64,000 bases of DNA. Source: an uncultured bacterium (GTDB lineage Bacteria > Babelota > Babeliae > Babelales > Babelaceae). The position numbers and the translations under genes were made by a program. Shown one piece after another: positions 1-64,000 of the stretch. Numbering within the stretch: the stretch's first letter is position 1; every line of letters starts with the position of its first letter. The DNA is taken from assembly GCA_963819815.1 (NCBI GenBank), contig CAWFXL010000001.1, forward strand, positions 352,001 through 416,000, given 5' to 3'. The notes under the pieces were generated by a model. It saw only the letters and a program-made list of their open reading frames with translations. It searched no databases and was not told the DNA's origin.

Positions 1-1766
1 GCTCGTCACCTAAACGTACGGTAAGCACTTCTAGTGCACACGCAGATGGAATAAGGAAAGAAACACAAGATGCTCTCATGACTCTTGGACTTTTAAGAGG
101 CTCCTCCAATGAAGGTCCCACAGACCCAAGCCTGGGTTTCGGGCTTTTACGGGGCATCTCCCATGAAGAGAGAAATTCCCCAAGGGATCATGCAAAAAGC
201 ATATTACCGGCAGGTATGCTTGTAAGCAGTCAAGAATTAAGGACACCAAGGAACGACATTGCCGGTTCATACGATTACGCGATATCACTCTTTAAAGAGG
301 GGAAATTCCAATCTGCGTATGAAACTTTCTTAACGTGCTACAAACAAAATACAAGCGTACTTCACCAAGTATCGTCAGCCTATTGGCTCGGCTTGATTCT
401 TTTGCGAGCATCTCACTCGGACTTACGAAGAGGATCAGGCACCATGAGTTTGAAAGGCTCAGGGGTGAGCTATGATCCAAACGCTGCACTTCATTTCTTT
501 GAAAAAGCTGCACTGCACGATGAAAAACAAAAGTTTGATCCTGCAATACGGGCGGCAGCTTTGGTGCGTCTTGGTGAGATGTACTATTATGGTCTTGGAG
601 TAAAACAATCATATGAGCAAGCATTTGAATATCTAAAGCGGGTGCTTACCATCCCTGAAGTTACACCACATAATCTTGTGCCTGCTCTTTTTCTTCTGTA
701 TCGCGCAAAAAGAACGAAAGCTCTCAACAAAGAAGAAACTCATCTGCAGGAAGTGAATAGTTGGCGGGAAACCGCCTTAGAGCTCTGCAAAAAAAACGCT
801 GACAAGTCCCCATTATTAGCCTTGTACGAAGGCAGGTTTCTCCTGCTTGATGCTACTGATGAGGCAACCTATACTCAGGTAGAACAGTGCTTTTTTAACG
901 CTGCAGGCTCTACAGATCCTTTTATCAAAGCTGAGGCAACGTATAGACGCGGCAAGCTCTATCTGAGCATGACCAATAAAGTAGGCGCTGCACATGAGGA
1001 GCTTGCAAGAGCAGCAAAAGAAACTCTTGAGAGAGCCTTTGAGCAAGAATCCAATGGTTGGGTAAAAGCTATGGCGGAGTTGTATCTAGGTCATCTACAT
1101 CGCGATGAAAAGAGCGGTAAGCAAAAGAACACTAGGAAAGATGCCCTGAACTATTATGAGAAAGTCGCAGCACAAAACTATAACCGTTTTGCACAATCTG
1201 AAGCAGCTTATGAGTGTGCTCGGATCTATGAGAAAGAATCCGATGATGTTCCTGCAGATGCAGCAAAAGCAATTTTTTATCAAACACAAGCACTAGAGAT
1301 CGCCGATAGAGCCGGGCTCAAAAATATAAAAGCTCATTTACTACGAGAACATTTTTCACAAGCCATGCGCTACCTTGATTCTGATCCCCTGAAGGCATAT
1401 AGTCACTTTGAGGCAGTTTTAGAATCAGAAGACCAAACCCATCTTGATGAAGCCTGGTTCAGGCTCGCTGAGATATATAGAAAAGGCGGATCAGGTATTA
1501 AGAAACAGCCTGCTCTTGCACTAGAATATTATGAAAAGCTTCTAAAATATGGAAAAAATGGAAGCTATGTGCATAGGGCACTGTATGTATTAGGAAAGGA
1601 AGCCTTTAGTAAATATGATTTTAAAAGGGCAGAAGATTTGCTGGCGCAAGCAAAAAGCCGTTCAGATGATCCTAAGATAACGAAAAAGGCTGCGCGGGAA
1701 TTTGCAAAGCTCCCTTGTGCACAATCAAGCAAAGACAAGAAGCAGGAAGATGATGACTCAGAATGA
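1..1766 (+). CDS. Sel1-like/TPR repeat protein (5' partial; frame is open from the window start)
   Basis: Sel1 motifs LGEMYYYGLGVKQSYEQAFEY and LAEIYRKGGSGIKKQPALALEYY; no in-frame stop upstream of ATG 78. Confidence 0.85.
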   Translation, partial: SSPKRTVSTSSAHADGIRKETQDALMTLGLLRGSSNEGPTDPSLGFGLLRGISHEERNSPRDHAKSILPAGMLVSSQELRTPRNDIAGSYDYAISLFKEGKFQSAYETFLTCYKQNTSVLHQVSSAYWLGLILLRASHSDLRRGSGTMSLKGSGVSYDPNAALHFFEKAALHDEKQKFDPAIRAAALVRLGEMYYYGLGVKQSYEQAFEYLKRVLTIPEVTPHNLVPALFLLYRAKRTKALNKEETHLQEVNSWRETALELCKKNADKSPLLALYEGRFLLLDATDEATYTQVEQCFFNAAGSTDPFIKAEATYRRGKLYLSMTNKVGAAHEELARAAKETLERAFEQESNGWVKAMAELYLGHLHRDEKSGKQKNTRKDALNYYEKVAAQNYNRFAQSEAAYECARIYEKESDDVPADAAKAIFYQTQALEIADRAGLKNIKAHLLREHFSQAMRYLDSDPLKAYSHFEAVLESEDQTHLDEAWFRLAEIYRKGGSGIKKQPALALEYYEKLLKYGKNGSYVHRALYVLGKEAFSKYDFKRAEDLLAQAKSRSDDPKITKKAAREFAKLPCAQSSKDKKQEDDDSE

Positions 1767-1896
1767 GCCCAGGTTCGGGTACTAAAAATGCTCTGTGGAG
1801 AATTCCTGCCTAGGCCTTAGAGATACATAGCAGCATCCTGTCAGTGCCCAAGAATCATAGCTTTTAAAAAGATTCTAAGATCAGATATAAGCCAAC

Positions 1897-1925
1897 AAAT
1901 CAAACCATAAGTAATGGTTTGATTT
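1897..1925. terminator. Hairpin between convergent genes
   Basis: AAATCAAACCAT-aagta-ATGGTTTGATTT perfect 12-bp inverted repeat. Confidence 0.5.
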
Positions 1926-1952
1926 CAAATGTGCTCTAGAGCGCTCTCAAAT

Positions 1953-3300
1953 TTAGAAGTTTGAGAGCGCTTTTATATTCCATATATTAGCAGTGCAATC
2001 CATAGAGCCAGTCACGGTAATAATCTCAGTGCCTTCAGGGTTGAAAGCCACTGAAAAGACTGGATCGTTATGAGAATATGTCTCTATAAGATCTCCTGTT
2101 ACAACATTCCAAAGTTTTGCTGTGCAGTCCTGGGATCCAGTAAGAATGAGAGAATCATCGGGACTGAAGGCTACTGCCCATATATCCATAGCATGGTTAA
2201 AGGTATGGATGAGACTGCCTGTTTGCACATCCCAAAGTTTCACGCTATGGTCCCTCGAGCCAGTAATAACCAACTTGCCCGTATGGCTAAAAGCTACTGC
2301 TGTTACAAAATGATCATGCTTAAAAGTATGCAAAAGTTTACCCGAAAGGGTATCCCAAAGCTTTGCTGTGTTATCAAGAGATCCGGTAATAAGCTTTGAG
2401 CCATCCGCACTAAACGCTACTGACTGAACCATATCCTCATGAGTAAAAGTATGGAGGAGCTTGCCTGACTGAATGCTCCAAAGCTTGGCCAAGAATTCCT
2501 GAGATCCGGTAAGAACCAGTTTGTCTTGTGGGGTGATGGCTGTTGCCCAAATTCCTATTGTATCTGGTAAGGTGTGTACAAGTTCACCCGTGAACTTATC
2601 CCAAAGATGAACCGATTCGTCCTCAGTTGAAATCATAATCTGTAACCCATCGGGACTAAACTCTACTTGAAACACAGCTTGCGTAAGGTTGAATGTGGCT
2701 ACGAGAGCACCAGTATGCGCACTCCAGAGCTTGACGGTAGTGTCAGTTGATCCGGTAAGAATCTGAGAACCATCGGGACTGAAGGCCCACGAACCACATA
2801 CATCATCATGGTTGAACGTGGCTATACAAGTACCTGATATAACTTCCCAGAGCTTAATATGATCATGACCACCGCCGGTAATCAGCTGAGTGCTATCGGG
2901 ACTCAATGATGAGATAATCCAGGAACCAAGATGGAAAGTTTTTAAAGGAGTCGTGGAAGTAGATGACATGCTATTCCTCACTAAGTAGTATCATGGCAAG
3001 GAATCTAGCAAGAGTTGCACCTGAATTCCTTATATCAATACCATTCTAAAAGATAAATCTAAAGTAATCCACTGGTTGAGGATACTTCTCTTTTAATCAG
3101 AATTCAAAACGCTATCCCACTCCTCAGCAGTAATATCGTATATGGTATCCGCAGATCTTTTCTTTTTTTGAATGGGTACTCGTTGAGTATGGGTGCGTTC
3201 AATCTGAAGCTGAATGCTTAAGTAGAACTATTTCCATTGGATAGGTAGTACTGCATCCCATACTTGCTAGAATGCATGCTATGATACATTTAGTATTCAT
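1953..3300 (-). pseudogene. WD40 repeat protein with disrupted N-terminus; the WD40 ORF 1953-2981 is intact
   Basis: Repeated VAFSPDG..LTGS.D.TAKLW units. GGAG RBS + ATG at 3300 gives signal-peptide-like MNTKCIIACILASMGCSTTYPME, then a stop; the ORF restarts at GTG 2981. Confidence 0.7.
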
Positions 3301-3326
3301 ACGCTCCATACATCATTTTCCGATAC

Positions 3327-5003
3327 TTATTTTACAGATTTTCTAGATTTGAAAAAAGTTTCATTGTTCGCTGAGTTATCAAAGGTAAGCAAGGGCACAT
3401 TCGTATACTTTTCAATCAACTTCGCAAATGAGGCTCTCTGCGCAGGATCGCCAACATACTCTAACGCAGTTTTCCCTCTATCATCCACGAGCATACTATC
3501 GGCACCATGATCTAAGAGCTCATCGAAGGCTTCATAGCAGAGATTCTGAGCTGCTAGATGCAACGGTGTTTGGTTCATATCGTTGCGATCATTTATAGCT
3601 ACTGAAGCGATTAACCCCCTAACTATTTCCATGACGCCACTCGATGCTGCAATATGTAATGGAGTGTTACCAGAAGCATCCCGGGCTTTTACATCCGCAC
3701 CACGCATAATAAGCAAGTTAACTAGAGATTTGTGTTTAGAGCCAATTGCCAAATGAAGAGCCCTAGAGGTCAGTGTATCATCGCTGGCATCAACCTGTGC
3801 TCCATCGTTGAGAAGCTTTATCGCATCTGCTAGTACTACCGTTGAAGGACTAGTACACATTGTGATTAACCTTTTATTAAATTGCCAGACCTCATTGCTT
3901 ATTAAATGAGCGCCGGTATATCCATGCCCAATTTTTGGGTCCTTATTTTTCAGGGTTAAAGCTGGTCTGTTTGGAATTGCAACTTGAGCTGGCGTTATCG
4001 AAAGCTGTTTAGGTAGTAGAAAGCCCTGAGCATCTTTAGTTTGCAGTAGAACAGGTTTTAACTGAAGACTAGTTTCATCAGAATCGAAAACTGTTTGCAC
4101 AGAGCCCAGAGTAGGATTTTTTGATTTTGACATAAGGTCAATAAGTTTTCTTGACGCTTGAGTTACTTCTTCTTTCGTGTTTTCTTTGTAACTTGCAGAT
4201 ACTGCGGCATAACTACGCTTTTTTTGTGCATCTTTAGAGGTTTTGGAAGAAGATTTCTTTGCCACGGTAGCATCGGGTTCTGAAAATAAATCTGATGCTT
4301 GTTGATCAGGTTGCGTCTGTTCTGTTAGTTGAACAGCAGCTACCGTATTTGGGAGTCCTTGACGATCTGAACTTTGGACATCTACTGCCTTATCGGCCTC
4401 ATCCTTATAATGTCTGCTTAAGAGCAATCTCTTTAGAGATGGAACTGTAGCAGTAGAAGATGCTGCGTTAGCTGCTCCAATGGAATCAGAATTATTCTGT
4501 ACTAAGGATGACAAGCTAGAGAGGGTTTCAGCTCGCACTGCCTCATCAGCTGACACGCCATTAATTTTTCTCTTTCTAGTATCTTGCGAGGATGACGAAG
4601 ATGTTTTGAGGCCTTCCTTAACCCCATTGGCAGGTCTTTTCATAGATCGTGGTCTGAGAGATCTTTGATTTTTCGATGAAAGTTCCTTCGCGTCCACTTG
4701 TTTTAATTGCTCTTGTGCATTTTGGAGTGCTTCCTGGGGAATCGTAATGACCGTACTCCTTTGTCCCGAACTCGTTGATCTTTCGGACGCTCCGAGCGAT
4801 TCTTGACTTCTTTTCACCGAAGATGCCTTCGCTTTCGATTTTTTTAACTTTTGCTTTATTACCGCATCGAAAACTTTCTCTGGGATCGTAATGACAGTGG
4901 TATGTGGTCTCATTGAAGGTCTTGGTTTATCTAAAACTTTATCCATAGCACCTAAAGTATTTAGCAATCCGCACATTAAGATTATTATAAGTATTTTTTG
5001 CAT
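3327..5003 (-). CDS. Secreted protein, low-complexity N-half plus C-terminal ankyrin repeats
   Basis: Signal peptide; ALHLA, GNTPLHIAA, QTPLHLAA ankyrin motifs. Confidence 0.85.
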   Translation of the reverse strand: MQKILIIILMCGLLNTLGAMDKVLDKPRPSMRPHTTVITIPEKVFDAVIKQKLKKSKAKASSVKRSQESLGASERSTSSGQRSTVITIPQEALQNAQEQLKQVDAKELSSKNQRSLRPRSMKRPANGVKEGLKTSSSSSQDTRKRKINGVSADEAVRAETLSSLSSLVQNNSDSIGAANAASSTATVPSLKRLLLSRHYKDEADKAVDVQSSDRQGLPNTVAAVQLTEQTQPDQQASDLFSEPDATVAKKSSSKTSKDAQKKRSYAAVSASYKENTKEEVTQASRKLIDLMSKSKNPTLGSVQTVFDSDETSLQLKPVLLQTKDAQGFLLPKQLSITPAQVAIPNRPALTLKNKDPKIGHGYTGAHLISNEVWQFNKRLITMCTSPSTVVLADAIKLLNDGAQVDASDDTLTSRALHLAIGSKHKSLVNLLIMRGADVKARDASGNTPLHIAASSGVMEIVRGLIASVAINDRNDMNQTPLHLAAQNLCYEAFDELLDHGADSMLVDDRGKTALEYVGDPAQRASFAKLIEKYTNVPLLTFDNSANNETFFKSRKSVK

Positions 5004-5664
5004 GTTATTCTCGCTATCTTATTCAATTACCTAATATCACTCTATTTGTTACTTTTGGCACTCACGACTAAGTCCCCTATACACATATAACTAGTTACAG
5101 AGAGCGGTATGCCAAGCAACGGTGCACGCAAGAGGTGGTACACAAAGCAACACTATCTGTCGTTTTATTTTATTAGCACGCGGCCACGTTGTTCAAATTG
5201 TAATGAAAAATAGAAGATTTGTCAACTGCCCCCACCTTACGCATAGAGACGACCTATGGAATCGCCCAAGTAACGAATAGATGGAACATAACGGTTAGGG
5301 CGGCTCAGACAAGCAAATCTACTTTGAACAAATGCTGCGGAATGCCCCCAAAATCACTTGCAGATCACAGAAAAAAGGCCGGTGGGGGTAAAGCCCTCAT
5401 CCAACAGCTCCTACTCGCCTAACTTTAGGAAATTGCTGTAAGACGTGCTCAAATTATCCTTCGTGATGAAGAATCATCAAGCATTTTTGATAGGCTTGGT
5501 CCTCTTGAGAAAGCAGCGAAGCGAAAAAGGTAGAACCCTGGCCTTGCTTGAGGACCTCACAAAAGCACAAGATGGCAGATGTTTTCACTTTTGAACTTCT
5601 TGATATCTTACGTGCTTGAATTCTAAAGATCAGCGTTGTATAGTTATATTGTATACCAAACGAG

Positions 5665-7230
5665 ATGATTATGAACTTCACCTATCAGCTAGCTCTTGTA
5701 AGCATGTGTCTAATCCTAAGTGATGTAAGCGCCTCCGAGAGTGCTACCAAAAAAAGAAAAGATAACTCTGGTGCTGCTCGTTTTGATGAAAGAATGAAAC
5801 AAGAGGCTCTAGCACTGGCAAGTGAACGGCTGCGCAAGGTATGTCAAAATAGAATCTTAGGCAGCGTGGAAAGCTTAGTTAAAGCTGGTGCCGATGCCAA
5901 TGATCTGGACGCAAGCACACATAAAAGTGCACTGCATTTGGCCGCTGAGAATGGTGACTATACCATTGTTAAGCGCCTCCTTGCATGCGGCGGCAACCCC
6001 CAGATTACCGATGGAGGAGGTCGAACTTCGCTCCATTGGGCAGCTATGGCAGGTGACGGAGACGTAATTTCCCTTCTTCTAAGAGATCTTTCAAGAGAAA
6101 GCGTGAATCAAATTCTTCAGGCAAAGAACCTTAGAGGCGAAATGGCTCTTCATGCAGCCGCTGCAGCTGGTCAGCTTGAATCATGTAAGGTTCTCCTAGA
6201 CATGGGCTGTAGCGTTAATGCACTTACAAGCGCAAATCGCACTCCTCTTCATCTAGCAGCATATTATGGACATACCCACTTAGCTACCTATCTTATAGGA
6301 AGAGGAGCTTCCCTTACCTTGGTAACAGCCGGTGGATTTACTGCTTTACATGAAGCAGCTTTTCGAGGACATGCTAAAACGGCAGCTGCTCTTATTGAAC
6401 GTGATATTAATAAAGAAACAGTTGATAGCAATGGACTAACAGCTCTCCATGTAGGCATACAGCAGGGGCACAAAGAGGTGGTTGCACTCCTTCTTGGAAG
6501 CAAATGCAATGCGAATGCTCAGCTACCAAATGGAGACTTTCTTGTACATATGGCAGCACGCCTTGAAGCAACGGATCTATTTGAACTATTAATCCAGTAT
6601 GGAGCTCAGAAAGATGCTCTCAATAAAGAAAAGTATACTCCCTTAAATCTCGCATTACATGAAGGTCTTACTCGTGTTACTAGCCTTATGCAAGAACCTG
6701 ATAAAACCGATATTGATAAGAAGTTGACCGCACTTCATAAGGACATACACTACGTGGTTGCATCCCTTCTTGAACAAGGATGCAAGAAAAATTTTCCTTT
6801 ACCAAATGGAGACTATACATTGCATACAGCAGTACGTATAAGATCTCAAAACTTATGTGATCTACTCATCAAGCATGGAGCTCAGAAAGATGCTCTTAAT
6901 AAAGAAGGGTATACTCCCGTCCATGTTGCCGTACAAGAAGAGCTTGACCTTCTTGCATTACACTTAGTCGAACTGGGAGCAGATCCTGAGATCAGAACAC
7001 CACAAGGGAAAACGGCGAGTGCTATCGTTTTTCATAGAGAACTTAAAGGTACCGTATCTCCGGAGCAACGTAGCCGGTTTAGTTCAGCTAATACAGCCCT
7101 CGCAGTAGCACTCTTTAATAAAAGAAAAGAGTATCAAGAAAAGCATGCCTCTACAGGTGCAGTGGCATCAACCTCAACACAGGCAGCCCAGCCGAGCACT
7201 TCTTTAAGGCAAGAAGATTTAAAACAATGA
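5665..7230 (+). CDS. Secreted ankyrin repeat protein
   Basis: Hydrophobic N-terminus; about 11-12 ankyrin units (SALHLAA, TSLHWAA, TPLHLAA). Confidence 0.9.
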   Translation: MIMNFTYQLALVSMCLILSDVSASESATKKRKDNSGAARFDERMKQEALALASERLRKVCQNRILGSVESLVKAGADANDLDASTHKSALHLAAENGDYTIVKRLLACGGNPQITDGGGRTSLHWAAMAGDGDVISLLLRDLSRESVNQILQAKNLRGEMALHAAAAAGQLESCKVLLDMGCSVNALTSANRTPLHLAAYYGHTHLATYLIGRGASLTLVTAGGFTALHEAAFRGHAKTAAALIERDINKETVDSNGLTALHVGIQQGHKEVVALLLGSKCNANAQLPNGDFLVHMAARLEATDLFELLIQYGAQKDALNKEKYTPLNLALHEGLTRVTSLMQEPDKTDIDKKLTALHKDIHYVVASLLEQGCKKNFPLPNGDYTLHTAVRIRSQNLCDLLIKHGAQKDALNKEGYTPVHVAVQEELDLLALHLVELGADPEIRTPQGKTASAIVFHRELKGTVSPEQRSRFSSANTALAVALFNKRKEYQEKHASTGAVASTSTQAAQPSTSLRQEDLKQ

Positions 7231-7506
7231 GACTCCTCGGTAGTTTGAGACTATAAGTTTCATGTTGTATGGCAGATTCCGCAAGAAGATTGCACTTTTC
7301 TTATGCTCCTAAAGGGCTCTATGGAATACATATTATCCATATCGGGCCTACTTATCACCCATCTTCGGCGCTACACAAATAGAAATATTTGTCGAGATAA
7401 AATAGAAAAATATTGACTTTCCTTGGCTGTATATGCTAGTTTTTAGAGTAGTAGAAGCAACGACTGCTATACGGTTTCATCACAAAAATAATAAAAAGGA
7501 GCCTCC

Positions 7507-7911
7507 ATGAATACCAATTGTTTAAGCCCCAAAAGCTTTTTTTCAAAAAAAATGTGTCTCAGCATTCTTGCATCATTATTTGTTCAAAGTTACCTATCTG
7601 CGGCAACTATTCACGTCGACAATAAGTTGGCTGATCAAAATGTCATGATCAACCTCTATGCTGCCGATAATGCTACGTATTCAAAAACGATCAAACCAGG
7701 AGCGAGCGAATTCTTTAATACAGGTTTCTCACCTATCGCAAATCTTGAATGGACGATTAATGGTGTACGATGGACTGGTAACTCCTTAACGGTTAAAGCT
7801 CTAGAGACAGAAGGGCGTCTTATCATAGAAAAAGATGGTAAGTACTCGTTCAAACCGTGCCTATTCTGTAACGAAGTAACCGGTCAAGCAATCAAGATGA
7901 CCCGCAATTGA
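7507..7911 (+). CDS. Hypothetical secreted protein
   Basis: AAGGAG RBS, signal-peptide-like segment, downstream terminator. Confidence 0.75.
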   Translation: MNTNCLSPKSFFSKKMCLSILASLFVQSYLSAATIHVDNKLADQNVMINLYAADNATYSKTIKPGASEFFNTGFSPIANLEWTINGVRWTGNSLTVKALETEGRLIIEKDGKYSFKPCLFCNEVTGQAIKMTRN

Positions 7912-7950
7912 TCGTACAGATCATCGCAAGTGCACTAGTAAAGGTATACT

Positions 7951-7987
7951 ATCCTCGCTCGCACTATTACGAGCGAGGATAGTTTTT
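7951..7987 (+). terminator. Rho-independent terminator
   Basis: ATCCTCGCTCG-cactatta-CGAGCGAGGAT followed by agttttt. Confidence 0.75.
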
Positions 7988-8079
7988 ATCTTATTTTCTA
8001 TTGAGAACAACCCATTGCCAATTCACATGTACGTTGGTGAGAGTAGCAAGCCGATTAAAGGATCTTCCAGACCAACTCT

Positions 8080-9162
8080 TTAATGAGCGGTAGACGTATA
8101 AGGCTTCTCGCAGCATGGCTTACATGGATTACAAGGTGGTACGCAGGGCTTGCAAATAACTGAGCGAATCTCATCAAGAAGTACCAAATCCGCTTGGAAA
8201 CACTCACGCGGCAAGGGAACAAGATTGAGACATCGTGCAAATTTTTGTCCCTCAGTAAGCACAAAGTAGATAAACTGGGCAAGATTGCACGCAATAAATT
8301 CAGAAGGTTGATTCGCGTAGACGATCAGGTATTCTTTAAAGGTCAGAGGATAGGCGCAAGGGATTTTAGGTTTTGTAACTGATTCGTCACACAATCCTTC
8401 TGCAGCTTTCCGTATGCTCTCAAGACATGGCTCAACAAATTGCGTGCAATCATAGATGCTTTCTATTTCAGCACTTCTTGCACAACATTCTTGAGCTTGA
8501 GCAAATGTCGTATAGCCAATCGTACCGTGAGTCGCCTTAACACGAGCAGCAACGTTGTTTGACGTACATTGATTTTCTCCTTTGCAGTTCCAAGGCCAAC
8601 AAAGAAGGTAAGCAAGAACGGTCGACAATTCACTCGCGGCGCACGGGTAAATGGCTTGTATGTAAGCATCACCTTTATAGCATATGTTATTGTATGGTCT
8701 ACGTAAGAGTGAAGCCCAGGATACACATTTCTTCCTAAAGAAAATATCGATTATGTCCTCTTCAGTAAGACGCAGGGTGAAATTGCGCGGGAACTTACAG
8801 CAGGGATCGTCAGTAGGAAGATTGTATACCACGGAGATTGCGGAGAATACGATTGGAATACTTAAGATGCAATCAGGTTGCCTATCCTGTTCTGAACGGG
8901 TGGCAGCAATATCTGATCCGGCAAAAGAAACTCTATAGGAATAGAGCGCTTCTCTTCCATCCTCAGAACCGAAACAACTCTTGTCAGATTTATAGGTAAA
9001 ACAGGGGCAAGGATAAATTTTGTTATAGCGTGCAATGTTTCTATCAATAAAAGGTTTAAGGTCAAATGAACCCGCCCCTTTAATCACGCTTAAAAACTGC
9101 TCATCACCAGCAGAGATATTTACCGACATACCGAAAATAAAAAATGTATAGAGTAACTTCAT
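8080..9162 (-). CDS. Divergent PstS/DING-like Cys-rich secreted protein (paralog 0)
   Basis: IKGAGS, FAGSD, IPIVFSAISVVYNLP, LRLT, GTIGY, AYPL motifs of the PstS fold; 27 Cys; ICKPCVPPCNPCKPCC tail; start chosen at MKLLY after an AGGAG RBS. Confidence 0.8.
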   Translation of the reverse strand: MKLLYTFFIFGMSVNISAGDEQFLSVIKGAGSFDLKPFIDRNIARYNKIYPCPCFTYKSDKSCFGSEDGREALYSYRVSFAGSDIAATRSEQDRQPDCILSIPIVFSAISVVYNLPTDDPCCKFPRNFTLRLTEEDIIDIFFRKKCVSWASLLRRPYNNICYKGDAYIQAIYPCAASELSTVLAYLLCWPWNCKGENQCTSNNVAARVKATHGTIGYTTFAQAQECCARSAEIESIYDCTQFVEPCLESIRKAAEGLCDESVTKPKIPCAYPLTFKEYLIVYANQPSEFIACNLAQFIYFVLTEGQKFARCLNLVPLPRECFQADLVLLDEIRSVICKPCVPPCNPCKPCCEKPYTSTAH

Positions 9163-9335
9163 CACTTTCTCCTTTATGCAACTTAAAGACTTCCACATTC
9201 TAGCGCATTGAATTCTTAATTTTCAAGAGTTTTGAAAAAATATTTTTTTGAACGGGTAAATTTAGTCATAAGATGATGAAATATCTTCATAGCAGGGCTT
9301 TTTTATGCCTTTTTTTAGGGATATGTAGGTAGACT

Positions 9336-9370
9336 TAAAAAGGACATGCCGAGCACGAAGCTCGGCATGT
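9336..9370 (-). terminator. Family terminator (copy 1)
   Basis: ACATGCCGAGC-5nt-GCTCGGCATGT stem, then CCTTTTT on the minus strand. Confidence 0.85.
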
Positions 9371-9402
9371 ATAAAGAACGAATTACTGAGTGCTAAAGTA
9401 CC

Positions 9403-10644
9403 TTAGTTGCCGCAGGTTGGGCAGGCCACTTCACAAAACTCAGGTGTTCTGCAAGGTATGCAAGGTTCAACGCATGGTTTGCAAATTGCAGGAGCAATGC
9501 TATCAAGCAAGATCTTACTTGCATTTAAGCAATCTTGGGTCATTGGAACGAATCCTCGAACACCAAGCTTTTGACCTTGGGTAAGAAGGAATACAATGAA
9601 CTGGGTAAGATTGCATGCAATCCATTCTATTGGCTGAGTACCAAAGAGATCAAAGTATTCAGCGGTAACGATAGGATATACATGTCCTGGATTTGAATGA
9701 GGAGCAAACTGACATATTAAGTCGTTACATACCTGGTTATTAATGACAGAATCGATCTGAGCGTTCTGTATCGCTTCATCATCAGTTGGTGAAATGAAAT
9801 CATTTTGGTGGAGGTTGTCTGTAGGTGGCATTAATCCACCTTGAAGCAAGAGTGCTGCTGGAACTGTTGGAAGGCTGATGAGATTGGCACCCGTTCCTAC
9901 ATAACCGATTGAACCACCTGTTTTTCGTATTTCTTCGATCATTTCTGCAGAGCTATACACCTTATCTGCGGTAGTAACATTAAGAAAATGTGGTTTTGGA
10001 TCACCAGCATTAACCGCTGTGCAGTTTCCACAGTCATTTAAATACGTTGTGAAAGCTTGGTTAGTACCAGATGCATCACCACGAGCAAATGGGGTTATAC
10101 GATTAGTACTTGAAAAGCTTACGTTACAGTTATAAGGCTTTGCAAGATAGGTTTCCCAAAGTGTGTCTGCATTAGTCGCACCCGTATAGATACGACAAAG
10201 ATCTTCACCTGTTAATCTCAATACACCAGCCGGAGTGAGGCATGTTGCAGGATTGTATGTTGACCCATTACTTTGAGTTACACTGGCTGGCAGGTTATAA
10301 ATAACCGATACTGAAGATAGAATGAAAGGAATTTGCAAGAAGCAATCTGGCAAATTACGCGTTTCAGTTGCAGGTGCTAGAAAGTCTGAAACTGAAGCAT
10401 CGAGCAATCCATTGTATACATCGTAGCGTCCTCGGAACGAATCTGAGAATTCTGCTGTTTGCTTATACACAAACGTTGGGCAGGGGAAAATAGTATTATA
10501 GAGCGAAATTGCAGCATCCATATAGTTTTCTGCAAGCGTTGATCCGCCAATGCTAATCGTGCTTCCGTAACTTGGAGCATATTTTGCTGAAACAGAAACG
10601 CTGGTTAATAATGCTAACGATAAGATAGCTAATTTTTTCATCAT
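9403..10644 (-). CDS. PstS/DING-like Cys-rich secreted protein (paralog 1)
   Basis: Signal peptide; GGSTL, VSD, ARGDASGT, GSIGY, YPIV motifs; 18 Cys, 7 of them in the tail CKPCVEPCIPCRTPEFCEVACPTC. Confidence 0.85.
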   Translation of the reverse strand: MMKKLAILSLALLTSVSVSAKYAPSYGSTISIGGSTLAENYMDAAISLYNTIFPCPTFVYKQTAEFSDSFRGRYDVYNGLLDASVSDFLAPATETRNLPDCFLQIPFILSSVSVIYNLPASVTQSNGSTYNPATCLTPAGVLRLTGEDLCRIYTGATNADTLWETYLAKPYNCNVSFSSTNRITPFARGDASGTNQAFTTYLNDCGNCTAVNAGDPKPHFLNVTTADKVYSSAEMIEEIRKTGGSIGYVGTGANLISLPTVPAALLLQGGLMPPTDNLHQNDFISPTDDEAIQNAQIDSVINNQVCNDLICQFAPHSNPGHVYPIVTAEYFDLFGTQPIEWIACNLTQFIVFLLTQGQKLGVRGFVPMTQDCLNASKILLDSIAPAICKPCVEPCIPCRTPEFCEVACPTCGN

Positions 10645-10766
10645 GAGATAAATCCTTTTTTGTTGTTTGTTTGTTTGTTTATTAAAAATTTATTGCCAAA
10701 ACGGCACGTGCGGGTCCCCCAACCTGCGAAATGAATTGTTATACTGATAGTAACTCTTCGATATTC

Positions 10767-10796
10767 ACTATAACCTAATATTTTTTATAAAATCAA
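10767..10796 (-). promoter_or_regulatory. sigma70-like promoter of paralog 1
   Basis: TTGATT-N18-TATAGT, identical boxes and spacing in four cassettes. Confidence 0.7.
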
Positions 10797-11446
10797 TAAT
10801 TCGTAAAAGAATTTTTGTCATCAAATGTTTTAATCTATATTAATCAGTTTGATATTATAATAAGCGGTGTTACTTAGGTTGCGAGGGTAGATTGTGGTAA
10901 AAGATGATCAAACCAAGATATCTATGAATAGTGAGATAAGGGGAAGGGTCCTTTGATAATAGATGCGTGAAGAATAAGTGATTTTGATACCAGGAAATAG
11001 TTAATAGACTTAGTGAATATAATGATCGGGAATTATTAAGCGTAGGCATGTACAATCTGGATGATCTTTAAGATGGAACCACTAATCCCTAACTGTTTTG
11101 AAATAAAGCCTTAGATGTCTTGGACAAAAAGGCATACCTCATGAACAAAAATATGCCGAGTGGTCTGCATGATAAAAAATTACGGTGGCTGATACGTTTG
11201 AGAAAAGCCAGAATTAAGGATCGAGGGAGGGATAGTATTTGAGACATAGAAGACTGTATCGTATTTTCGTAACTGGGCAATTGATCTCGTGAAGAGGTCT
11301 GTAAATGAAGCTCATTTATCTAGAAATCTAAAGGCCATTCAGCTGAAAAAAGCGGATTGTTATGTTCCACTCTGATCTTTCACTCTATGAAATGCCTCAT
11401 GCCCGGCAAACGATCTGAAGAGATAATATCAATCTTAGAAATGTCC

Positions 11447-11500
11447 TTAGCATGTGCAGGTTGGACAAGTCTGAGGGGCTATCATAAGGTGTGCAGGGAT
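11447..11500 (-). pseudogene. 3'-terminal remnant of another family paralog
   Basis: Encodes PCTPYDSP and (shifted frame) QTCPTCTC*; closely similar to the remnant end at 13983. Confidence 0.6.
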
Positions 11501-11513
11501 ATGTTGGTAGATG

Positions 11514-11547
11514 TAAAAGGACATGCCGAGCATGAGGCTCGGCATGT
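11514..11547 (-). terminator. Family terminator (copy 2)
   Basis: ACATGCCGAGC-5nt-GCTCGGCATGT stem plus T-run. Confidence 0.85.
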
Positions 11548-11576
11548 AAAGAACGAATAATTGAGTACTAAAGTGC

Positions 11577-12825
11577 TTAGTTGCCGCAGGTTGGGCAGGC
11601 CACTTCACAGAACTCAGGTGTTCTGCAAGGTATGCAAGGTTCAACGCATGGTTTGCAAATTGCAGGAGCAATGCTATCAAGCATGATCTTACTTGCATTT
11701 AAGCAATCTTGGGTCATTGGAACGAATCCTCGAACACCAAGCTTTTGACCTTGGGTAAGAAGGAATACAATGAACTGGGTAAGATTGCATGAAATCCATT
11801 CTATTGGCTGAGTACCAAAGAGATCAAAGTATTCAGCGGTAACGATAGGATATACATGTCCTGGATTTGAAAGAGGAGCAAACTGACATATTAAGTCGTT
11901 ACAAACCTGGTTATTAATGACAGAATCGATCTGAGCGTTCTGTATCGCTTCATCATCAGTTGGTGAAATGAAATCATCTTGGTGGAGGTTGGTCTGTAGG
12001 TGGGAGCAATCCACCTTGAAGCAAGAGTGCTGCTGGAACGGTTGGAAGGTTAATGAGATTGGCACCCGTTCCTACATAACCTATTGAACCACCCGTTTTT
12101 CGAACCGCTTCAATCATTTCTGCAGAGCTATACACTAGATCTGAGGGGTTGGTACTAACATTAGGAAAAGTTGGTTTTGGATCACCAGCATTAACCGCTG
12201 TGCAGTTTCCACAGTCATTTAAATACGTTGTGAAAGCTTGGTTAGTACCAGATGCATCACCACGAGCAAATGGGGTTATACGATTAGTACTTGAAAAGCT
12301 TACGTTACAGTTATAAGGCTTTGCAAGATAGGTTTCCCAAAGTGTGTCTGCACTAGTCGCACCCGTATAGATACGACAAAGATCTTCACCTGTTAATCTC
12401 AATACACCAGCCGGAGTGAGGCATGTTGCAGGATTGTATGTTGTCCCATTACTTTGAGTTACACTGGCTGGCAGGTTATAAATAACCGATACTGAAGATA
12501 GAATGAAAGGAATTTGCAAGAAGCAATCTGGCAAATTACGAGTTTCACTTGCAGGTGCTAGAAAGTCTGCAACAGAAGCATCGAGTGATCCATTGTACAC
12601 GTCATAACGTCCTCGGAACGAATCTGAGAATTCTGCTGTTTGCTTATACACAAACGTTGGGCAGGGGAAAATAGTATTATAGAGCGAAATTGCAGCATCC
12701 ATGTAGTTTTCTGCAAGCGTCGAACCACCAACTCTAATGGTACTTCCAAAGGCTGGTCTGAATTGTGCTGAAACAGAAACGCAGGTGAGTAATGCTACCG
12801 ACAAGATAGCTAATTTTTTCATCAT
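11577..12825 (-). pseudogene. PstS/DING-like paralog 2, frameshifted by a 1-nt insertion at about 11991
   Basis: Near-identical to paralog 1; GGTTGGTCTG here versus GGTTGTCTG in paralog 1; length 1249 = 3n+1. Confidence 0.85.
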
Positions 12826-12938
12826 AATAATCCTCTTTTGTTTTTTTGTATGTTTTTTGTATAGTTTATTAAAATGGCACTTGCAGGTCCCCCAACCTTC
12901 GGTATAGCCGTTAAACTGATAGTAACTCTTCATTACTT

Positions 12939-12968
12939 ACTATAATTAATTTTCTATTATGAAATCAA
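12939..12968 (-). promoter_or_regulatory. sigma70-like promoter of paralog 2
   Basis: TTGATT-N18-TATAGT. Confidence 0.7.
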
Positions 12969-13370
12969 TGATTTAAAATGAATAATATTTATAAATATTT
13001 GTATATAATGTGGCTCTTTTTTCTAGACTGTCATATCTGTTAGAAATGGGTGTCATTGTAATCGTTAATAACTCGTGCCAAACACACGTTTTAGTCAAAA
13101 AAATAACATCGTTCATACGGCACATCTGTTCGCTCACTATGAGGGAATGCCCTAAGGCATAGACTTTTATGATCCTTCTCATTTCAGCCGCTATACCTAA
13201 ACTACAGTGCTTACCCTCTGCGCTGGGAAGGCCCCTAAATGTATGTGTGGGGATGAGAAGCACAAGATAGTATCTCGAGATCATCGAGGTGATATCTTCT
13301 AACAACTCTTGCATGTATCTCATTTGCTGATACTATCACATGTGAACTGTAGCGGTTTTTAATAATCAAA

Positions 13371-13569
13371 ATAGTGCCAGAGCAGCCTCGCCTTTGTACT
13401 GAGTGATGTATCGGCGTAGAACCACTCATGATAGAGACTATAATGCTGCGAAAAATATCGAACGAGTTGGGGCATCAACTCTTGGGTTAGGCGATGTAAG
13501 ACCAACTTTGTTGGCTATCGCTGTCTGATCCCAGAATCCCCGGAATGTATTCCTGGACGAGTATGTCAA
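13371..13569 (+). mobile_element. Non-autonomous IS200/IS605-family mini-element (putative left end + tnpB 3' end/omega-RNA region)
   Basis: 199 bp; encodes RTTHDRDYNAAKNI; ends GAATCCCCGGAATGTATTCCTGGACGAGTATGTCAA; equal-length copy at 49120-49318. Confidence 0.8.
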
Positions 13570-13982
13570 TAATAAGCATCTCAGCATCGGGGGGAACTTT
13601 CAAGATCCATTTTCCAAATTCGATACCAAGAAAAACCTCAATGCATCCTGCTAATCAAGATTACCACGTAGGCATCAGACTAGGAGCATCTGTTTTGTAA
13701 GCAACTGTAAGATCCTCTTGCCTTCCAAATGAGCTTTCCCTTTGTGTCGAAGCCTTCGATCTGGCCAGCTTTATATTTGCGGCACTGGCTAACCTTCATA
13801 GTCCATCATCAGAAGGGATTCCCTCTATCTTTTGGAGAGAGTGTGTCACCAGAGACTTGAAGCCATCTTGTAAAAAAGTAATGAAATGCTGCTGATAAAC
13901 TCTTTATAAAGGAGAAAATAATAGTGAACAAATTGCATGACGAGCAAGGGGCCCAACATGAGAGCCTATCAATGAAATGATC

Positions 13983-14390
13983 TTAGCATGCACAGGTGGA
14001 CAAGTCTGCATACGCCATGCAGGGCTATCGCAAGGTGTGCAAGGAGGAATGTAAGCATTGCAAAGTACTCCAGAGATACTATCTAGGAAGATCTTGCTAG
14101 AGCATAAACCTCATTGGATCAATGAAACTAGCCAGAGACACCACCGTTGATTTTGGATAAGACTGAGCAAAATAAAATTGTAAGATGAAAGCGATCCTTT
14201 CGATGGGCTAAGTTCTGCGATAACGACAGGATATATTAATGCCTTAGCAGGGTGATTCTGACAAGACAAGTTTGTAGAGAGAATTGCCTGATAGATTAAG
14301 TTTGTTCAATTTAGATTAACCCAGTTAATCTAAATTCAAAACCCGTGAGGTCATACGTGTCGGTACCATCTTCCACAGTGGCTGGTAAGT
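13983..14390 (-). pseudogene. Degenerate, internally deleted family paralog
   Basis: Fragments LPATVEDGTDTYDLTGFEFRLTG, TNLSCQ..YPVVIAE and SKIFLDSISGVLCNAYIPPCTPCDSP match the family. Confidence 0.75.
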
Positions 14391-14394
14391 AATG

Positions 14395-14586
14395 AGAAAG
14401 GATCTTTTAAGCTCGGTTACCCAGGTAACTTTGACCTTACATCTAGTTTCTGTACGTCAGACCCAAAGTTTTGACCTTCAGATCTCACCTCGCAATGGGA
14501 AACTCTTGCCTACAGCTTACGATTCTGGTTGCTACGAGCCCGCTGGGGACTTGAACCTCTTTGAAATTTTACCAAACCCAGCGCAC
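14395..14586 (-). mobile_element. 5' fragment (domain I) of a group IIC intron
   Basis: Starts GTGCG 5 nt after a terminator stem; GGTTCAAGTCC, GCAAGAGTTTCCCATTGCGAGGTGAGATCTGAAGG and GGTCTGACGTACAGAAAC resemble conserved class C domain I segments; no RT ORF or DV/DVI seen. Confidence 0.75.
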
Positions 14587-14591
14587 AGGAA

Positions 14592-14618
14592 ACATGCCGA
14601 GCACGGGGCTCGGCATGT
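14592..14618 (-). terminator. Family terminator (copy 3), T-tail interrupted by the intron fragment
   Basis: ACATGCCGAGC-5nt-GCTCGGCATGT followed by TTCCT|GTGCGC. Confidence 0.8.
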
Positions 14619-14662
14619 AAAAAGTTACTATCTAGTATACTAGCTGAGGAGAGTACTTCCCC

Positions 14663-15931
14663 TTAGTTGTTGCAGGTTGGGCAAGCCTCAGGGCACGTTG
14701 CAACGGTTGCGCAAGGTATGCATGGTTCAATGCAAGGCTGGCAAATTGCAGACCCGATATCATCAAGGAGAGCCTTACTCGCTGCTATACAGTCTTGCGA
14801 CATTGGGAAGTATCCTGGAACCTGACTTGCAAACTTTTGCCCTTGGGTAAGAAGGAACAAAATAAACTGTTTAACGTTGCATGCAATAAAGTCTGTTGGC
14901 TGTGTACCAAAGACTTCAAAAAGCTCAACAGTAACAATCGGATATGCACCTGGAACGCAGGTTAAGCTCGTGCAGTTTCCACTGCTTACTGCAGCCTGTA
15001 CGTTCGCCGCAGTTGGTGCTAGGAAGTCAGCATTCACAGTTGAGCTGCCGCCTGCTTCGAGTATCAAAGCAACAGGGATGTTAGGATTATTTGATACCGC
15101 AATATCACCTAACCCAGCATAGCCAAGAGTGCCAGGATTAGCTGCTACATAGTTAACCAAGGCTATACCACCTGATACGCGAACTACTAAGCTTGTAAAT
15201 TGGCTATCGGTGAATAATGGCGGCGTTCCAGCTGGAAGTGGATTGTTAGGCGTTATTCCTGGGCAATTTCCACAGTTAGCTAGATAGGTTGTGAATACTT
15301 GCGAAGTACCACTGCTATCTAGTCGAGCAACTGGAATTAATGGATAGTTGTGAGTGTTAACCGGAGCAATACACCCCGTAGGTTGTCCACCTAAGTTATA
15401 GGGCCTTGAAAGAAAATCTTCCCAGAATTCGGTTGTCGGATTTGTATAGATGCTACAAAGATCGCTACCTGTTAATCTCAATCCACCATTTGCAGCCAAA
15501 TCAGCAGCGAGAGCGGCAGTCGTAGTATAAATCTTAGCTACGCCACCCTTACATACCGTAAACATCCCTCCCGCAAAAGTGATATTTGGTAGATGATAAG
15601 GGATAGCAACTGCAGAAACTAGGAATGGAATTTCCAGGAGACAATCTGGCAAAAACTGTGTTTCAGTTGCAGGCGCTGGAGCATCTGACACTGCACCAGT
15701 AAGTGTTCCGTTATAAACACCAGCACGCCCAGCACCTGAGTCTGAGGTTGCATAGGTGAATGTTGGACACGGGTAAATTGAGTTTTAAAGACTAACAACC
15801 GCAGTCATGTAAGGTGCTGCGAGTGAAGATCCACCAAGTTTAATGTTAGCACCAAAACCAGGTGCAAATTTTGCCGAAGCAGAAACGCATGTGAGTAATG
15901 CTATCGACAAGATAGCTAATTTTTTCATCAT
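14663..15931 (-). pseudogene. PstS/DING-like paralog 3 with a single in-frame TAA at 15785-15787
   Basis: MMKKLAILSIALLTCVSASA start at 15931, in frame with the ORF at 15691; SL*NSIYPCP versus SLYNTIFPCP in paralogs; ARLDSSGT and GAYPI intact. Confidence 0.85.
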
Positions 15932-16037
15932 AATAATCCTCTTTTATTTTTGTTTTGTTTATATTTTGCTTACTGAGCAATTGTAGGTTCCCCTGCCTAC
16001 ATGTAGCTGTTATACTGCTAATAACTCTTCACTATTA

Positions 16038-16067
16038 ACTATAAATAATTTTCTATTATAAAATCAA
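16038..16067 (-). promoter_or_regulatory. sigma70-like promoter of paralog 3
   Basis: TTGATT-N18-TATAGT. Confidence 0.7.
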
Positions 16068-16623
16068 GAGATAAAAAAGAATATTTACCGCATGATTTTG
16101 AAAACAAATCTTTCCATTGGCAAGCTTCTTGAAAGCAATAAGCTTTGGAAGCAGTTCCCAATTTCATGATGCAACAAGCTCCCGTTTGGCGCGATCACAT
16201 GCTTATGCTCTACATCGAGTTACACAAAGACACGCCCCCTCCTATTTCCAGGCTACTACGCCGCCTCATAGCCTCTACATGACCAACTTGCTCTCTCCTA
16301 GTCATATAGATCTCCCGAGCATAGCGACCAGAATAATCTCGTCGCTTTACTACTTTTTTATATCGATACGGCCTGGTATATATAGGCATATGGCTGCACA
16401 GCCGTGCTCATGTATAAAAGTGTAATAAAGCAGCAATCAGTTTTTGAAATCTTTTCAGAAAATTATGTGCGAGTAACTAAAAAAGTCCTGTCATCTCTTA
16501 TCATGCAGGCAGGGCGATGAGGATCTTCTTACTACTAAGCGATTGCACTTTCATGAGCAGTATGATAGTTTTCAAGCTACCTAATAAGTAGGTATTAAGG
16601 AACGTTACCAGGGAGATTTCTTC

Positions 16624-17190
16624 ATGAAAAAACTCATGCTTCTTACATCGTTAGCAATTTCAAGTTACTCGTACGGAATTCCAGATAAGATACTAAAGGA
16701 AGTTGCAACTGCTCATTCTCTGAGCGAGCTGAGTCAAGAAGCGCAAGAGGCAATTACTTCCAAAGAGCTTCCCAGGGAAGCTCTCAGTACTGAGCTCAGG
16801 AAAGAAGTAGAGGCTCTCGACTTTTACTGGGAGATACTCCTTGCTATCATTACCCAAAACACGGATGCTATCGCCCATCAAGTAGCCCAAGGTATTGATC
16901 TTAACGCAAAGACCAATTTTAACTATACCTTTCTCACCTTTGCAGTCGATAATAATGTTGTTGAAAGTGTGCGCGAATTGATTAAACAAGGTGCTCAGGT
17001 CTCAATTCCCGATGAGTTCGGGAGAAGCCCACTTCACTATGCAATTATTCGTAGAAACAAATCTATGGTAACACTGCTTCTTGAAGCTGGGGCCGATCCT
17101 AATCTGCCTGATCACAAAGGTAATACACCACTAATGTGCACATCAAACGAAGGCATTATTGCCTTACTACGTCTTTTTGGGGCACACTAG
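16624..17190 (+). CDS. Small secreted ankyrin repeat protein
   Basis: Signal peptide; GRSPLHYA, GADPNLPDHKGNTPL. Confidence 0.9.
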   Translation: MKKLMLLTSLAISSYSYGIPDKILKEVATAHSLSELSQEAQEAITSKELPREALSTELRKEVEALDFYWEILLAIITQNTDAIAHQVAQGIDLNAKTNFNYTFLTFAVDNNVVESVRELIKQGAQVSIPDEFGRSPLHYAIIRRNKSMVTLLLEAGADPNLPDHKGNTPLMCTSNEGIIALLRLFGAH

Positions 17191-17288
17191 AGAGGAAATT
17201 CGGCTACAACAAACTTACTGACTGCACCAGCATAGGAAAGTTGAGCTTTTCAGAGCGTAACAACCTTAAATGATAGAGAAAGGAATCT

Positions 17289-17897
17289 ATGGATCACCAA
17301 CTTATAGCAATACTCAGCATACCCTGTCTTGGATATCTCAGTTATTGCATCGCTTTGTACAGCGAAATATATCGCCTAAAAATGTATGGAAAGCATGTTG
17401 TCACAGAAGAAGAAGACCTTGATCCTATTCTGAGGGCACCGATTACCACCAGATCCTGGTTCAATCTTTCACAAGCAGCAACATGGCTCATACTTGGAGG
17501 ATTACTCCTTGGCGGCTACGCCTACGGAGAATATCTAATCAGGTTTAACCCTATAGAAAAATATCTCGATAGGTTTATCACCCTAAACTGGATTCTTGAG
17601 TATAGTATTGGACTTTTACTCACGCAAACGTTACTGATCCTCGGCTATGCACTAGAATTGTTGCTTATTTTTCGATTTGCAGATCGGAATCGGAGCTCAC
17701 TCATAGGGGAAGTACGTATGTCAAGCGATATAGTCAATCACAAAAGACTCTATCATTTCATTCCATTTAGCATAATTTTGCTAGCTGTGTATGCCTATAA
17801 TCCAAGTGCATTTACTTTGGGATGCGCAATCGCGCCCTTTATCTCTATGTTATCGATGTGGCAACGTATTAGGCGCGCAAGGAAAACAGCTTCTTAA
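17289..17897 (+). CDS. Hypothetical integral membrane protein
   Basis: AAGGA RBS; about 5 hydrophobic segments. Confidence 0.75.
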   Translation: MDHQLIAILSIPCLGYLSYCIALYSEIYRLKMYGKHVVTEEEDLDPILRAPITTRSWFNLSQAATWLILGGLLLGGYAYGEYLIRFNPIEKYLDRFITLNWILEYSIGLLLTQTLLILGYALELLLIFRFADRNRSSLIGEVRMSSDIVNHKRLYHFIPFSIILLAVYAYNPSAFTLGCAIAPFISMLSMWQRIRRARKTAS

Positions 17898-17983
17898 TGT
17901 GCTGCTTTGCCAGAGAGTACCTAGGTGAACTTATCTTCCCAGGAGTTCTTTGTGACGAAGAGCCCTAGCCCTTAGAGAATGTC

Positions 17984-20077
17984 TCAGTGTTTGTGGTACC
18001 CATTTTTTTTCAACTGAGGTGGATGGCAGTCTTTAAGATGTTTTGTACGATCCGCCTCCACACACGTAGCATCACAGTAGCGAGCTTCTTTACAGTTCTG
18101 ACAGATAAGCGAAGCTGATCCCTCATGACAATACCTGCAGACTGTTGGCAGATCCAGCATTTCAAGCTGCCTAATTTTAGGCGTGAGAAAGAGCGGAATA
18201 AGAGAAAGAACTGCCTGGTGAGGAAGTTCAGCACCAAGCTCCTTTAAATAACTAACGACGAGATCATGGCCATATGAATGGGCGCATATGAGAGGTGTTA
18301 TGCCATCTTTATTAGGAGTTGCTGGTTCAGCTCCATGTCTCACAAGAGTTTTAACGACCTTCAGACGACCAGTTTGGCACGCAAGGAGTAAGGGAGTACT
18401 ATTGCGTGGTCCGCACTCATCGACGGGCGCGCCATTCCGTATAAGAAGATCGACAAGCCGACTATGGCCACACCAACTTGCAAAGTGAAGAGCCGTAAAG
18501 CCTTCAATGGTTTTTGCTGAGCGGTCTGCACCTCGTGCTAACAGAAGTTCCACACAATCAAAGGCTCCAGATTGACATGCTACTAAGAGGGCTGTTTGAA
18601 GACGATCATTAACACAGTTGACCTGTGCTCCATGATCAAGCAAAAGCCTCGCAAGCTCTTTCCTATTATTAAGGCAACAGATCATAAGAGCAGTCATTCC
18701 CTTGTATCCTTTTGTATCTACCTGTGCTTGTGCCTCTAAGAGAGCTGTCACTAATTCTTCAGTACCTTGGTTGCATGCAATAGAGAGCGCCGTACCATGC
18801 TCTGCACTTACCGCCTCAAGATCTGCCCCCAGCTCTTTTAACAAGGGAACAAGACGACGTCTCTCTTCAAAGCACGCATAGTGCAGAGCCGTTACCCCAT
18901 GTTTGTTAGCATACGTAACGACACCTCTTTTTTTGGCAGTCAGCCATTCAATTAGTGCTGGGTCTTCGAATGAACATGCGGCCATGAGGGGCGTGATCCC
19001 ATCTGTATCTTCTGACTGTACATCGGCACCGGCAGCTATAAGGGCTCCGATTATGCGCCGCAACCCTTTTTGGCACGCAGCGATAAGGCCAGTTGTGAGG
19101 TCCTTTTGACGATCTTTCTTCAGAGATAGAAGCCGTATAACGAGATGATAATGACCGTTCTCAACAGCATATATGAGGGGGGTTTTTCCTGCGCTATCAG
19201 CCTGTGTTAACTGTGCGCCATGCCTCAGAAACAGATCAACAAGCTCAGCGTCTCCCTCCTCACATGCTTGATGCAGCGCTGTTCTTCCCTTATTATCAGG
19301 AATATCGCACGGCACGCCTTTATCAATAAGAAAGACCACCATGCCATAGCGGCCCCGTTCTTTATGCATCATTGCCTGCAGTAGCAGGTTTCTGTTATTT
19401 TCATCAGATTCAGTAAAAGCAACTCCATGCTCATGAAGACGTTGTGCAATAGAAGTCCTAAAATAGATACAGGCCAAGGACAAGGCATTAGTGCCTCTAT
19501 CAGTTTTAAGGGAAGGATCCGCTCCATGAGTCAGCAAAAAGTCGACCCACCAATACTTACCTCTGATCACAGAAAACGCTAAGGGAGTCATATTTCCCGC
19601 CATCTGCAGATTAACATTACATGCGTGGTTTTTTACCAAGAGTGCAGCAATTTCACGCTTATCAAGCTGACAGGCAATGATGAGTGGACTTGCACCTCCA
19701 TCATCCTGAGCATTAACATTAGCTTCGCATACCAAAAGAAACCTAACAACGCGAATATTACCTGCAGCAACGGCACTATGAAGAGCGGTGCTTCCGTCTG
19801 CAGCTCGTGCATTAACGTCTGCGCCATGTTTTAAGAGTTGGCGAACTTTAGTTGAAAATCCATTTTCAACGGCAATGATGAGGGGAGTGCGTCCGGAAGT
19901 ATCTCGAGCATTAGGGGAAGCTCCTCGATGTACAAGGTCTGCTATAGTGTCTTTGTCATCGGCCATACATGAGTTAAGGAGCAGTCGATCTTCTTTCGTA
20001 AGGTTGATAGATGCCCCATAGAGCATACCTGGTAGTATACTGATACTCAACAAAGCGATGGTGATTATCTTGTTCAT
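17984..20077 (-). CDS. Secreted ankyrin repeat protein with C-terminal MYND zinc finger
   Basis: Many ankyrin units; CRYC..CQNCKEARYCDATCVEADRTKHLKDC. Confidence 0.9.
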   Translation of the reverse strand: MNKIITIALLSISILPGMLYGASINLTKEDRLLLNSCMADDKDTIADLVHRGASPNARDTSGRTPLIIAVENGFSTKVRQLLKHGADVNARAADGSTALHSAVAAGNIRVVRFLLVCEANVNAQDDGGASPLIIACQLDKREIAALLVKNHACNVNLQMAGNMTPLAFSVIRGKYWWVDFLLTHGADPSLKTDRGTNALSLACIYFRTSIAQRLHEHGVAFTESDENNRNLLLQAMMHKERGRYGMVVFLIDKGVPCDIPDNKGRTALHQACEEGDAELVDLFLRHGAQLTQADSAGKTPLIYAVENGHYHLVIRLLSLKKDRQKDLTTGLIAACQKGLRRIIGALIAAGADVQSEDTDGITPLMAACSFEDPALIEWLTAKKRGVVTYANKHGVTALHYACFEERRRLVPLLKELGADLEAVSAEHGTALSIACNQGTEELVTALLEAQAQVDTKGYKGMTALMICCLNNRKELARLLLDHGAQVNCVNDRLQTALLVACQSGAFDCVELLLARGADRSAKTIEGFTALHFASWCGHSRLVDLLIRNGAPVDECGPRNSTPLLLACQTGRLKVVKTLVRHGAEPATPNKDGITPLICAHSYGHDLVVSYLKELGAELPHQAVLSLIPLFLTPKIRQLEMLDLPTVCRYCHEGSASLICQNCKEARYCDATCVEADRTKHLKDCHPPQLKKNGYHKH

Positions 20078-20295
20078 GCTTGCCCTTACAAAGTGTACTT
20101 ATTTTTTCTTAATGATAGTGGCTGCTAGTAGTATAGCCCAGTTTTATTTCATGTCCCATGCTTTTTTTAGCGACCTTCAAGAACTTTTTTACAAAATTGT
20201 GCACCAAAAAGTAACATTCTCATCAAAATTCCAGGCCCGGCGCATTACAATAATTTGATAGCAGGTACTTCATTGGCCACACTTTCAGAAACCTT

Positions 20296-20327
20296 AAAAG
20301 GACATGCCGAGCAGAGGCTCGGCATGT
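20296..20327 (-). terminator. Family terminator (copy 4)
   Basis: ACATGCCGAGC-4nt-GCTCGGCATGT stem plus CCTTTT. Confidence 0.85.
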
Positions 20328-20357
20328 GAAGAGCTAATATCTTAGTAATAAAGAATC

Positions 20358-21599
20358 TTAGCAGGTTGTGCAGGTTGGACAATTCGGAGTGCAAATTGCA
20401 GGGCTGTCGCAAGGTATGCAAGGTTCAATGCATGGCTCGCAAATGACAGCAGAGATGCTATCAAGAGATTCTCTACTTGCACTTAAGCAAGATTGGGTCA
20501 TTGGAACGAATCCTGGGACGCTAATCTTTTGACCGTCCATAAGTAGGAACTGAATAAACTGACTAAGATTGCACGCAAACCACTCTGTTACCTGTGGACC
20601 AAAGAGGTCTATATATTCAGCGATAACAAGAGGATAGGTTACAATAGCACCAGGAGTTACGTTAGGGTCTTCACTTGGCTGACAGATTAAGTTTGTGCAA
20701 TTTGGATTGTTAATTTGGGCAGCCTGGACGTTGGCGAAATTTGGCCCTACGAAGTGGTTGAGGTTGAAACCATCAGTTAAACCTCCTCCAAGCAAGAAAG
20801 CTGCTGGTAGGGGAAGATTTGGAAACGCAGCTAGGTTAGAACCTGTCCCTATATACCCAATTGAGTCACCCGCTGTTGCTACTCCAGAAATCATGTCTGC
20901 TGAGCTGGATGCCCCGGCGTCAAATTCAAAAAGAGTATTTGGGTTGTTTGTCGGGTTTGGATCGTTAGCAATTACCCTTGAACAATTTCCACAATCATGT
21001 AAATAGGTTGTGAATGCTTGGTTGGTACCGTTGGCATCCGTGCGGGCAAACCTAAACATTTGCGTATTGAGAAGCAAAGTACTGTCAGACACGTTATAGG
21101 GTTTTGCAAGATAGGTTTCCCAATATACAGTCACACCACTCGTATAGATCTGGCAAAGATCAGAAGCTGTTAACCTCAAAACACCATCAACTAGATCAGC
21201 TGGGAGGTGATACACAAAACCAGATGCATTTGTCACTGTAGGGGGTATATTGTAAATGATAGATACCGAAGAAAGAATAAAGGGAATTTGCAAGAAACAA
21301 TCGGGCAAATTCGCAGTTTCACTTGAAGGTGCTTTAAAGTCTGACACGGAAGCATCGAGCATGCCGTTGTACACATCCTTGCGCCCCACAAAATCATCTG
21401 TGAATAATGGCCCTTGTTTATATACAAACGTTGGGCAGGGGAAGATATCATTATAGAGAGCAATTACAGCATCCATATACGCGTTTGCGTTTGAAGAACC
21501 ACCAAGTTTAATGGTGCTTCCAAAACTAGGAGTGAATTTTGCAGAAGCAGAAACGCACGTTAATAATGCTACCGACAAGATAGCTAATTTTTTCATCAT
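20358..21599 (-). CDS. PstS/DING-like Cys-rich secreted protein (paralog 5)
   Basis: Same signal peptide and motifs (GGSS, VSD, ARTDANGT, SIGY, YPLV); tail CEPCIEPCIPCDSPAICTPNCPTCTTC. Confidence 0.85.
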   Translation of the reverse strand: MMKKLAILSVALLTCVSASAKFTPSFGSTIKLGGSSNANAYMDAVIALYNDIFPCPTFVYKQGPLFTDDFVGRKDVYNGMLDASVSDFKAPSSETANLPDCFLQIPFILSSVSIIYNIPPTVTNASGFVYHLPADLVDGVLRLTASDLCQIYTSGVTVYWETYLAKPYNVSDSTLLLNTQMFRFARTDANGTNQAFTTYLHDCGNCSRVIANDPNPTNNPNTLFEFDAGASSSADMISGVATAGDSIGYIGTGSNLAAFPNLPLPAAFLLGGGLTDGFNLNHFVGPNFANVQAAQINNPNCTNLICQPSEDPNVTPGAIVTYPLVIAEYIDLFGPQVTEWFACNLSQFIQFLLMDGQKISVPGFVPMTQSCLSASRESLDSISAVICEPCIEPCIPCDSPAICTPNCPTCTTC

Positions 21600-21638
21600 A
21601 ATAATCCTTTTTTATTTTTGTGTTTTTTTACTATTTAC

Positions 21639-22871
21639 TTAGCTTACGCATGTTGGGCACGTTGGCACGCAAACTTTTGGGCTATCGCATGGTACGCAAG
21701 GTTCAATGCACGGCTTGCAAATTCCCGTAGAGATGCTATCAAGTTGTTCCTTGCTTGCACATAGACAGTCTTGAGTCATCGGAACGAATCCTGGAACGCC
21801 TAGCCTTTGCCCTTGGCTAAGCAGGAACAGGGTAAACTGTGAAAGATTGCATGCAATCCCTTTTGTTGACTGTGTACCAAAGAGGTCAATAAATTCAGCG
21901 GTAACAAGAGGATAGGTTACAATAGCACCAGGAGTTACTCTAGGGTCTGCACTTGGCTGACAGAGTAAGTTTGTACAATTCGGGTTACCGATTTGTGCAG
22001 CCTGTACGCTAGCATCATTTGGCCCTACGAAGTCTTCGAGGAAAGTACTAAGACCTGCTCCTTGCAAGAAAGCTGCTGGAAGATTTGGAAACGAAGCTAG
22101 GTTAGCCCCTGTTATTACATAACCAAGTGAGTGAGGCGTTATCGCTACGTCAGAAATCATGTCTGCCGAGCTGGATGCTCCGCCGGCAGATGTAAATAAA
22201 GTATTTGGGTTGTTTGCTGGGTTTGGATCGTTAGCAATTACACCTGAACAGTTTCCACAATCATGTAAATAGGTTGTGAATGCTTGGTTGATACCAGAGG
22301 CATCATTGCGAGCAAACTGAAATAACCGAGTTGACGATGATGACCCGCCCGTGAAACTATCGTTTAAGTTATAGGGTCTTGCAAGATAGGTTTCCCATGT
22401 ATTAAAAACATTCGTATAGATCTCACAAAGATCTGCAGCAGTTAACCTTAAAACACCATCAGTAAGATCAGCTGGGAGGTGATACACAAAACCAGATGCA
22501 TCCGTCACCGTAGCTGGTAAAGTATAGATAATAGACACTGAAGAAAGAATAAAGGGAATTTGCAAGAAACAATCGGGCAAATTCGCAGTTTCACTTGAAG
22601 GTGCTTTAAAGTCTGAAACGGAAGCGTTGAGCAATCCATTGTACACGGCCTGGCGCCCCACTATATCATCTGAGAATAGTGTCCCTTGCTTATACACAAA
22701 CGTTGGGCAGGGGAAAATTGAGTTATAGAGAGCAATAGCAGCATCCATGTATCCTTCTGCGGCCTCAGAACCACCAAGTTTAATGGTGCTTCCAAAACTA
22801 GGCGCAAATTTTGCTGAAGTTGAAACACACGTTAATAACGCTACCGACAAGATAGCTAATTTTTTCATCAT
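21639..22871 (-). CDS. PstS/DING-like Cys-rich secreted protein (paralog 6), likely co-transcribed with paralog 5
   Basis: Same motifs (GGSE, VSD, ARNDASGI, SLGY, YPLV); tail CKPCIEPCVPCDSPKVCVPTCPTC; 39-bp gap to paralog 5 with no terminator. Confidence 0.85.
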   Translation of the reverse strand: MMKKLAILSVALLTCVSTSAKFAPSFGSTIKLGGSEAAEGYMDAAIALYNSIFPCPTFVYKQGTLFSDDIVGRQAVYNGLLNASVSDFKAPSSETANLPDCFLQIPFILSSVSIIYTLPATVTDASGFVYHLPADLTDGVLRLTAADLCEIYTNVFNTWETYLARPYNLNDSFTGGSSSSTRLFQFARNDASGINQAFTTYLHDCGNCSGVIANDPNPANNPNTLFTSAGGASSSADMISDVAITPHSLGYVITGANLASFPNLPAAFLQGAGLSTFLEDFVGPNDASVQAAQIGNPNCTNLLCQPSADPRVTPGAIVTYPLVTAEFIDLFGTQSTKGIACNLSQFTLFLLSQGQRLGVPGFVPMTQDCLCASKEQLDSISTGICKPCIEPCVPCDSPKVCVPTCPTCVS

Positions 22872-22978
22872 AATAATCCTTTTTTGTTTTATTTTGTTCT
22901 TATAGTTTATGTACAGGTAATTGCAGGTCCTCCCACCTACGTTCTAATTGTAATACAGATAATTACTCTTCATTATTT

Positions 22979-23008
22979 ACTATAAACAATTAGCTAGTAT
23001 AAAATCAA
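22979..23008 (-). promoter_or_regulatory. sigma70-like promoter of paralogs 6-5
   Basis: TTGATT-N18-TATAGT. Confidence 0.7.
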
Positions 23009-23474
23009 TAAACTATGTTGAATTTTTTTTAAATAAACACCCTAGTAGAAATTTTCAATAAGCAACTGACTTTGTTGCAATAAGCAGTGATAGAAAGAGT
23101 ACGGAGATAGTGGAAATACGTGGATGAGAGCATGAGCGAAGCACAATCTTGGAAAGCGCATACCTAAGATGGCTTTCACGAATGGCTCGTTCAGGCAAGA
23201 TCATAGAGTCCTATCGGGAGAGCACGAAGAGAAACTCGATAAAGTATCTTCTTAGACGCGTAATATCTGCTCAATGTTTTCTAATAGAATGCCTTTCAAT
23301 AATAACTTGCTAGCTAGTTTGCTCACTTATTCCTTATCTATAATAACTCACGAGGTTCCCTGGTCCAATTAAGGTCTGTTTCGGCACACCTGGTATCATG
23401 GTGTAAGAACATGCCGTCTCTCTTCCTCCAAAGAGATCTTAAAAAGAGTGGTCTCAAGCGATTACACCAAGAGA

Positions 23475-24893
23475 TCATTCGAAGTATGCCTTCCATAGCA
23501 TATTTTTAAAGCGACGACCTGGATCATAGGTATCCTTAAGCTCTCGAAAGCGCTGAGTATTCTTATACACTCTATGAAACTGCTCAGGGGTTGCACATAT
23601 CACATAGGGTAGATAATAGGTTCCATCAAGTGCGAGAATCTTATCGATGACCTCTTGAGTCCAGCGACAGAGTTTTTTCTTGCCAGCTTCCGAGTTACGT
23701 ACGTTAATATAGAGAACAAAAGCAAAGGAGTCCTCGGGAGCATAGGATAACAGGGCTTCAGAGTCCTTAGGTACATACCGTATTGACAGATTAAGGACAT
23801 TCACCTGGTGCTTATTGAGTACTTCAGTTAAAGCCGCAAGAGCTTCTTGATAGCGTTCCACGGGAACAAAGTACTCTTGTAACGTCATAGTTGTTGGGTA
23901 ATGGAGCGACATTGCTAATTGCTTAATGCTATAACTCATTTCATAATTCCGTAATACAACTTCCTTCTTAACGTGAGAAAACTTGCTAACCAAGGAGCGC
24001 ACCTTATGCAAAAAGGGTAACCGTCTAATCAGAACCTCAAGGGTTCTTTTTGGTGCATAATTGATCGGATCACTTTGTAATCGTGCTTGTATGGTAAGAG
24101 GATGAGTGCTCTTCCGCCAGGTAATACTTACAGCTTCGTTAAAGCTCATAGGAAATATATCAGCATTCTGAAATACCACTGTCGTATCCTTCTTAAGCTG
24201 TGAAAACACCCCTGGATACTGTACTGGATCAACTGGGCTCACCAATCTTTCAAGCCGTACGTTATCGGTCAAGGATAGGGTAGCGGTGACGATTACTCCC
24301 ATTAATCCATATCCACCAACCGCAGCAAAGAAAAGGTCGGAATTTTCAGAGCGGCTTGCTTGAACCATACTGCCATCTGCTAGGAGAAGGGTGATCGATT
24401 CGACCGTACTCAATAACGATCCATAGTGCATATCGCGTGCATGAACATTTACACTTAAGCTGCCGCCCACAGAAAAGTCATCAAATGATTGCATGACTTT
24501 CACCGAAAGATCGTATGGATCTAAATATTCCAAAATTGAGCGCCATGTTGCCCCAGCTTCAACGGTTACCAGTTTTCTCCCTACGTCAAGATCGATTATG
24601 CGTGACAGAGCTGACATGTCGAGTACTATTGCCCCAGGATATGCTGTTTGACCACCTTGGGACCAACGAGCGCCTGCTATAGATAGAGTTTTCTTAGTTC
24701 CTGTGACCAGCTTTCTCAATTCCTCAATAGTAGTTGGTCGCTCAATACTCGCAACTTCAATTGCAGTAAGATCAGATCGATCAATGAACCTGATAGACTT
24801 ATTTCTCAGGTATAGATAACCAGCAGCTATCAGACAACAAAGTCCGACGATGAGCACGGCAAAAAATCTTTTAGTGTGAGAAAGGGTAACCAT
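23475..24893 (-). CDS. FAD-binding oxidoreductase (FAD_binding_4 / aldonolactone oxidase-like) with N-terminal TM segment
   Basis: AGARWSQGGQ, VEAGATW, SVGGSLSVNVH, GGYGLMGVI, YDP..RF.N motifs. Confidence 0.85.
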   Translation of the reverse strand: MVTLSHTKRFFAVLIVGLCCLIAAGYLYLRNKSIRFIDRSDLTAIEVASIERPTTIEELRKLVTGTKKTLSIAGARWSQGGQTAYPGAIVLDMSALSRIIDLDVGRKLVTVEAGATWRSILEYLDPYDLSVKVMQSFDDFSVGGSLSVNVHARDMHYGSLLSTVESITLLLADGSMVQASRSENSDLFFAAVGGYGLMGVIVTATLSLTDNVRLERLVSPVDPVQYPGVFSQLKKDTTVVFQNADIFPMSFNEAVSITWRKSTHPLTIQARLQSDPINYAPKRTLEVLIRRLPFLHKVRSLVSKFSHVKKEVVLRNYEMSYSIKQLAMSLHYPTTMTLQEYFVPVERYQEALAALTEVLNKHQVNVLNLSIRYVPKDSEALLSYAPEDSFAFVLYINVRNSEAGKKKLCRWTQEVIDKILALDGTYYLPYVICATPEQFHRVYKNTQRFRELKDTYDPGRRFKNMLWKAYFE

Positions 24894-25385
24894 GTTTCTT
24901 AATTCCTAGTTGGACATATAGAGAGTCTGACACGTCTCCTAGAAGGCGTTTTCATAGAATGAAACCTAGCATTAACGGAAGTTTCTTGCAAGAAACTCTT
25001 AAAGATGCCCTCAGATCTATCTAGCTTAGGCAGCATACGTCATCTGAAGACCTACTGTCTCACTATCCAGAACTTCCCAATCATAATGGCTCATATTACG
25101 ATTGCAGGTCCTAAGAATGTGAAAAGTAGATAAGGCAAGAAAAGAACTTTTCTTAATTAAAGAGGATCCATTTCACTTTTGCTATGGTGATAACTAGTAG
25201 ATCAACACCGAAGAAGCAGCATAGCACCAATATTTCTATCTTGTGCACATCCCTGCTTTACAAAAAGAGCGCTAACAGCTGACAATTTGGGGACCTGGTT
25301 GCTGTTTGAGTATTCTTTAGTATAATCAGTATAGTAGATCAACCGATAAGTCCAATCTCAAGATTAATCTATAGAGGAGCACACT

Positions 25386-25907
25386 ATGATCACGAAGACC
25401 TTACTTAACAGTATAGTTTGTACTGCCCTTATGATGGGTAGTTCGATTTTTGCCGACCAAGCTACTGAAAAGCTCAATAAGCTTGAAGCCGAAGCCAATG
25501 CACGCTTAGACAAACTTTCAATTACCGACGCAAAAGACGGCAAGAGAAGGCTTATAACCATCGCTGGCTTTGAAAAACTAAGCAAAAATGATATTGGAGA
25601 AATAGTAAAGAGAGGCGATTTTTGGTATGGCTCAATAAACCAAGAGGCTGCTTCGGTTGGAATCGAGTTCGTCATCCATCCGCTAGGAATGATACTTAAG
25701 TACGAGACTACCTTGATGGATAAAGACACCAATACTAACTATTCATTTACCAGAACAAGTACGATAACATGGCCCTTTTTTACGTATCAAGTACTATTAG
25801 ATACCTTAAAGTTTGATAGTTATAATGCACATTCACTAACATTAAGCTTTGAAGAAGTAGATACACCTAAGACCCAACAGCTTCTTTCGGTACCAGCTAC
25901 TCATTAA
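25386..25907 (+). CDS. Hypothetical secreted protein
   Basis: GAGGAG RBS, signal peptide, terminator downstream. Confidence 0.75.
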   Translation: MITKTLLNSIVCTALMMGSSIFADQATEKLNKLEAEANARLDKLSITDAKDGKRRLITIAGFEKLSKNDIGEIVKRGDFWYGSINQEAASVGIEFVIHPLGMILKYETTLMDKDTNTNYSFTRTSTITWPFFTYQVLLDTLKFDSYNAHSLTLSFEEVDTPKTQQLLSVPATH

Positions 25908-25930
25908 TACTTAGTTCTCATGATGATTTC

Positions 25931-25960
25931 ATACAGCTGGGTTAGCCCAGCTGTATTGTT
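25931..25960 (+). terminator. Rho-independent terminator
   Basis: ATACAGCTGGG-ttag-CCCAGCTGTAT. Confidence 0.7.
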
Positions 25961-26039
25961 ATGAACGGTATTTTCAGCATAATTTTGTTGCTCCTGATTC
26001 ATAGGCACATCCAGAAGACCGTTTCCAACCAGGTATCTG

Positions 26040-26074
26040 ATATACACTGATCATTTCTTATGATCAGTGTATAT
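26040..26074. repeat. Perfect 15-bp inverted repeat
   Basis: ATATACACTGATCAT-ttctt-ATGATCAGTGTATAT. Confidence 0.8.
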
Positions 26075-26095
26075 GCTAGTTCTTTCCGGGGTGAT

Positions 26096-26223
26096 TATAA
26101 GTTCAATATATAACATCTTTATAAGTTGTACGTATACCATTATTGACTTCATATAAGTACAAGTTATACTATCTTTATAGATTGAACATATAGAAAAAAG
26201 AAATCACATAAGTACAACTTATA
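26096..26223 (+). promoter_or_regulatory. Promoter region with five 17-bp pseudo-palindromic boxes
   Basis: TATAAGT-N3-ACTTATA-like boxes at 26096, 26120, 26152, 26176 and 26207; TTGACT (26143)-N16-TATACT (26165). Confidence 0.65.
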
Positions 26224-26238
26224 ATGGGATCAAGGTAA

Positions 26239-27681
26239 ATGATTATTGGTAGAAAGAAAGAACAGAAGCAACTAGAACGAGTTTATAAATCAAAAGAGGC
26301 AGAGTTTATCACTATTTATGGGCGACGCCGTGTTGGAAAAACTTATCTAATTAGGGAATTCTTTGCCAAAAAAGATTGTGTGTTTTTTCATACCACAGGT
26401 ATGCAAAATGGGAGCTTTAAGGACCAGCTTAAAAAATTTGCAGAAGCATTATCGTCAACATTTTTTAATAAGGCCTCCATAAAACCCCCAAACAACTGGG
26501 GGGATCTTTTTGCTCTATTGCATAGTGAAATACTGAAAACGGATAAAAAGATTGTCATATTTTTAGATGAGCTTCCTTGGATGGCGACCAGGAAATCGAA
26601 GCTTATGCAGGAAATTTCGTATTACTGGAATCAATATTGGGCCATGATGCCACGTGTTATCCTCATTGTGTGCGGCTCTTCCGCATCTTGGCTTATAAAG
26701 AAAGTTATTTACAATAAAGGAGGGTTGCATAATCGCACAACGCTGCAGATAAGATTATTACCCTTTAATCTTGCTGAAACAAATGATTATCTAAACTCAA
26801 GAGGTATACACCTTACCCATCAACATGTTCTTTCAATATATATGACCTTTGGGGGCACTCCCTATTATCTTAAATACATCGAGTCTGGTCTTACCGCGCA
26901 ACAAAATATTCAAAAGCTTATTTTTGACAAGAATGCTCCGCTACATGATGAATTTAACGTGTTATTCGATTCCTTGTTTGACGGTGCAGATGCCTATAAA
27001 GAAATCATTGAACTTATAGCTCAAAAAAAAGAAGGGATGTCCAGGGCTGAATTAAGTTCTGTGGTTAAGCTTACAACACATGGGGGTAGTCTATCACAAA
27101 GAATTAAAGATCTTTGCGATGCTGGATTTATTGAAGAGTATATTCCTTGGAGCCGAATACGAGGAGAGTACTACAAAGTAATCGATGAATTTTGCCTTTT
27201 TTATGTTCAGTGGATCCAATCTGCTCAAGGAAAAAGACGCGAGAAAAATTTCTGGATTCACCAAAGTCAGCGTCCTTCGTACTATGCATGGAGTGGATAT
27301 GCTTTTGAGGCAGTATGTATGAAGCACATTGATCAAATAATTGATGCCCTAAAAATTCCAATGGTTCGCTCTATAGGATCATGGCGCTATATCCCTAGAA
27401 GCCGAAAAGAAAATGGTGCTCAAATTGACCTCATTATAGACAGGTTTGATAACGCGATAACTGTTTGCGAGATTAAGTATACCGATCAGCCTTTTATTCT
27501 TGACAAACAATATGCTTCAAAAATACAACGGATACTCAAAATTTTTAAGCAGAAAGCACACATTGATAAACCCATTTTCTTGGCATTTGTTTCGGCAAGT
27601 GGACTTAAAGAGACTATCTACAGCGAAGAAATGGTAACAGGGATTGCTACGCTTGAAAATCTATTTGAAGAAGCTGATTAA
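26239..27681 (+). CDS. AAA ATPase (ATPase_2 type) with winged helix and C-terminal PD-(D/E)XK-like (DUF234-type) domain
   Basis: IIGRKKE, Walker A GRRRVGKT, Walker B IFLDELPW, QIDLIID..CEIK. Confidence 0.85.
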   Translation: MIIGRKKEQKQLERVYKSKEAEFITIYGRRRVGKTYLIREFFAKKDCVFFHTTGMQNGSFKDQLKKFAEALSSTFFNKASIKPPNNWGDLFALLHSEILKTDKKIVIFLDELPWMATRKSKLMQEISYYWNQYWAMMPRVILIVCGSSASWLIKKVIYNKGGLHNRTTLQIRLLPFNLAETNDYLNSRGIHLTHQHVLSIYMTFGGTPYYLKYIESGLTAQQNIQKLIFDKNAPLHDEFNVLFDSLFDGADAYKEIIELIAQKKEGMSRAELSSVVKLTTHGGSLSQRIKDLCDAGFIEEYIPWSRIRGEYYKVIDEFCLFYVQWIQSAQGKRREKNFWIHQSQRPSYYAWSGYAFEAVCMKHIDQIIDALKIPMVRSIGSWRYIPRSRKENGAQIDLIIDRFDNAITVCEIKYTDQPFILDKQYASKIQRILKIFKQKAHIDKPIFLAFVSASGLKETIYSEEMVTGIATLENLFEEAD

Positions 27682-27833
27682 ATGTATAGTGCGAAGTGAA
27701 TCCTCTTTAACTCCGTAGGATTCTACGAACTTTGGGCTGAATCCAGGTTGTGCTATAGTCTCTAATCAATCACGGTTTCGCCGTCCATAATTTCCCATAT
27801 AGCTACCTAATAACAGTCCGAAACCACAATTCC

Positions 27834-28283
27834 TCAAGAATCTACGTCTAGTCCCATATGTTTTGCAATAAGCTTAAAGTCTTCTTCAGATAAGGAAAAA
27901 ACTCCGCGCCTAAAAGGCATTCCCCAATATTTTTTGTTGGCAATACAAGAAAGAAGGGGGATAAGCTCTTTGATAGCAACCTCTCTAACAGGTGTATATA
28001 TCACATGTCTGCGCCAAGGAGCCTGTTCACCAAACTCATTCTCCTGGTAAGGAGGATCTGGTTGTATAGTTCCAAGAGCAGTAAACTTTTGATAAGGCTT
28101 TTTCTCGCCATAGATTCTTGTAGGAGAGTAATAAATGATTTTATCGTCTGGCTTCATAGCTTTTAGGGGAGCTACTTTCCCATGACAGATTTGAGCGAAC
28201 TCCTCTTGCATTCCTAACTGAACATGCTCCTGGCTTGCAACAGCCATCCAGTATTTTCGTGCCGCAGGTGCTGTAGACTTCAT
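27834..28283 (-). CDS. EVE domain protein
   Basis: YWMAVASQEHV..G..QICHGK..PL..MKPDD..IYYSP signature. Confidence 0.85.
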   Translation of the reverse strand: MKSTAPAARKYWMAVASQEHVQLGMQEEFAQICHGKVAPLKAMKPDDKIIYYSPTRIYGEKKPYQKFTALGTIQPDPPYQENEFGEQAPWRRHVIYTPVREVAIKELIPLLSCIANKKYWGMPFRRGVFSLSEEDFKLIAKHMGLDVDS

Positions 28284-28614
28284 CGCTTGCTCAATTCAAT
28301 AAAAATGATCCTAGTGTTTTTCTCTGTCGCTTCTTACTCATCTGGGGGCAATTTTCTAGCACATCTACTCCAAAGACGTTTACGTATCCTCATCTTATCT
28401 TTTTAAACTGTTTTTATACCTCCGTCCATACGGAAACTGTAGCACGTTCATATCGTCTTGTTAATTTTTTTATTGGCAAGGGTAAGAGCTTCGTCTCGAA
28501 CTCATATTTTTGGTCGTTAATCTTGATTTGCAGAAAGAAATAGGTTAGCATTCCTTAGATGGGGCGTACCTTATGGCCCCTAAGATAATTCCAATCAAAA
28601 CATTTTAAGGAGAA

Positions 28615-28779
28615 ATGATGACGTTAGATTGGGTAATAATTTTTTTTATTCTTGCTATAGTAGCAGCTGCGCTGGGCTTCACAGGAATAGCAGGCGATCT
28701 TGCTTGGGTAGCAAAAATTCTTTTCATTGTTTTCTTAGTACTGTTATTACTCTCATTTTTGAGAGGCCGCAGTCTTTGA
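28615..28779 (+). CDS. DUF1328 (YtjA/UPF0391-like) small membrane protein; missed by the ORF track
   Basis: [63 protein letters not shown]. Confidence 0.9.
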
Positions 28780-29434
28780 GAAATAGGATCACCAAAGAGA
28801 AGAAGGGTGCTCACTAAATCTTCCCAGAGCGTTGCTCATTTGCCCAGGCTGGCACTAATCTTAAAATATCATCTGGCCGGGGGAGATCCCAGCTAACTGA
28901 AAACTATTAGTGTTATTTCTTCGATGATGTTTAGCGAATCATACGAGTAACTTCTTCACCACAACTTTTCAGTGCATGTTCTAACATTATCGATAACTTC
29001 TCTTTTTGAGACTGGCTTCCTGCTAAGCGGTTGAATTCATGGCTATCATGGCTTCTATAGGTACTGAGACACTAAACAGTGGAGTGAGAATTATTATCTT
29101 TGGGTCTATGGGCCTCCTTATGCTGTTTTTTTATGAAACTACTGAGCCCAATCTTTGCCATCGCAGTCTTGTTAATTTGCTCAAACGTTATCACGTAATG
29201 GGACATAGCAATTCCTAGTAATTATATCCATTGTCCATAATTCTTATGGGATACCTTCTCACGAACCAGTTATAGATAGGGGACTCGAGCGCTTTAGCTT
29301 GAGATCTTTTTAATCAAGAGAAAAGCACATCCATACGGAAATATTGAAAAACAACTGGACAAATAGCCATAAAAGTGCATACTTATTTATAACTAACATA
29401 CAAAATCGTCATCTGGCTTAAGGAATAAATTCCC

Positions 29435-29635
29435 ATGAAAAGGCTCGCACTCAATCTTTTGATCTTTGGGCTCTTGATGCCACAAGCTCTTCATGCTATG
29501 ACAAACTCAGCTGCCCTGCCTCAAGCAAGGAGAACTAAATCTGAAGCTATTTTGGAGCTTGGACTGGCATACTTAGCGATGAAATATGTGGAAGGGTTAT
29601 TTGAGGATAGAATTCAGAATTTAATTGAAAAGTAA
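29435..29635 (+). CDS. Small secreted hypothetical protein
   Basis: AAGGA RBS; signal peptide ending ALHA|M. Confidence 0.6.
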   Translation: MKRLALNLLIFGLLMPQALHAMTNSAALPQARRTKSEAILELGLAYLAMKYVEGLFEDRIQNLIEK

Positions 29636-29702
29636 TACTCTGTCATTATGTATGATACATACTACAAAGTTAAAAAATATAGTTTAGAAGGTAGGACTTA
29701 TC

Positions 29703-31952
29703 ATGAAAAAACTTATACTCCTCATTCTTGGGCTCTGTATGTCTCGCATCGATGCAATGGTGACCCCATCAGCCATCCATATTGATGCCCCCCTTAAACA
29801 GTACCTCGACTCCGGTGATCATGCAAAGATTCGGGAATATTTTGCACAGGGAAAAAACTCAGACAAAATAAATATGGCTCTTGATAGCGATGAGAATACG
29901 CTTCTTCACCACGCAGCTATGATATCAATGGAAGATGACACTCTGGTGGAATTCTTACATAAGCACGGTGCCGATCTCAACAAAAGAAATAAAAGCGGTA
30001 ATACACCACTCCATACAGCAAGCGTGTGCAAAAATGAGGGAATAATTAAGCAGCTCATTGCCTGTGGGGCAAACGTTAATCTGGGTAATATGCAAAACAG
30101 AACGCCCTTGTTCATTGCATGCATTACCAACAATATTCGACTGGCACAGTGCCTTATGGTACCCCGTATAAACCCTAATATTGGAGATATTAAAGGGAAT
30201 ACACCTCTTCATATTGCATGTACGTTAGGTAACATGTCTATAGTACGGCTGCTTATAACCCCTCCCCAAGGATATACTGATCATTCTATTTCTATCGCCC
30301 AAAAGTCTAAGCTTGGACATTCAGCTCTATTTTACGCATGCCTTAAAGGACACTATCAGCTAGCGCAGCTGCTCATCGACTGTGGTATCGATATACAAAG
30401 TGAAGAACATAATCTTAACGGAACTGTGCTTCATGCTGCAGTTGCCTCAGGGAGCCTTCCTCTTGTACGATTCATTGTTGAGAAAGGAGCAAACATTAAT
30501 GCCAGAAAACAGGATGGAGCTACACCTGTATGGTTTGCTACCGAAGCAGATCAGACGACAATAGTCGAATACCTTATTAAAGAAGGAGCAGATATCTCTC
30601 TTGCCACACATGAAGACGGCCTCACACCTCTACATCTTGCGGCAGCAAAAGGGAATGAATATCTTGTTGATCTACTGGCAACCTCTCAAAAAGTTCCTAT
30701 AGACGTCCGTGCAAGCATAAGCGAAGGTATCCAGGACCTAACACCGCTTCATCTTGCTATTTTACGCCGACAGAAAGACAGCATGATTAGATTGCTTCTT
30801 AAGCATGGAGCTTCTATAGATGCTCGGGCAGAGCATCAGCTTACCCCATTAGCTCTACATTTTATAGGTATGCAAGATGCTGCTTCACCCACTCATGAAA
30901 AGGTCCTGCATACGTTACTCAAGGCAGGAGCGGATCTTCAAGCGAAGTCTGACACAGGTGACACTCCTCTTCAATTCGCTAAAAAAGCCGGCTCTACAGT
31001 AGGAATAAAAGTCATTACAGATGCACTTTCCAAAGCAGTACCATGCAACTACTGCAAAAAGGTTGCGCTTACCAAAAGATGTAGCAGCTGCTCAAAAGCC
31101 TTTTATTGTACCGTAGGCTGCCAAAAAGCTGACTGGGCTACCCATAAAGTTACCTGCAAAAAAGTGTCTTCGCTAACCTCATCAAAAACCTCAGAGGATA
31201 AGTCAGGAAGCCCACAAGAAAAGGAATCACCTTTGAAACAGATTTTTACCGCAATCACCAACTCAATGACTTCTCACGTTAGCAGCGACTCTAGTTCGAG
31301 TAAGCATGAGGCGGTCAATGGCTGCCAATCAAGACCCGTTACCTCTGATGGTCAAACAAAGCATCATGAGTCAGTAAAAACTGATGATCTACAGGAGGCT
31401 GCATGTGAAGAAGACGACCTTGAAGAGCCTAATCCTTTCGATCTCAATGAGGATGAATTCTTCGAGCTTCCTGCAAGTGCTAAAGCAAAGCTCCTCTGCG
31501 TTACTCTCGATCAAGGTCACTTTGACTGCGCAAAAACTCTTGTGGACCAATGGATTAAAAGTTCAAAGGAACACTCGGGTATAAAAATAACTGCGCTCCA
31601 TTATGCCGCAGGAATAGATTCCCTGCCTTTTGTAAGATATTTAGTGGGTATTGGTGAGAAAATAGATGCGCAAACAATCCATGGAAAGACGCCATTGATG
31701 TTTGCTATTGAAGAAGGGTATGAAGATATAGTTGCATTTTTACTTGAGCAGGGAGCAAGCCTCTCAACGAGCTACCTTGACCACGCTACTATGAAGAAAT
31801 ATACTCCGCTTGAAGTTGCCTGTCATAAGGGTAATGAGGGTATTGTGCAACTTATCTTAAAACGGTCTCAGGTCTATCAAAGTCTTTTAGAAAGGGCTCT
31901 TTCTCGCTCAACTGACATACGTCAGCTTGCGAAGGCTGTAAAAAATGTTTAG
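29703..31952 (+). CDS. Secreted ankyrin repeat protein with internal MYND zinc finger
   Basis: Ankyrin blocks on both sides of CNYC..CSSCSKAFYCTVGCQKADWATHKVTC. Confidence 0.9.
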   Translation: MKKLILLILGLCMSRIDAMVTPSAIHIDAPLKQYLDSGDHAKIREYFAQGKNSDKINMALDSDENTLLHHAAMISMEDDTLVEFLHKHGADLNKRNKSGNTPLHTASVCKNEGIIKQLIACGANVNLGNMQNRTPLFIACITNNIRLAQCLMVPRINPNIGDIKGNTPLHIACTLGNMSIVRLLITPPQGYTDHSISIAQKSKLGHSALFYACLKGHYQLAQLLIDCGIDIQSEEHNLNGTVLHAAVASGSLPLVRFIVEKGANINARKQDGATPVWFATEADQTTIVEYLIKEGADISLATHEDGLTPLHLAAAKGNEYLVDLLATSQKVPIDVRASISEGIQDLTPLHLAILRRQKDSMIRLLLKHGASIDARAEHQLTPLALHFIGMQDAASPTHEKVLHTLLKAGADLQAKSDTGDTPLQFAKKAGSTVGIKVITDALSKAVPCNYCKKVALTKRCSSCSKAFYCTVGCQKADWATHKVTCKKVSSLTSSKTSEDKSGSPQEKESPLKQIFTAITNSMTSHVSSDSSSSKHEAVNGCQSRPVTSDGQTKHHESVKTDDLQEAACEEDDLEEPNPFDLNEDEFFELPASAKAKLLCVTLDQGHFDCAKTLVDQWIKSSKEHSGIKITALHYAAGIDSLPFVRYLVGIGEKIDAQTIHGKTPLMFAIEEGYEDIVAFLLEQGASLSTSYLDHATMKKYTPLEVACHKGNEGIVQLILKRSQVYQSLLERALSRSTDIRQLAKAVKNV

Positions 31953-32295
31953 AACTCGAACCGCAAAAAGCATTAACTCTCACTCCTCAGCCCAAAGGCC
32001 GGCTTGCGCAGTATCTAGACTATGAAATAGCTACAATCGCACCTAGGGTATCACTCAAAATGGTAGTCGGATAGTTCAGGAAGAGAAATGCCCTCTGGGA
32101 TCAGGCTGCTGGGGCCCAGAAAAATCATGGCTTGGCGGACAATGTTTCCTTTACATAGCTCTAGTGCGACTTATAGAATCTTTTGAGGATTTTTCTGTGC
32201 GAATAGAGAAACCCTTTCTCTTGATTATTTTTTTCAATTTGTTATAATTTATACACATGCGCATTAAATTTGATTCAAAATTAGGAGATTGTACT

Positions 32296-33456
32296 TTGAA
32301 GAATTTTATTTCGTTATTCGCACTATTCGCTCTGTTTCAAGCACATGGCATGAACCATACAAGGAATCATAATGGCGGCGTAACCTTTTCAAAGATTAAC
32401 CCAGCAAAGTTTACCCGCATGGTCTTGAACGGCCTTAAAAGCAAGAGTGATCTTACCATTTTTCCTCATTTCCATCTCATTGATGTGAACTTGCGTGATG
32501 AACAGAACAGAACACTTCTGCATTGGGCAAGTGCTCTAGGGAATATTGAGTGTGCTAAAATTGTGGTTGATAAAGGAGCTGATCTTGAACCAATCGATGC
32601 CGAAGGCAATACACCATTGAGCCTGGCTAGGAAGTTTAACCAATACGCACTGGTAGAGTATCTACTCAGTACTATAAGAGCTCAAGGAAGGGTTCCCCGC
32701 GAGTGTCAGGCGGCAGCTACTATGTTCTTTGATGCGCTCGTAAATCGCAATGAGACGACTGATATTCCATGGGATCTTGTTGATGTAGCTATGCGCGATA
32801 CGCTCGGTAGAGCAGCATTACACTGGGCAAGCTTTTATGGTCGCACCGATTATGTAGGTCAATTAATACAGCAAGGAGCTGAGCTTGATACTCTTGACCA
32901 GTTCGGCAGTACACCTTTACATCTTGCTATCCAGCAGAGGCACTATGCACTGGCGAAGCTATTAACGAATTCATTGAGAGCTCAAGGACACGTTCCCCAC
33001 GGGTATGACCACGTTCAAGCAACTCTTAATAATCGTCTTATTGCAGTATGTAATAGTGAATCGCAAGAATCTCTTGTCTCGTTGATCGAGGCTGGTGCCG
33101 AGATTAATACCACAAATGCCAACGGAAGCAGTCGAGCAATTCATCTTGCCATAGCACGCCAAAATGATGCAGCAGTAAGAGTTCTTGTTGAACAGGGAGC
33201 TGATTTGCTCGTTCGCACTGAAGAAGGCTACTCTGCATTACACGTTGCAATCCTAACAGGGCGGAAAGATCTTTGCATGTATCTCATACAACAGGGAGCG
33301 CTTGCAGCGTTTGAAAGTTTAGATGATAAAGATCGCCACTATCTTTGGAAACTCTACAATTTAATAGAGCTCGATGAAGACCTGTATCTTTATGATTTTG
33401 ATAAGGTAGATTTCCGCTATATTCAATTATTTGCGGAAAGCAAGCGTACCGCCTAA
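32296..33456 (+). CDS. Secreted ankyrin repeat protein (probable TTG start)
   Basis: AGGAG RBS before TTG 32296; LLHWAS, GNTPL, STPLHLA motifs; internal duplication. Confidence 0.85.
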   Translation: MKNFISLFALFALFQAHGMNHTRNHNGGVTFSKINPAKFTRMVLNGLKSKSDLTIFPHFHLIDVNLRDEQNRTLLHWASALGNIECAKIVVDKGADLEPIDAEGNTPLSLARKFNQYALVEYLLSTIRAQGRVPRECQAAATMFFDALVNRNETTDIPWDLVDVAMRDTLGRAALHWASFYGRTDYVGQLIQQGAELDTLDQFGSTPLHLAIQQRHYALAKLLTNSLRAQGHVPHGYDHVQATLNNRLIAVCNSESQESLVSLIEAGAEINTTNANGSSRAIHLAIARQNDAAVRVLVEQGADLLVRTEEGYSALHVAILTGRKDLCMYLIQQGALAAFESLDDKDRHYLWKLYNLIELDEDLYLYDFDKVDFRYIQLFAESKRTA

Positions 33457-33475
33457 CAGGTCCTCCCCACATGAA

Positions 33476-33509
33476 ATGAAGAGAAGGAGCTTGCGCTCCT
33501 TCTCTTCAT
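33476..33509. terminator. Hairpin between convergent genes
   Basis: ATGAAGAGAAGGAGC-ttgc-GCTCCTTCTCTTCAT 15-bp stem. Confidence 0.75.
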
Positions 33510-33529
33510 GGTATAGTTACTGTGTATAG

Positions 33530-34675
33530 TTACTTTTTTTCAAAATATTCTTCTTGTAACTCTCTAGGAAGTTTTCGATACGAGACATGCTTAATCATCT
33601 CGGTACAGGGTTCACTATAAAAGGTTGACCAGAAGAGTACCTTTTTCCCCGTTAGAAAACCTTCAGCTGCATCCTGGATAAGCGCAGCGGCTGCTTTTGC
33701 CGTATAGGTATCTTCAAGAAGTATGCCGTCAGCCTTAAAGAGCTGAGCTGCCTTTGAGCCTGCTGCAGTGGGGTACCCGTAACCTTCACCATAGTACTGT
33801 TCACGTATAATAAGTTGATCATCTCTCCAGGTAAGAGAGGCAAACGACTTATCAAATGCGCACAAATAGCTCTTCGTTTCTTCAAATAACTTTTGAGCAT
33901 CCTTCCGTATATCATCCTCAGGCTCAACAGCTACGCCGACAACGATCGTAGGCGCAGAGATGAGCTGTAGCCCAATAAGTAACCCAACGGTCGTTCCTAA
34001 ACTTCCCGCTGCGACATAGATATACTCTGGCTGTACCGTTTTGCCCGCATCGATCTGCTCTTCAAGCTCAAGAACTGCATTAATAAAACCTAACACGCCG
34101 CAAGGAACTGATCCTCCAGGTGGGATAAGATAGGGCGTTGAGCCTGTTTCAGCTTCACAGCGCCGCACATGCTCAGGAACAGAAGCATTACGCTCTTTAG
34201 TCGTTTTATAATGATGCAGTTGTGCTTCATAGATAGCCTGTAACAATAAGTTTCTTTGCACTACCCAGGAATTAGGCTGATCTGCAAGTAAGCATATTGC
34301 TTTAAGACCCAATTGTTTAGCGTAGATGGCCGTTGCAAGGGCATGATTTGAGCCAGCACATCCGCGTGTCAAAACTGTCGTATATCCCTTTTTCTTTGCA
34401 TCAGGCAAGAGAAACTCGAGCTTACGAAGCTTGTTACCACCATGCAGACGTGTCCCATCTGGTTGCAAACGTCCTGCTAGATCATCACGCTTAACGTCAA
34501 GTTCACAGGTAAGCAACTCAGAAAGTTTTGTACAGTGGGAAACAGGTGTTGGAAGATCGCCAAGAGAGACATGAGGAACCTGAGACTTCAGTGTTTCATA
34601 GCGCTCAAGAAGAGCAACCGAAGGTGAGACCTCACTCGTCATAAGTAATAAAAATGGTATCAGATAGCGGTTCAT
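33530..34675 (-). CDS. PLP-dependent D-cysteine desulfhydrase / ACC deaminase family enzyme
   Basis: PTP, KRDD, GGNKLRKLE (PLP lysine), SNH, GSLGTT, YTAKA. Confidence 0.9.
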   Translation of the reverse strand: MNRYLIPFLLLMTSEVSPSVALLERYETLKSQVPHVSLGDLPTPVSHCTKLSELLTCELDVKRDDLAGRLQPDGTRLHGGNKLRKLEFLLPDAKKKGYTTVLTRGCAGSNHALATAIYAKQLGLKAICLLADQPNSWVVQRNLLLQAIYEAQLHHYKTTKERNASVPEHVRRCEAETGSTPYLIPPGGSVPCGVLGFINAVLELEEQIDAGKTVQPEYIYVAAGSLGTTVGLLIGLQLISAPTIVVGVAVEPEDDIRKDAQKLFEETKSYLCAFDKSFASLTWRDDQLIIREQYYGEGYGYPTAAGSKAAQLFKADGILLEDTYTAKAAAALIQDAAEGFLTGKKVLFWSTFYSEPCTEMIKHVSYRKLPRELQEEYFEKK

Positions 34676-35052
34676 CTCTAGTATCCTTTCTAAGGTTGAT
34701 TACGATGAAGACCTTTTTTTGAATGTTGTTTTCAAGGCTAGAGGATTTTTCAAACGTGTCAATGAGAGTCTCTTAGTGCACGATAGACCTACAAGATTGT
34801 AAAGAGGCAAAATGCCCTACGAGTGACCATATTGAGCAAGAGACTCCTCTCAATGCTTGCAGACCTAGTAATCTCATTGAATCGTAAAAAATATACGAAT
34901 TCATAATGGAGACTCATCGATCTCTCTTTGCGATTCAATGAGATGTAATAACCGCCTCCAATTTTACATATCGTACCTGATATGTTAGAATCACTCTATA
35001 GGAGGCTTGCTTCTGTTTGATCAAAGATGCAACCACTCATAAGAGGAAATCA

Positions 35053-36214
35053 ATGCATCGATATGTGAAATTATTGCCGGCTCTTATCTTTCTTCAAGCA
35101 TATGCCCTAGAGGTACACCATCTCAATCCCCCACGCTTGAACGATGAAGATATGTTACGTGAAATAGTATGTTATAGACCAGTTCGAAAAGAACAACCGC
35201 GCATTGAACACGAGGAAGCTCATGGTAAAGATATAATCCATAATTATGGCCATGGTAGTGGTGGATGGACAATGGGGCCCGGATCTGCTCAGCGCGCAGT
35301 AGGTTTTTTGAAAAAAATTGCTCTCGTCAAGAAGGTTGATAAAGATATGCCGATCACTGTTATTGGTGCAGGCGTGATAGGCTTATTAACCGCGTATTAC
35401 TTGGTAAAAGAAGGGTACACGCCACACATAGTAGCAGAAGAGTTTGAAGAGCTCACCTCCCATAATGCAGGAGGGCTTTTTGCTTGGACTCTCAAGAAAT
35501 CAAGACGATGCGATTCGCACATCAGTAAATGAGGTATGCATTGAATCTTGCAAAATCTATACCCAAATAGCTCAAGGTACTCATCCTGATTTTCCTACAG
35601 GCGCACGATTTTTGCCCGCCTACTTTTCTGGTCGGGACAATTCAGACTTGGAGTTATTTGTCGCACAAGGTCTTATCAACCCGGCGAAAGATGTTATTGT
35701 AGATTTTAACAATGGTAAACGGCATCCAATGGTTGCTTACAAGTGCCCATTTATCGATACACCAAGCATGATGCAGCAGCTGACCAATTTTTTGAAACAG
35801 CGCAACGTTACATTTAGAAAGCAAAAAGTAGCAACCATTGATGATCTTTCAGAGCCTATCGTTTTTAATTGTACTGGCTTGGGATCGCGTGAATTGGCAC
35901 AAGACGATACGGTCTATCCCGTTCAAGGTCACCTCATAATGCTAAAAAATCAAAGGCCTGAAAACCTACAGTACATGGTCGAATTCGTCGCTGAGCGTAA
36001 CAAGATCACAGACGATGGATTTCCAATCGCGCGCGCTTGCTATCTGTTTCCAAAGCGCTTAGTTGATGCCGCGGAAGATGAGGTTGGTATTGTAGGAGGA
36101 ACGTTTATTCAACATGCTCAGGCAGATACGCCCCATCTGGAAGAATTTGCTCGTGTACTTACTATCGTGCGGAACTTCTTCGGGTCTAGTACAGAAGCTG
36201 AATGTTTGACATAG
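35053..36214 (+). pseudogene. D-amino acid oxidase-like FAD enzyme, permuted motif order, frameshift at about 35485
   Basis: RPVR, HNYGHGSGG, VIGAGVIGL, TSHNAGG in ORF 35017; FNCTGLGS and YPVQG in ORF 35444. Confidence 0.75.
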
Positions 36215-36247
36215 GGACCACCGCAGCATTGCTTAGAACATTATTTG

Positions 36248-36721
36248 TTACGTGCCGTGTTCATTCCCTTTTGCAAAATCGCCAACTTCAGCATGCGTAA
36301 CTTTAATAAGATCTTCAGGTATAATCTTAAGAGTATATTTTTCAACGCCGCAGCCTCCATAGCAGTATTTGAGCTCCTTGACACCACTATCTATGAAAGT
36401 CTTCATGTTCGTATTAATCATTGAGACACTCCCAATAGAGCTCCCTGTCACCTGCAGTATATCTTCCTTAGTTGCCATGGTGGCGCTATTGGCTCCGAGA
36501 TATGCACGAACTTTCTTAAAATCAACTTTTTTGCTCGCTTGAATAATGACGGCAATGAACTGATCGTCAGATTTGATAATAAAGGTAGGCGTACATTGAT
36601 TAAGTTCAATGCCATAATGCAACGCACCTAGTTTTGCATTGGCCATGAGGATCTTATCCTGCATTATTTCATAATCAAGTCCCGCACATAGGGCTTCAAG
36701 GTCTTGTATTCTTTGGTTCAT
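36248..36721 (-). CDS. YbaK/EbsC aminoacyl-tRNA deacylase-like protein
   Basis: MATKEDILQVTGSSIGSVS, FIDSG, YGGCG pattern. Confidence 0.75.
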   Translation of the reverse strand: MNQRIQDLEALCAGLDYEIMQDKILMANAKLGALHYGIELNQCTPTFIIKSDDQFIAVIIQASKKVDFKKVRAYLGANSATMATKEDILQVTGSSIGSVSMINTNMKTFIDSGVKELKYCYGGCGVEKYTLKIIPEDLIKVTHAEVGDFAKGNEHGT

Positions 36722-37155
36722 CGGTGTTCTCCTATCTTCTGCAAGGCCGTAGCATAAAGCGATAAGCCTTGTGCTACGATTTTTTGTTCCTCTGGAGTCA
36801 ATATTTCTAACGCTGTTTGTACCTGCTGAGTAGCCAGTGAATGGATCTCAGAGAGCTTCTGTTTGCCAAGTTCAGTAAGGTGTACATAGCGACTTCGCCG
36901 ATCCTGGTCATTGGGAAGGGACGTGCAATATCCCTTATGTACAAGATCCTTTGTAAGGCGACTAACGGTCGAGGTATCAAGTGAAAGGGCAATGCTAAGC
37001 TCATGGGATGTTAAGTTCTTATTTTCTAAGGCCAGTAGTGCATAGCATTGGGAAACAGAGCCTATGTGGGCAAACTGGTTATCTAAGTACCCTAGATAAT
37101 GCACGATTGCTCTAGTACTTTTTCTAATAAGGATAATAGTATTCTTGCGAGCCAT
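36718..37155 (-). CDS. MarR family transcriptional regulator
   Basis: LDTSTVSRLTKDLVHKGY...DRRSRYVHLTELG; ATGA overlap with the ybaK-like gene. Confidence 0.9.
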   Translation of the reverse strand: MARKNTIILIRKSTRAIVHYLGYLDNQFAHIGSVSQCYALLALENKNLTSHELSIALSLDTSTVSRLTKDLVHKGYCTSLPNDQDRRSRYVHLTELGKQKLSEIHSLATQQVQTALEILTPEEQKIVAQGLSLYATALQKIGEHR

Positions 37156-37517
37156 TTTGTTCTCCTATAATATATGTATGTATCATACAACGAATTAAGA
37201 AAGTAGTCAAATCGATGGTTCACCACCCCGAAATATAAATCCAGAAAGGCTACTGCAATTCTTGCTGATAGTCGTGGGTAACAGTATCTCTTTTAGAATA
37301 AGATTTATGAAATCTTAATCCCCCAGAGGAAACTGTTTTGAATCAAGGATATCGAACAGCCTCAACCCTATGTACATATCCTGCTCAATTGTCCTTTGAA
37401 ACCGGAGGCAAAATTGAACCATGTGGCACAAAAAAAAGACCGAACTTGATTCACTTGACTCACTTTTGTTCCAGTGGTACCATTACTGAAACCAAGTTCA
37501 TGTTAAAGGATTTGAAT

Positions 37518-38882
37518 ATGAAATATCCAGAACCAGAATCATCTACTCTTGAATTTAAAGCTTCTCTCCCTCGAAGCAACCAGATTATCAAAACAGTTGT
37601 TGGCTTTTGTAACCAACATGGTGGTAAAATCATAATTGGTATAGAAAATGATGGAACCATAAAGGGATTAACCGAAGATGAGATAGAGCTTGCCCTAGAA
37701 TACTTAAACAACAATATCTACCAAGAAACAGTACCGCCGATTATTCCTTTAATCTATGCCCAAAATATAGCAGGTAAAACGGTACTTATTATAGAAGTAT
37801 CTTCTGGCATGAATAAACCTTACTATGTAAAATCCGAGAAACTCGATAAAGGCACCTATATAAGGTTAGGAAGAAGCACGCTCAGAGCAACCCCAGATAT
37901 AATTGAAGAGCTAAAGCTCGTTTCCCGTGGACGCTTTTTTGATTCTATGCCGGTTCATCATGCAGATCTTACAGATCTAGATATGAAAGCAATTGAGCAG
38001 TTCTTTCTTAATCGCAAAGGAATTCGGGAGATTCCACCTGTTATTAATGAGGCATTGAGTGCCTATCGTCTTATTACTGATCAGCATGGGCATATCCATC
38101 CAACAACCGCGGGAATCTTATTATTTGGAAAGGATCCGCAAAAGTTCTTTCCAGAAGCCTTTATAATGTGTACCCGTTATGCAGGTATTGAAGGGCGCGA
38201 GGCTCTTGCTTACCAAGATTGTACGGGAACTCTCTTTCAGCAATTTCAACAGGCCTACAATTTTGTACTTAGTCAGTTGTATCATTCGTTCACGATTAAA
38301 GGTCCAATTAGAGAAGAAAGACTAGAATTACCTGAGATTGCCATACGAGAGGCTATTATTAATGCGATAGTGCATCGAAACTATAACATCAATGCGACAA
38401 TTGGAATATCTATATTTGATAATCGTATCGAAGTCTTTAGTCCAGGAGGATTTCCAGGTCCAATGAACCTGCAAAATATTCAAAAAGGACTTACGTATAC
38501 TCGCAATTTCGCTATTGCGAAAATCTTTCGGGAAGCCGGATTTGGGGAAAAGCTCGGAACTGGTTTTTACACGATATTTTCTAGCTATCGGGAATATGGT
38601 CTACGAACTCCTGAAATAACTGAGGGGGAGAATTTTGTAAAATGTATCTTGCCAAGGTTAGCAGGAGATAAGCCTAACGTACTAACTAGAGAAGAGGAAA
38701 AATTAATACTCAAGCTCTTTGAAAGTGCAACGGAGCTGAGCATGGGAGAAATTGTGAAGAACTTGCAACTCTCTCGGTCAACGGTTAAGCGTAGATTAGA
38801 TCATCTGATACAAAATGGCATCCTTCAGACAAGAGGAGTTGGAAGTGGCACCCGCTATCTATTAGTAATACCAAACGAATAA
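37518..38882 (+). CDS. AlbA_2 (Schlafen-like) + HATPase_c_4 + HTH protein
   Basis: ESSTLEFK, FCNQHGGKIIIGIENDG, REAIINAIVHRNY, SPGG, EKLGTG, C-terminal HTH; start chosen after AAAGGA. Confidence 0.85.
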   Translation: MKYPEPESSTLEFKASLPRSNQIIKTVVGFCNQHGGKIIIGIENDGTIKGLTEDEIELALEYLNNNIYQETVPPIIPLIYAQNIAGKTVLIIEVSSGMNKPYYVKSEKLDKGTYIRLGRSTLRATPDIIEELKLVSRGRFFDSMPVHHADLTDLDMKAIEQFFLNRKGIREIPPVINEALSAYRLITDQHGHIHPTTAGILLFGKDPQKFFPEAFIMCTRYAGIEGREALAYQDCTGTLFQQFQQAYNFVLSQLYHSFTIKGPIREERLELPEIAIREAIINAIVHRNYNINATIGISIFDNRIEVFSPGGFPGPMNLQNIQKGLTYTRNFAIAKIFREAGFGEKLGTGFYTIFSSYREYGLRTPEITEGENFVKCILPRLAGDKPNVLTREEEKLILKLFESATELSMGEIVKNLQLSRSTVKRRLDHLIQNGILQTRGVGSGTRYLLVIPNE

Positions 38883-39032
38883 TTTTCTGCACATCACATG
38901 CTCTATAAACTTAAACATAAGGATTCACAAGATCCCCGTTTTGAAAGTACGCGGCAGTCATGTGACTTTGGCAAAAATCTCACCAGTTAAAGCTCAGAGG
39001 CCACACAAATGGCAGCCTCTTTGCATAACCTA

Positions 39033-39926
39033 TTATACCAACCCAAATTCTCTACCAAGACCACGATCGATAAGAATCTGCTTTTCCCTTTGAGGTACTG
39101 CACCATAACGTGCATGACCATTCTTCACAAACTCACACGCCGAAACACCATCATTATTTCTAATGCGTGGATCAGCACCCCGTGCAAGAAGCTCTGCTAT
39201 CATATCAGAGCCTTTACCCGCATAATAGGCTGGCACCATGATAAGGCAGAGTAATGCTGTACTGCCATGTACGTCCTGACAATCGACGAGCGCACCATGA
39301 TCAAGAAGAAACTCAAAAGCTTCAAAGCTTACATGAGGAGGCTCTTTCGCAAAGTAGGTTAAAGGCCTCGTTCCATCAGTATTCATTGCATTAACGCTGG
39401 CACCATGTGCCAACCAATATGCTGCCGTTTCTTGGTCACCTTTCTTAAGTGCGTTCATAAAGGACTCTTGCGCTTTGGCAGCTTTAACCTCTGCTTTTGC
39501 AGTTTGGGTTCGATTTGTTAAGGTTGCCTTACCCACTGGATCGATAACAACAAGGATGTCAGTAACTCCTGCCTCATTATTGCTCGCTAGTAAAGTAACA
39601 TCATCTTTAGATTGATGATGACTATAGAGCCCAAGCTGGTACCGTGCACTTCCTATAGGCTTTATATAGTGTAATTCGTATGCTCCATGCTTTGTACTCA
39701 TAAATATCTTATCCTTATGACGGTCTGATGTCATAAGGATATTTGAAGCCTCTTCTGCAGCTTTAATAATCATAGGCTGTGATCCTAGCTTCTCAGCGGT
39801 AAACACTAAGCAGGGATAGTCAGTTTGGTTGGAGATCATTATATTCAATTGCCCCTCTTGCATCGCAAAGAGCCCGGTAACGAAAAGGGCCATAGCAGGA
39901 AGCAAAAGGTTATACGTTACTTTCAT
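39033..39926 (-). CDS. Secreted protein with C-terminal ankyrin repeats
   Basis: Signal peptide ..GLFA|M; GASVNA..GTRPL, GSTAL, GADPRIRNNDG. Confidence 0.8.
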   Translation of the reverse strand: MKVTYNLLLPAMALFVTGLFAMQEGQLNIMISNQTDYPCLVFTAEKLGSQPMIIKAAEEASNILMTSDRHKDKIFMSTKHGAYELHYIKPIGSARYQLGLYSHHQSKDDVTLLASNNEAGVTDILVVIDPVGKATLTNRTQTAKAEVKAAKAQESFMNALKKGDQETAAYWLAHGASVNAMNTDGTRPLTYFAKEPPHVSFEAFEFLLDHGALVDCQDVHGSTALLCLIMVPAYYAGKGSDMIAELLARGADPRIRNNDGVSACEFVKNGHARYGAVPQREKQILIDRGLGREFGLV

Positions 39927-40272
39927 GAGTGTTCCTTTCAATCAATAGTTATAATTATTTCATATAGTAATAAATCTAGACAAAAATGTCAAATGGGCCC
40001 AAGGAAAAGGCATAATTACAATAAATCTGAAGGCGGTTGATCAAAATCTTATGTCAACGCCTGAATGAGCCTACAAATCCGGTATATACTGGTAACAAAT
40101 GCTTCAACTTAAGGTGTATTATCCTATAGCCTACATTGTTTCACATCTATATGTATATGCGCCATGAAACCTTACATCCGTAATGTACCATGCTAAGAAT
40201 GAAGTAATGTTTTTTTTAGGCTTGTTTGATATACTGGCTTACTGATAATCAGAAGCATGGATAGGAAATCGC

Positions 40273-40614
40273 ATGAAAATAGTTGAACGCATCATTCTAC
40301 TTGAAGAGCTTAAGATGATGTCCCACAAGATGTACGGAAACCTCGTCAAAGCCGTAGTTGATGTTGAAAGAGAACTCATGGTAGTCGATATGGAAATGCA
40401 TGTGGACGGCGAGAGTGAACTCCTTGAGCAAGGCTAAGAGCAAAAGAATCTTTGGGGAATCAATATTCATCCAGAGAAAGCCAAGAAAAATCGAATAGAG
40501 TATGATTCACTCATTAATATACGTCCTTCCCAATGCAATCGAACTCGCGGTGTTGAGAATAGTGATTTGCAAAAGAAGATTACAAGCATCCTTAACAAAT
40601 TGGTATCTGAATGA
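40273..40614 (+). pseudogene. DUF5674-like protein with in-frame TAA at 40435-40437
   Basis: LVKAVVDVER..MH..LLEQG*EQKNLWGINI..DSLINIRP; paralog 48442 has Ser at the stop position. Confidence 0.8.
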
Positions 40615-40946
40615 TCATACATAAAGATTTATCAGAAGGGCGATGGTATACTTTTTCTTTTATGGATCAACTTGCAAATGTTGGAACCGATATAGAGAGA
40701 GCAATCAATTGGAAAAAGCGTGGTGCAGCAGAGGATAGTGAAAAAGCACTTCAGCGAGGATTGGAGCTACTCCAATTTACCATTGAAGATCCTAAGAATG
40801 AGAAAAGACGCAAAGAACTTTTTCGCATTAAAGAAGCCCTGTTAGACTATTTCTATGGCAATAACCAGTATGGTTACACTGACCAAGCATGGCAACAATA
40901 TTTCTATTGTTTTGCTTACGCATCAGCCTTACGAAGGGGTCGATAA
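40611..40946 (+). CDS. Hypothetical protein, partner of the DUF5674-like gene
   Basis: HKDLS..RW..F...QLANVG.DI.RAI.W; paralog of 48783; ATGA coupling. Confidence 0.85.
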   Translation: MIIHKDLSEGRWYTFSFMDQLANVGTDIERAINWKKRGAAEDSEKALQRGLELLQFTIEDPKNEKRRKELFRIKEALLDYFYGNNQYGYTDQAWQQYFYCFAYASALRRGR

Positions 40947-41144
40947 GAAAAAAATCCATTTTTTCCCCTACTCCTAAGAATGCAAAGCGTCTTGCTGATT
41001 GGCCGGCTGCGCTAAATCTCAAATAGGTTAGGCCTACACATGCAAAAATTATAAAGCAACGAAAAAACTTCATATCATTGTGAATATACTGTTATGTTTT
41101 CTTTGACGCTATGATAGACATTTTCTAGGACTATCAATTACCTA

Positions 41145-44100
41145 TTATAGCTCTGTTGAGCCATCGGGCAGTATCCGGTCGTTATCGATCTTCCTTTTTT
41201 TTGCGGAAGGTCCATCAGTACCGGATGCCATAAGCTCTTGTTCGGCAAGGGCATTTTTAGTTTGATCTTTTGCTGCTTGTTTAAGTACATTATAGCGCGC
41301 ATCAAGACCCTCCTTAATAATATCTCCTAACTTAGACTCTATTCCATCAAGCCTTTTAAGTGCATAAATTCTCTTCTGCTCTTCTAATGCACCTAACCTC
41401 GTGCGAGTTTTCTGTAAGAGGGGCTGAAGTCGTTCTAGTAAATATCCTATAGCTCCAAATTCCCTTGCGTCCTTAATCAGTTGGAAGATAGTTACAAGTT
41501 TACGCAGAGTTGTGTAAGGGTCTTGCTTCGGGTTTTGGTACGAATTCAATTGAGATAACTCTAATGCAGGAAATAAAGCTTTTTTACCCAACAGATGCAT
41601 AAACATGCATATAACATCATTGGTAATACCTCGTTTCTTTCCTGTTGCCCGGTCAGCTGTAGATTCATCGGAGAGCAGAATGGACGCAATAACATAGGGA
41701 CTAAAGGTGAAGCACTCTCCATTGCTGTCATGGCCCCCTAACACTCTTATCACCTCAAAAACACGTGCACTTGATTCTTTAAATTCCCTCATTGTTGGCA
41801 CATAGCACCAAAAGCATTGTTTAATAAGTATTTCAGGGATGTTTTCCCAAAGAAAGCACGTTATTGCCGTACTCAAGGGTGTATCCTTTTCAGAATCCTC
41901 TGCATCTATATGTGCCCCATACTGAAGCAGACAGTTTACCTTTTGAGTAAGCTCATAACCACTCAATTGTTTCATAACTGCTAGAAGCGGCGTCATCTGA
42001 GTTGCACTGCTTCTTGAGTTTATGCGAGCTCCCCGATCTAACAGAACCTTCATGGTATTAGCAGATCGTGCTAGATGTAGAGGTGTGTAACCTGCGGAAT
42101 CACGTGTTTCAGTGTCAGCTTTATAGTCAAGCAAAATTTCAGCTGATTCTGCACTCCCTACTTTTGAAGCAAGGAGTAGTGGAGTCCCAAATTCCTCGGT
42201 TTTGTATTCTATGTTAGTCCCAGCCTTAAGTAAGGCCTTTACGGCTTCAGGGTTACGCAACTGGGCTGCACTTTGGAGTAAACTCCTCTTGTTAACTACA
42301 AAAGCTTTATTTGCCCCATTGTGTATAAGCAGGTCTATACCTTGTGGACTATTAAATGCTACCGCAATGAAGAGAGCTCTATCAAGGGCTGCTTGTGGCA
42401 ATCGTACACTCTCCAAAACTGATTCTAAAACCAAGAGCTCTTCGGCCAAGATCTCCATGTCTATTAAAGAAAAACTGTCAGGTAATAAAGCCCCACGGCA
42501 AAGCAGGTCAACCACGGTATCTTCAAGGAAATAATCATCAGGCCATCTAATACCATCGAGTCTTTGCTCTATCAAATGATCGATTACTGTTTTGTTGTCC
42601 TTATCTTTTCTATTTAAATCAGCTTCAGCTGCTACTAATTGCTTTATATTAGCATAGGTGGGGATGAGTGTTGCAGCCTCATGGAGGGGTGTTCGACCAT
42701 CTTTATCTTGTGCATTAACATCGGCTCCATGCTTTATAAGGGACACTGCAAACTTTAAATTAGAACTGGGTCCAGCAATAGCTTCATGCAAAGCTGTTCT
42801 TCCTTGAGCGTTACGATAATTAACATTCGCCTTACATTTCTCAATAAGTGGTATATTAAACTGCGGAGCAATCATGAGAGGAGTCAAACCATCGACAATT
42901 TCTTCATCAGCCATTGCCGATTCAGAAAGCAACTCAATACAGGGTCCCAGATCAACGTCTTCAGCATAGTTGCCTTCATGAAGCCAAAAAAATATTTCCG
43001 CAAATGGTGTTCGACCTTCTTCATTTTTAACATCCGGATCTGCACCTCTCCCAAGTAGAAGCTTCATGAGGCTGCCTGAGGCCACTTTCGCAGCTGCATG
43101 TAACATCGTTGAACCGTCATAGCTCTGAGCATTGCAGTCTGCGCCTTCATCAAGTAGAGTTTCCGCAAGTGCTTCATTTCTTGCATAAAGAGCCATTTCA
43201 AGAAGCCTCATAGAGTTAAATTCTAGTTCAATAGTGATGCCATGTGCTAAAAGGCATTGTACAAATTCATGCTCTCTGCCTTGGATGCCACGACTGACCT
43301 CAGGGTCAAAATCACACGCAGCAGCATCAAACATCGTTGAACAAAACTTTCGTGCATTTGTTTCGATTCTTTTTTTTACCGCGAGCCACTCACTTGTTGT
43401 GGATACCGTCTTTTGCTGGCCATCATTTGTCTTATCAGATTGGATGACCTTTTTTGCACTTGGATCCAGTAGCGAACTTGCCTGATGAGTGAGGTGTGAA
43501 ACTGGTTCCTGAACTCTCTGAGTCTGAGCAATCACTTCATCAATCAAGTGACCATACGTATGCTCTACAAAGTGAGGCTCACTTACCGCAAAAGCATTTG
43601 AAGGCAGCCCTGCATTCATGGATCGAGTCAAGGCAGTAATAAGCAATGACCTTATGTCTGAATGCGTTCTTGCAATCGAAGAAAGTGTACTCTTTAAGAA
43701 ACTTCGAATCGTAAGGTCAATGGTATCTTGTACCCCTTTTTGTAAAGCGAGCCTCAAAGGACTCGTGCCCGTCCTATCTTGAATATCTGTGCGGGCCCCA
43801 TGATCAAGTAATAGCATTATTGCGGGATTAGTATCTTGTAGGAGCGCACAATGGAGCGCCGTTTTACCTGAATCATCCTGTACATTAACAGCTGCTCCTC
43901 GATCAAGCAGTGCTTGTACACAGTCGCCATGTCCATGCGCAGCTGCAAAGAACAGTGCAGTTCTTCCATCCGTTGAACGACCTTCAATCTGAGCTCCGCA
44001 CCTCAAGAGAGATGCTACAGAAGATGTACGGTCCAAACTCGCAGCTAAAGCAAGTGGTTTCATACCCTGTGCATCCTCAGCCTCTTTACAAGCGCCATGT

Positions 44101-44882
44101 GTGAGAAGAACATCAACTAACTCACCATAATCAAAGACAATCGCATGATGTAAAAGTCGAAGCTGCGTGTGAGCAATAATAGTCTCGGGATTTGCATTTT
44201 GAATGAGAAGAAGTTCAGCAGCAGATTTTTGGTTAAAACGAACGGCTGTAGCAAGGGCTTGATTCTTTACATCCAGAGTGCAAAGGTTCAAAACTCCACT
44301 TACGTGAGCTATCTCTCTATGGGTTAACATCCATCTAAGGCCTGCGAGACTGCCAGTTGCCGCGGCAATGGTAAGCGGTGATGGCCGACCTTCAGTATCT
44401 TCTAATTCTGCTACACGGGCACCACATGCGTGCAAGGTCTTCAATAATTTTGCTGAAGGGCGATGACTATTAAATGCACAGCGTAATGCCGTCGCTCCCC
44501 CTATATCTCGTACCTGAAGATTCGCACCCTGTGAGAGTAAAAGCTTTATAACGTCACTATGGTCGCGTAAAATTGCTATTTGAAGGGGCGTACTTTTTGT
44601 TGTATTTCCATCTTGAGTATCTCTATGCGCACCATGTTCAAGAAGTATTTTAACAACGTCGACGAAACCATTATATGCAGCCCAGTGAAGCGGGGTATAA
44701 CCCTGAGCATCTGGTCGATTAACGCCCACGGAATCGGTAGAAAGCAATTTGATTTTGGATATATCGCCGGTTTGAGCAGCAACAAAAAATTCTTGAGAAG
44801 TAGTATCTATCACTTGAATTGATTCAGAGGACCATAGGACACTAGACAGACTTATAAATCCTAAAAGTATTATTTTTTGCAC
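41145..44882 (-). CDS. Large secreted ankyrin repeat protein (1245 aa)
   Basis: GTG start with GAGGA RBS; signal peptide; several ankyrin blocks; C-terminal PSAKKRKI. Confidence 0.9.
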   Translation of the reverse strand: MQKIILLGFISLSSVLWSSESIQVIDTTSQEFFVAAQTGDISKIKLLSTDSVGVNRPDAQGYTPLHWAAYNGFVDVVKILLEHGAHRDTQDGNTTKSTPLQIAILRDHSDVIKLLLSQGANLQVRDIGGATALRCAFNSHRPSAKLLKTLHACGARVAELEDTEGRPSPLTIAAATGSLAGLRWMLTHREIAHVSGVLNLCTLDVKNQALATAVRFNQKSAAELLLIQNANPETIIAHTQLRLLHHAIVFDYGELVDVLLTHGACKEAEDAQGMKPLALAASLDRTSSVASLLRCGAQIEGRSTDGRTALFFAAAHGHGDCVQALLDRGAAVNVQDDSGKTALHCALLQDTNPAIMLLLDHGARTDIQDRTGTSPLRLALQKGVQDTIDLTIRSFLKSTLSSIARTHSDIRSLLITALTRSMNAGLPSNAFAVSEPHFVEHTYGHLIDEVIAQTQRVQEPVSHLTHQASSLLDPSAKKVIQSDKTNDGQQKTVSTTSEWLAVKKRIETNARKFCSTMFDAAACDFDPEVSRGIQGREHEFVQCLLAHGITIELEFNSMRLLEMALYARNEALAETLLDEGADCNAQSYDGSTMLHAAAKVASGSLMKLLLGRGADPDVKNEEGRTPFAEIFFWLHEGNYAEDVDLGPCIELLSESAMADEEIVDGLTPLMIAPQFNIPLIEKCKANVNYRNAQGRTALHEAIAGPSSNLKFAVSLIKHGADVNAQDKDGRTPLHEAATLIPTYANIKQLVAAEADLNRKDKDNKTVIDHLIEQRLDGIRWPDDYFLEDTVVDLLCRGALLPDSFSLIDMEILAEELLVLESVLESVRLPQAALDRALFIAVAFNSPQGIDLLIHNGANKAFVVNKRSLLQSAAQLRNPEAVKALLKAGTNIEYKTEEFGTPLLLASKVGSAESAEILLDYKADTETRDSAGYTPLHLARSANTMKVLLDRGARINSRSSATQMTPLLAVMKQLSGYELTQKVNCLLQYGAHIDAEDSEKDTPLSTAITCFLWENIPEILIKQCFWCYVPTMREFKESSARVFEVIRVLGGHDSNGECFTFSPYVIASILLSDESTADRATGKKRGITNDVICMFMHLLGKKALFPALELSQLNSYQNPKQDPYTTLRKLVTIFQLIKDAREFGAIGYLLERLQPLLQKTRTRLGALEEQKRIYALKRLDGIESKLGDIIKEGLDARYNVLKQAAKDQTKNALAEQELMASGTDGPSAKKRKIDNDRILPDGSTEL

Positions 44883-44898
44883 CAGAATCCTCTTAAAG

Positions 44899-44938
44899 AA
44901 TGAGTAGAGTATGCTACCAATGAGTAGAGTATGCTACC
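44899..44938. repeat. Perfect 20-bp tandem duplication
   Basis: AATGAGTAGAGTATGCTACC x2. Confidence 0.9.
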
Positions 44939-45309
44939 GTTGTGCCCCATATTACAATTTGATTGTAATATTTTTTCAAAAAATTGTCAACGCAACATTA
45001 TTACAGCGAGGCGAGGCTCTGCGGTCATTCTGTGGAGTGCTAGAGGCTTTGAGTTCACCTTTTCTGACACCAAAGCATCTATAGTTAAACGGTCCTTTGT
45101 TAAAAGACGTTAAACTTTTTGTAAGGTACAGATTCTCACTGAGATATTCTTTTCCACCTTATTTTGCGTAAATGCACGCCTAGTGCGATATATTCAGAAA
45201 GCTCTTCTTTTATACAAGACCTTTTCCTTACACGTGGTCCCACTTTGCCAAATATTTTCTTTGGGTTATACTATTAAGCATAAGTAACTACTATTGAGAG
45301 GAATAATCT

Positions 45310-46344
45310 ATGAAAAATCATCCTATGTACCTACTTGCCAGTACTGTCTTGGTTTGCACTATCTCTTGTACTGCCTATGAAGGGCAGTCTCATTATTACC
45401 GCCAGGGCCTAGAATTTGGAAAATTGCTTATCGAAGAAAATCTTCAGTCAGATACATCAAGGGTCCAGAATAATGGCCTACTTGCATTACCTGGTATTCT
45501 TTCGGGTGGAGACGTCAATACAGAGGCTTATAAAGCTGCCTTTTCTGAATACAAAGACTATTATAGAGGTCTGTATGACTACCTGAGCAGCAATAGCCCA
45601 AGTGATAGTACGAAGGAAGACTTGATGTATCAGAAAATCAACCTGTATGAGAAAATGGCACATGCAATTGCTAATGCGCCTGATATTGAAGCAGCCCGTT
45701 GCGCTAGCACGCAAATCATTACAAATGCCATGAATGATGCAAAAGAAGCTCTGCACATTGTTAAAAGGGAGTTGCACAAGCTAGGTCAATTTAATCTTAC
45801 TGTTAATGCAAAAGATATACACTATCAAGAAGGGTATGCCATTGGAAAACAGACCAATAGCTTGAAGGCTACCGAAGCACAAGGCAAACCCACGAGTAAT
45901 GGAGAGCGCGCACTCAAACAAAGAATAGAAAAGTTTGACGCAAGCATAAGTCAGGTTTCTTCGGCGTCTAAGATGCATGCTTCCTGGCAGTATCTCAATG
46001 GCGTGAAAAAGGCCTTTGAAGAATGTGATATTGAGGCCCTCATTACACGCTATAAACCTTCTCCTAGCATAGCAGCAGAAATGCGAGCCAATTATGAGCA
46101 AGCACTTCATCGAATACAAAGCTCTTATGTAGCCTTTACCAATATGAAGGTAGGACTTGATGAATTAAGCATAGCTCTTGAAGATGTCCTTAAGGATTTA
46201 AACGATCCTGAAATACTTGAAGTCTCATCACTTGATCAACTCGGTACAAAGACTAAAGGACTATCTGATATCCTTGAAAAAGTTAAAAAGAACGGGTATT
46301 CCGCCTTCTATTACATGCAGGTGCATCTATTGCTGTCTAACTAG
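45310..46344 (+). CDS. Hypothetical secreted helical protein
   Basis: GAGGA RBS, signal peptide, terminator downstream. Confidence 0.75.
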   Translation: MKNHPMYLLASTVLVCTISCTAYEGQSHYYRQGLEFGKLLIEENLQSDTSRVQNNGLLALPGILSGGDVNTEAYKAAFSEYKDYYRGLYDYLSSNSPSDSTKEDLMYQKINLYEKMAHAIANAPDIEAARCASTQIITNAMNDAKEALHIVKRELHKLGQFNLTVNAKDIHYQEGYAIGKQTNSLKATEAQGKPTSNGERALKQRIEKFDASISQVSSASKMHASWQYLNGVKKAFEECDIEALITRYKPSPSIAAEMRANYEQALHRIQSSYVAFTNMKVGLDELSIALEDVLKDLNDPEILEVSSLDQLGTKTKGLSDILEKVKKNGYSAFYYMQVHLLLSN

Positions 46345-46373
46345 CAGTTTTTTCTTTTTTAAGAGACTACATC

Positions 46374-46410
46374 GCCCCTTTTTCTTTCTGAGGAAGAAAA
46401 AGGGGCTTTT
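46374..46410 (+). terminator. Rho-independent terminator
   Basis: GCCCCTTTTTCTT..AAGAAAAAGGGGC followed by TTTT. Confidence 0.7.
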
Positions 46411-46489
46411 GCTCACATCCTTAAAGGGTGATAAAATATTATATAATTATACAAATAAGAATTACGTGGACAAGTTAAAGGGGACCCAC

Positions 46490-47537
46490 ATGAAAAAAAT
46501 GTTTTGTGTCTTCGCTGCTCTAACTGTTATGAGTACATTTGGAGTACAAGAGGACACAGCTGCCCTTAAAAATGCTCTTAAAGCCATCCATAGGTGTGAC
46601 CCCGATGCTGTGCTATGCGAGGTAACAAAGCTTGCTGAAACGTGTTCGCCTACTTCGCTGCAAATACACCTTAAAATGCTCCTCGGTGAAATCGATGAGG
46701 CTATTATGGCGAACAAAATGAAGGGCAATCCTCGGTATCACGAACAGCATGCTCTTGGTATAAACCTTTTAGTATGGGGCTGTACAGCGATAGGTTGCGG
46801 TTTCTATTTGGATTCAAAGTGCAGTGTTGGACCCAATAAATCCCTCCGCTAGGGGAATTGCTGCAGCTTTCATCGGCACGGGGATACTGGGTGCCTGCTA
46901 TGGGGCAATGCTTAGGAGCTTGAAGTCAATAGACACCAAGAAAGCTCAGGCGATCAAAGACTATCTTGAATATGAATTAAAGGAACTAGCAAACCCTCCA
47001 ACACTGGCAATCTCAAGTGACACTTACGGAATTCCAGATACGATACTACAAGAAGTTGCAGCCGCTCATTCTCTGAGCGACCTGAGCCAAGAGTCACAAA
47101 GGGCACTATATTCAAAGGACTTTCCATTGGAAGTGCTCAGTTCTGATCTCAGGAAAGAAATCGATTCTCTAGATCTTTATAAAGACATACTCCTTGCTAT
47201 AGTCACCCAAAATACGGATGCTATTGCCAACCAAGTAGCCCTGGGGATCGATCTTAACGCAAAGACCAATTTTACCTATAGCTTTCTTACCTTTGCAGTT
47301 GATAATGGAGTTATCGACAGTGTACGCGAATTGATTAAACAAGGTGCACAGGTTTCAATGCCAGATGAGTTCGGACGAACTCCACTTCACTATGCCGTTA
47401 GTCGTAAAGATAAGCCTATGGTAGCTCTTCTTCTTGAAGCTGGGGCTGACCCTAATCTGCCTGATCGCAAAGGCACCATACCACTGATGCCTCACAAAGC
47501 GGCATCATTACCTCATAAGTATACAACTAAGAATTAA
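46490..47537 (+). pseudogene. Chimeric gene: paralog of 47547 (frameshift at about 46830) fused to a copy of the 16624 ankyrin gene
   Basis: 46490-47000 is similar to 47547-48140; about 47005-47510 is similar to 16651-17165. Confidence 0.75.
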
Positions 47538-47546
47538 GGAACTCAC

Positions 47547-48140
47547 ATGAAAAAGATATATATTGTCTTCGCCGCTCTAACTGTTATGAGCACTTTTGGC
47601 GTAAAAAAAGATGAACCTGTCACCTCTGAAAATGAGCCCCAGGTCATCAAAAGAATCGACCTCATTCGGAATAACGGAAGAAAAAGAGTTGAACCCGTTG
47701 CCTTTACAAATGCTCAAAAAGCTATTCGTAGGTGTGACCTCGATGCAGTGCAATGCGAGGTTGCAAAGCTTGCTGAAACGTGTCCGCCTGCTTCGCTGAA
47801 AGGACACCTTGAAACGCTTCTAGGTAAAATCGACGATGCTATTATGGGGAACAAGTATGCAGGCGATCCACAGTTTGAAGAACAGCATGCTCTTGGTACA
47901 AAGCTCTTAATAGCTGGCGCTGCAGGGTTAGCAGGAGGTTTCATTGTAGGTAAAAAGGGTACCAGTTTTGGACTTCATAAATTCCTGGCGAGGGGACTTG
48001 CAGCGGTTCTCGTAGGTACTGGGATAATGGGCGCCTACCTTGGCGCAATTCTTAGGAGCTTGCAACCAATGGATACCGAAAAAGCCCAGGCGATTAAGGC
48101 TTATCTTGAGAAGGAGTTAGCAAGCCTTCCGCGCACATAA
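47547..48140 (+). CDS. Hypothetical secreted/membrane protein with two Gly-rich TM helices
   Basis: AAGGA RBS; signal peptide; LLIAGAAGLAGGFIVG and GLAAVLVGTGIMGAYLG. Confidence 0.8.
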   Translation: MKKIYIVFAALTVMSTFGVKKDEPVTSENEPQVIKRIDLIRNNGRKRVEPVAFTNAQKAIRRCDLDAVQCEVAKLAETCPPASLKGHLETLLGKIDDAIMGNKYAGDPQFEEQHALGTKLLIAGAAGLAGGFIVGKKGTSFGLHKFLARGLAAVLVGTGIMGAYLGAILRSLQPMDTEKAQAIKAYLEKELASLPRT

Positions 48141-48441
48141 GGTTATAGCTGGGGCATCAAACAATCCTTGCTGAAAAGAGCTATTAGACAATCATCTTCT
48201 ATCAGGCATGCCAACTAAATCAAGCATTCTTTCTCTCTTTGTCATATGCAGTAATTGGAATCTACGAAAATATCAAATCCCCCAGTGGATATTTGCTCTA
48301 GTTAAAAAGTACCATACTGGAGATTCATGAGGAAACTCAAGGAAATGTAGCTTGGTCTCACATTTTTTCTCATCCTTGTGAGCAAACCAAAAGCACTATA
48401 TACTTAAGACGATCATTAATATCCTTGACCCAGAGAGCTCT

Positions 48442-48786
48442 ATGAAGATCGTCCTACATACCATTTCAAATGGGGAACTGTCAGAAATGTCTGAAAAAAT
48501 GTTCGAACGTTTAGTCAAAGCAGTGATTGACGTAGAACGGAAAATTATGGCCGTTGATGCTGGTATGCACGCAGACGAGGAATTTTTATTACTTGAAAAT
48601 GGGTCGGAACAACATAATTTATGGGGAATTAACTTGCATCCTGATAAATTTGGATCTGATGAATTTATTGTATTTGATTCTATGATTAATATACGTCCGC
48701 GCCAAGGGAATCGAAGTCGTGGTGTCGATAATCCCGAAGTTCAGAAACTTATAATAAGTATTGTACATAAATTAGTTACCGCATGA
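48442..48786 (+). CDS. DUF5674-like protein
   Basis: VKAVIDVER..MHADEE..LLENGSEQHNLWGINL..DSMINIRPRQGNRSRGV. Confidence 0.8.
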   Translation: MKIVLHTISNGELSEMSEKMFERLVKAVIDVERKIMAVDAGMHADEEFLLLENGSEQHNLWGINLHPDKFGSDEFIVFDSMINIRPRQGNRSRGVDNPEVQKLIISIVHKLVTA

Positions 48787-49118
48787 TTCACAAAGACTTA
48801 TCACCTGAAAGGTGGTTTCAATTCACGCTTTTCGAGCAACTGGCAAATGTCGGCTGTGACATCTCTCGAGCCATTCAATGGCGTAAAAAGGGTGATTCTG
48901 ATTATGCAAATCGATCATTTGATAGGGCACTGGAACTCTTAGATCTGACTATACGTGATCCAAAGAATAAAGGCGGTACACTCAAAGAATTAGTACGAAC
49001 CCGAGAGGCTCTCATAGACTATTTTTTGTTTGATAATGTGTATAACACTTCCGACGAAATCTGGCATGACTATTTTCTCGACTTTAACTTTGCAGCAGCA
49101 ATCGCTAAGGGAAAATAA
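48783..49118 (+). CDS. Hypothetical protein, partner of the DUF5674-like gene
   Basis: Paralog of 40611; ATGA coupling. Confidence 0.85.
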   Translation: MIHKDLSPERWFQFTLFEQLANVGCDISRAIQWRKKGDSDYANRSFDRALELLDLTIRDPKNKGGTLKELVRTREALIDYFLFDNVYNTSDEIWHDYFLDFNFAAAIAKGK

Positions 49119-49119
49119 A

Positions 49120-49318
49120 TTAACATACTCGCCCAGGAATAAATTCCGGGGATTCTGGGATCAAACAGCGATAGCCAACAAGGTTGGCCTTACATCACCT
49201 AACCCAAGAGTTGATGCCCCAACTCGCTCGATATTTTTCTCAGCATTACAGTCTCTATCATGAGTGGTTCTACACAGATAAATCACTCAGCACACAGGCA
49301 AGGCTGCTCTGGCACTAT
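49120..49318 (-). mobile_element. Non-autonomous IS200/IS605-family mini-element (second copy)
   Basis: 199-bp reverse-complement copy of 13371-13569; ends GAGTATGTTAA. Confidence 0.8.
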
Positions 49319-49463
49319 ACGGACGACTGGTAATACTCAGATTAGAAACATACTTATTGAGGCTGGAGCTGATGTAACCGCTCGTTCAAACCTTGGCAAT
49401 AAAGCATTAATTTCGTCTACAAAACAACAATCTACGGATGAGATAGAAATGTCCGCGTTTTAA
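49319..49463 (+). pseudogene. Ankyrin gene 3' remnant
   Basis: ILIEAGADVTARSNLGNKAL; 5' part absent next to the mini-element. Confidence 0.55.
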
Positions 49464-49545
49464 CGCACTAGAAGCAGTCCATTTTTAACTCCAAGACCTT
49501 CTTTTTTTCCTAGTAAAAAGAAGCAGCCTAAAGGCCTCCAGAAGT

Positions 49546-49983
49546 TCAATCTTTAATTGTCTCTTCTACATAATAGTTAGAACTTTGAATATGGGCAATG
49601 ATCCTTCCATGACGCGGTAAAATATTGGAAGGGATGTCATTCAGCGAGAACCAAGAAACATGACTATGCTTATGTGGCTCTTTATTGTATGGATCGCCAG
49701 ACCATGTATCCACTCGGAATACAAAAACAATACAGGGCCTGGTAATGCCCTCAAAATACATTACATGGACCAGTGGAGTTTCACCAGCAATGCTTATCCC
49801 AAGCTCTTCTTCGAGCTCTCTTTTGAGAGCCTGTGAAGGAGTTTCATCTGCTTCTATCTTACCACCTGGTAATGCATAGCAGTTGCTAAAGACGGTAGTA
49901 TTCTCACGAAAGAGTAATAACACAGAACCATCCTTGACAAGATAGCCAAGCACATAGGGTAAGACAGTAAATGTATCCTGCAA
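49546..49983 (-). CDS. NUDIX hydrolase
   Basis: Nudix box GGKIEADETPSQALKRELEEELGI. Confidence 0.9.
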   Translation of the reverse strand: MQDTFTVLPYVLGYLVKDGSVLLLFRENTTVFSNCYALPGGKIEADETPSQALKRELEEELGISIAGETPLVHVMYFEGITRPCIVFVFRVDTWSGDPYNKEPHKHSHVSWFSLNDIPSNILPRHGRIIAHIQSSNYYVEETIKD

Positions 49984-50060
49984 GCTCCATCCTCAAATTC
50001 TTACGTTCATATTTTTTAGCGACCTTATGAGCAAAGCTCTCTTGCGAAGGAAAAGTCCTA

Positions 50061-50453
50061 TTATTTTTTCGTCTTAGGATCAAACTCATCAAGTCCTTTC
50101 CGAACTTTCGAAGTCATCCTAAGAAATAAAAAGACCACCCATGCGATTAATAAAAAATTAAAAACGGCTTGGATAAACGCTCCATAAGCGATGTGCGCGG
50201 GTCCAACTTTAAGGACCAAACTTCTGATATTCGCCCCAAACACAGCACTTATGCACGGCATGAGAATGTCATCAACTATTGAATGTATTATGGCTGTAAC
50301 TGAAGCTCCCATTACTAGAGCACTTGCCAAATCAACTGCATGACTTCGCGTTAGAAACTCCTTAAAATCATGCGCAACGGAAATCGATGTATCTTTCAGA
50401 TGATCCAATGACATTTCCTTATGAATCTTGTTGGTGTGTTTAATCATAGCCAT
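50061..50453 (-). CDS. mscL: Large-conductance mechanosensitive channel
   Basis: FKEFL.R..AVDLA.ALVMG....IV.DILMP and YGAFIQAVFNFLLIA. Confidence 0.85.
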   Translation of the reverse strand: MAMIKHTNKIHKEMSLDHLKDTSISVAHDFKEFLTRSHAVDLASALVMGASVTAIIHSIVDDILMPCISAVFGANIRSLVLKVGPAHIAYGAFIQAVFNFLLIAWVVFLFLRMTSKVRKGLDEFDPKTKK

Positions 50454-51080
50454 GGTTTTCTCCTTATAGGTTAAAGCCTCTGAGTAGAGCTTTAAAAAAA
50501 TTAGGAAATTATCATCATTCTTTTAAGTAAAGCCCTCACTCCGGGCATCGAACTTATGAGCAGCATTTCAAAGTAACTTTTTTGTATTTTGTGGAGGGAT
50601 ATTTCCTATTTTTCATGATTTGCCATCGTGCCTCCTTTGCAGCTCTTAATATACTAGTTGAGTAATCCTTAAGAAGTCTTTGCCGGATGTGCTATAGCAT
50701 CATCTGATGATTCTAATACTGCCTTTATTTATGTCAAGTTCTGTTTAAAGGCTTCTGAATCAACGAAAAAGGCTTTTCCTCAGCATCTCAAAAGCATGAT
50801 AGTTAACAATCAAAAGAAACCATCAAAGAATTGATCGGATAGTCTTTGGCGCAGCGTATCGAATTGCAGTTCTTGCTCCAGTAAATATTTCCTCCCACTA
50901 CCAAATTTCACTCCCACATCTGATAGAGTTAGCGCACTCGGAAATGTGTAAGGTGGCAGGCATACTCCTCTAATAGACTGGACACACAGATCAGTGTGTA
51001 GTACATTAAAATAAGCAATAAAAATTGGCAAATGCTGCAACGAGCTGTGGCTCTGTTACAGCTAACCCAAAGGAGATCTC

Positions 51081-51590
51081 ATGATCAAACTTATGCTCAC
51101 GGCAACATTGCTTGTGTCCTCATTCATATATGCAGACTGGATCGATGATATTTCGCAGCATGCTCATGGAACAAAAATTGATATTCCGGCAGCCATCAAG
51201 ATAATAAAGGGATATATTCGGCAGGATACCAAGGACATAATTAATCATAGTATACAGCTTATTTGGCCACATAAGAAGGGTATCGTTTCAACTGTTCGAG
51301 CAGGAGCTACAGCAATAAAAGAAAGCATTGCAGAAAAACGACGTGATCATCATAAAAAAGTATTGAAATTTCTTAGCTCTCTCTCGAATAATGAGCGCGA
51401 TAGAGAGAAATTCGCTGAGCAGCTCTCCCTTATCAGAGTCACCGCTAAGGAGCTCACCAAATTGAAAAAACAGAGCTCAAAAACAGCTACTCTTAATGAT
51501 GTTGTCAAAAATACGAGCGAAATAGCTGCTAAAGAACTGTATATTCAAGGCTTAAAAGCAAGGATACAAGGCTCATTTCTATTAAGTTAA
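51081..51590 (+). CDS. Hypothetical secreted protein
   Basis: AAGGAG RBS; signal peptide; coiled-coil-like. Confidence 0.75.
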   Translation: MIKLMLTATLLVSSFIYADWIDDISQHAHGTKIDIPAAIKIIKGYIRQDTKDIINHSIQLIWPHKKGIVSTVRAGATAIKESIAEKRRDHHKKVLKFLSSLSNNERDREKFAEQLSLIRVTAKELTKLKKQSSKTATLNDVVKNTSEIAAKELYIQGLKARIQGSFLLS

Positions 51591-51787
51591 GCTTGAGCAA
51601 GTTACTTGCTATTCGGCAAGAAAACTTTCTGCGAGCGCAAAGATCAAGCAACAGAACGTATTGGTTTTTTGATAGAAGAAGAACAAAATCAGTTATCTGG
51701 AGCTTTGAGTATCACTATGATGACAAGTATGGATTTGATAATGACCTATGAGCGTATACAAGCGGAGAGATAGCGCGTTGCAAAAGA

Positions 51788-51881
51788 ATTGCAGCTTTCT
51801 AGATAAGCCCGATTAATCTAACAGGAGCTTCTGTACCATCTTTTATCTTAAGTGGCAGGGCAAGTCTAAAAGCACCCTTCA
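51788..51881 (-). repeat. Duplicated 3' end of the cyclase gene (direct repeat of 53647-53740)
   Basis: 88/94 identical by manual alignment. Confidence 0.9.
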
Positions 51882-52464
51882 AGGGTACAGAATTTTTGTT
51901 TGGCCTATGCAATGAAGGTAACGCCACCTGAAGTGGCCATTTCTACTCATTGATAAAGTACTCCTTTAGGGAGGTAGTATGGCTAAAAATCGCACCATAG
52001 TATAGGTTTTGCATACTTTCGCGTTACTTTTATCATCTTAAGAACCCCGTTTTCTTGTGTGAAATACTGGTGCTGGCACTGGCAAGAAGAATTTAGCTCG
52101 CTGGAATTAACGTTCAGAAAGAGCTTAATGACCAAGAGAGCCATTTAACATTATCTAGAAATGCAAATAGCCCTATATGACCACACATAGTAGACCAGAA
52201 GGAGCGAATGTTGGGCAATGTAGATCAAAGTGGGCAATGATCAAAAATTGACAAATTTATGAACACAGGTTAAAATAAGTCTTAATGGAAAATAATTTTT
52301 TTAAAAGAAAAGCCATGCGAGATAGGATGAAACTTTTAAAACAAGGCTAAAAGCTGGGCTTTTATCGGCCTTTTACAATTACGGTATTGAAGCTATAGCA
52401 AAATGGCTAAAAAGCATTAACGCAATCAAATATAATCGATATAAAATATTAAATAGGTGTTCAC

Positions 52465-53589
52465 ATGAAAAAACTCATCCTCATTATCGCATCAGTAGTT
52501 ATTGTTTCAAGTACACACTTGATTCTTTCAAGTACATCTGAACAAACCCGGAAACGCCCTCATTCGACAATTTCCTCAACCGGCAGTTCAACAACGTCTC
52601 CCCAAAATGCTCATGTCCAGGCTTTTTTTACGCCTCAGGATGATGTTGAAGCTAAGTTGTTGTCATTTCTTAATCAAGCTCGCAGAACAGTTTTAATGGC
52701 AATGTATTGGATCACCAATGATCGGATTATTGATAAGCTTATTGAGCTTAAACGCAGAGGTAGAGATGTAAAAGTAATCATTGATGAGTCCTCTCCAGAT
52801 ATCCTCGAAGTCTCGAGGATATTATTATCAGGTGATATTATTCCCTTAATTTACCCTTCGAAAACGTTTAAGATGCTTTCCAATATTGGCATAATGCATG
52901 ACAAATTCGTTGTTGTCGATAATGATGATGTTTTTACAGGCTCAGCCAATTTTACCAAGCAAGGTCTCACTAATTCAGATGTTGCTAATTATGAAAACAT
53001 TCTGATCCTTAAGGCAAATGGGATCGCTCGAAATTATAAAGTCTCTTTTTTTAATATACACTCCGAAACACGGAAAACATATATCTACCTATTAGCAAAT
53101 CTTGCAAGAGATGAAATGCCCGATTGGTTTAGTTTATTATTGACAAAACTTCCAAAAGAATCTCTCAATAGAGCTTTTGAAGATAATAGGAATGAGTTTG
53201 ATGAAAATCAACAGGCAAGCGTAATGCAATTTCTTAGCACACAAACTAGACAAATATCTGGGCCGTCCTCGAGTACATCAAGGGGAATTCGTCGACAAGA
53301 AAGAGACCAAAGCTCTTTTAGATCGTCTAGCACCGATAGACGGTCTATATCACCAGTAGAACGACCTACTATTAAGCAAGAAAAATTTCTGCGAGCTCGA
53401 AATATTAATATAGCGAAAATGTCCAAAAATGAAGCAACAGAACGTATTCGTATTTTGATAGGGCAAGAACAAGATGAACATTCGGGAAGCTTTGTAAATG
53501 AATGGGATAATGAGTATGAAGGGGATGACGATGAATGGGACAATGAATATGAACAGGATGATAATGATTGGAATGATGATGACCTATGA
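52465..53589 (+). CDS. Secreted phospholipase D / Nuc-like single-HKD protein with acidic Trp tail
   Basis: MHDKFVVVD..VFTGSANFT...NYEN; signal peptide; EWDNEYE repeats. Confidence 0.85.
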   Translation: MKKLILIIASVVIVSSTHLILSSTSEQTRKRPHSTISSTGSSTTSPQNAHVQAFFTPQDDVEAKLLSFLNQARRTVLMAMYWITNDRIIDKLIELKRRGRDVKVIIDESSPDILEVSRILLSGDIIPLIYPSKTFKMLSNIGIMHDKFVVVDNDDVFTGSANFTKQGLTNSDVANYENILILKANGIARNYKVSFFNIHSETRKTYIYLLANLARDEMPDWFSLLLTKLPKESLNRAFEDNRNEFDENQQASVMQFLSTQTRQISGPSSSTSRGIRRQERDQSSFRSSSTDRRSISPVERPTIKQEKFLRARNINIAKMSKNEATERIRILIGQEQDEHSGSFVNEWDNEYEGDDDEWDNEYEQDDNDWNDDDL

Positions 53590-53657
53590 ACGTATGAAAA
53601 AACTTATTAAAGGGTAGTGCTTGCTTTCTCCTCTTTAATAGTGTGCATTGCAGTTTT

Positions 53658-54353
53658 TTAGATAAGCCCAATTAATCTAACAGGAGCTTCTGTACCATCT
53701 TTTATTTTAAGTGGCAGGGCAAGTATAAAAGCTCCCTTCATCGGTAATAGTTTTAGGTTCGTTGCATTTTCAACAATGTACTTGTTTGCTCCAAGCAATA
53801 ATGAATGCACAGGATAGCCATCTTCGGGTCTATCTGGAGAGGGGGTATCAATGACAAGACCAGCAATATCTCGCTTTAAGAGGAATTCGGCGGCATCTGG
53901 TGACATCGAGGGGAACAGATTGTTATTACGATATTCTGCAGGTTTATGCCAATATGCATCCCAACCAGATCGTATGACGATTATAGTTCCACGAGCTATA
54001 TCACCAAGTGTTGCTTCACAGTTTTTAATATCTTGAATCGATACCGTTGAGCGTTCGTGTACATTCTGAGAAATATCGATAACCAAGCAGGGAGCTATAA
54101 GGGCTTCTAGAGCTAATTGATCAACGGTCGCAGCATGAGGAATACAATGAGCCGGGGCATCTATATGCGTTCCCATGCCAGCCCTGAAAGTAAGTTGTTG
54201 AACACGAAAAGGAAATGGAACAAAAGGGGCGGTCTGTCCATACTCATTAGTAATATGCTCTTTAAAACCACATTGCCCATCCCAAGTTGGAGCATTCTCA
54301 TCGAGTGTATGAGTTAAATCAACGATCGAATAAGGAAATGGTTTCATTGACAT
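53658..54353 (-). CDS. Cyclase family metal hydrolase (kynurenine formamidase-like)
   Basis: IVDLTH, GTHIDAPAH, DTPSPD, H..LL....IVEN, DGTEAPVR; exact start uncertain. Confidence 0.9.
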   Translation of the reverse strand: MSMKPFPYSIVDLTHTLDENAPTWDGQCGFKEHITNEYGQTAPFVPFPFRVQQLTFRAGMGTHIDAPAHCIPHAATVDQLALEALIAPCLVIDISQNVHERSTVSIQDIKNCEATLGDIARGTIIVIRSGWDAYWHKPAEYRNNNLFPSMSPDAAEFLLKRDIAGLVIDTPSPDRPEDGYPVHSLLLGANKYIVENATNLKLLPMKGAFILALPLKIKDGTEAPVRLIGLI

Positions 54354-54688
54354 AATCTTTCGCACTTTTTTACCAAACATTTTTCTCTTTTATTCAATCT
54401 ACCAAGGATAAAGTATTTACCAAAATTTGCCTAGGGCTCTTGCTAAGATTGCAGTAAGTGCCCAACATAAAAGCAATTGAGCATCTTTTGTTAATCGCAT
54501 GTGCTAGTATGTTTCCTGTTGCACGCTTTGGAGCATCACGTTGGACATACGACTTGTGGGTCACACTAATTTACGCAAAGTCACCTGAAGCGGCCTTTGT
54601 CCATACGTAATCCGAGATCAAACTTGACGTTTAAAAAAGAAAAATCTATAATGTCTATATGGATTTAATCATAGAAAAAGGAAGCTTA

Positions 54689-55861
54689 ATGCAATTGTAT
54701 AGTATACTATTTTTGACTTTAACTGGATTCGGGCATGCCTGTTTAGGATCCTCAGCTGCGGTTCAATCAACTTCATTGCCTACTTTGCTCGACCAATCTA
54801 GAAGGGTAGAAAAGAAGGACCTTCTAGGTAGGGTGATAAATACCTTGCCTGCAGATAAAGATGCCACCTTTCGAAATGCCATCTTTCATGTGGCAATTTC
54901 TGCTCTCGGAGACTCATATGAAGCAAAACCCAGGGCTATAGTATCTGCTGATGGTAAGAATACGTATGGACAAAGTTTTCCCCTAGACCCCGAAGTTCTT
55001 ATGGATATTATCGATCTTGCTCAGGGAAAAACTGTTCTAGAAATCGCTGCAGCTCATGGTGAAAACGCAGTGCTATTGGGTCTTGCAGGCGCTGAAAGAG
55101 TAGTAATCAATGATATAGAGCCGGCAGAGCTTGAAAAATGTCGTGAACGGCTTGAGGAATTACCTGCCGACACGCGGGCTAAGTTTACCCTCGCCCCGGG
55201 GGATTGCTTAAAGGTATTTGCAGGGGATGAATATACTGCCTGTTTTGACGTAATTTATGCGCGTAATATTATGCATTTTTTGTTTGGCGAGAAAAGAGAA
55301 CAGTTTATTCATACGGTGCATAGGCTTCTTAAACCTGATGGTCATCTGATTATTACGGCAAACTCAGCTCAGCCACTTCTGGCTACCAAAAAAATAGTGC
55401 CGATTTCACATGAATATGTATTTAAACAGAGGGGCTATAAACTGCGACTTCCAGAGGGTCATATCAATTTCTTTCAGACCTTTAAGGTTGAGGATGATCT
55501 GACCACTGTCGATCCAGTGCGATCCCGCTATATTCCCCTCATTCGATTTACTGAGCATGGCATATACTACGAGAAAGAATTTGTAGCTCTCCCTTCAGAA
55601 GACAAAGCAAGGCTTAATAACCACGTAGCAGATTGCATCGAAGAATATGGACTCCATAAACTTGCTTTAGATGGAAGGGCCATTGAATGCCATGAAAATC
55701 AGACCATCTGTTATATGCCGGTCACTCTCGAAGAAGCATTCTCAGGCGTAGGTCTTGTGGCGCAACATAGTCAATTTACCGACCTTAGCGGTCATATCGC
55801 AGTCCATCAAAATAAAGCGAATCACCTAACGATGTTTTTCAAAAAACAGCCAGTGCAGTGA
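54689..55861 (+). CDS. Class I SAM-dependent methyltransferase with signal-peptide-like N-terminus
   Basis: VLEIAAAHG, VVINDI, GD, FDVIYA, LLKPDG. Confidence 0.8.
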   Translation: MQLYSILFLTLTGFGHACLGSSAAVQSTSLPTLLDQSRRVEKKDLLGRVINTLPADKDATFRNAIFHVAISALGDSYEAKPRAIVSADGKNTYGQSFPLDPEVLMDIIDLAQGKTVLEIAAAHGENAVLLGLAGAERVVINDIEPAELEKCRERLEELPADTRAKFTLAPGDCLKVFAGDEYTACFDVIYARNIMHFLFGEKREQFIHTVHRLLKPDGHLIITANSAQPLLATKKIVPISHEYVFKQRGYKLRLPEGHINFFQTFKVEDDLTTVDPVRSRYIPLIRFTEHGIYYEKEFVALPSEDKARLNNHVADCIEEYGLHKLALDGRAIECHENQTICYMPVTLEEAFSGVGLVAQHSQFTDLSGHIAVHQNKANHLTMFFKKQPVQ

Positions 55862-56126
55862 TCTCTCAGTAGGCTTATTCCAACTGTAGATTCTGTAATA
55901 TGCCTTGAATAATATGATTTCGCATGAGTTTTCTAGTCTTCGCATACTGCCTTTTTGTATCCCTTTTCACTCTCCCATCAATTCTCATTGAAAAACTATA
56001 GAAATTTGTATTATATTTTTGTTACAATTAAAGAGTTGAGGCCATTGTGTCAAGTATGCAAGGGTTGATGATCCCAACAGACCAAACTCAACTCACAAAA
56101 GTCTAATTACTACCTAGGAGATACAT

Positions 56127-56846
56127 ATGAAATTTCAATCAGCTTTTATAGGACTAGTCCTTCTACTCAGCATAACAAACTATCTTGAATCACGAGGAGG
56201 CGGCGGTGGCGGTCATGGCGGTGGTCATGGCGGTGGTGGATATAGCATGGGTGGGCATTCAGGTGGATCCTATTCAGGGGGTAGATCATATTCAAGTGGA
56301 TCATATTCGGCAGCTCCGCATAGCTCTATGGGTTCAAGTGTACAGCATAGCTCCGCGAGTCCAAGTACATCGCAAAGCACTGCAGGTTCGTATTATACCT
56401 CGTATTATACCCCTAGTAGCACAGCGGGCCATGGCAGCACAGGTTCAATAAGAATAGTGCAAACGGGTCCTGTATCACCAGGACTTGCCAGTTCTCCTCG
56501 AGGTGGCGGCCAAAGTCGGTCAGTAGGAACTACGGGACAAGGTTTTGCGCCTCGTTCTCAAGGTATGCAAGCTAGCCAAGGTGCCGGTCGATTTGGACAA
56601 GGGAGTCATTATGGATCAACGGGAAGAGGAGGTCGAAATGTCGGCAACTCAACTGGTAGAGATTTTGGCCATAATCAACGCGGCGGTAGCTGGACAGGTG
56701 GATATTATGGACCTTATCTCATAGGCGCAGCATATGCGGGAATTCCGGTCATCGACTATGCGCTTGATTCTGGATGTTATGTAGACATAGAAGGAGACAC
56801 GGTCTGTGAAATGGAAGATGGTTGGTATTACGCAGACATGGAGTAA
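56127..56846 (+). CDS. Gly/Ser-rich secreted protein
   Basis: AGGAG RBS; signal peptide; GGGGHGGGHGG; short C-terminal Tyr/Cys domain. Confidence 0.75.
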   Translation: MKFQSAFIGLVLLLSITNYLESRGGGGGGHGGGHGGGGYSMGGHSGGSYSGGRSYSSGSYSAAPHSSMGSSVQHSSASPSTSQSTAGSYYTSYYTPSSTAGHGSTGSIRIVQTGPVSPGLASSPRGGGQSRSVGTTGQGFAPRSQGMQASQGAGRFGQGSHYGSTGRGGRNVGNSTGRDFGHNQRGGSWTGGYYGPYLIGAAYAGIPVIDYALDSGCYVDIEGDTVCEMEDGWYYADME

Positions 56847-56980
56847 TCCAAAAGGGGAGGGTGATCCAACAGTATGGCTGACGTCCTGGTATCTTTGTTA
56901 AAAATAAAAAACTAAGGACTAGTTAGAACCAATTTTTGCGGTAGATTCGCAAGTCAACTGACACTAGAAAGGATACATTC

Positions 56981-58357
56981 ATGGTCCATTATGCTTTCAT
57001 GCTACTAATTTTAAGTTCAGCATCATTGGTCATTGCCACAGACCACTCATCTCAGGCGTCACCCCCCGAGAAAATGATAACCTTGATAAGTTCTGACAGC
57101 CAAAAATTCATAGTCCCCTTAGAAATTGCACGACAGGTGCCTGCAATTGAGGCAACTCTTCAGCTTATAGAACCATTACCTGGTTTTACATTCGATAAGG
57201 TGACTGGAGAGGTATTGAGTGAGATTGCACAACTTATGCAGGAACTCTCTCTTCATAAAAATCTCAGCCCTGAAGAATTTTTTGAGAAGTTTGAAAATTC
57301 CATCCCTATCAAGGATAATCTTGCCTTTGCGATAGCCGTAAAACATATAGGTTTTAAACCCGGTATTGATTTCATTGCTCAAAAATACGAACAATTAGAT
57401 GACTATTATTTCCCTTCACCTGAATATGACTATTGGATGAAGTTGATTGAGCAGACTGATTCTACAGCATTTGAACAGCTCAAAAAGTGTGGGGTCACCT
57501 ATGGAAAACCATGCTTGGAAATGGCTATAGATCAATCTTATTCATTAGTTGTGCCTGGAGAGGAAGAATCTCACGGATACCCTTTTCTCTTGATAAACCC
57601 TGACTTGAAACTCGAAGATGCACCCTACGTGAAAAGCAGACTCGAAAGTGTCCTTACCTGGTATAAACATGATACAGAAACTCGAGCTTCTGCAATTACT
57701 CCTGATGAACAAAGCAAGGTAATGGAGATAATAAAAGATCTTGCTCCTCCCTTATATCAAGAAATGATAGCTGTCGACCCTACGGGAGCACACCACATAA
57801 AGAGATATTATGGCGGTTCTAATGCAGAAATTGCACCGTCTGCACTGGATGGATTACCAGAAATTCGTATAAGTGCGGATTTTTCAAATCAGCCTAAAAG
57901 CATGCTTCGTGTTCTTATGGCACATGAATTGGGACATTATGCATTGGTTCATTTTAATATAGCTCGTTTGACTCACGAAGTTCTCGAGAAGAATTCATTA
58001 AGGCAATTTAAAAAAGGGAAAAGGGTTAGTGGACAGCTTGGATTTGAAGAAAGTTTCGCACATGCATTTTCAAGAACGCAAGAATATGAGGCGGATAAAT
58101 TTGCGGTACTAGAGCTTGGAATTCCACTTGATGATGCAATTGCTTGGGCAAAAAAGGAGGCTCAAGAAGCAGGCGAGGTGGAGAATAAAGCACCCTCAAA
58201 AATGACATTTACGAGCACTCACCCATTCTGGACGTCTCGAATAAAGCAGTTTGAAGAGCTGCGCCCAGAAATCGAATTAAACAAAGCTCATAACAAGAAA
58301 CCTATTCAGGTTCAGTGGAAGCAATTGGCAGAACAGTATATAAGGGAAATCTCATGA
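56981..58357 (+). CDS. Secreted Skp1/POZ-like domain + M48-family metallopeptidase
   Basis: ITLISSDSQKFIV...VTGEVL; VLMAHELGH, QEYEAD, STHP. Confidence 0.75.
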   Translation: MVHYAFMLLILSSASLVIATDHSSQASPPEKMITLISSDSQKFIVPLEIARQVPAIEATLQLIEPLPGFTFDKVTGEVLSEIAQLMQELSLHKNLSPEEFFEKFENSIPIKDNLAFAIAVKHIGFKPGIDFIAQKYEQLDDYYFPSPEYDYWMKLIEQTDSTAFEQLKKCGVTYGKPCLEMAIDQSYSLVVPGEEESHGYPFLLINPDLKLEDAPYVKSRLESVLTWYKHDTETRASAITPDEQSKVMEIIKDLAPPLYQEMIAVDPTGAHHIKRYYGGSNAEIAPSALDGLPEIRISADFSNQPKSMLRVLMAHELGHYALVHFNIARLTHEVLEKNSLRQFKKGKRVSGQLGFEESFAHAFSRTQEYEADKFAVLELGIPLDDAIAWAKKEAQEAGEVENKAPSKMTFTSTHPFWTSRIKQFEELRPEIELNKAHNKKPIQVQWKQLAEQYIREIS

Positions 58358-58416
58358 AAATGAACTGGGCTTATCCTCCTCAAAAGGGGCTCTCTAGCTG
58401 TATGCCCCTACATTGC

Positions 58417-58463
58417 CTTCTTTAAAGTGACTGTACCCTGATCAGGCTCCGACTTACATGCAT
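58417..58463 (+). repeat. 47-bp direct repeat, copy 1
   Basis: 43/47 identical to 60791-60837. Confidence 0.9.
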
Positions 58464-58775
58464 ACAACCTTATGGAGTAACTTCCAAAGGATTCAAAGGA
58501 AAAACTAGATAAGAAAAAAGAGACATTGAAAGTATGGGAGTTTCCTTTTTTGTCTCTCTGCGAAGAGTATCCAAAAGGGGAGGTTCTAAGAGCATTCGTG
58601 TCTCGATGTTGTGCACCCTCAATCACCTAGCAAATATTATTATGCTAAGAAGACAATTAGGATGCCGCATTATTTCCTTGACTTTCCGATCCCGCACCTA
58701 TTAGAATTTGTTAGCAGGTGGTATGCACTGGTCAAAGAGTTTCAAACATCCCCAAACAAAAATGATACTAACGCT

Positions 58776-59654
58776 TTAAAATTCCTTATCGATAAATGTA
58801 ATTTTAGAGAACCAGTAGAGAAAGAAGTCTTCAGACCATTCACTTAATTGTGTAGCATCACGAAGGAAAGGGCGCACATCTGCTTGAGCATCAGCGAAGT
58901 TTAGTGTTTTTAAGCGCTTAGTGAAGATATGAGCTAATCGGTCCGGCGTCAACTTTTCATCAGAATTGAGCTCATTATTTTTTTGCATAAGTTTCGCTAA
59001 ATAAGACACATTTAGCGGGATTTCTCTCCGGATAAACCAAACAAAATCATACCAATCCCTTCCTTTAACGCGATGTTTCCAAGCACGATAAAGCGCAGCA
59101 TGTAATTTGCATGCAAAGAGATCTGATTTTACAACAGCGGATATAGATACTGGAATTGGATCCTTAATAAAGGTATTTTCAACGTTAAAGCCTAGGGTGG
59201 GATCGGTGTCGATTTCAACTTTAATGCGCAAAAGTGTTTCAGGATGTTTTCCTTTCAAACCGCTTTCTAATACTCCAATTTTTAGCAAAGACTCCACCGT
59301 ATTTGCCTTTAAAAATGCAGATTTTATGGGGGATTCAACACTTTTCTTCTTTTCAGTTAGCTCTACCGCAAAACCATATGCACGTAGTTCATCTTCAAGA
59401 CTTTTTTTATACAATTCCCACGCAAAATCAGGATTTGGACGCAGTAAGGTAAAATCAAGATCTTCTGAAAAACGGTCGAGCCCATACAGAATCCGCAATG
59501 CAGTACCACCATAAAATGCTGCCTGCTCGAAAAATTTTCCTCTCCATAAACCAACCAATGCAATTTCCTGAAGTACCTCTCGTAGTGCTCTTTCATATTC
59601 TGAAGGTGATTTTGGAGAATACTTGTTAATCATTACTGATACTAGTTCGTTCAT
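58776..59654 (-). CDS. abiEii: AbiEii-type nucleotidyltransferase toxin (type IV TA)
   Basis: FYGGTALRILYGLDRFSEDLDF, K.HA, KGRDWYD. Confidence 0.9.
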   Translation of the reverse strand: MNELVSVMINKYSPKSPSEYERALREVLQEIALVGLWRGKFFEQAAFYGGTALRILYGLDRFSEDLDFTLLRPNPDFAWELYKKSLEDELRAYGFAVELTEKKKSVESPIKSAFLKANTVESLLKIGVLESGLKGKHPETLLRIKVEIDTDPTLGFNVENTFIKDPIPVSISAVVKSDLFACKLHAALYRAWKHRVKGRDWYDFVWFIRREIPLNVSYLAKLMQKNNELNSDEKLTPDRLAHIFTKRLKTLNFADAQADVRPFLRDATQLSEWSEDFFLYWFSKITFIDKEF

Positions 59655-60295
59655 GATTTCTCCCTTAACAGAAAATTGATTAAATGCGTTATTGTTGAAT
59701 GTGGATAGGCATTGTTGATCTCTTTTAAAAGAGGTAGGTTCAGGCTTTGTAAGTCTTCTTGTTCCATGCGAAAATCCTCGAATAACACCACTTCTAACTC
59801 TGAAACTTTTAAGATCTGTCCTCTGCGGATGACTAATACGTCAACCAAAGCTTTTTCTCTGGTTGCTATCAGATAGCTTTGATAGTCTGAAACCTGTTGG
59901 CGTAGTATTCCTATCGGATATGCTAAAAGTGGTCTATGAGCATAGCTAAATCGACCGATGGGGGTTGTAAAGCTCTGAGTCCTTTTGAAGGTAACGCTCG
60001 TAATTTCTTCAACATGTTCCGGGATCATACCATATTTTTGTAGTGCCCATTCTAAGGATACATACGATGGGCCATATATCATGTTCGCGATCGTTTCAAG
60101 AGAATAGGAAGTACGAGCAAAAAGTGGACCAAAAACATACAATCCTTTTTTTACTCGTATTAATGCTTTGGTCCTGAGTAACTGGGTAAGCTTTGCCCGA
60201 GGAGAACGATAAACTTTGAGACAATCGATGACAAAGCCGTAGTCCATTACTTCAGATGGTGCTCTTGATCTTAATATCTCTATCGCGTGATCCAT
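59651..60295 (-). CDS. abiEi: AbiEi-type antitoxin / regulator
   Basis: LIRVKKGLY, PSYVSLEWAL..YGMIPE, A..EKAL.D; GAGGAG RBS; ATGA overlap with the toxin gene. Confidence 0.85.
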   Translation of the reverse strand: MDHAIEILRSRAPSEVMDYGFVIDCLKVYRSPRAKLTQLLRTKALIRVKKGLYVFGPLFARTSYSLETIANMIYGPSYVSLEWALQKYGMIPEHVEEITSVTFKRTQSFTTPIGRFSYAHRPLLAYPIGILRQQVSDYQSYLIATREKALVDVLVIRRGQILKVSELEVVLFEDFRMEQEDLQSLNLPLLKEINNAYPHSTITHLINFLLREKS

Positions 60296-60520
60296 AATAC
60301 GCTCCTCAATCATGGGGTAATGCAAGATAAGTATACTATAGGAGGGGTATAATTTCAATAAAAATCGCGCCAATGTATTGAATTTGCATACTTTCGTGTT
60401 ATTTTTGATTGTCTCTAAGATTCTTTTTTTTTGATAACTGTGGCCATTCTATTTTGCACAAACGCATCGAAATAAGCCAGGTGCAAAAAATTATTTATGA
60501 AAATTTGACGGCTGATAGTA

Positions 60521-60790
60521 AAGTATCATTGTAAAAAATCAGGAACAACGCTTATCATGATAGACCGATTCTATCCAAGTTCAAAACAATGTCATAGGTG
60601 TTTTGAACTTCATGAGGATCTAGGTTTACAAGATCGAGTATGGACCTGTGCGCTGTGTAGAACCACTCATGATAGAGACTATAATGCTGCGAAAAATATC
60701 GAACGAGTTGGGGCATCAAAGACCAACTTTGTTGGCTATCGCTGTCTGATCCCAGAATCCCCGGAATTTATTCCTGGGCGAGTATGTCAA
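60521..60790 (+). mobile_element. tnpB: IS605-family tnpB 3' remnant with right end
   Basis: IDRFYPSSKQCHRC...WTCALCRTTHDRDYNAAKNI zinc ribbon; right end ..GAGTATGTCAA; 20-bp deletion relative to the mini-elements. Confidence 0.85.
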
Positions 60791-60837
60791 CTTCTCTAAA
60801 GTGACAATACCTTGATCAGGCTCCGACTTACATGCAT
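60791..60837 (+). repeat. 47-bp direct repeat, copy 2
   Basis: 43/47 identical to 58417-58463. Confidence 0.9.
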
Positions 60838-60843
60838 CAATAC

Positions 60844-62378
60844 CTATAACTCAGTTTTAATCGATGACGTTTGCGCTAGGGCTTCAACTGGCAGTTCAAG
60901 CTCTCTCAAGTACAAATCACATCTTTTTTGTAAAGTTTCTGAACAGAAATCTTCTTTCGTATATTTTCTACCCAGTACAAAGGTCTTGTAGAGCCGGATA
61001 CACAGTTTAGCATAATGCCCCATCCAGTGTGTTATAGAGTAACGATCGATTTTGCGGGTTATCGTGCGATAATCAAGCAACTCATCTATAAAACCGTACC
61101 CCCCGCTAAGGTTTTCCACGCACTGCTCAGAACTATCCTGGATAAGCGTTCTAAGTTTTTCAAAGAGTGCCTGCTTTTTTTCGTCAGCCATTATCGATTC
61201 TGTTAGACAGACCATTTTCTTAAGATAGTCGGCAAAAATCCCTATATCTTTCTGTTTTATCGACTCATTGACGGCAGCCATGTATTCCTTATTACTCCAC
61301 ATAATGGGGGGGAGATATCCCGCTCCTGTGAGGATCCCGACAACAAAGAGGCGAGCAGTCCCTCCATTGCCATCATCAAAGGGATGCAACTTAGCTAACT
61401 CCATATGCAGGTAGGCTGCTGCTTCAAAAGGGTCGGCAAGCTTTCTTTTAGTTTGCCTAAAAATAGTTGCAAGCTTTTCTCTGACTACAGATTGATCTGG
61501 TGCAGCAAGAAAAATACCAGGTTGAGCTTTGACCCACCAGTGGCTTGGATGTGACGGATCTAAAAGTACCTTTAACAGGTGATCTTTCCAAACTTCTGCA
61601 CCTGTGTCGCCCTTATCTGTGCGAATAATCTCATCGGCAAGATACTCATAGGCTTTTAAAGCCTCCGGTTCAGACTGTAAAAGAAATCGAGTCATAGTCC
61701 ATTCATGGTACTGACGATCTGGAGTTAAGATCACTTTAGGATTGGTTCGAAAGGGACTTGGCTCTGTCACATCGCCTTCAATATCCACGCATTTACCAAA
61801 CTCAGTACCGATATAAAAGCATCTTCACTTAATGCTCCAAACCCACTTAGAGCAACAGTTTTTTCAAATTCTTGGAGAGCAATGGCATGATTTCTTCTTT
61901 CGATCAGGTCTTCAAAAATCACTCTATTATCAAGTGCGCACGATCCCAAAAGAGCTGGGTAATACTCTTTAGCTGCCTCTGAAAGTTCGGTGGGTTTGAA
62001 AATTTTTTTCCTCAGCTTAAGTCTCTGTTCCAATCTTTTTTCTTTCTCATTGAGCTGCTCAGGGTTTTCTAATGCTGAAAATACCGTTATTTTCCCCGGA
62101 TGCCTAAAATCTGCATAATAGGGGGGAATCTGGGTAAGAGGGATGGTTAGTTGCGTGGGCCTACATTCTGTCACTCCTAAAAAAGAGACATCAGAAGTTG
62201 TACTTCCCACAAGTCCCAACAGAAAAAGAGCTTTCAGCGAAAAAGTGCCTGTCGTGTTTGAAGTGCTCTTAACCCTTATACTCGATTGTGAGTCGCATAG
62301 AGAAAGGGACTCACTTGTTAGGGTGCTTGAAGAGTGTACGATGCATAGCAATAATAGCCAGAATTTGTTGGTGCGCAT
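60844..62378 (-). pseudogene. Secreted Fic-domain protein split by a frameshift at about 61789
   Basis: Signal peptide in ORF 61767-62378; HPFDDGNGGTAR in overlapping ORF 60844-61788. Confidence 0.7.
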
Positions 62379-62717
62379 AGTTTTCTCGGTTACGATTATT
62401 AGATCCTATTTCACTACTATAAAGGTAGCAATAAAGCGGTAGCTGGTCAAAAACTTTTGTGGTAAACCTGTTACAACACTAGGTATTCTTTCTCACACAA
62501 AAAAATCTACCGAACAGAAAAATACAAGCTACACTTTAGAGTGCCGCTTGTGCAAAAAACCTCAAGCTGTCGGTCCTTTTTGCACATTTGCTCGTACTAT
62601 TGAAATCATCTATACTTTTCAGTGGTCATAGAGCAATCAGCATCAAGTAATTGCTGACTAAAAAAATCTATTTGTAACGTGAAAGAATACTACCAATTTT
62701 TTATCTAAGGATCATGT

Positions 62718-64000
62718 ATGAGGAAGCTCTCCATAGGTTTGTTATGTCTACTCAATAGTCATATACTTCTTGCCAGTCAAGCAACAGTCGCAACAGAGAT
62801 TAAAGACTCTAAGTGGGCTTTGCTTAAAGAGGAAGACGAAGATATTTTGAGCTTTCATACGCCAAGAAAAGAGTCTCCAAAGATTGAACGAAAAAAATTT
62901 AATGGCGTTAGCTTGACTCTGAATGCTCTCGACAAGACGGACACAGGAATTCTCAGCTTTCGTACGCCAAGAGGAGATGGAGCATCTCCAAAAAATAAGC
63001 GTAAGCAGTTTAATGGTTTAAAGCTATCCTTAAGTATGCTCGACCAGGGAGATGAAGCAATTCTGAGCTTTCGCTCTCCAAGAAGGGAAGGCGGGCAGCC
63101 GTCGCCAAAAATTGAAAATAAGGACCTCATAGGCAAAATTCTTTTAGCTTCACTTGAAGATAGTAGTTCATCAGAACTAATACGGCAGACTGGGCAGCTA
63201 TTGAAAGGTGGGCTATCAAATGAAGAAATTATTGAAATAATCCATGCAGTCGCGCTAGAAGAATACTTGGGGAGTTCTCATCCAGCTCTCTGGGAACGCT
63301 TTATCAAAGTGAAGATAGGACTCTCACCGCTTCACATTGCTGCTCGTCAAGGTCACCTAGTCGGAGTAAGAAAGATTCTTGCTCAAGGGGTCCAGGTCGA
63401 CGAGCCGAACAATAGAGGATTTACTGCGTTAGTTTTGGCTGCGCAAGCAGGACATGTTGAGGTTGTGAGACTGCTCTTAGACAATGGTGCGCTCTCTGAT
63501 GTGGGCATATTAACCGCATTACATGCGGCAGCCTGGTCAGGACAGACAAAAACATTAGCAGTTCTTCTTGAAGGAACGGTCAATACTGAAGCAAGAGATT
63601 ATAACGAGGCTACAGCATTACATCTTGCAGCTTATGGAGGAAATGTAGAAGCACTAGAGCTCCTTCTTAGGAAGGGCGCACACCTAGAAGCCCAAGCATC
63701 AAATGGGGCAACAGCTTTGCATTGTGCTGCGTCTGCTGGACACCTACATGCGCTTAATTTTTTACTTACTCAGAATGTAAACCTTGAGGCTACTACATCA
63801 GATGGCTATACTGCGCTACACCTAGCTACGCGGGCTAACCACATTGAAGTGATGAGATGCTTACTTGATAAAAAAGCAAACATTGAAGCAACAACACATG
63901 GAGGATTTACCGCACTACATATTGCTGCCGGGAATGATCTTCTACAACCTATAAGCCTACTTCTTGAAAGAAAAGCTGCTCTTGATGCAAAAACTAAACA
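62718..64000 (+). CDS. Secreted ankyrin repeat protein with N-terminal triple repeat (3' partial; missed by the ORF track)
   Basis: AAGGA RBS; MRKLSIGLLCLLNSHILLAS; SPLHIAARQGH, TALHAAA, TALHLAA; open to the window end. Confidence 0.9.
   Translation, partial: MRKLSIGLLCLLNSHILLASQATVATEIKDSKWALLKEEDEDILSFHTPRKESPKIERKKFNGVSLTLNALDKTDTGILSFRTPRGDGASPKNKRKQFNGLKLSLSMLDQGDEAILSFRSPRREGGQPSPKIENKDLIGKILLASLEDSSSSELIRQTGQLLKGGLSNEEIIEIIHAVALEEYLGSSHPALWERFIKVKIGLSPLHIAARQGHLVGVRKILAQGVQVDEPNNRGFTALVLAAQAGHVEVVRLLLDNGALSDVGILTALHAAAWSGQTKTLAVLLEGTVNTEARDYNEATALHLAAYGGNVEALELLLRKGAHLEAQASNGATALHCAASAGHLHALNFLLTQNVNLEATTSDGYTALHLATRANHIEVMRCLLDKKANIEATTHGGFTALHIAAGNDLLQPISLLLERKAALDAKTK

Follow-up and report, generated by a model that had tools for sequence, protein, structure and literature searches.

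Gene content of the cluster

Between positions 8080 and 22871 of the window (the whole 64,000-nucleotide stretch analyzed, from an uncultured intracellular bacterium of the Dependentiae), the minus strand carries four intact paralogs of a cysteine-rich PstS-like family, two broken full-length copies, one clear remnant, and one doubtful remnant. The genes around the cluster form an island of ankyrin/zf-MYND, WD40, and Sel1 types. Its features are as follows:

8080..9198, minus strand: divergent paralog with the highest cysteine load, an ORF of 372 amino acids
9344..9370, minus strand: terminator-like hairpin with an 11-bp stem, after the 9403 copy
9403..10644, minus strand: intact paralog of 413 amino acids and 18 cysteines, with signal peptide, PstS fold, and seven-cysteine tail
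9406..9483, minus strand: Cys/Pro-rich tail of the 9403 copy, residues 388-413
10733..10812, minus strand: upstream element of repeat family D9, with promoter-like TTGATT-18-TATAGT
11577..12933, minus strand: paralog broken by a frameshift, in overlapping ORFs 11974-12933 and 11577-12065
13994..14275, minus strand: remnant covering the C-terminal third of another copy and holding a single TGA
14663..15931, minus strand: full-length paralog interrupted in frame by a single TAA, located at the LYN-motif Tyr
20358..21599, minus strand: intact paralog of 413 amino acids and 18 cysteines
21639..22871, minus strand: intact paralog of 410 amino acids and 18 cysteines

The preliminary description had listed at least eight minus-strand paralogs, six of them full-length. 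The strand assignment holds, and the 8080, 9403, 20358, and 21639 copies are intact; however, the other two full-length copies are those broken by the frameshift (11577) and the TAA (14663). Its remnant near 13983 is real, as it matches residues 307-410 of the family (E 5e-7) and contains, at 14025-14140, a copy (D5, 61%) of a 116-nt repeat. The remnant that it had placed at 11447 was not confirmed and is not counted here, being merely the eight residues QTCPTCTC read out of frame in a 3' flank.

The likelier start of the 8080 copy is M13 at 9162, giving a protein of 360 amino acids. The frameshifted copy is a recent duplicate of the 9403 copy (89-99% nucleotide identity); its two pieces show 91 and 96% amino acid identity, and their dN/dS against the 9403 copy is 0.33 and 0.51; the repeat spacing shifts among 2181, 2175, and 2174 nt. 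Read through its stop codon, the 14663 copy has the most canonical ligand motifs in the window, and in the tree it is sister to the other main-type copies. The 20358 copy starts only 39 nt downstream of the 21639 copy, and the two are therefore probably co-transcribed. The D9 element recurs at 12905-12984, 16004-16083, and 22945-23024 and thus stands ahead of four copies. The total of promoter-like sites did not exceed that of shuffled sequences, leaving the D9 recurrence alone as informative. A twin of the hairpin follows the frameshifted copy at 11521-11547.

Fold and kinship

Pfam family PBP_like_2 (PF12849, gathering score 27 bits) matched the 8080 copy (44.2 bits, E 2.6e-11), the 9403 copy (39.0 bits), and the 11974 piece (41.5 bits), whereas the 20358 and 21639 copies and the 14663 ORF fell just under the threshold at 23.3, 23.4, and 21.1 bits. 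Apart from PBP_like_2, the Pfam scan of the paralogs returned weak chance matches only. Five proteins were scanned against the PstS equivalog TIGR00975, and their scores of 85.8, 54.3, 49.1, 30.6, and 27.4 bits all lie under its curated cut-off of 205 bits.

AF2 models were obtained for the 9403 copy (pLDDT 86.9, pTM 0.84, with low confidence at residues 388-413) and the 8080 copy (pLDDT 85.0, pTM 0.82). Every top Foldseek match of either model was a PstS, the lowest E value being 2.7e-21, and the best PDB matches reached a TMt of 0.85 and 0.83, respectively. Against Mycobacterium tuberculosis PstS-1, the 9403 model gave a TMt of 0.82 (E 2.7e-21), and the 8080 model gave 0.73-0.79 against PstS structures. 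Both modeled paralogs are thus confidently predicted to be PstS-folded, of the PstS rather than the DING type. The likeness to PstS, previously noted from sequence motifs, is upheld by Pfam, NCBIfam, and PDB sequence and fold searches. The family does not cluster with canonical PstS, however: its 15 rows in the tree group together as a single clade (SH-aLRT 99), separated from the 17 Cys-poor PstS rows by a branch with a support of 99.

The preliminary description had also called the proteins DING-like. This is not supported, as both sequence and fold are nearer to PstS. The profile E value was 3.4e-4 for a DING protein (2q9t) versus 6.1e-13 for PstS-1, and TMt was 0.62 for DING versus 0.82 for PstS with the 9403 model and 0.57 versus 0.76 with the 8080 model. 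The hallmark of DING proteins is an N-terminal DINGGG motif; the mature N termini of the family read KYAPSYGSTISIGGST.

Export signals and cysteine content

As read from the sequence, all copies have a Sec signal peptide of the form MMKKLAILS[LV]ALLT[SC]VS.SA|K without a lipobox. This agrees with the first description. The cysteine before the cleavage site varies, being a serine in the 9403 copy and missing in the orthologues, so it does not mark a lipobox. The genome encodes a VKOR (87.6 bits, CLIC motif) and at least six thioredoxin-fold CxxC proteins with signal-peptide-like N termini. Its exported proteins, selected by a crude signal-peptide rule, are not clearly richer in cysteine than the others (median 1.24% versus 1.15%, p = 0.054), so a generally Cys-cross-linked envelope is unsupported.

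The window copies contain 18-28 cysteines each. The 18 previously counted in the 9403 copy are correct, and the 27 counted in the 8080 copy apply if translation starts at M13 (28 in the whole ORF). These numbers correspond to 4.4% (three copies) and 7.5% of residues, compared with a median of 1.25% and a 99th percentile of 4.36% for the 790 ORFs of at least 250 amino acids in the genome. The family rows have 8-28 cysteines versus 0-5 in 20 ordinary PstS relatives; 16 of the 17 rows have 14-28, and the tail-less P0012 has 8. Mature proteins contain 17, 17, 18, and 27 cysteines in the window and 14-20 among the orthologues, a mixed parity indicating that neither complete pairing nor one free thiol is general.

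Cys-344 and Cys-372 are invariant in the family alignment. The 9403 copy, P0008, and the 14663 copy represent three lineages, each of which gained one cysteine in each of the same two variable loops, and P0006 lacks both Cys-205 and Cys-311. Such paired gains and joint losses are the pattern expected of disulfide partners.

The tail follows the seven-cysteine pattern C-x2-C-x3-C-x2-C-x5-C-x3-C-x2-C and reads CKPCVPPCNPCKPCC in the 8080 copy. Across 17 sequences, Ile-387, Pro-390, and Cys-391 are invariant and Cys-395, Pro-397, Cys-398, and Cys-404 are at least 90% conserved; positions in the first half of the tail thus rank among the best conserved in the family. Two C-x3-C-x2-C triads lie within the pattern. 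The AF2 pLDDT is below 50 over most of the 9403 tail, and the tails alone matched nothing meaningful in Pfam.

A signal-like N terminus combined with at least four cysteines in the last 30 residues occurs in 11 genes of the genome: the four intact paralogs, two proteins of a second PstS-like family, and five zinc-finger-like proteins whose MYND/RING-type cysteine pattern was read by eye. The second family is a distant pair with a different Cys-rich tail. Non-zinc-finger Cys tails in this genome were found on PstS-like proteins only.

Phosphate-ligand residues and the Pst transporter

The ligand residues of Escherichia coli PstS, as given in excerpts of PMC6549937, are Thr-10, Phe-11, Ser-38, Asp-56, Arg-135, Ser-139, Gly-140, and Thr-141. 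We mapped these positions onto the family by motif alignment, not by structural superposition. The set is complete in P0005, P0007, P0008, and the second family, and P0006 is one change short. The 9403 copy keeps every ligand position, with the flanking Gly of the GSG motif altered. Changes are found in the 20358 copy (T36S, S69D, and S192N) and the 21639 copy (T36E, S69D, and T194I). The 8080 copy carries R188P, D190A, G193E, and T194L while keeping the PstS fold; the ligand Arg and the SGT loop are missing both there and in P0018, and the SGT loop is also lost in P0016, P0017, and P0019. Overall, substitutions at Arg-188, Gly-193, and Thr-194 affect 2 to 6 of the 14-17 rows that have a residue at the position. 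Judged from these alignments, some members retain the ligand site, and in others it is eroded or gone. Binding of phosphate or of a phosphorylated ligand is probably retained by the 9403-type and second-family heads but not by the 8080 type.

The absence of pstC, pstA, and pstB, previously noted for the window, extends to the genome and to 261 genomes of the phylum. PstC exceeded its cut-off in 0 of 261 Dependentiae genomes, compared with 12 of 14 controls. In the genome of the window, which is 88% complete, PstC had no match, PstB stayed under its cut-off (best 166.5 bits versus 343.2), and no PHO4 (Pit-type) carrier was detected; four BPD_transp_1 permeases are located away from the cluster. 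These data support the conclusion that the family does not serve a PstCAB transporter.

Distribution and evolution

The family is rare: ∼20 sequences turned up among billions, and 2 of 261 Dependentiae genomes gave strong matches; any PstS-type protein occurs in 7 of 261. Such patchiness speaks against a core component of the envelope in this phylum. In the second species (G006), both paralog types are retained and gene order is kept, with the 8080 orthologue, P0018, last at the same end of the cluster. Intact paralogs differ with dN/dS of 0.29-0.37, and no region of the paralogs compared exceeded 1; the highest pN fell in loops 120-185 and 186-322 in three of four main-type comparisons. Paralogs group by lineage in the tree, pseudogenes occur in both species, and copies have been gained and lost. 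This is a lineage-restricted family that duplicates in tandem, with quick gain and loss of copies. In agreement with the preliminary description, searches of the literature, and of Pfam with the tails, gave no described family joining a PstS fold to a Cys tail.

Interpretation

We tentatively favor, at a probability of about 0.38, the view that these are disulfide-stabilized, exported, non-transport proteins of PstS fold, tethered or cross-linked via the tail. They would fold in an oxidizing cell envelope supplied with VKOR and several exported thioredoxins, and intramolecular disulfides would staple the PstS domain. The Cys/Pro tail, for which no independent fold is predicted, could then act as a thiol-based tether that forms cross-links with the same protein, with paralogs, or with other proteins of the envelope. 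In this way, the PstS head would stay in the periplasm or on the cell surface and provide an accessory layer for binding or adhesion, rather than acting as a transport receptor. An intramolecular disulfide knot or a metal site would suit the tail just as well. The co-option of a phosphate-binding fold proposed at the outset fits the loss of ligand residues in several members; presence in only 2 of 261 genomes weighs against a core envelope component. It is distinctly unlikely that, in some Dependentiae, the PstS fold is a building block of a disulfide-cross-linked coat on an extracellular infectious particle, in which the tail would cross-link and redox would switch between a rigid infectious and a replicative form.

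Somewhat unlikely, though to be weighed seriously, is a soluble periplasmic or secreted binder of phosphate or another oxyanion, serving in scavenging, storage, or sensing, whose tail forms a purely intramolecular disulfide knot or a Zn, Cu, or Fe-S site and thereby stabilizes or regulates the monomer. The full ligand sets of P0005, P0007, P0008, and the second family, nearly matched by the 9403 copy, agree with this, as do the C-x2-C-x3-C-x2-C spacing and the two triads, which presumably resemble metal-binding spacings. P0012 lacks both Cys-101 and Cys-388, a joint absence hinting that the first tail cysteine pairs with the domain. However, such a binder would have no known partner, given the PstC, PstB, and PHO4 results, and the tail is kept where ligand residues are lost (the 8080/P0018 clade, P0016, P0017, and P0019). 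Sec exports unfolded chains and is ill-suited to pre-assembled Fe-S clusters, and the tail has no confident AF2 fold, although the alignment is shallow.

More doubtful is a role as host-directed effectors or adhesins, which would leave the cell by Sec export followed by type II secretion or vesicle release and then bind phospho-ligands or surfaces of the host, with variable loops reflecting host interaction or antigenic pressure. The surrounding island, the gain and loss of copies with pseudogenes in two species, the grouping by lineage, and the loop pN maxima would all suit such proteins. For Chromulinavorax destructans, excerpts of PMC6561590 report signal peptides on 44% of CDS and many proposed effectors. 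Yet 10-12 cysteines are conserved in the domain, and these and the paired gains suit an oxidizing compartment rather than host cytosol, and dN/dS never exceeded 1. That these are vestigial genes from a lost Pst system, now in decay and without present function, is highly improbable: two of six full-length copies are broken, at least one remnant exists, and the transporter is absent, but intact paralogs remain constrained (dN/dS as above), tail and domain cysteines are strictly conserved over at least four clades, copy number has expanded rather than shrunk, and the second species has kept both types.

Substrate-binding proteins are normally understood only through the transporter or sensor with which they work. 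In this phylum, where 261 genomes revealed no Pst transporter, a PstS fold has been kept, copied, and diversified, and non-zinc-finger Cys tails in the present genome occur only on PstS-like proteins, in two distant families whose tails differ. Should the tail serve as a tether or cross-linker, it would be a new way to fix a binding protein in the bacterial envelope and would offer insight into the barely known surface biology of Dependentiae; if it binds metal, it would be a new accessory module of the binding-protein superfamily. Under either reading of the tail, the family is a small, well-defined experimental target.

Comparison with known systems

Like PstS, the periplasmic phosphate-binding component of the PstSCAB importer (E. 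coli, 1IXH; M. tuberculosis PstS-1, 1PC3/7DM1), the family is exported and two-lobed (TMt 0.82 for both), and part of it has the GGST, GSG, SD, and R-D-SGT motifs at ligand positions. It differs in the lack of PstCAB across the 261 Dependentiae genomes, in TIGR00975 scores (27-86 bits versus 205), in the Cys/Pro tail with 14-28 cysteines in 16 of 17 rows versus 0-5, in the loss of ligand residues in several members, and in its tandem arrays with pseudogenes. DING proteins (PfluDING, 2Q9T; HPBP, 2V3Q) share the PstS superfamily and are reported to be secreted and disulfide-bearing, often without a linked transporter, but to our knowledge lack the Cys-rich tail found in the family.

The chlamydial OmcA and OmcB are likewise Cys-rich exported proteins of an intracellular bacterium. 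Excerpts of PMC6752827 describe that bacterium as obligately intracellular, with an extracellular infectious form and a disulfide-cross-linked envelope. The analogy is functional only: no chlamydial family appeared in the Pfam scan of the paralogs (E up to 1), there is no relation in sequence or fold, and the family has a patchy distribution in its phylum instead of being universal there.

In Gram-positive bacteria and mycobacteria, PstS is anchored at the envelope through an N-terminal lipobox and still feeds PstCAB. Our preferred reading of the family shares with this arrangement a PstS head with an appended envelope anchor, whereas the family, without a transporter, has as its appendage a C-terminal Cys/Pro tail.

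Organization of the paralog array

We searched the genome (G000; 1.64 Mb in two contigs, 88% complete; window at C1:352001-416000) with the protein encoded by the 9403 copy, the paralogs being named by their start in the window, and all nine matches fell within the window. The array encodes exported PstS-like proteins with a Cys/Pro-rich C-terminal tail and extends over 8080-22871.

8080-9198, minus strand, intact paralog, 28 Cys
9403-10644, minus strand, intact paralog, 18 Cys
near 11447, minus strand, doubtful remnant, eight residues in an out-of-frame reading in a 3' flank
11577-12933, minus strand, frameshifted copy, a recent duplicate of the 9403 copy (89-99% nucleotide identity)
13994-14275, minus strand, remnant
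14663-15931, minus strand, copy with a single in-frame TAA, full length otherwise
20358-21599, minus strand, intact paralog, 18 Cys
21639-22871, minus strand, intact paralog, 18 Cys

The preliminary description had counted at least eight paralogs, six of them full length. The minus-strand array stands, but only four copies are intact, one being frameshifted and one carrying the TAA; the remnant reported near 13983 is present, and the one placed at 11447 is doubtful. At the frameshifted copy, the repeat spacing shifts among 2181, 2175, and 2174 nt. Four copies have in common an upstream element containing TTGATT-18-TATAGT, and two have in common a strong terminator-like hairpin, indicating that entire transcription units were duplicated. 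The paralogs show dN/dS values of 0.29-0.37, with no region above 1, and in three of the four comparisons among the main-type copies (all except the 8080 type) pN was highest in the variable loops. In the four main-type comparisons, the signal-peptide codons (codons 1-22; for example, 10579-10644) have a pS of 0.27-0.34, compared with 0.24-0.70 for the rest of the genes (at least 0.40 in 18 of 20 region values). This low synonymous divergence may reflect gene conversion affecting the 5' ends of the paralogs.

The array is broken up by ankyrin genes at 16624-20077, and genes for ankyrin/zf-MYND, WD40, and Sel1 proteins are abundant around it. Many ankyrin-repeat proteins (17984-20077, 29703-31952, and others) have signal-like N termini, several of them with a zf-MYND finger, and the window as a whole resembles an accessory island for host interaction. 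An FAD_binding_4 plus ALO-type oxidase with a membrane anchor (23475-24893) adjoins the array, with no link to the family seen. Farther along the window are an FAD-dependent oxidoreductase (DAO) present as two overlapping ORFs, probably a frameshifted gene (35017-36214), and two probable toxin-antitoxin pairs, in which a small partner ORF lies upstream of an AbiEii-type nucleotidyltransferase toxin gene (58776-60373) or of a Fic/DOC gene (60844-62378).

The paralogs are predicted to adopt the PstS fold

The paralogs match the Pfam family PBP_like_2 with E-values of 2.6e-11 to 6e-5, and among the four intact copies, two narrowly miss the gathering score. Against the NCBIfam PstS equivalog, the paralogs reach 27-86 bits, far under its cut-off of 205. 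Among solved structures, the family profile matched Mycobacterium tuberculosis PstS-1 best (E = 6.1e-13), and DING only at 3.4e-4. We obtained AF2 models of the 9403 copy (pLDDT 86.9, pTM 0.84) and the 8080 copy (pLDDT 85.0, pTM 0.82), and for both, PstS structures were the top Foldseek matches. TMt was 0.82 for the 9403 model against both M. tuberculosis PstS-1 and Escherichia coli PstS and 0.62 against DING; the corresponding values for the 8080 model were 0.73-0.79 and about 0.57. This ranking in both models indicates that the predicted fold is that of PstS and not of DING, so that only the first half of the original "PstS/DING-like" label is retained. The signal peptide ends in [VAT]SA|K, and the Cys present in this region of two copies is unconserved, so no lipobox is present, in agreement with the Sec-type signal described before. 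For the 9403 paralog, a homodimer prediction from two chains (residues 21-413) and alignment A4 gave 0.00 against a mark of 0.42, weighing neither way.

Loss of ligand residues and lack of a Pst transporter

Phosphate-site positions in the family were taken as the motif positions equivalent to the E. coli PstS ligand residues Thr-10, Phe-11, Ser-38, Asp-56, Arg-135, Ser-139, Gly-140, and Thr-141, as listed in an excerpt of PMC6549937. Among the relatives outside the window (numbered with P), the full set is present in P0005, P0007, and P0008, and P0006 differs at one position (S35 to A); P0016, P0017, and P0019 have no SGT loop. The 9403 copy keeps every ligand position, its GSG motif reading DSF; two or three positions differ in each of the 20358 and 21639 copies; and the 8080 copy, like its orthologue P0018, has lost both the Arg and the SGT loop. 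The most canonical motifs in the window belong to the pseudogenised 14663 copy. Because ligand residues are variably lost, phosphate binding does not account for the unity of the family, whose common bond appears to be its cysteines.

No PstC and no PHO4 carrier were found in the genome, and its best PstB-like ATPase reached 166.5 bits, the cut-off being 343.2. Four small BPD_transp_1 permeases adjoin other ABC ATPases, distant from the PstS-like genes. PstC reached the cut-off in none of 261 genomes of the order (the full set of phylum genomes examined) and in 12 of 14 controls. The lack of pstCAB noted for the window extends past it.

Cysteines and the C-terminal tail

The intact copies have 18, 18, 18, and 28 Cys, which puts them level with or over the 99th percentile (4.36%) for genome ORFs of at least 250 aa (n = 790). 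Across 17 family rows, the count is 8-28, compared with 0-5 in 20 ordinary PstS relatives taken from the representative search, which bears out the earlier description of these proteins as hyper-Cys-rich. Within the domain, Cys-344 and Cys-372 are invariant. The tail follows the pattern C-x2-C-x3-C-x2-C-x5-C-x3-C-x2-C; in 17 sequences Ile-387, Pro-390, and Cys-391 are invariant, and Cys-395, Pro-397, Cys-398, and Cys-404 are at least 90% conserved. The same two variable loops each acquired one Cys in three lineages (the 9403 copy, P0008, and the 14663 copy); Cys-205 and Cys-311 are jointly missing from P0006, and Cys-101 and Cys-388 are jointly missing from P0012. Such paired gains and losses are what disulfide partners would be expected to show. 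Putative disulfide pairs are 205-311, 208-306, 344-372, and 101-388, together with those of the loops. AF2 confidence of the tail was low in both models. Pfam searches with three tails and a 162-aa C/P-rich protein gave nothing except a chance PqqA match (E = 0.16), and an ESM Atlas feature search with residues 376-413 gave only clusters at 0.82-0.86, under the meaningful level.

A distant second family of PstS-like proteins is encoded elsewhere in the genome (G000, contig C1).

G000:C1:1522878-1525725 (locus L041, 2879-5726), outside the window, pair of exported PstS-like genes

It matches PBP_like_2 at an E-value of about 9e-15, aligns to the first family in hhalign with 98.8% probability and 25% identity, and fully keeps the ligand motifs. 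Its tails are unlike those of the first family and have far more Cys, one ending in CKDKCKDKCR (...CPDRDRCKDKCKDKCR). Cys-rich tail ends occur also on relatives in four other genomes (G001, G007, G034, and G128), and in two metagenomic relatives the Cys/Lys-rich extension is N-terminal instead of C-terminal.

We considered the C-terminal Cys tail as a general anchor on exported proteins. A crude signal-peptide rule flags 571 of the 1291 genes as signal-like at the N terminus, and 11 of these have at least four Cys in the last 30 residues: six PstS-like and, by eye, five MYND/RING zinc-finger-like. Among Cys-rich ends, non-zinc-finger tails are therefore found only on PstS-like proteins, tying the tail in this genome to the PstS fold; the idea of a general anchor or sorting tag was accordingly rejected.

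Redox setting and other Cys-rich exported proteins

No match to the DSBA, Thioredoxin_4, or DsbB families was found in the genome. The genome does encode a homologue of VKOR bearing a CLIC motif. It also encodes six or more CxxC proteins of the thioredoxin fold whose N termini resemble signal peptides, and five of their genes form a tandem array.

G000:C1:897302-902222, outside the window, tandem array of five small genes for thioredoxin-fold proteins (CAPC, CGAC, CPPC, CGPC, and CTAC) with signal-peptide-like N termini

Two fusion ORFs of a thioredoxin-reductase-like protein and thioredoxin, also outside the window (1327465-1328913, 483 aa; 244414-245925, 504 aa; same contig), have hydrophobic signal-like N termini, which is odd in an NADPH-dependent enzyme.

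Under the crude rule, the exported set showed no clear excess of Cys (p = 0.054; 571 of 1291 genes flagged). Individual Cys-rich ORFs outside the window include an exported 162-aa ORF with 20 Cys (G000:C1:68565-69053, including CCPRLRCCRPRPACCPPIAPPCEPAPC) and four larger ORFs that begin with a signal peptide (493-650 aa, 18-27 Cys; 141088-143031, 153113-154594, 1599015-1600925, and 1600971-1602923). None of the five has a Pfam family; in three of the four larger ones the last residue is aromatic, as in outer-membrane barrels. According to excerpts of PMC6561590, a cultured Dependentiae member is diderm, its extracellular particle measures 350-400 nm and contains dark material in the periplasm, and 44% of its CDS have a signal peptide, the same share as our rule flags here.

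Distribution and evolution of the family

A word-indexed search of 5.8 billion clusters returned 13 proteins, four of them from this genome. An exhaustive search of 1.84 billion representatives gave 34 at E ≤ 1e-3 and 10 at E ≤ 1e-10, with a gap from 6e-17 to 1e-9, and the ten relative clusters examined have one to three members each. Within the phylum, the family profile at E ≤ 1e-10 matched 6 of 261 genomes, strongly only this genome and G006 of the same genus, and any PBP_like_2 protein occurred in 7 of 261. In G006 (OY968766.1), three copies lie in tandem on one strand: one frameshifted, one intact, and one of the 8080 type, whose long tail is rich in Cys and Lys. Their order is that of the window. 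OY968766.1 was the sole match in the scan of genome contigs with alignment A4; scans of metagenome contigs with A4 and with P0016 found no relative, one soil-metagenome DNA run contains 6% of the sampled words, and none of the runs listed for this DNA is an RNA run. Such a patchy distribution argues against a core envelope or structural role in the phylum.

In an unrooted tree of 44 rows, from which three rows under 300 aa were left out, the family forms a single clade (SH-aLRT 99), with the 8080/P0018 pair sister to the remainder. The 9403, 20358, and 21639 copies cluster with P0009, separate from P0005-P0008, suggesting that copies multiplied or were homogenised within lineages. Another branch with support 99 separates 17 Cys-poor PstS rows from all groups with Cys-rich extensions, which in an unrooted tree does not imply a single origin.

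Possible role of the tail

The best-supported reading of these data is that the family consists of exported, disulfide-stabilised PstS-fold proteins that have departed from phosphate transport and would now reside in the envelope or on the cell surface. The thiol-rich tail would hold or cross-link the PstS-fold protein there, a part as tether or cross-linker that is suggested by its conservation, by the lack of a predicted tail fold, and by analogy. Nearly as likely, the same tail could form an intramolecular knot or a metal site. Host-directed secreted proteins would also be compatible with the genomic setting.

In full-text literature searches on Cys-rich and PstS proteins of Dependentiae and on Cys-rich phosphate-binding proteins generally, we found no PstS fold joined to a Cys tail, and no Babeliales paper was among the matches listed in a full-text search for Babeliales outer-membrane disulfides. 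For a tail acting as tether or cross-linker, C/P-rich cross-linking proteins offer one analogy. The chlamydial outer membrane complex, as presented in an excerpt of PMC6752827, is the analogue that we used for tail-mediated cross-linking.
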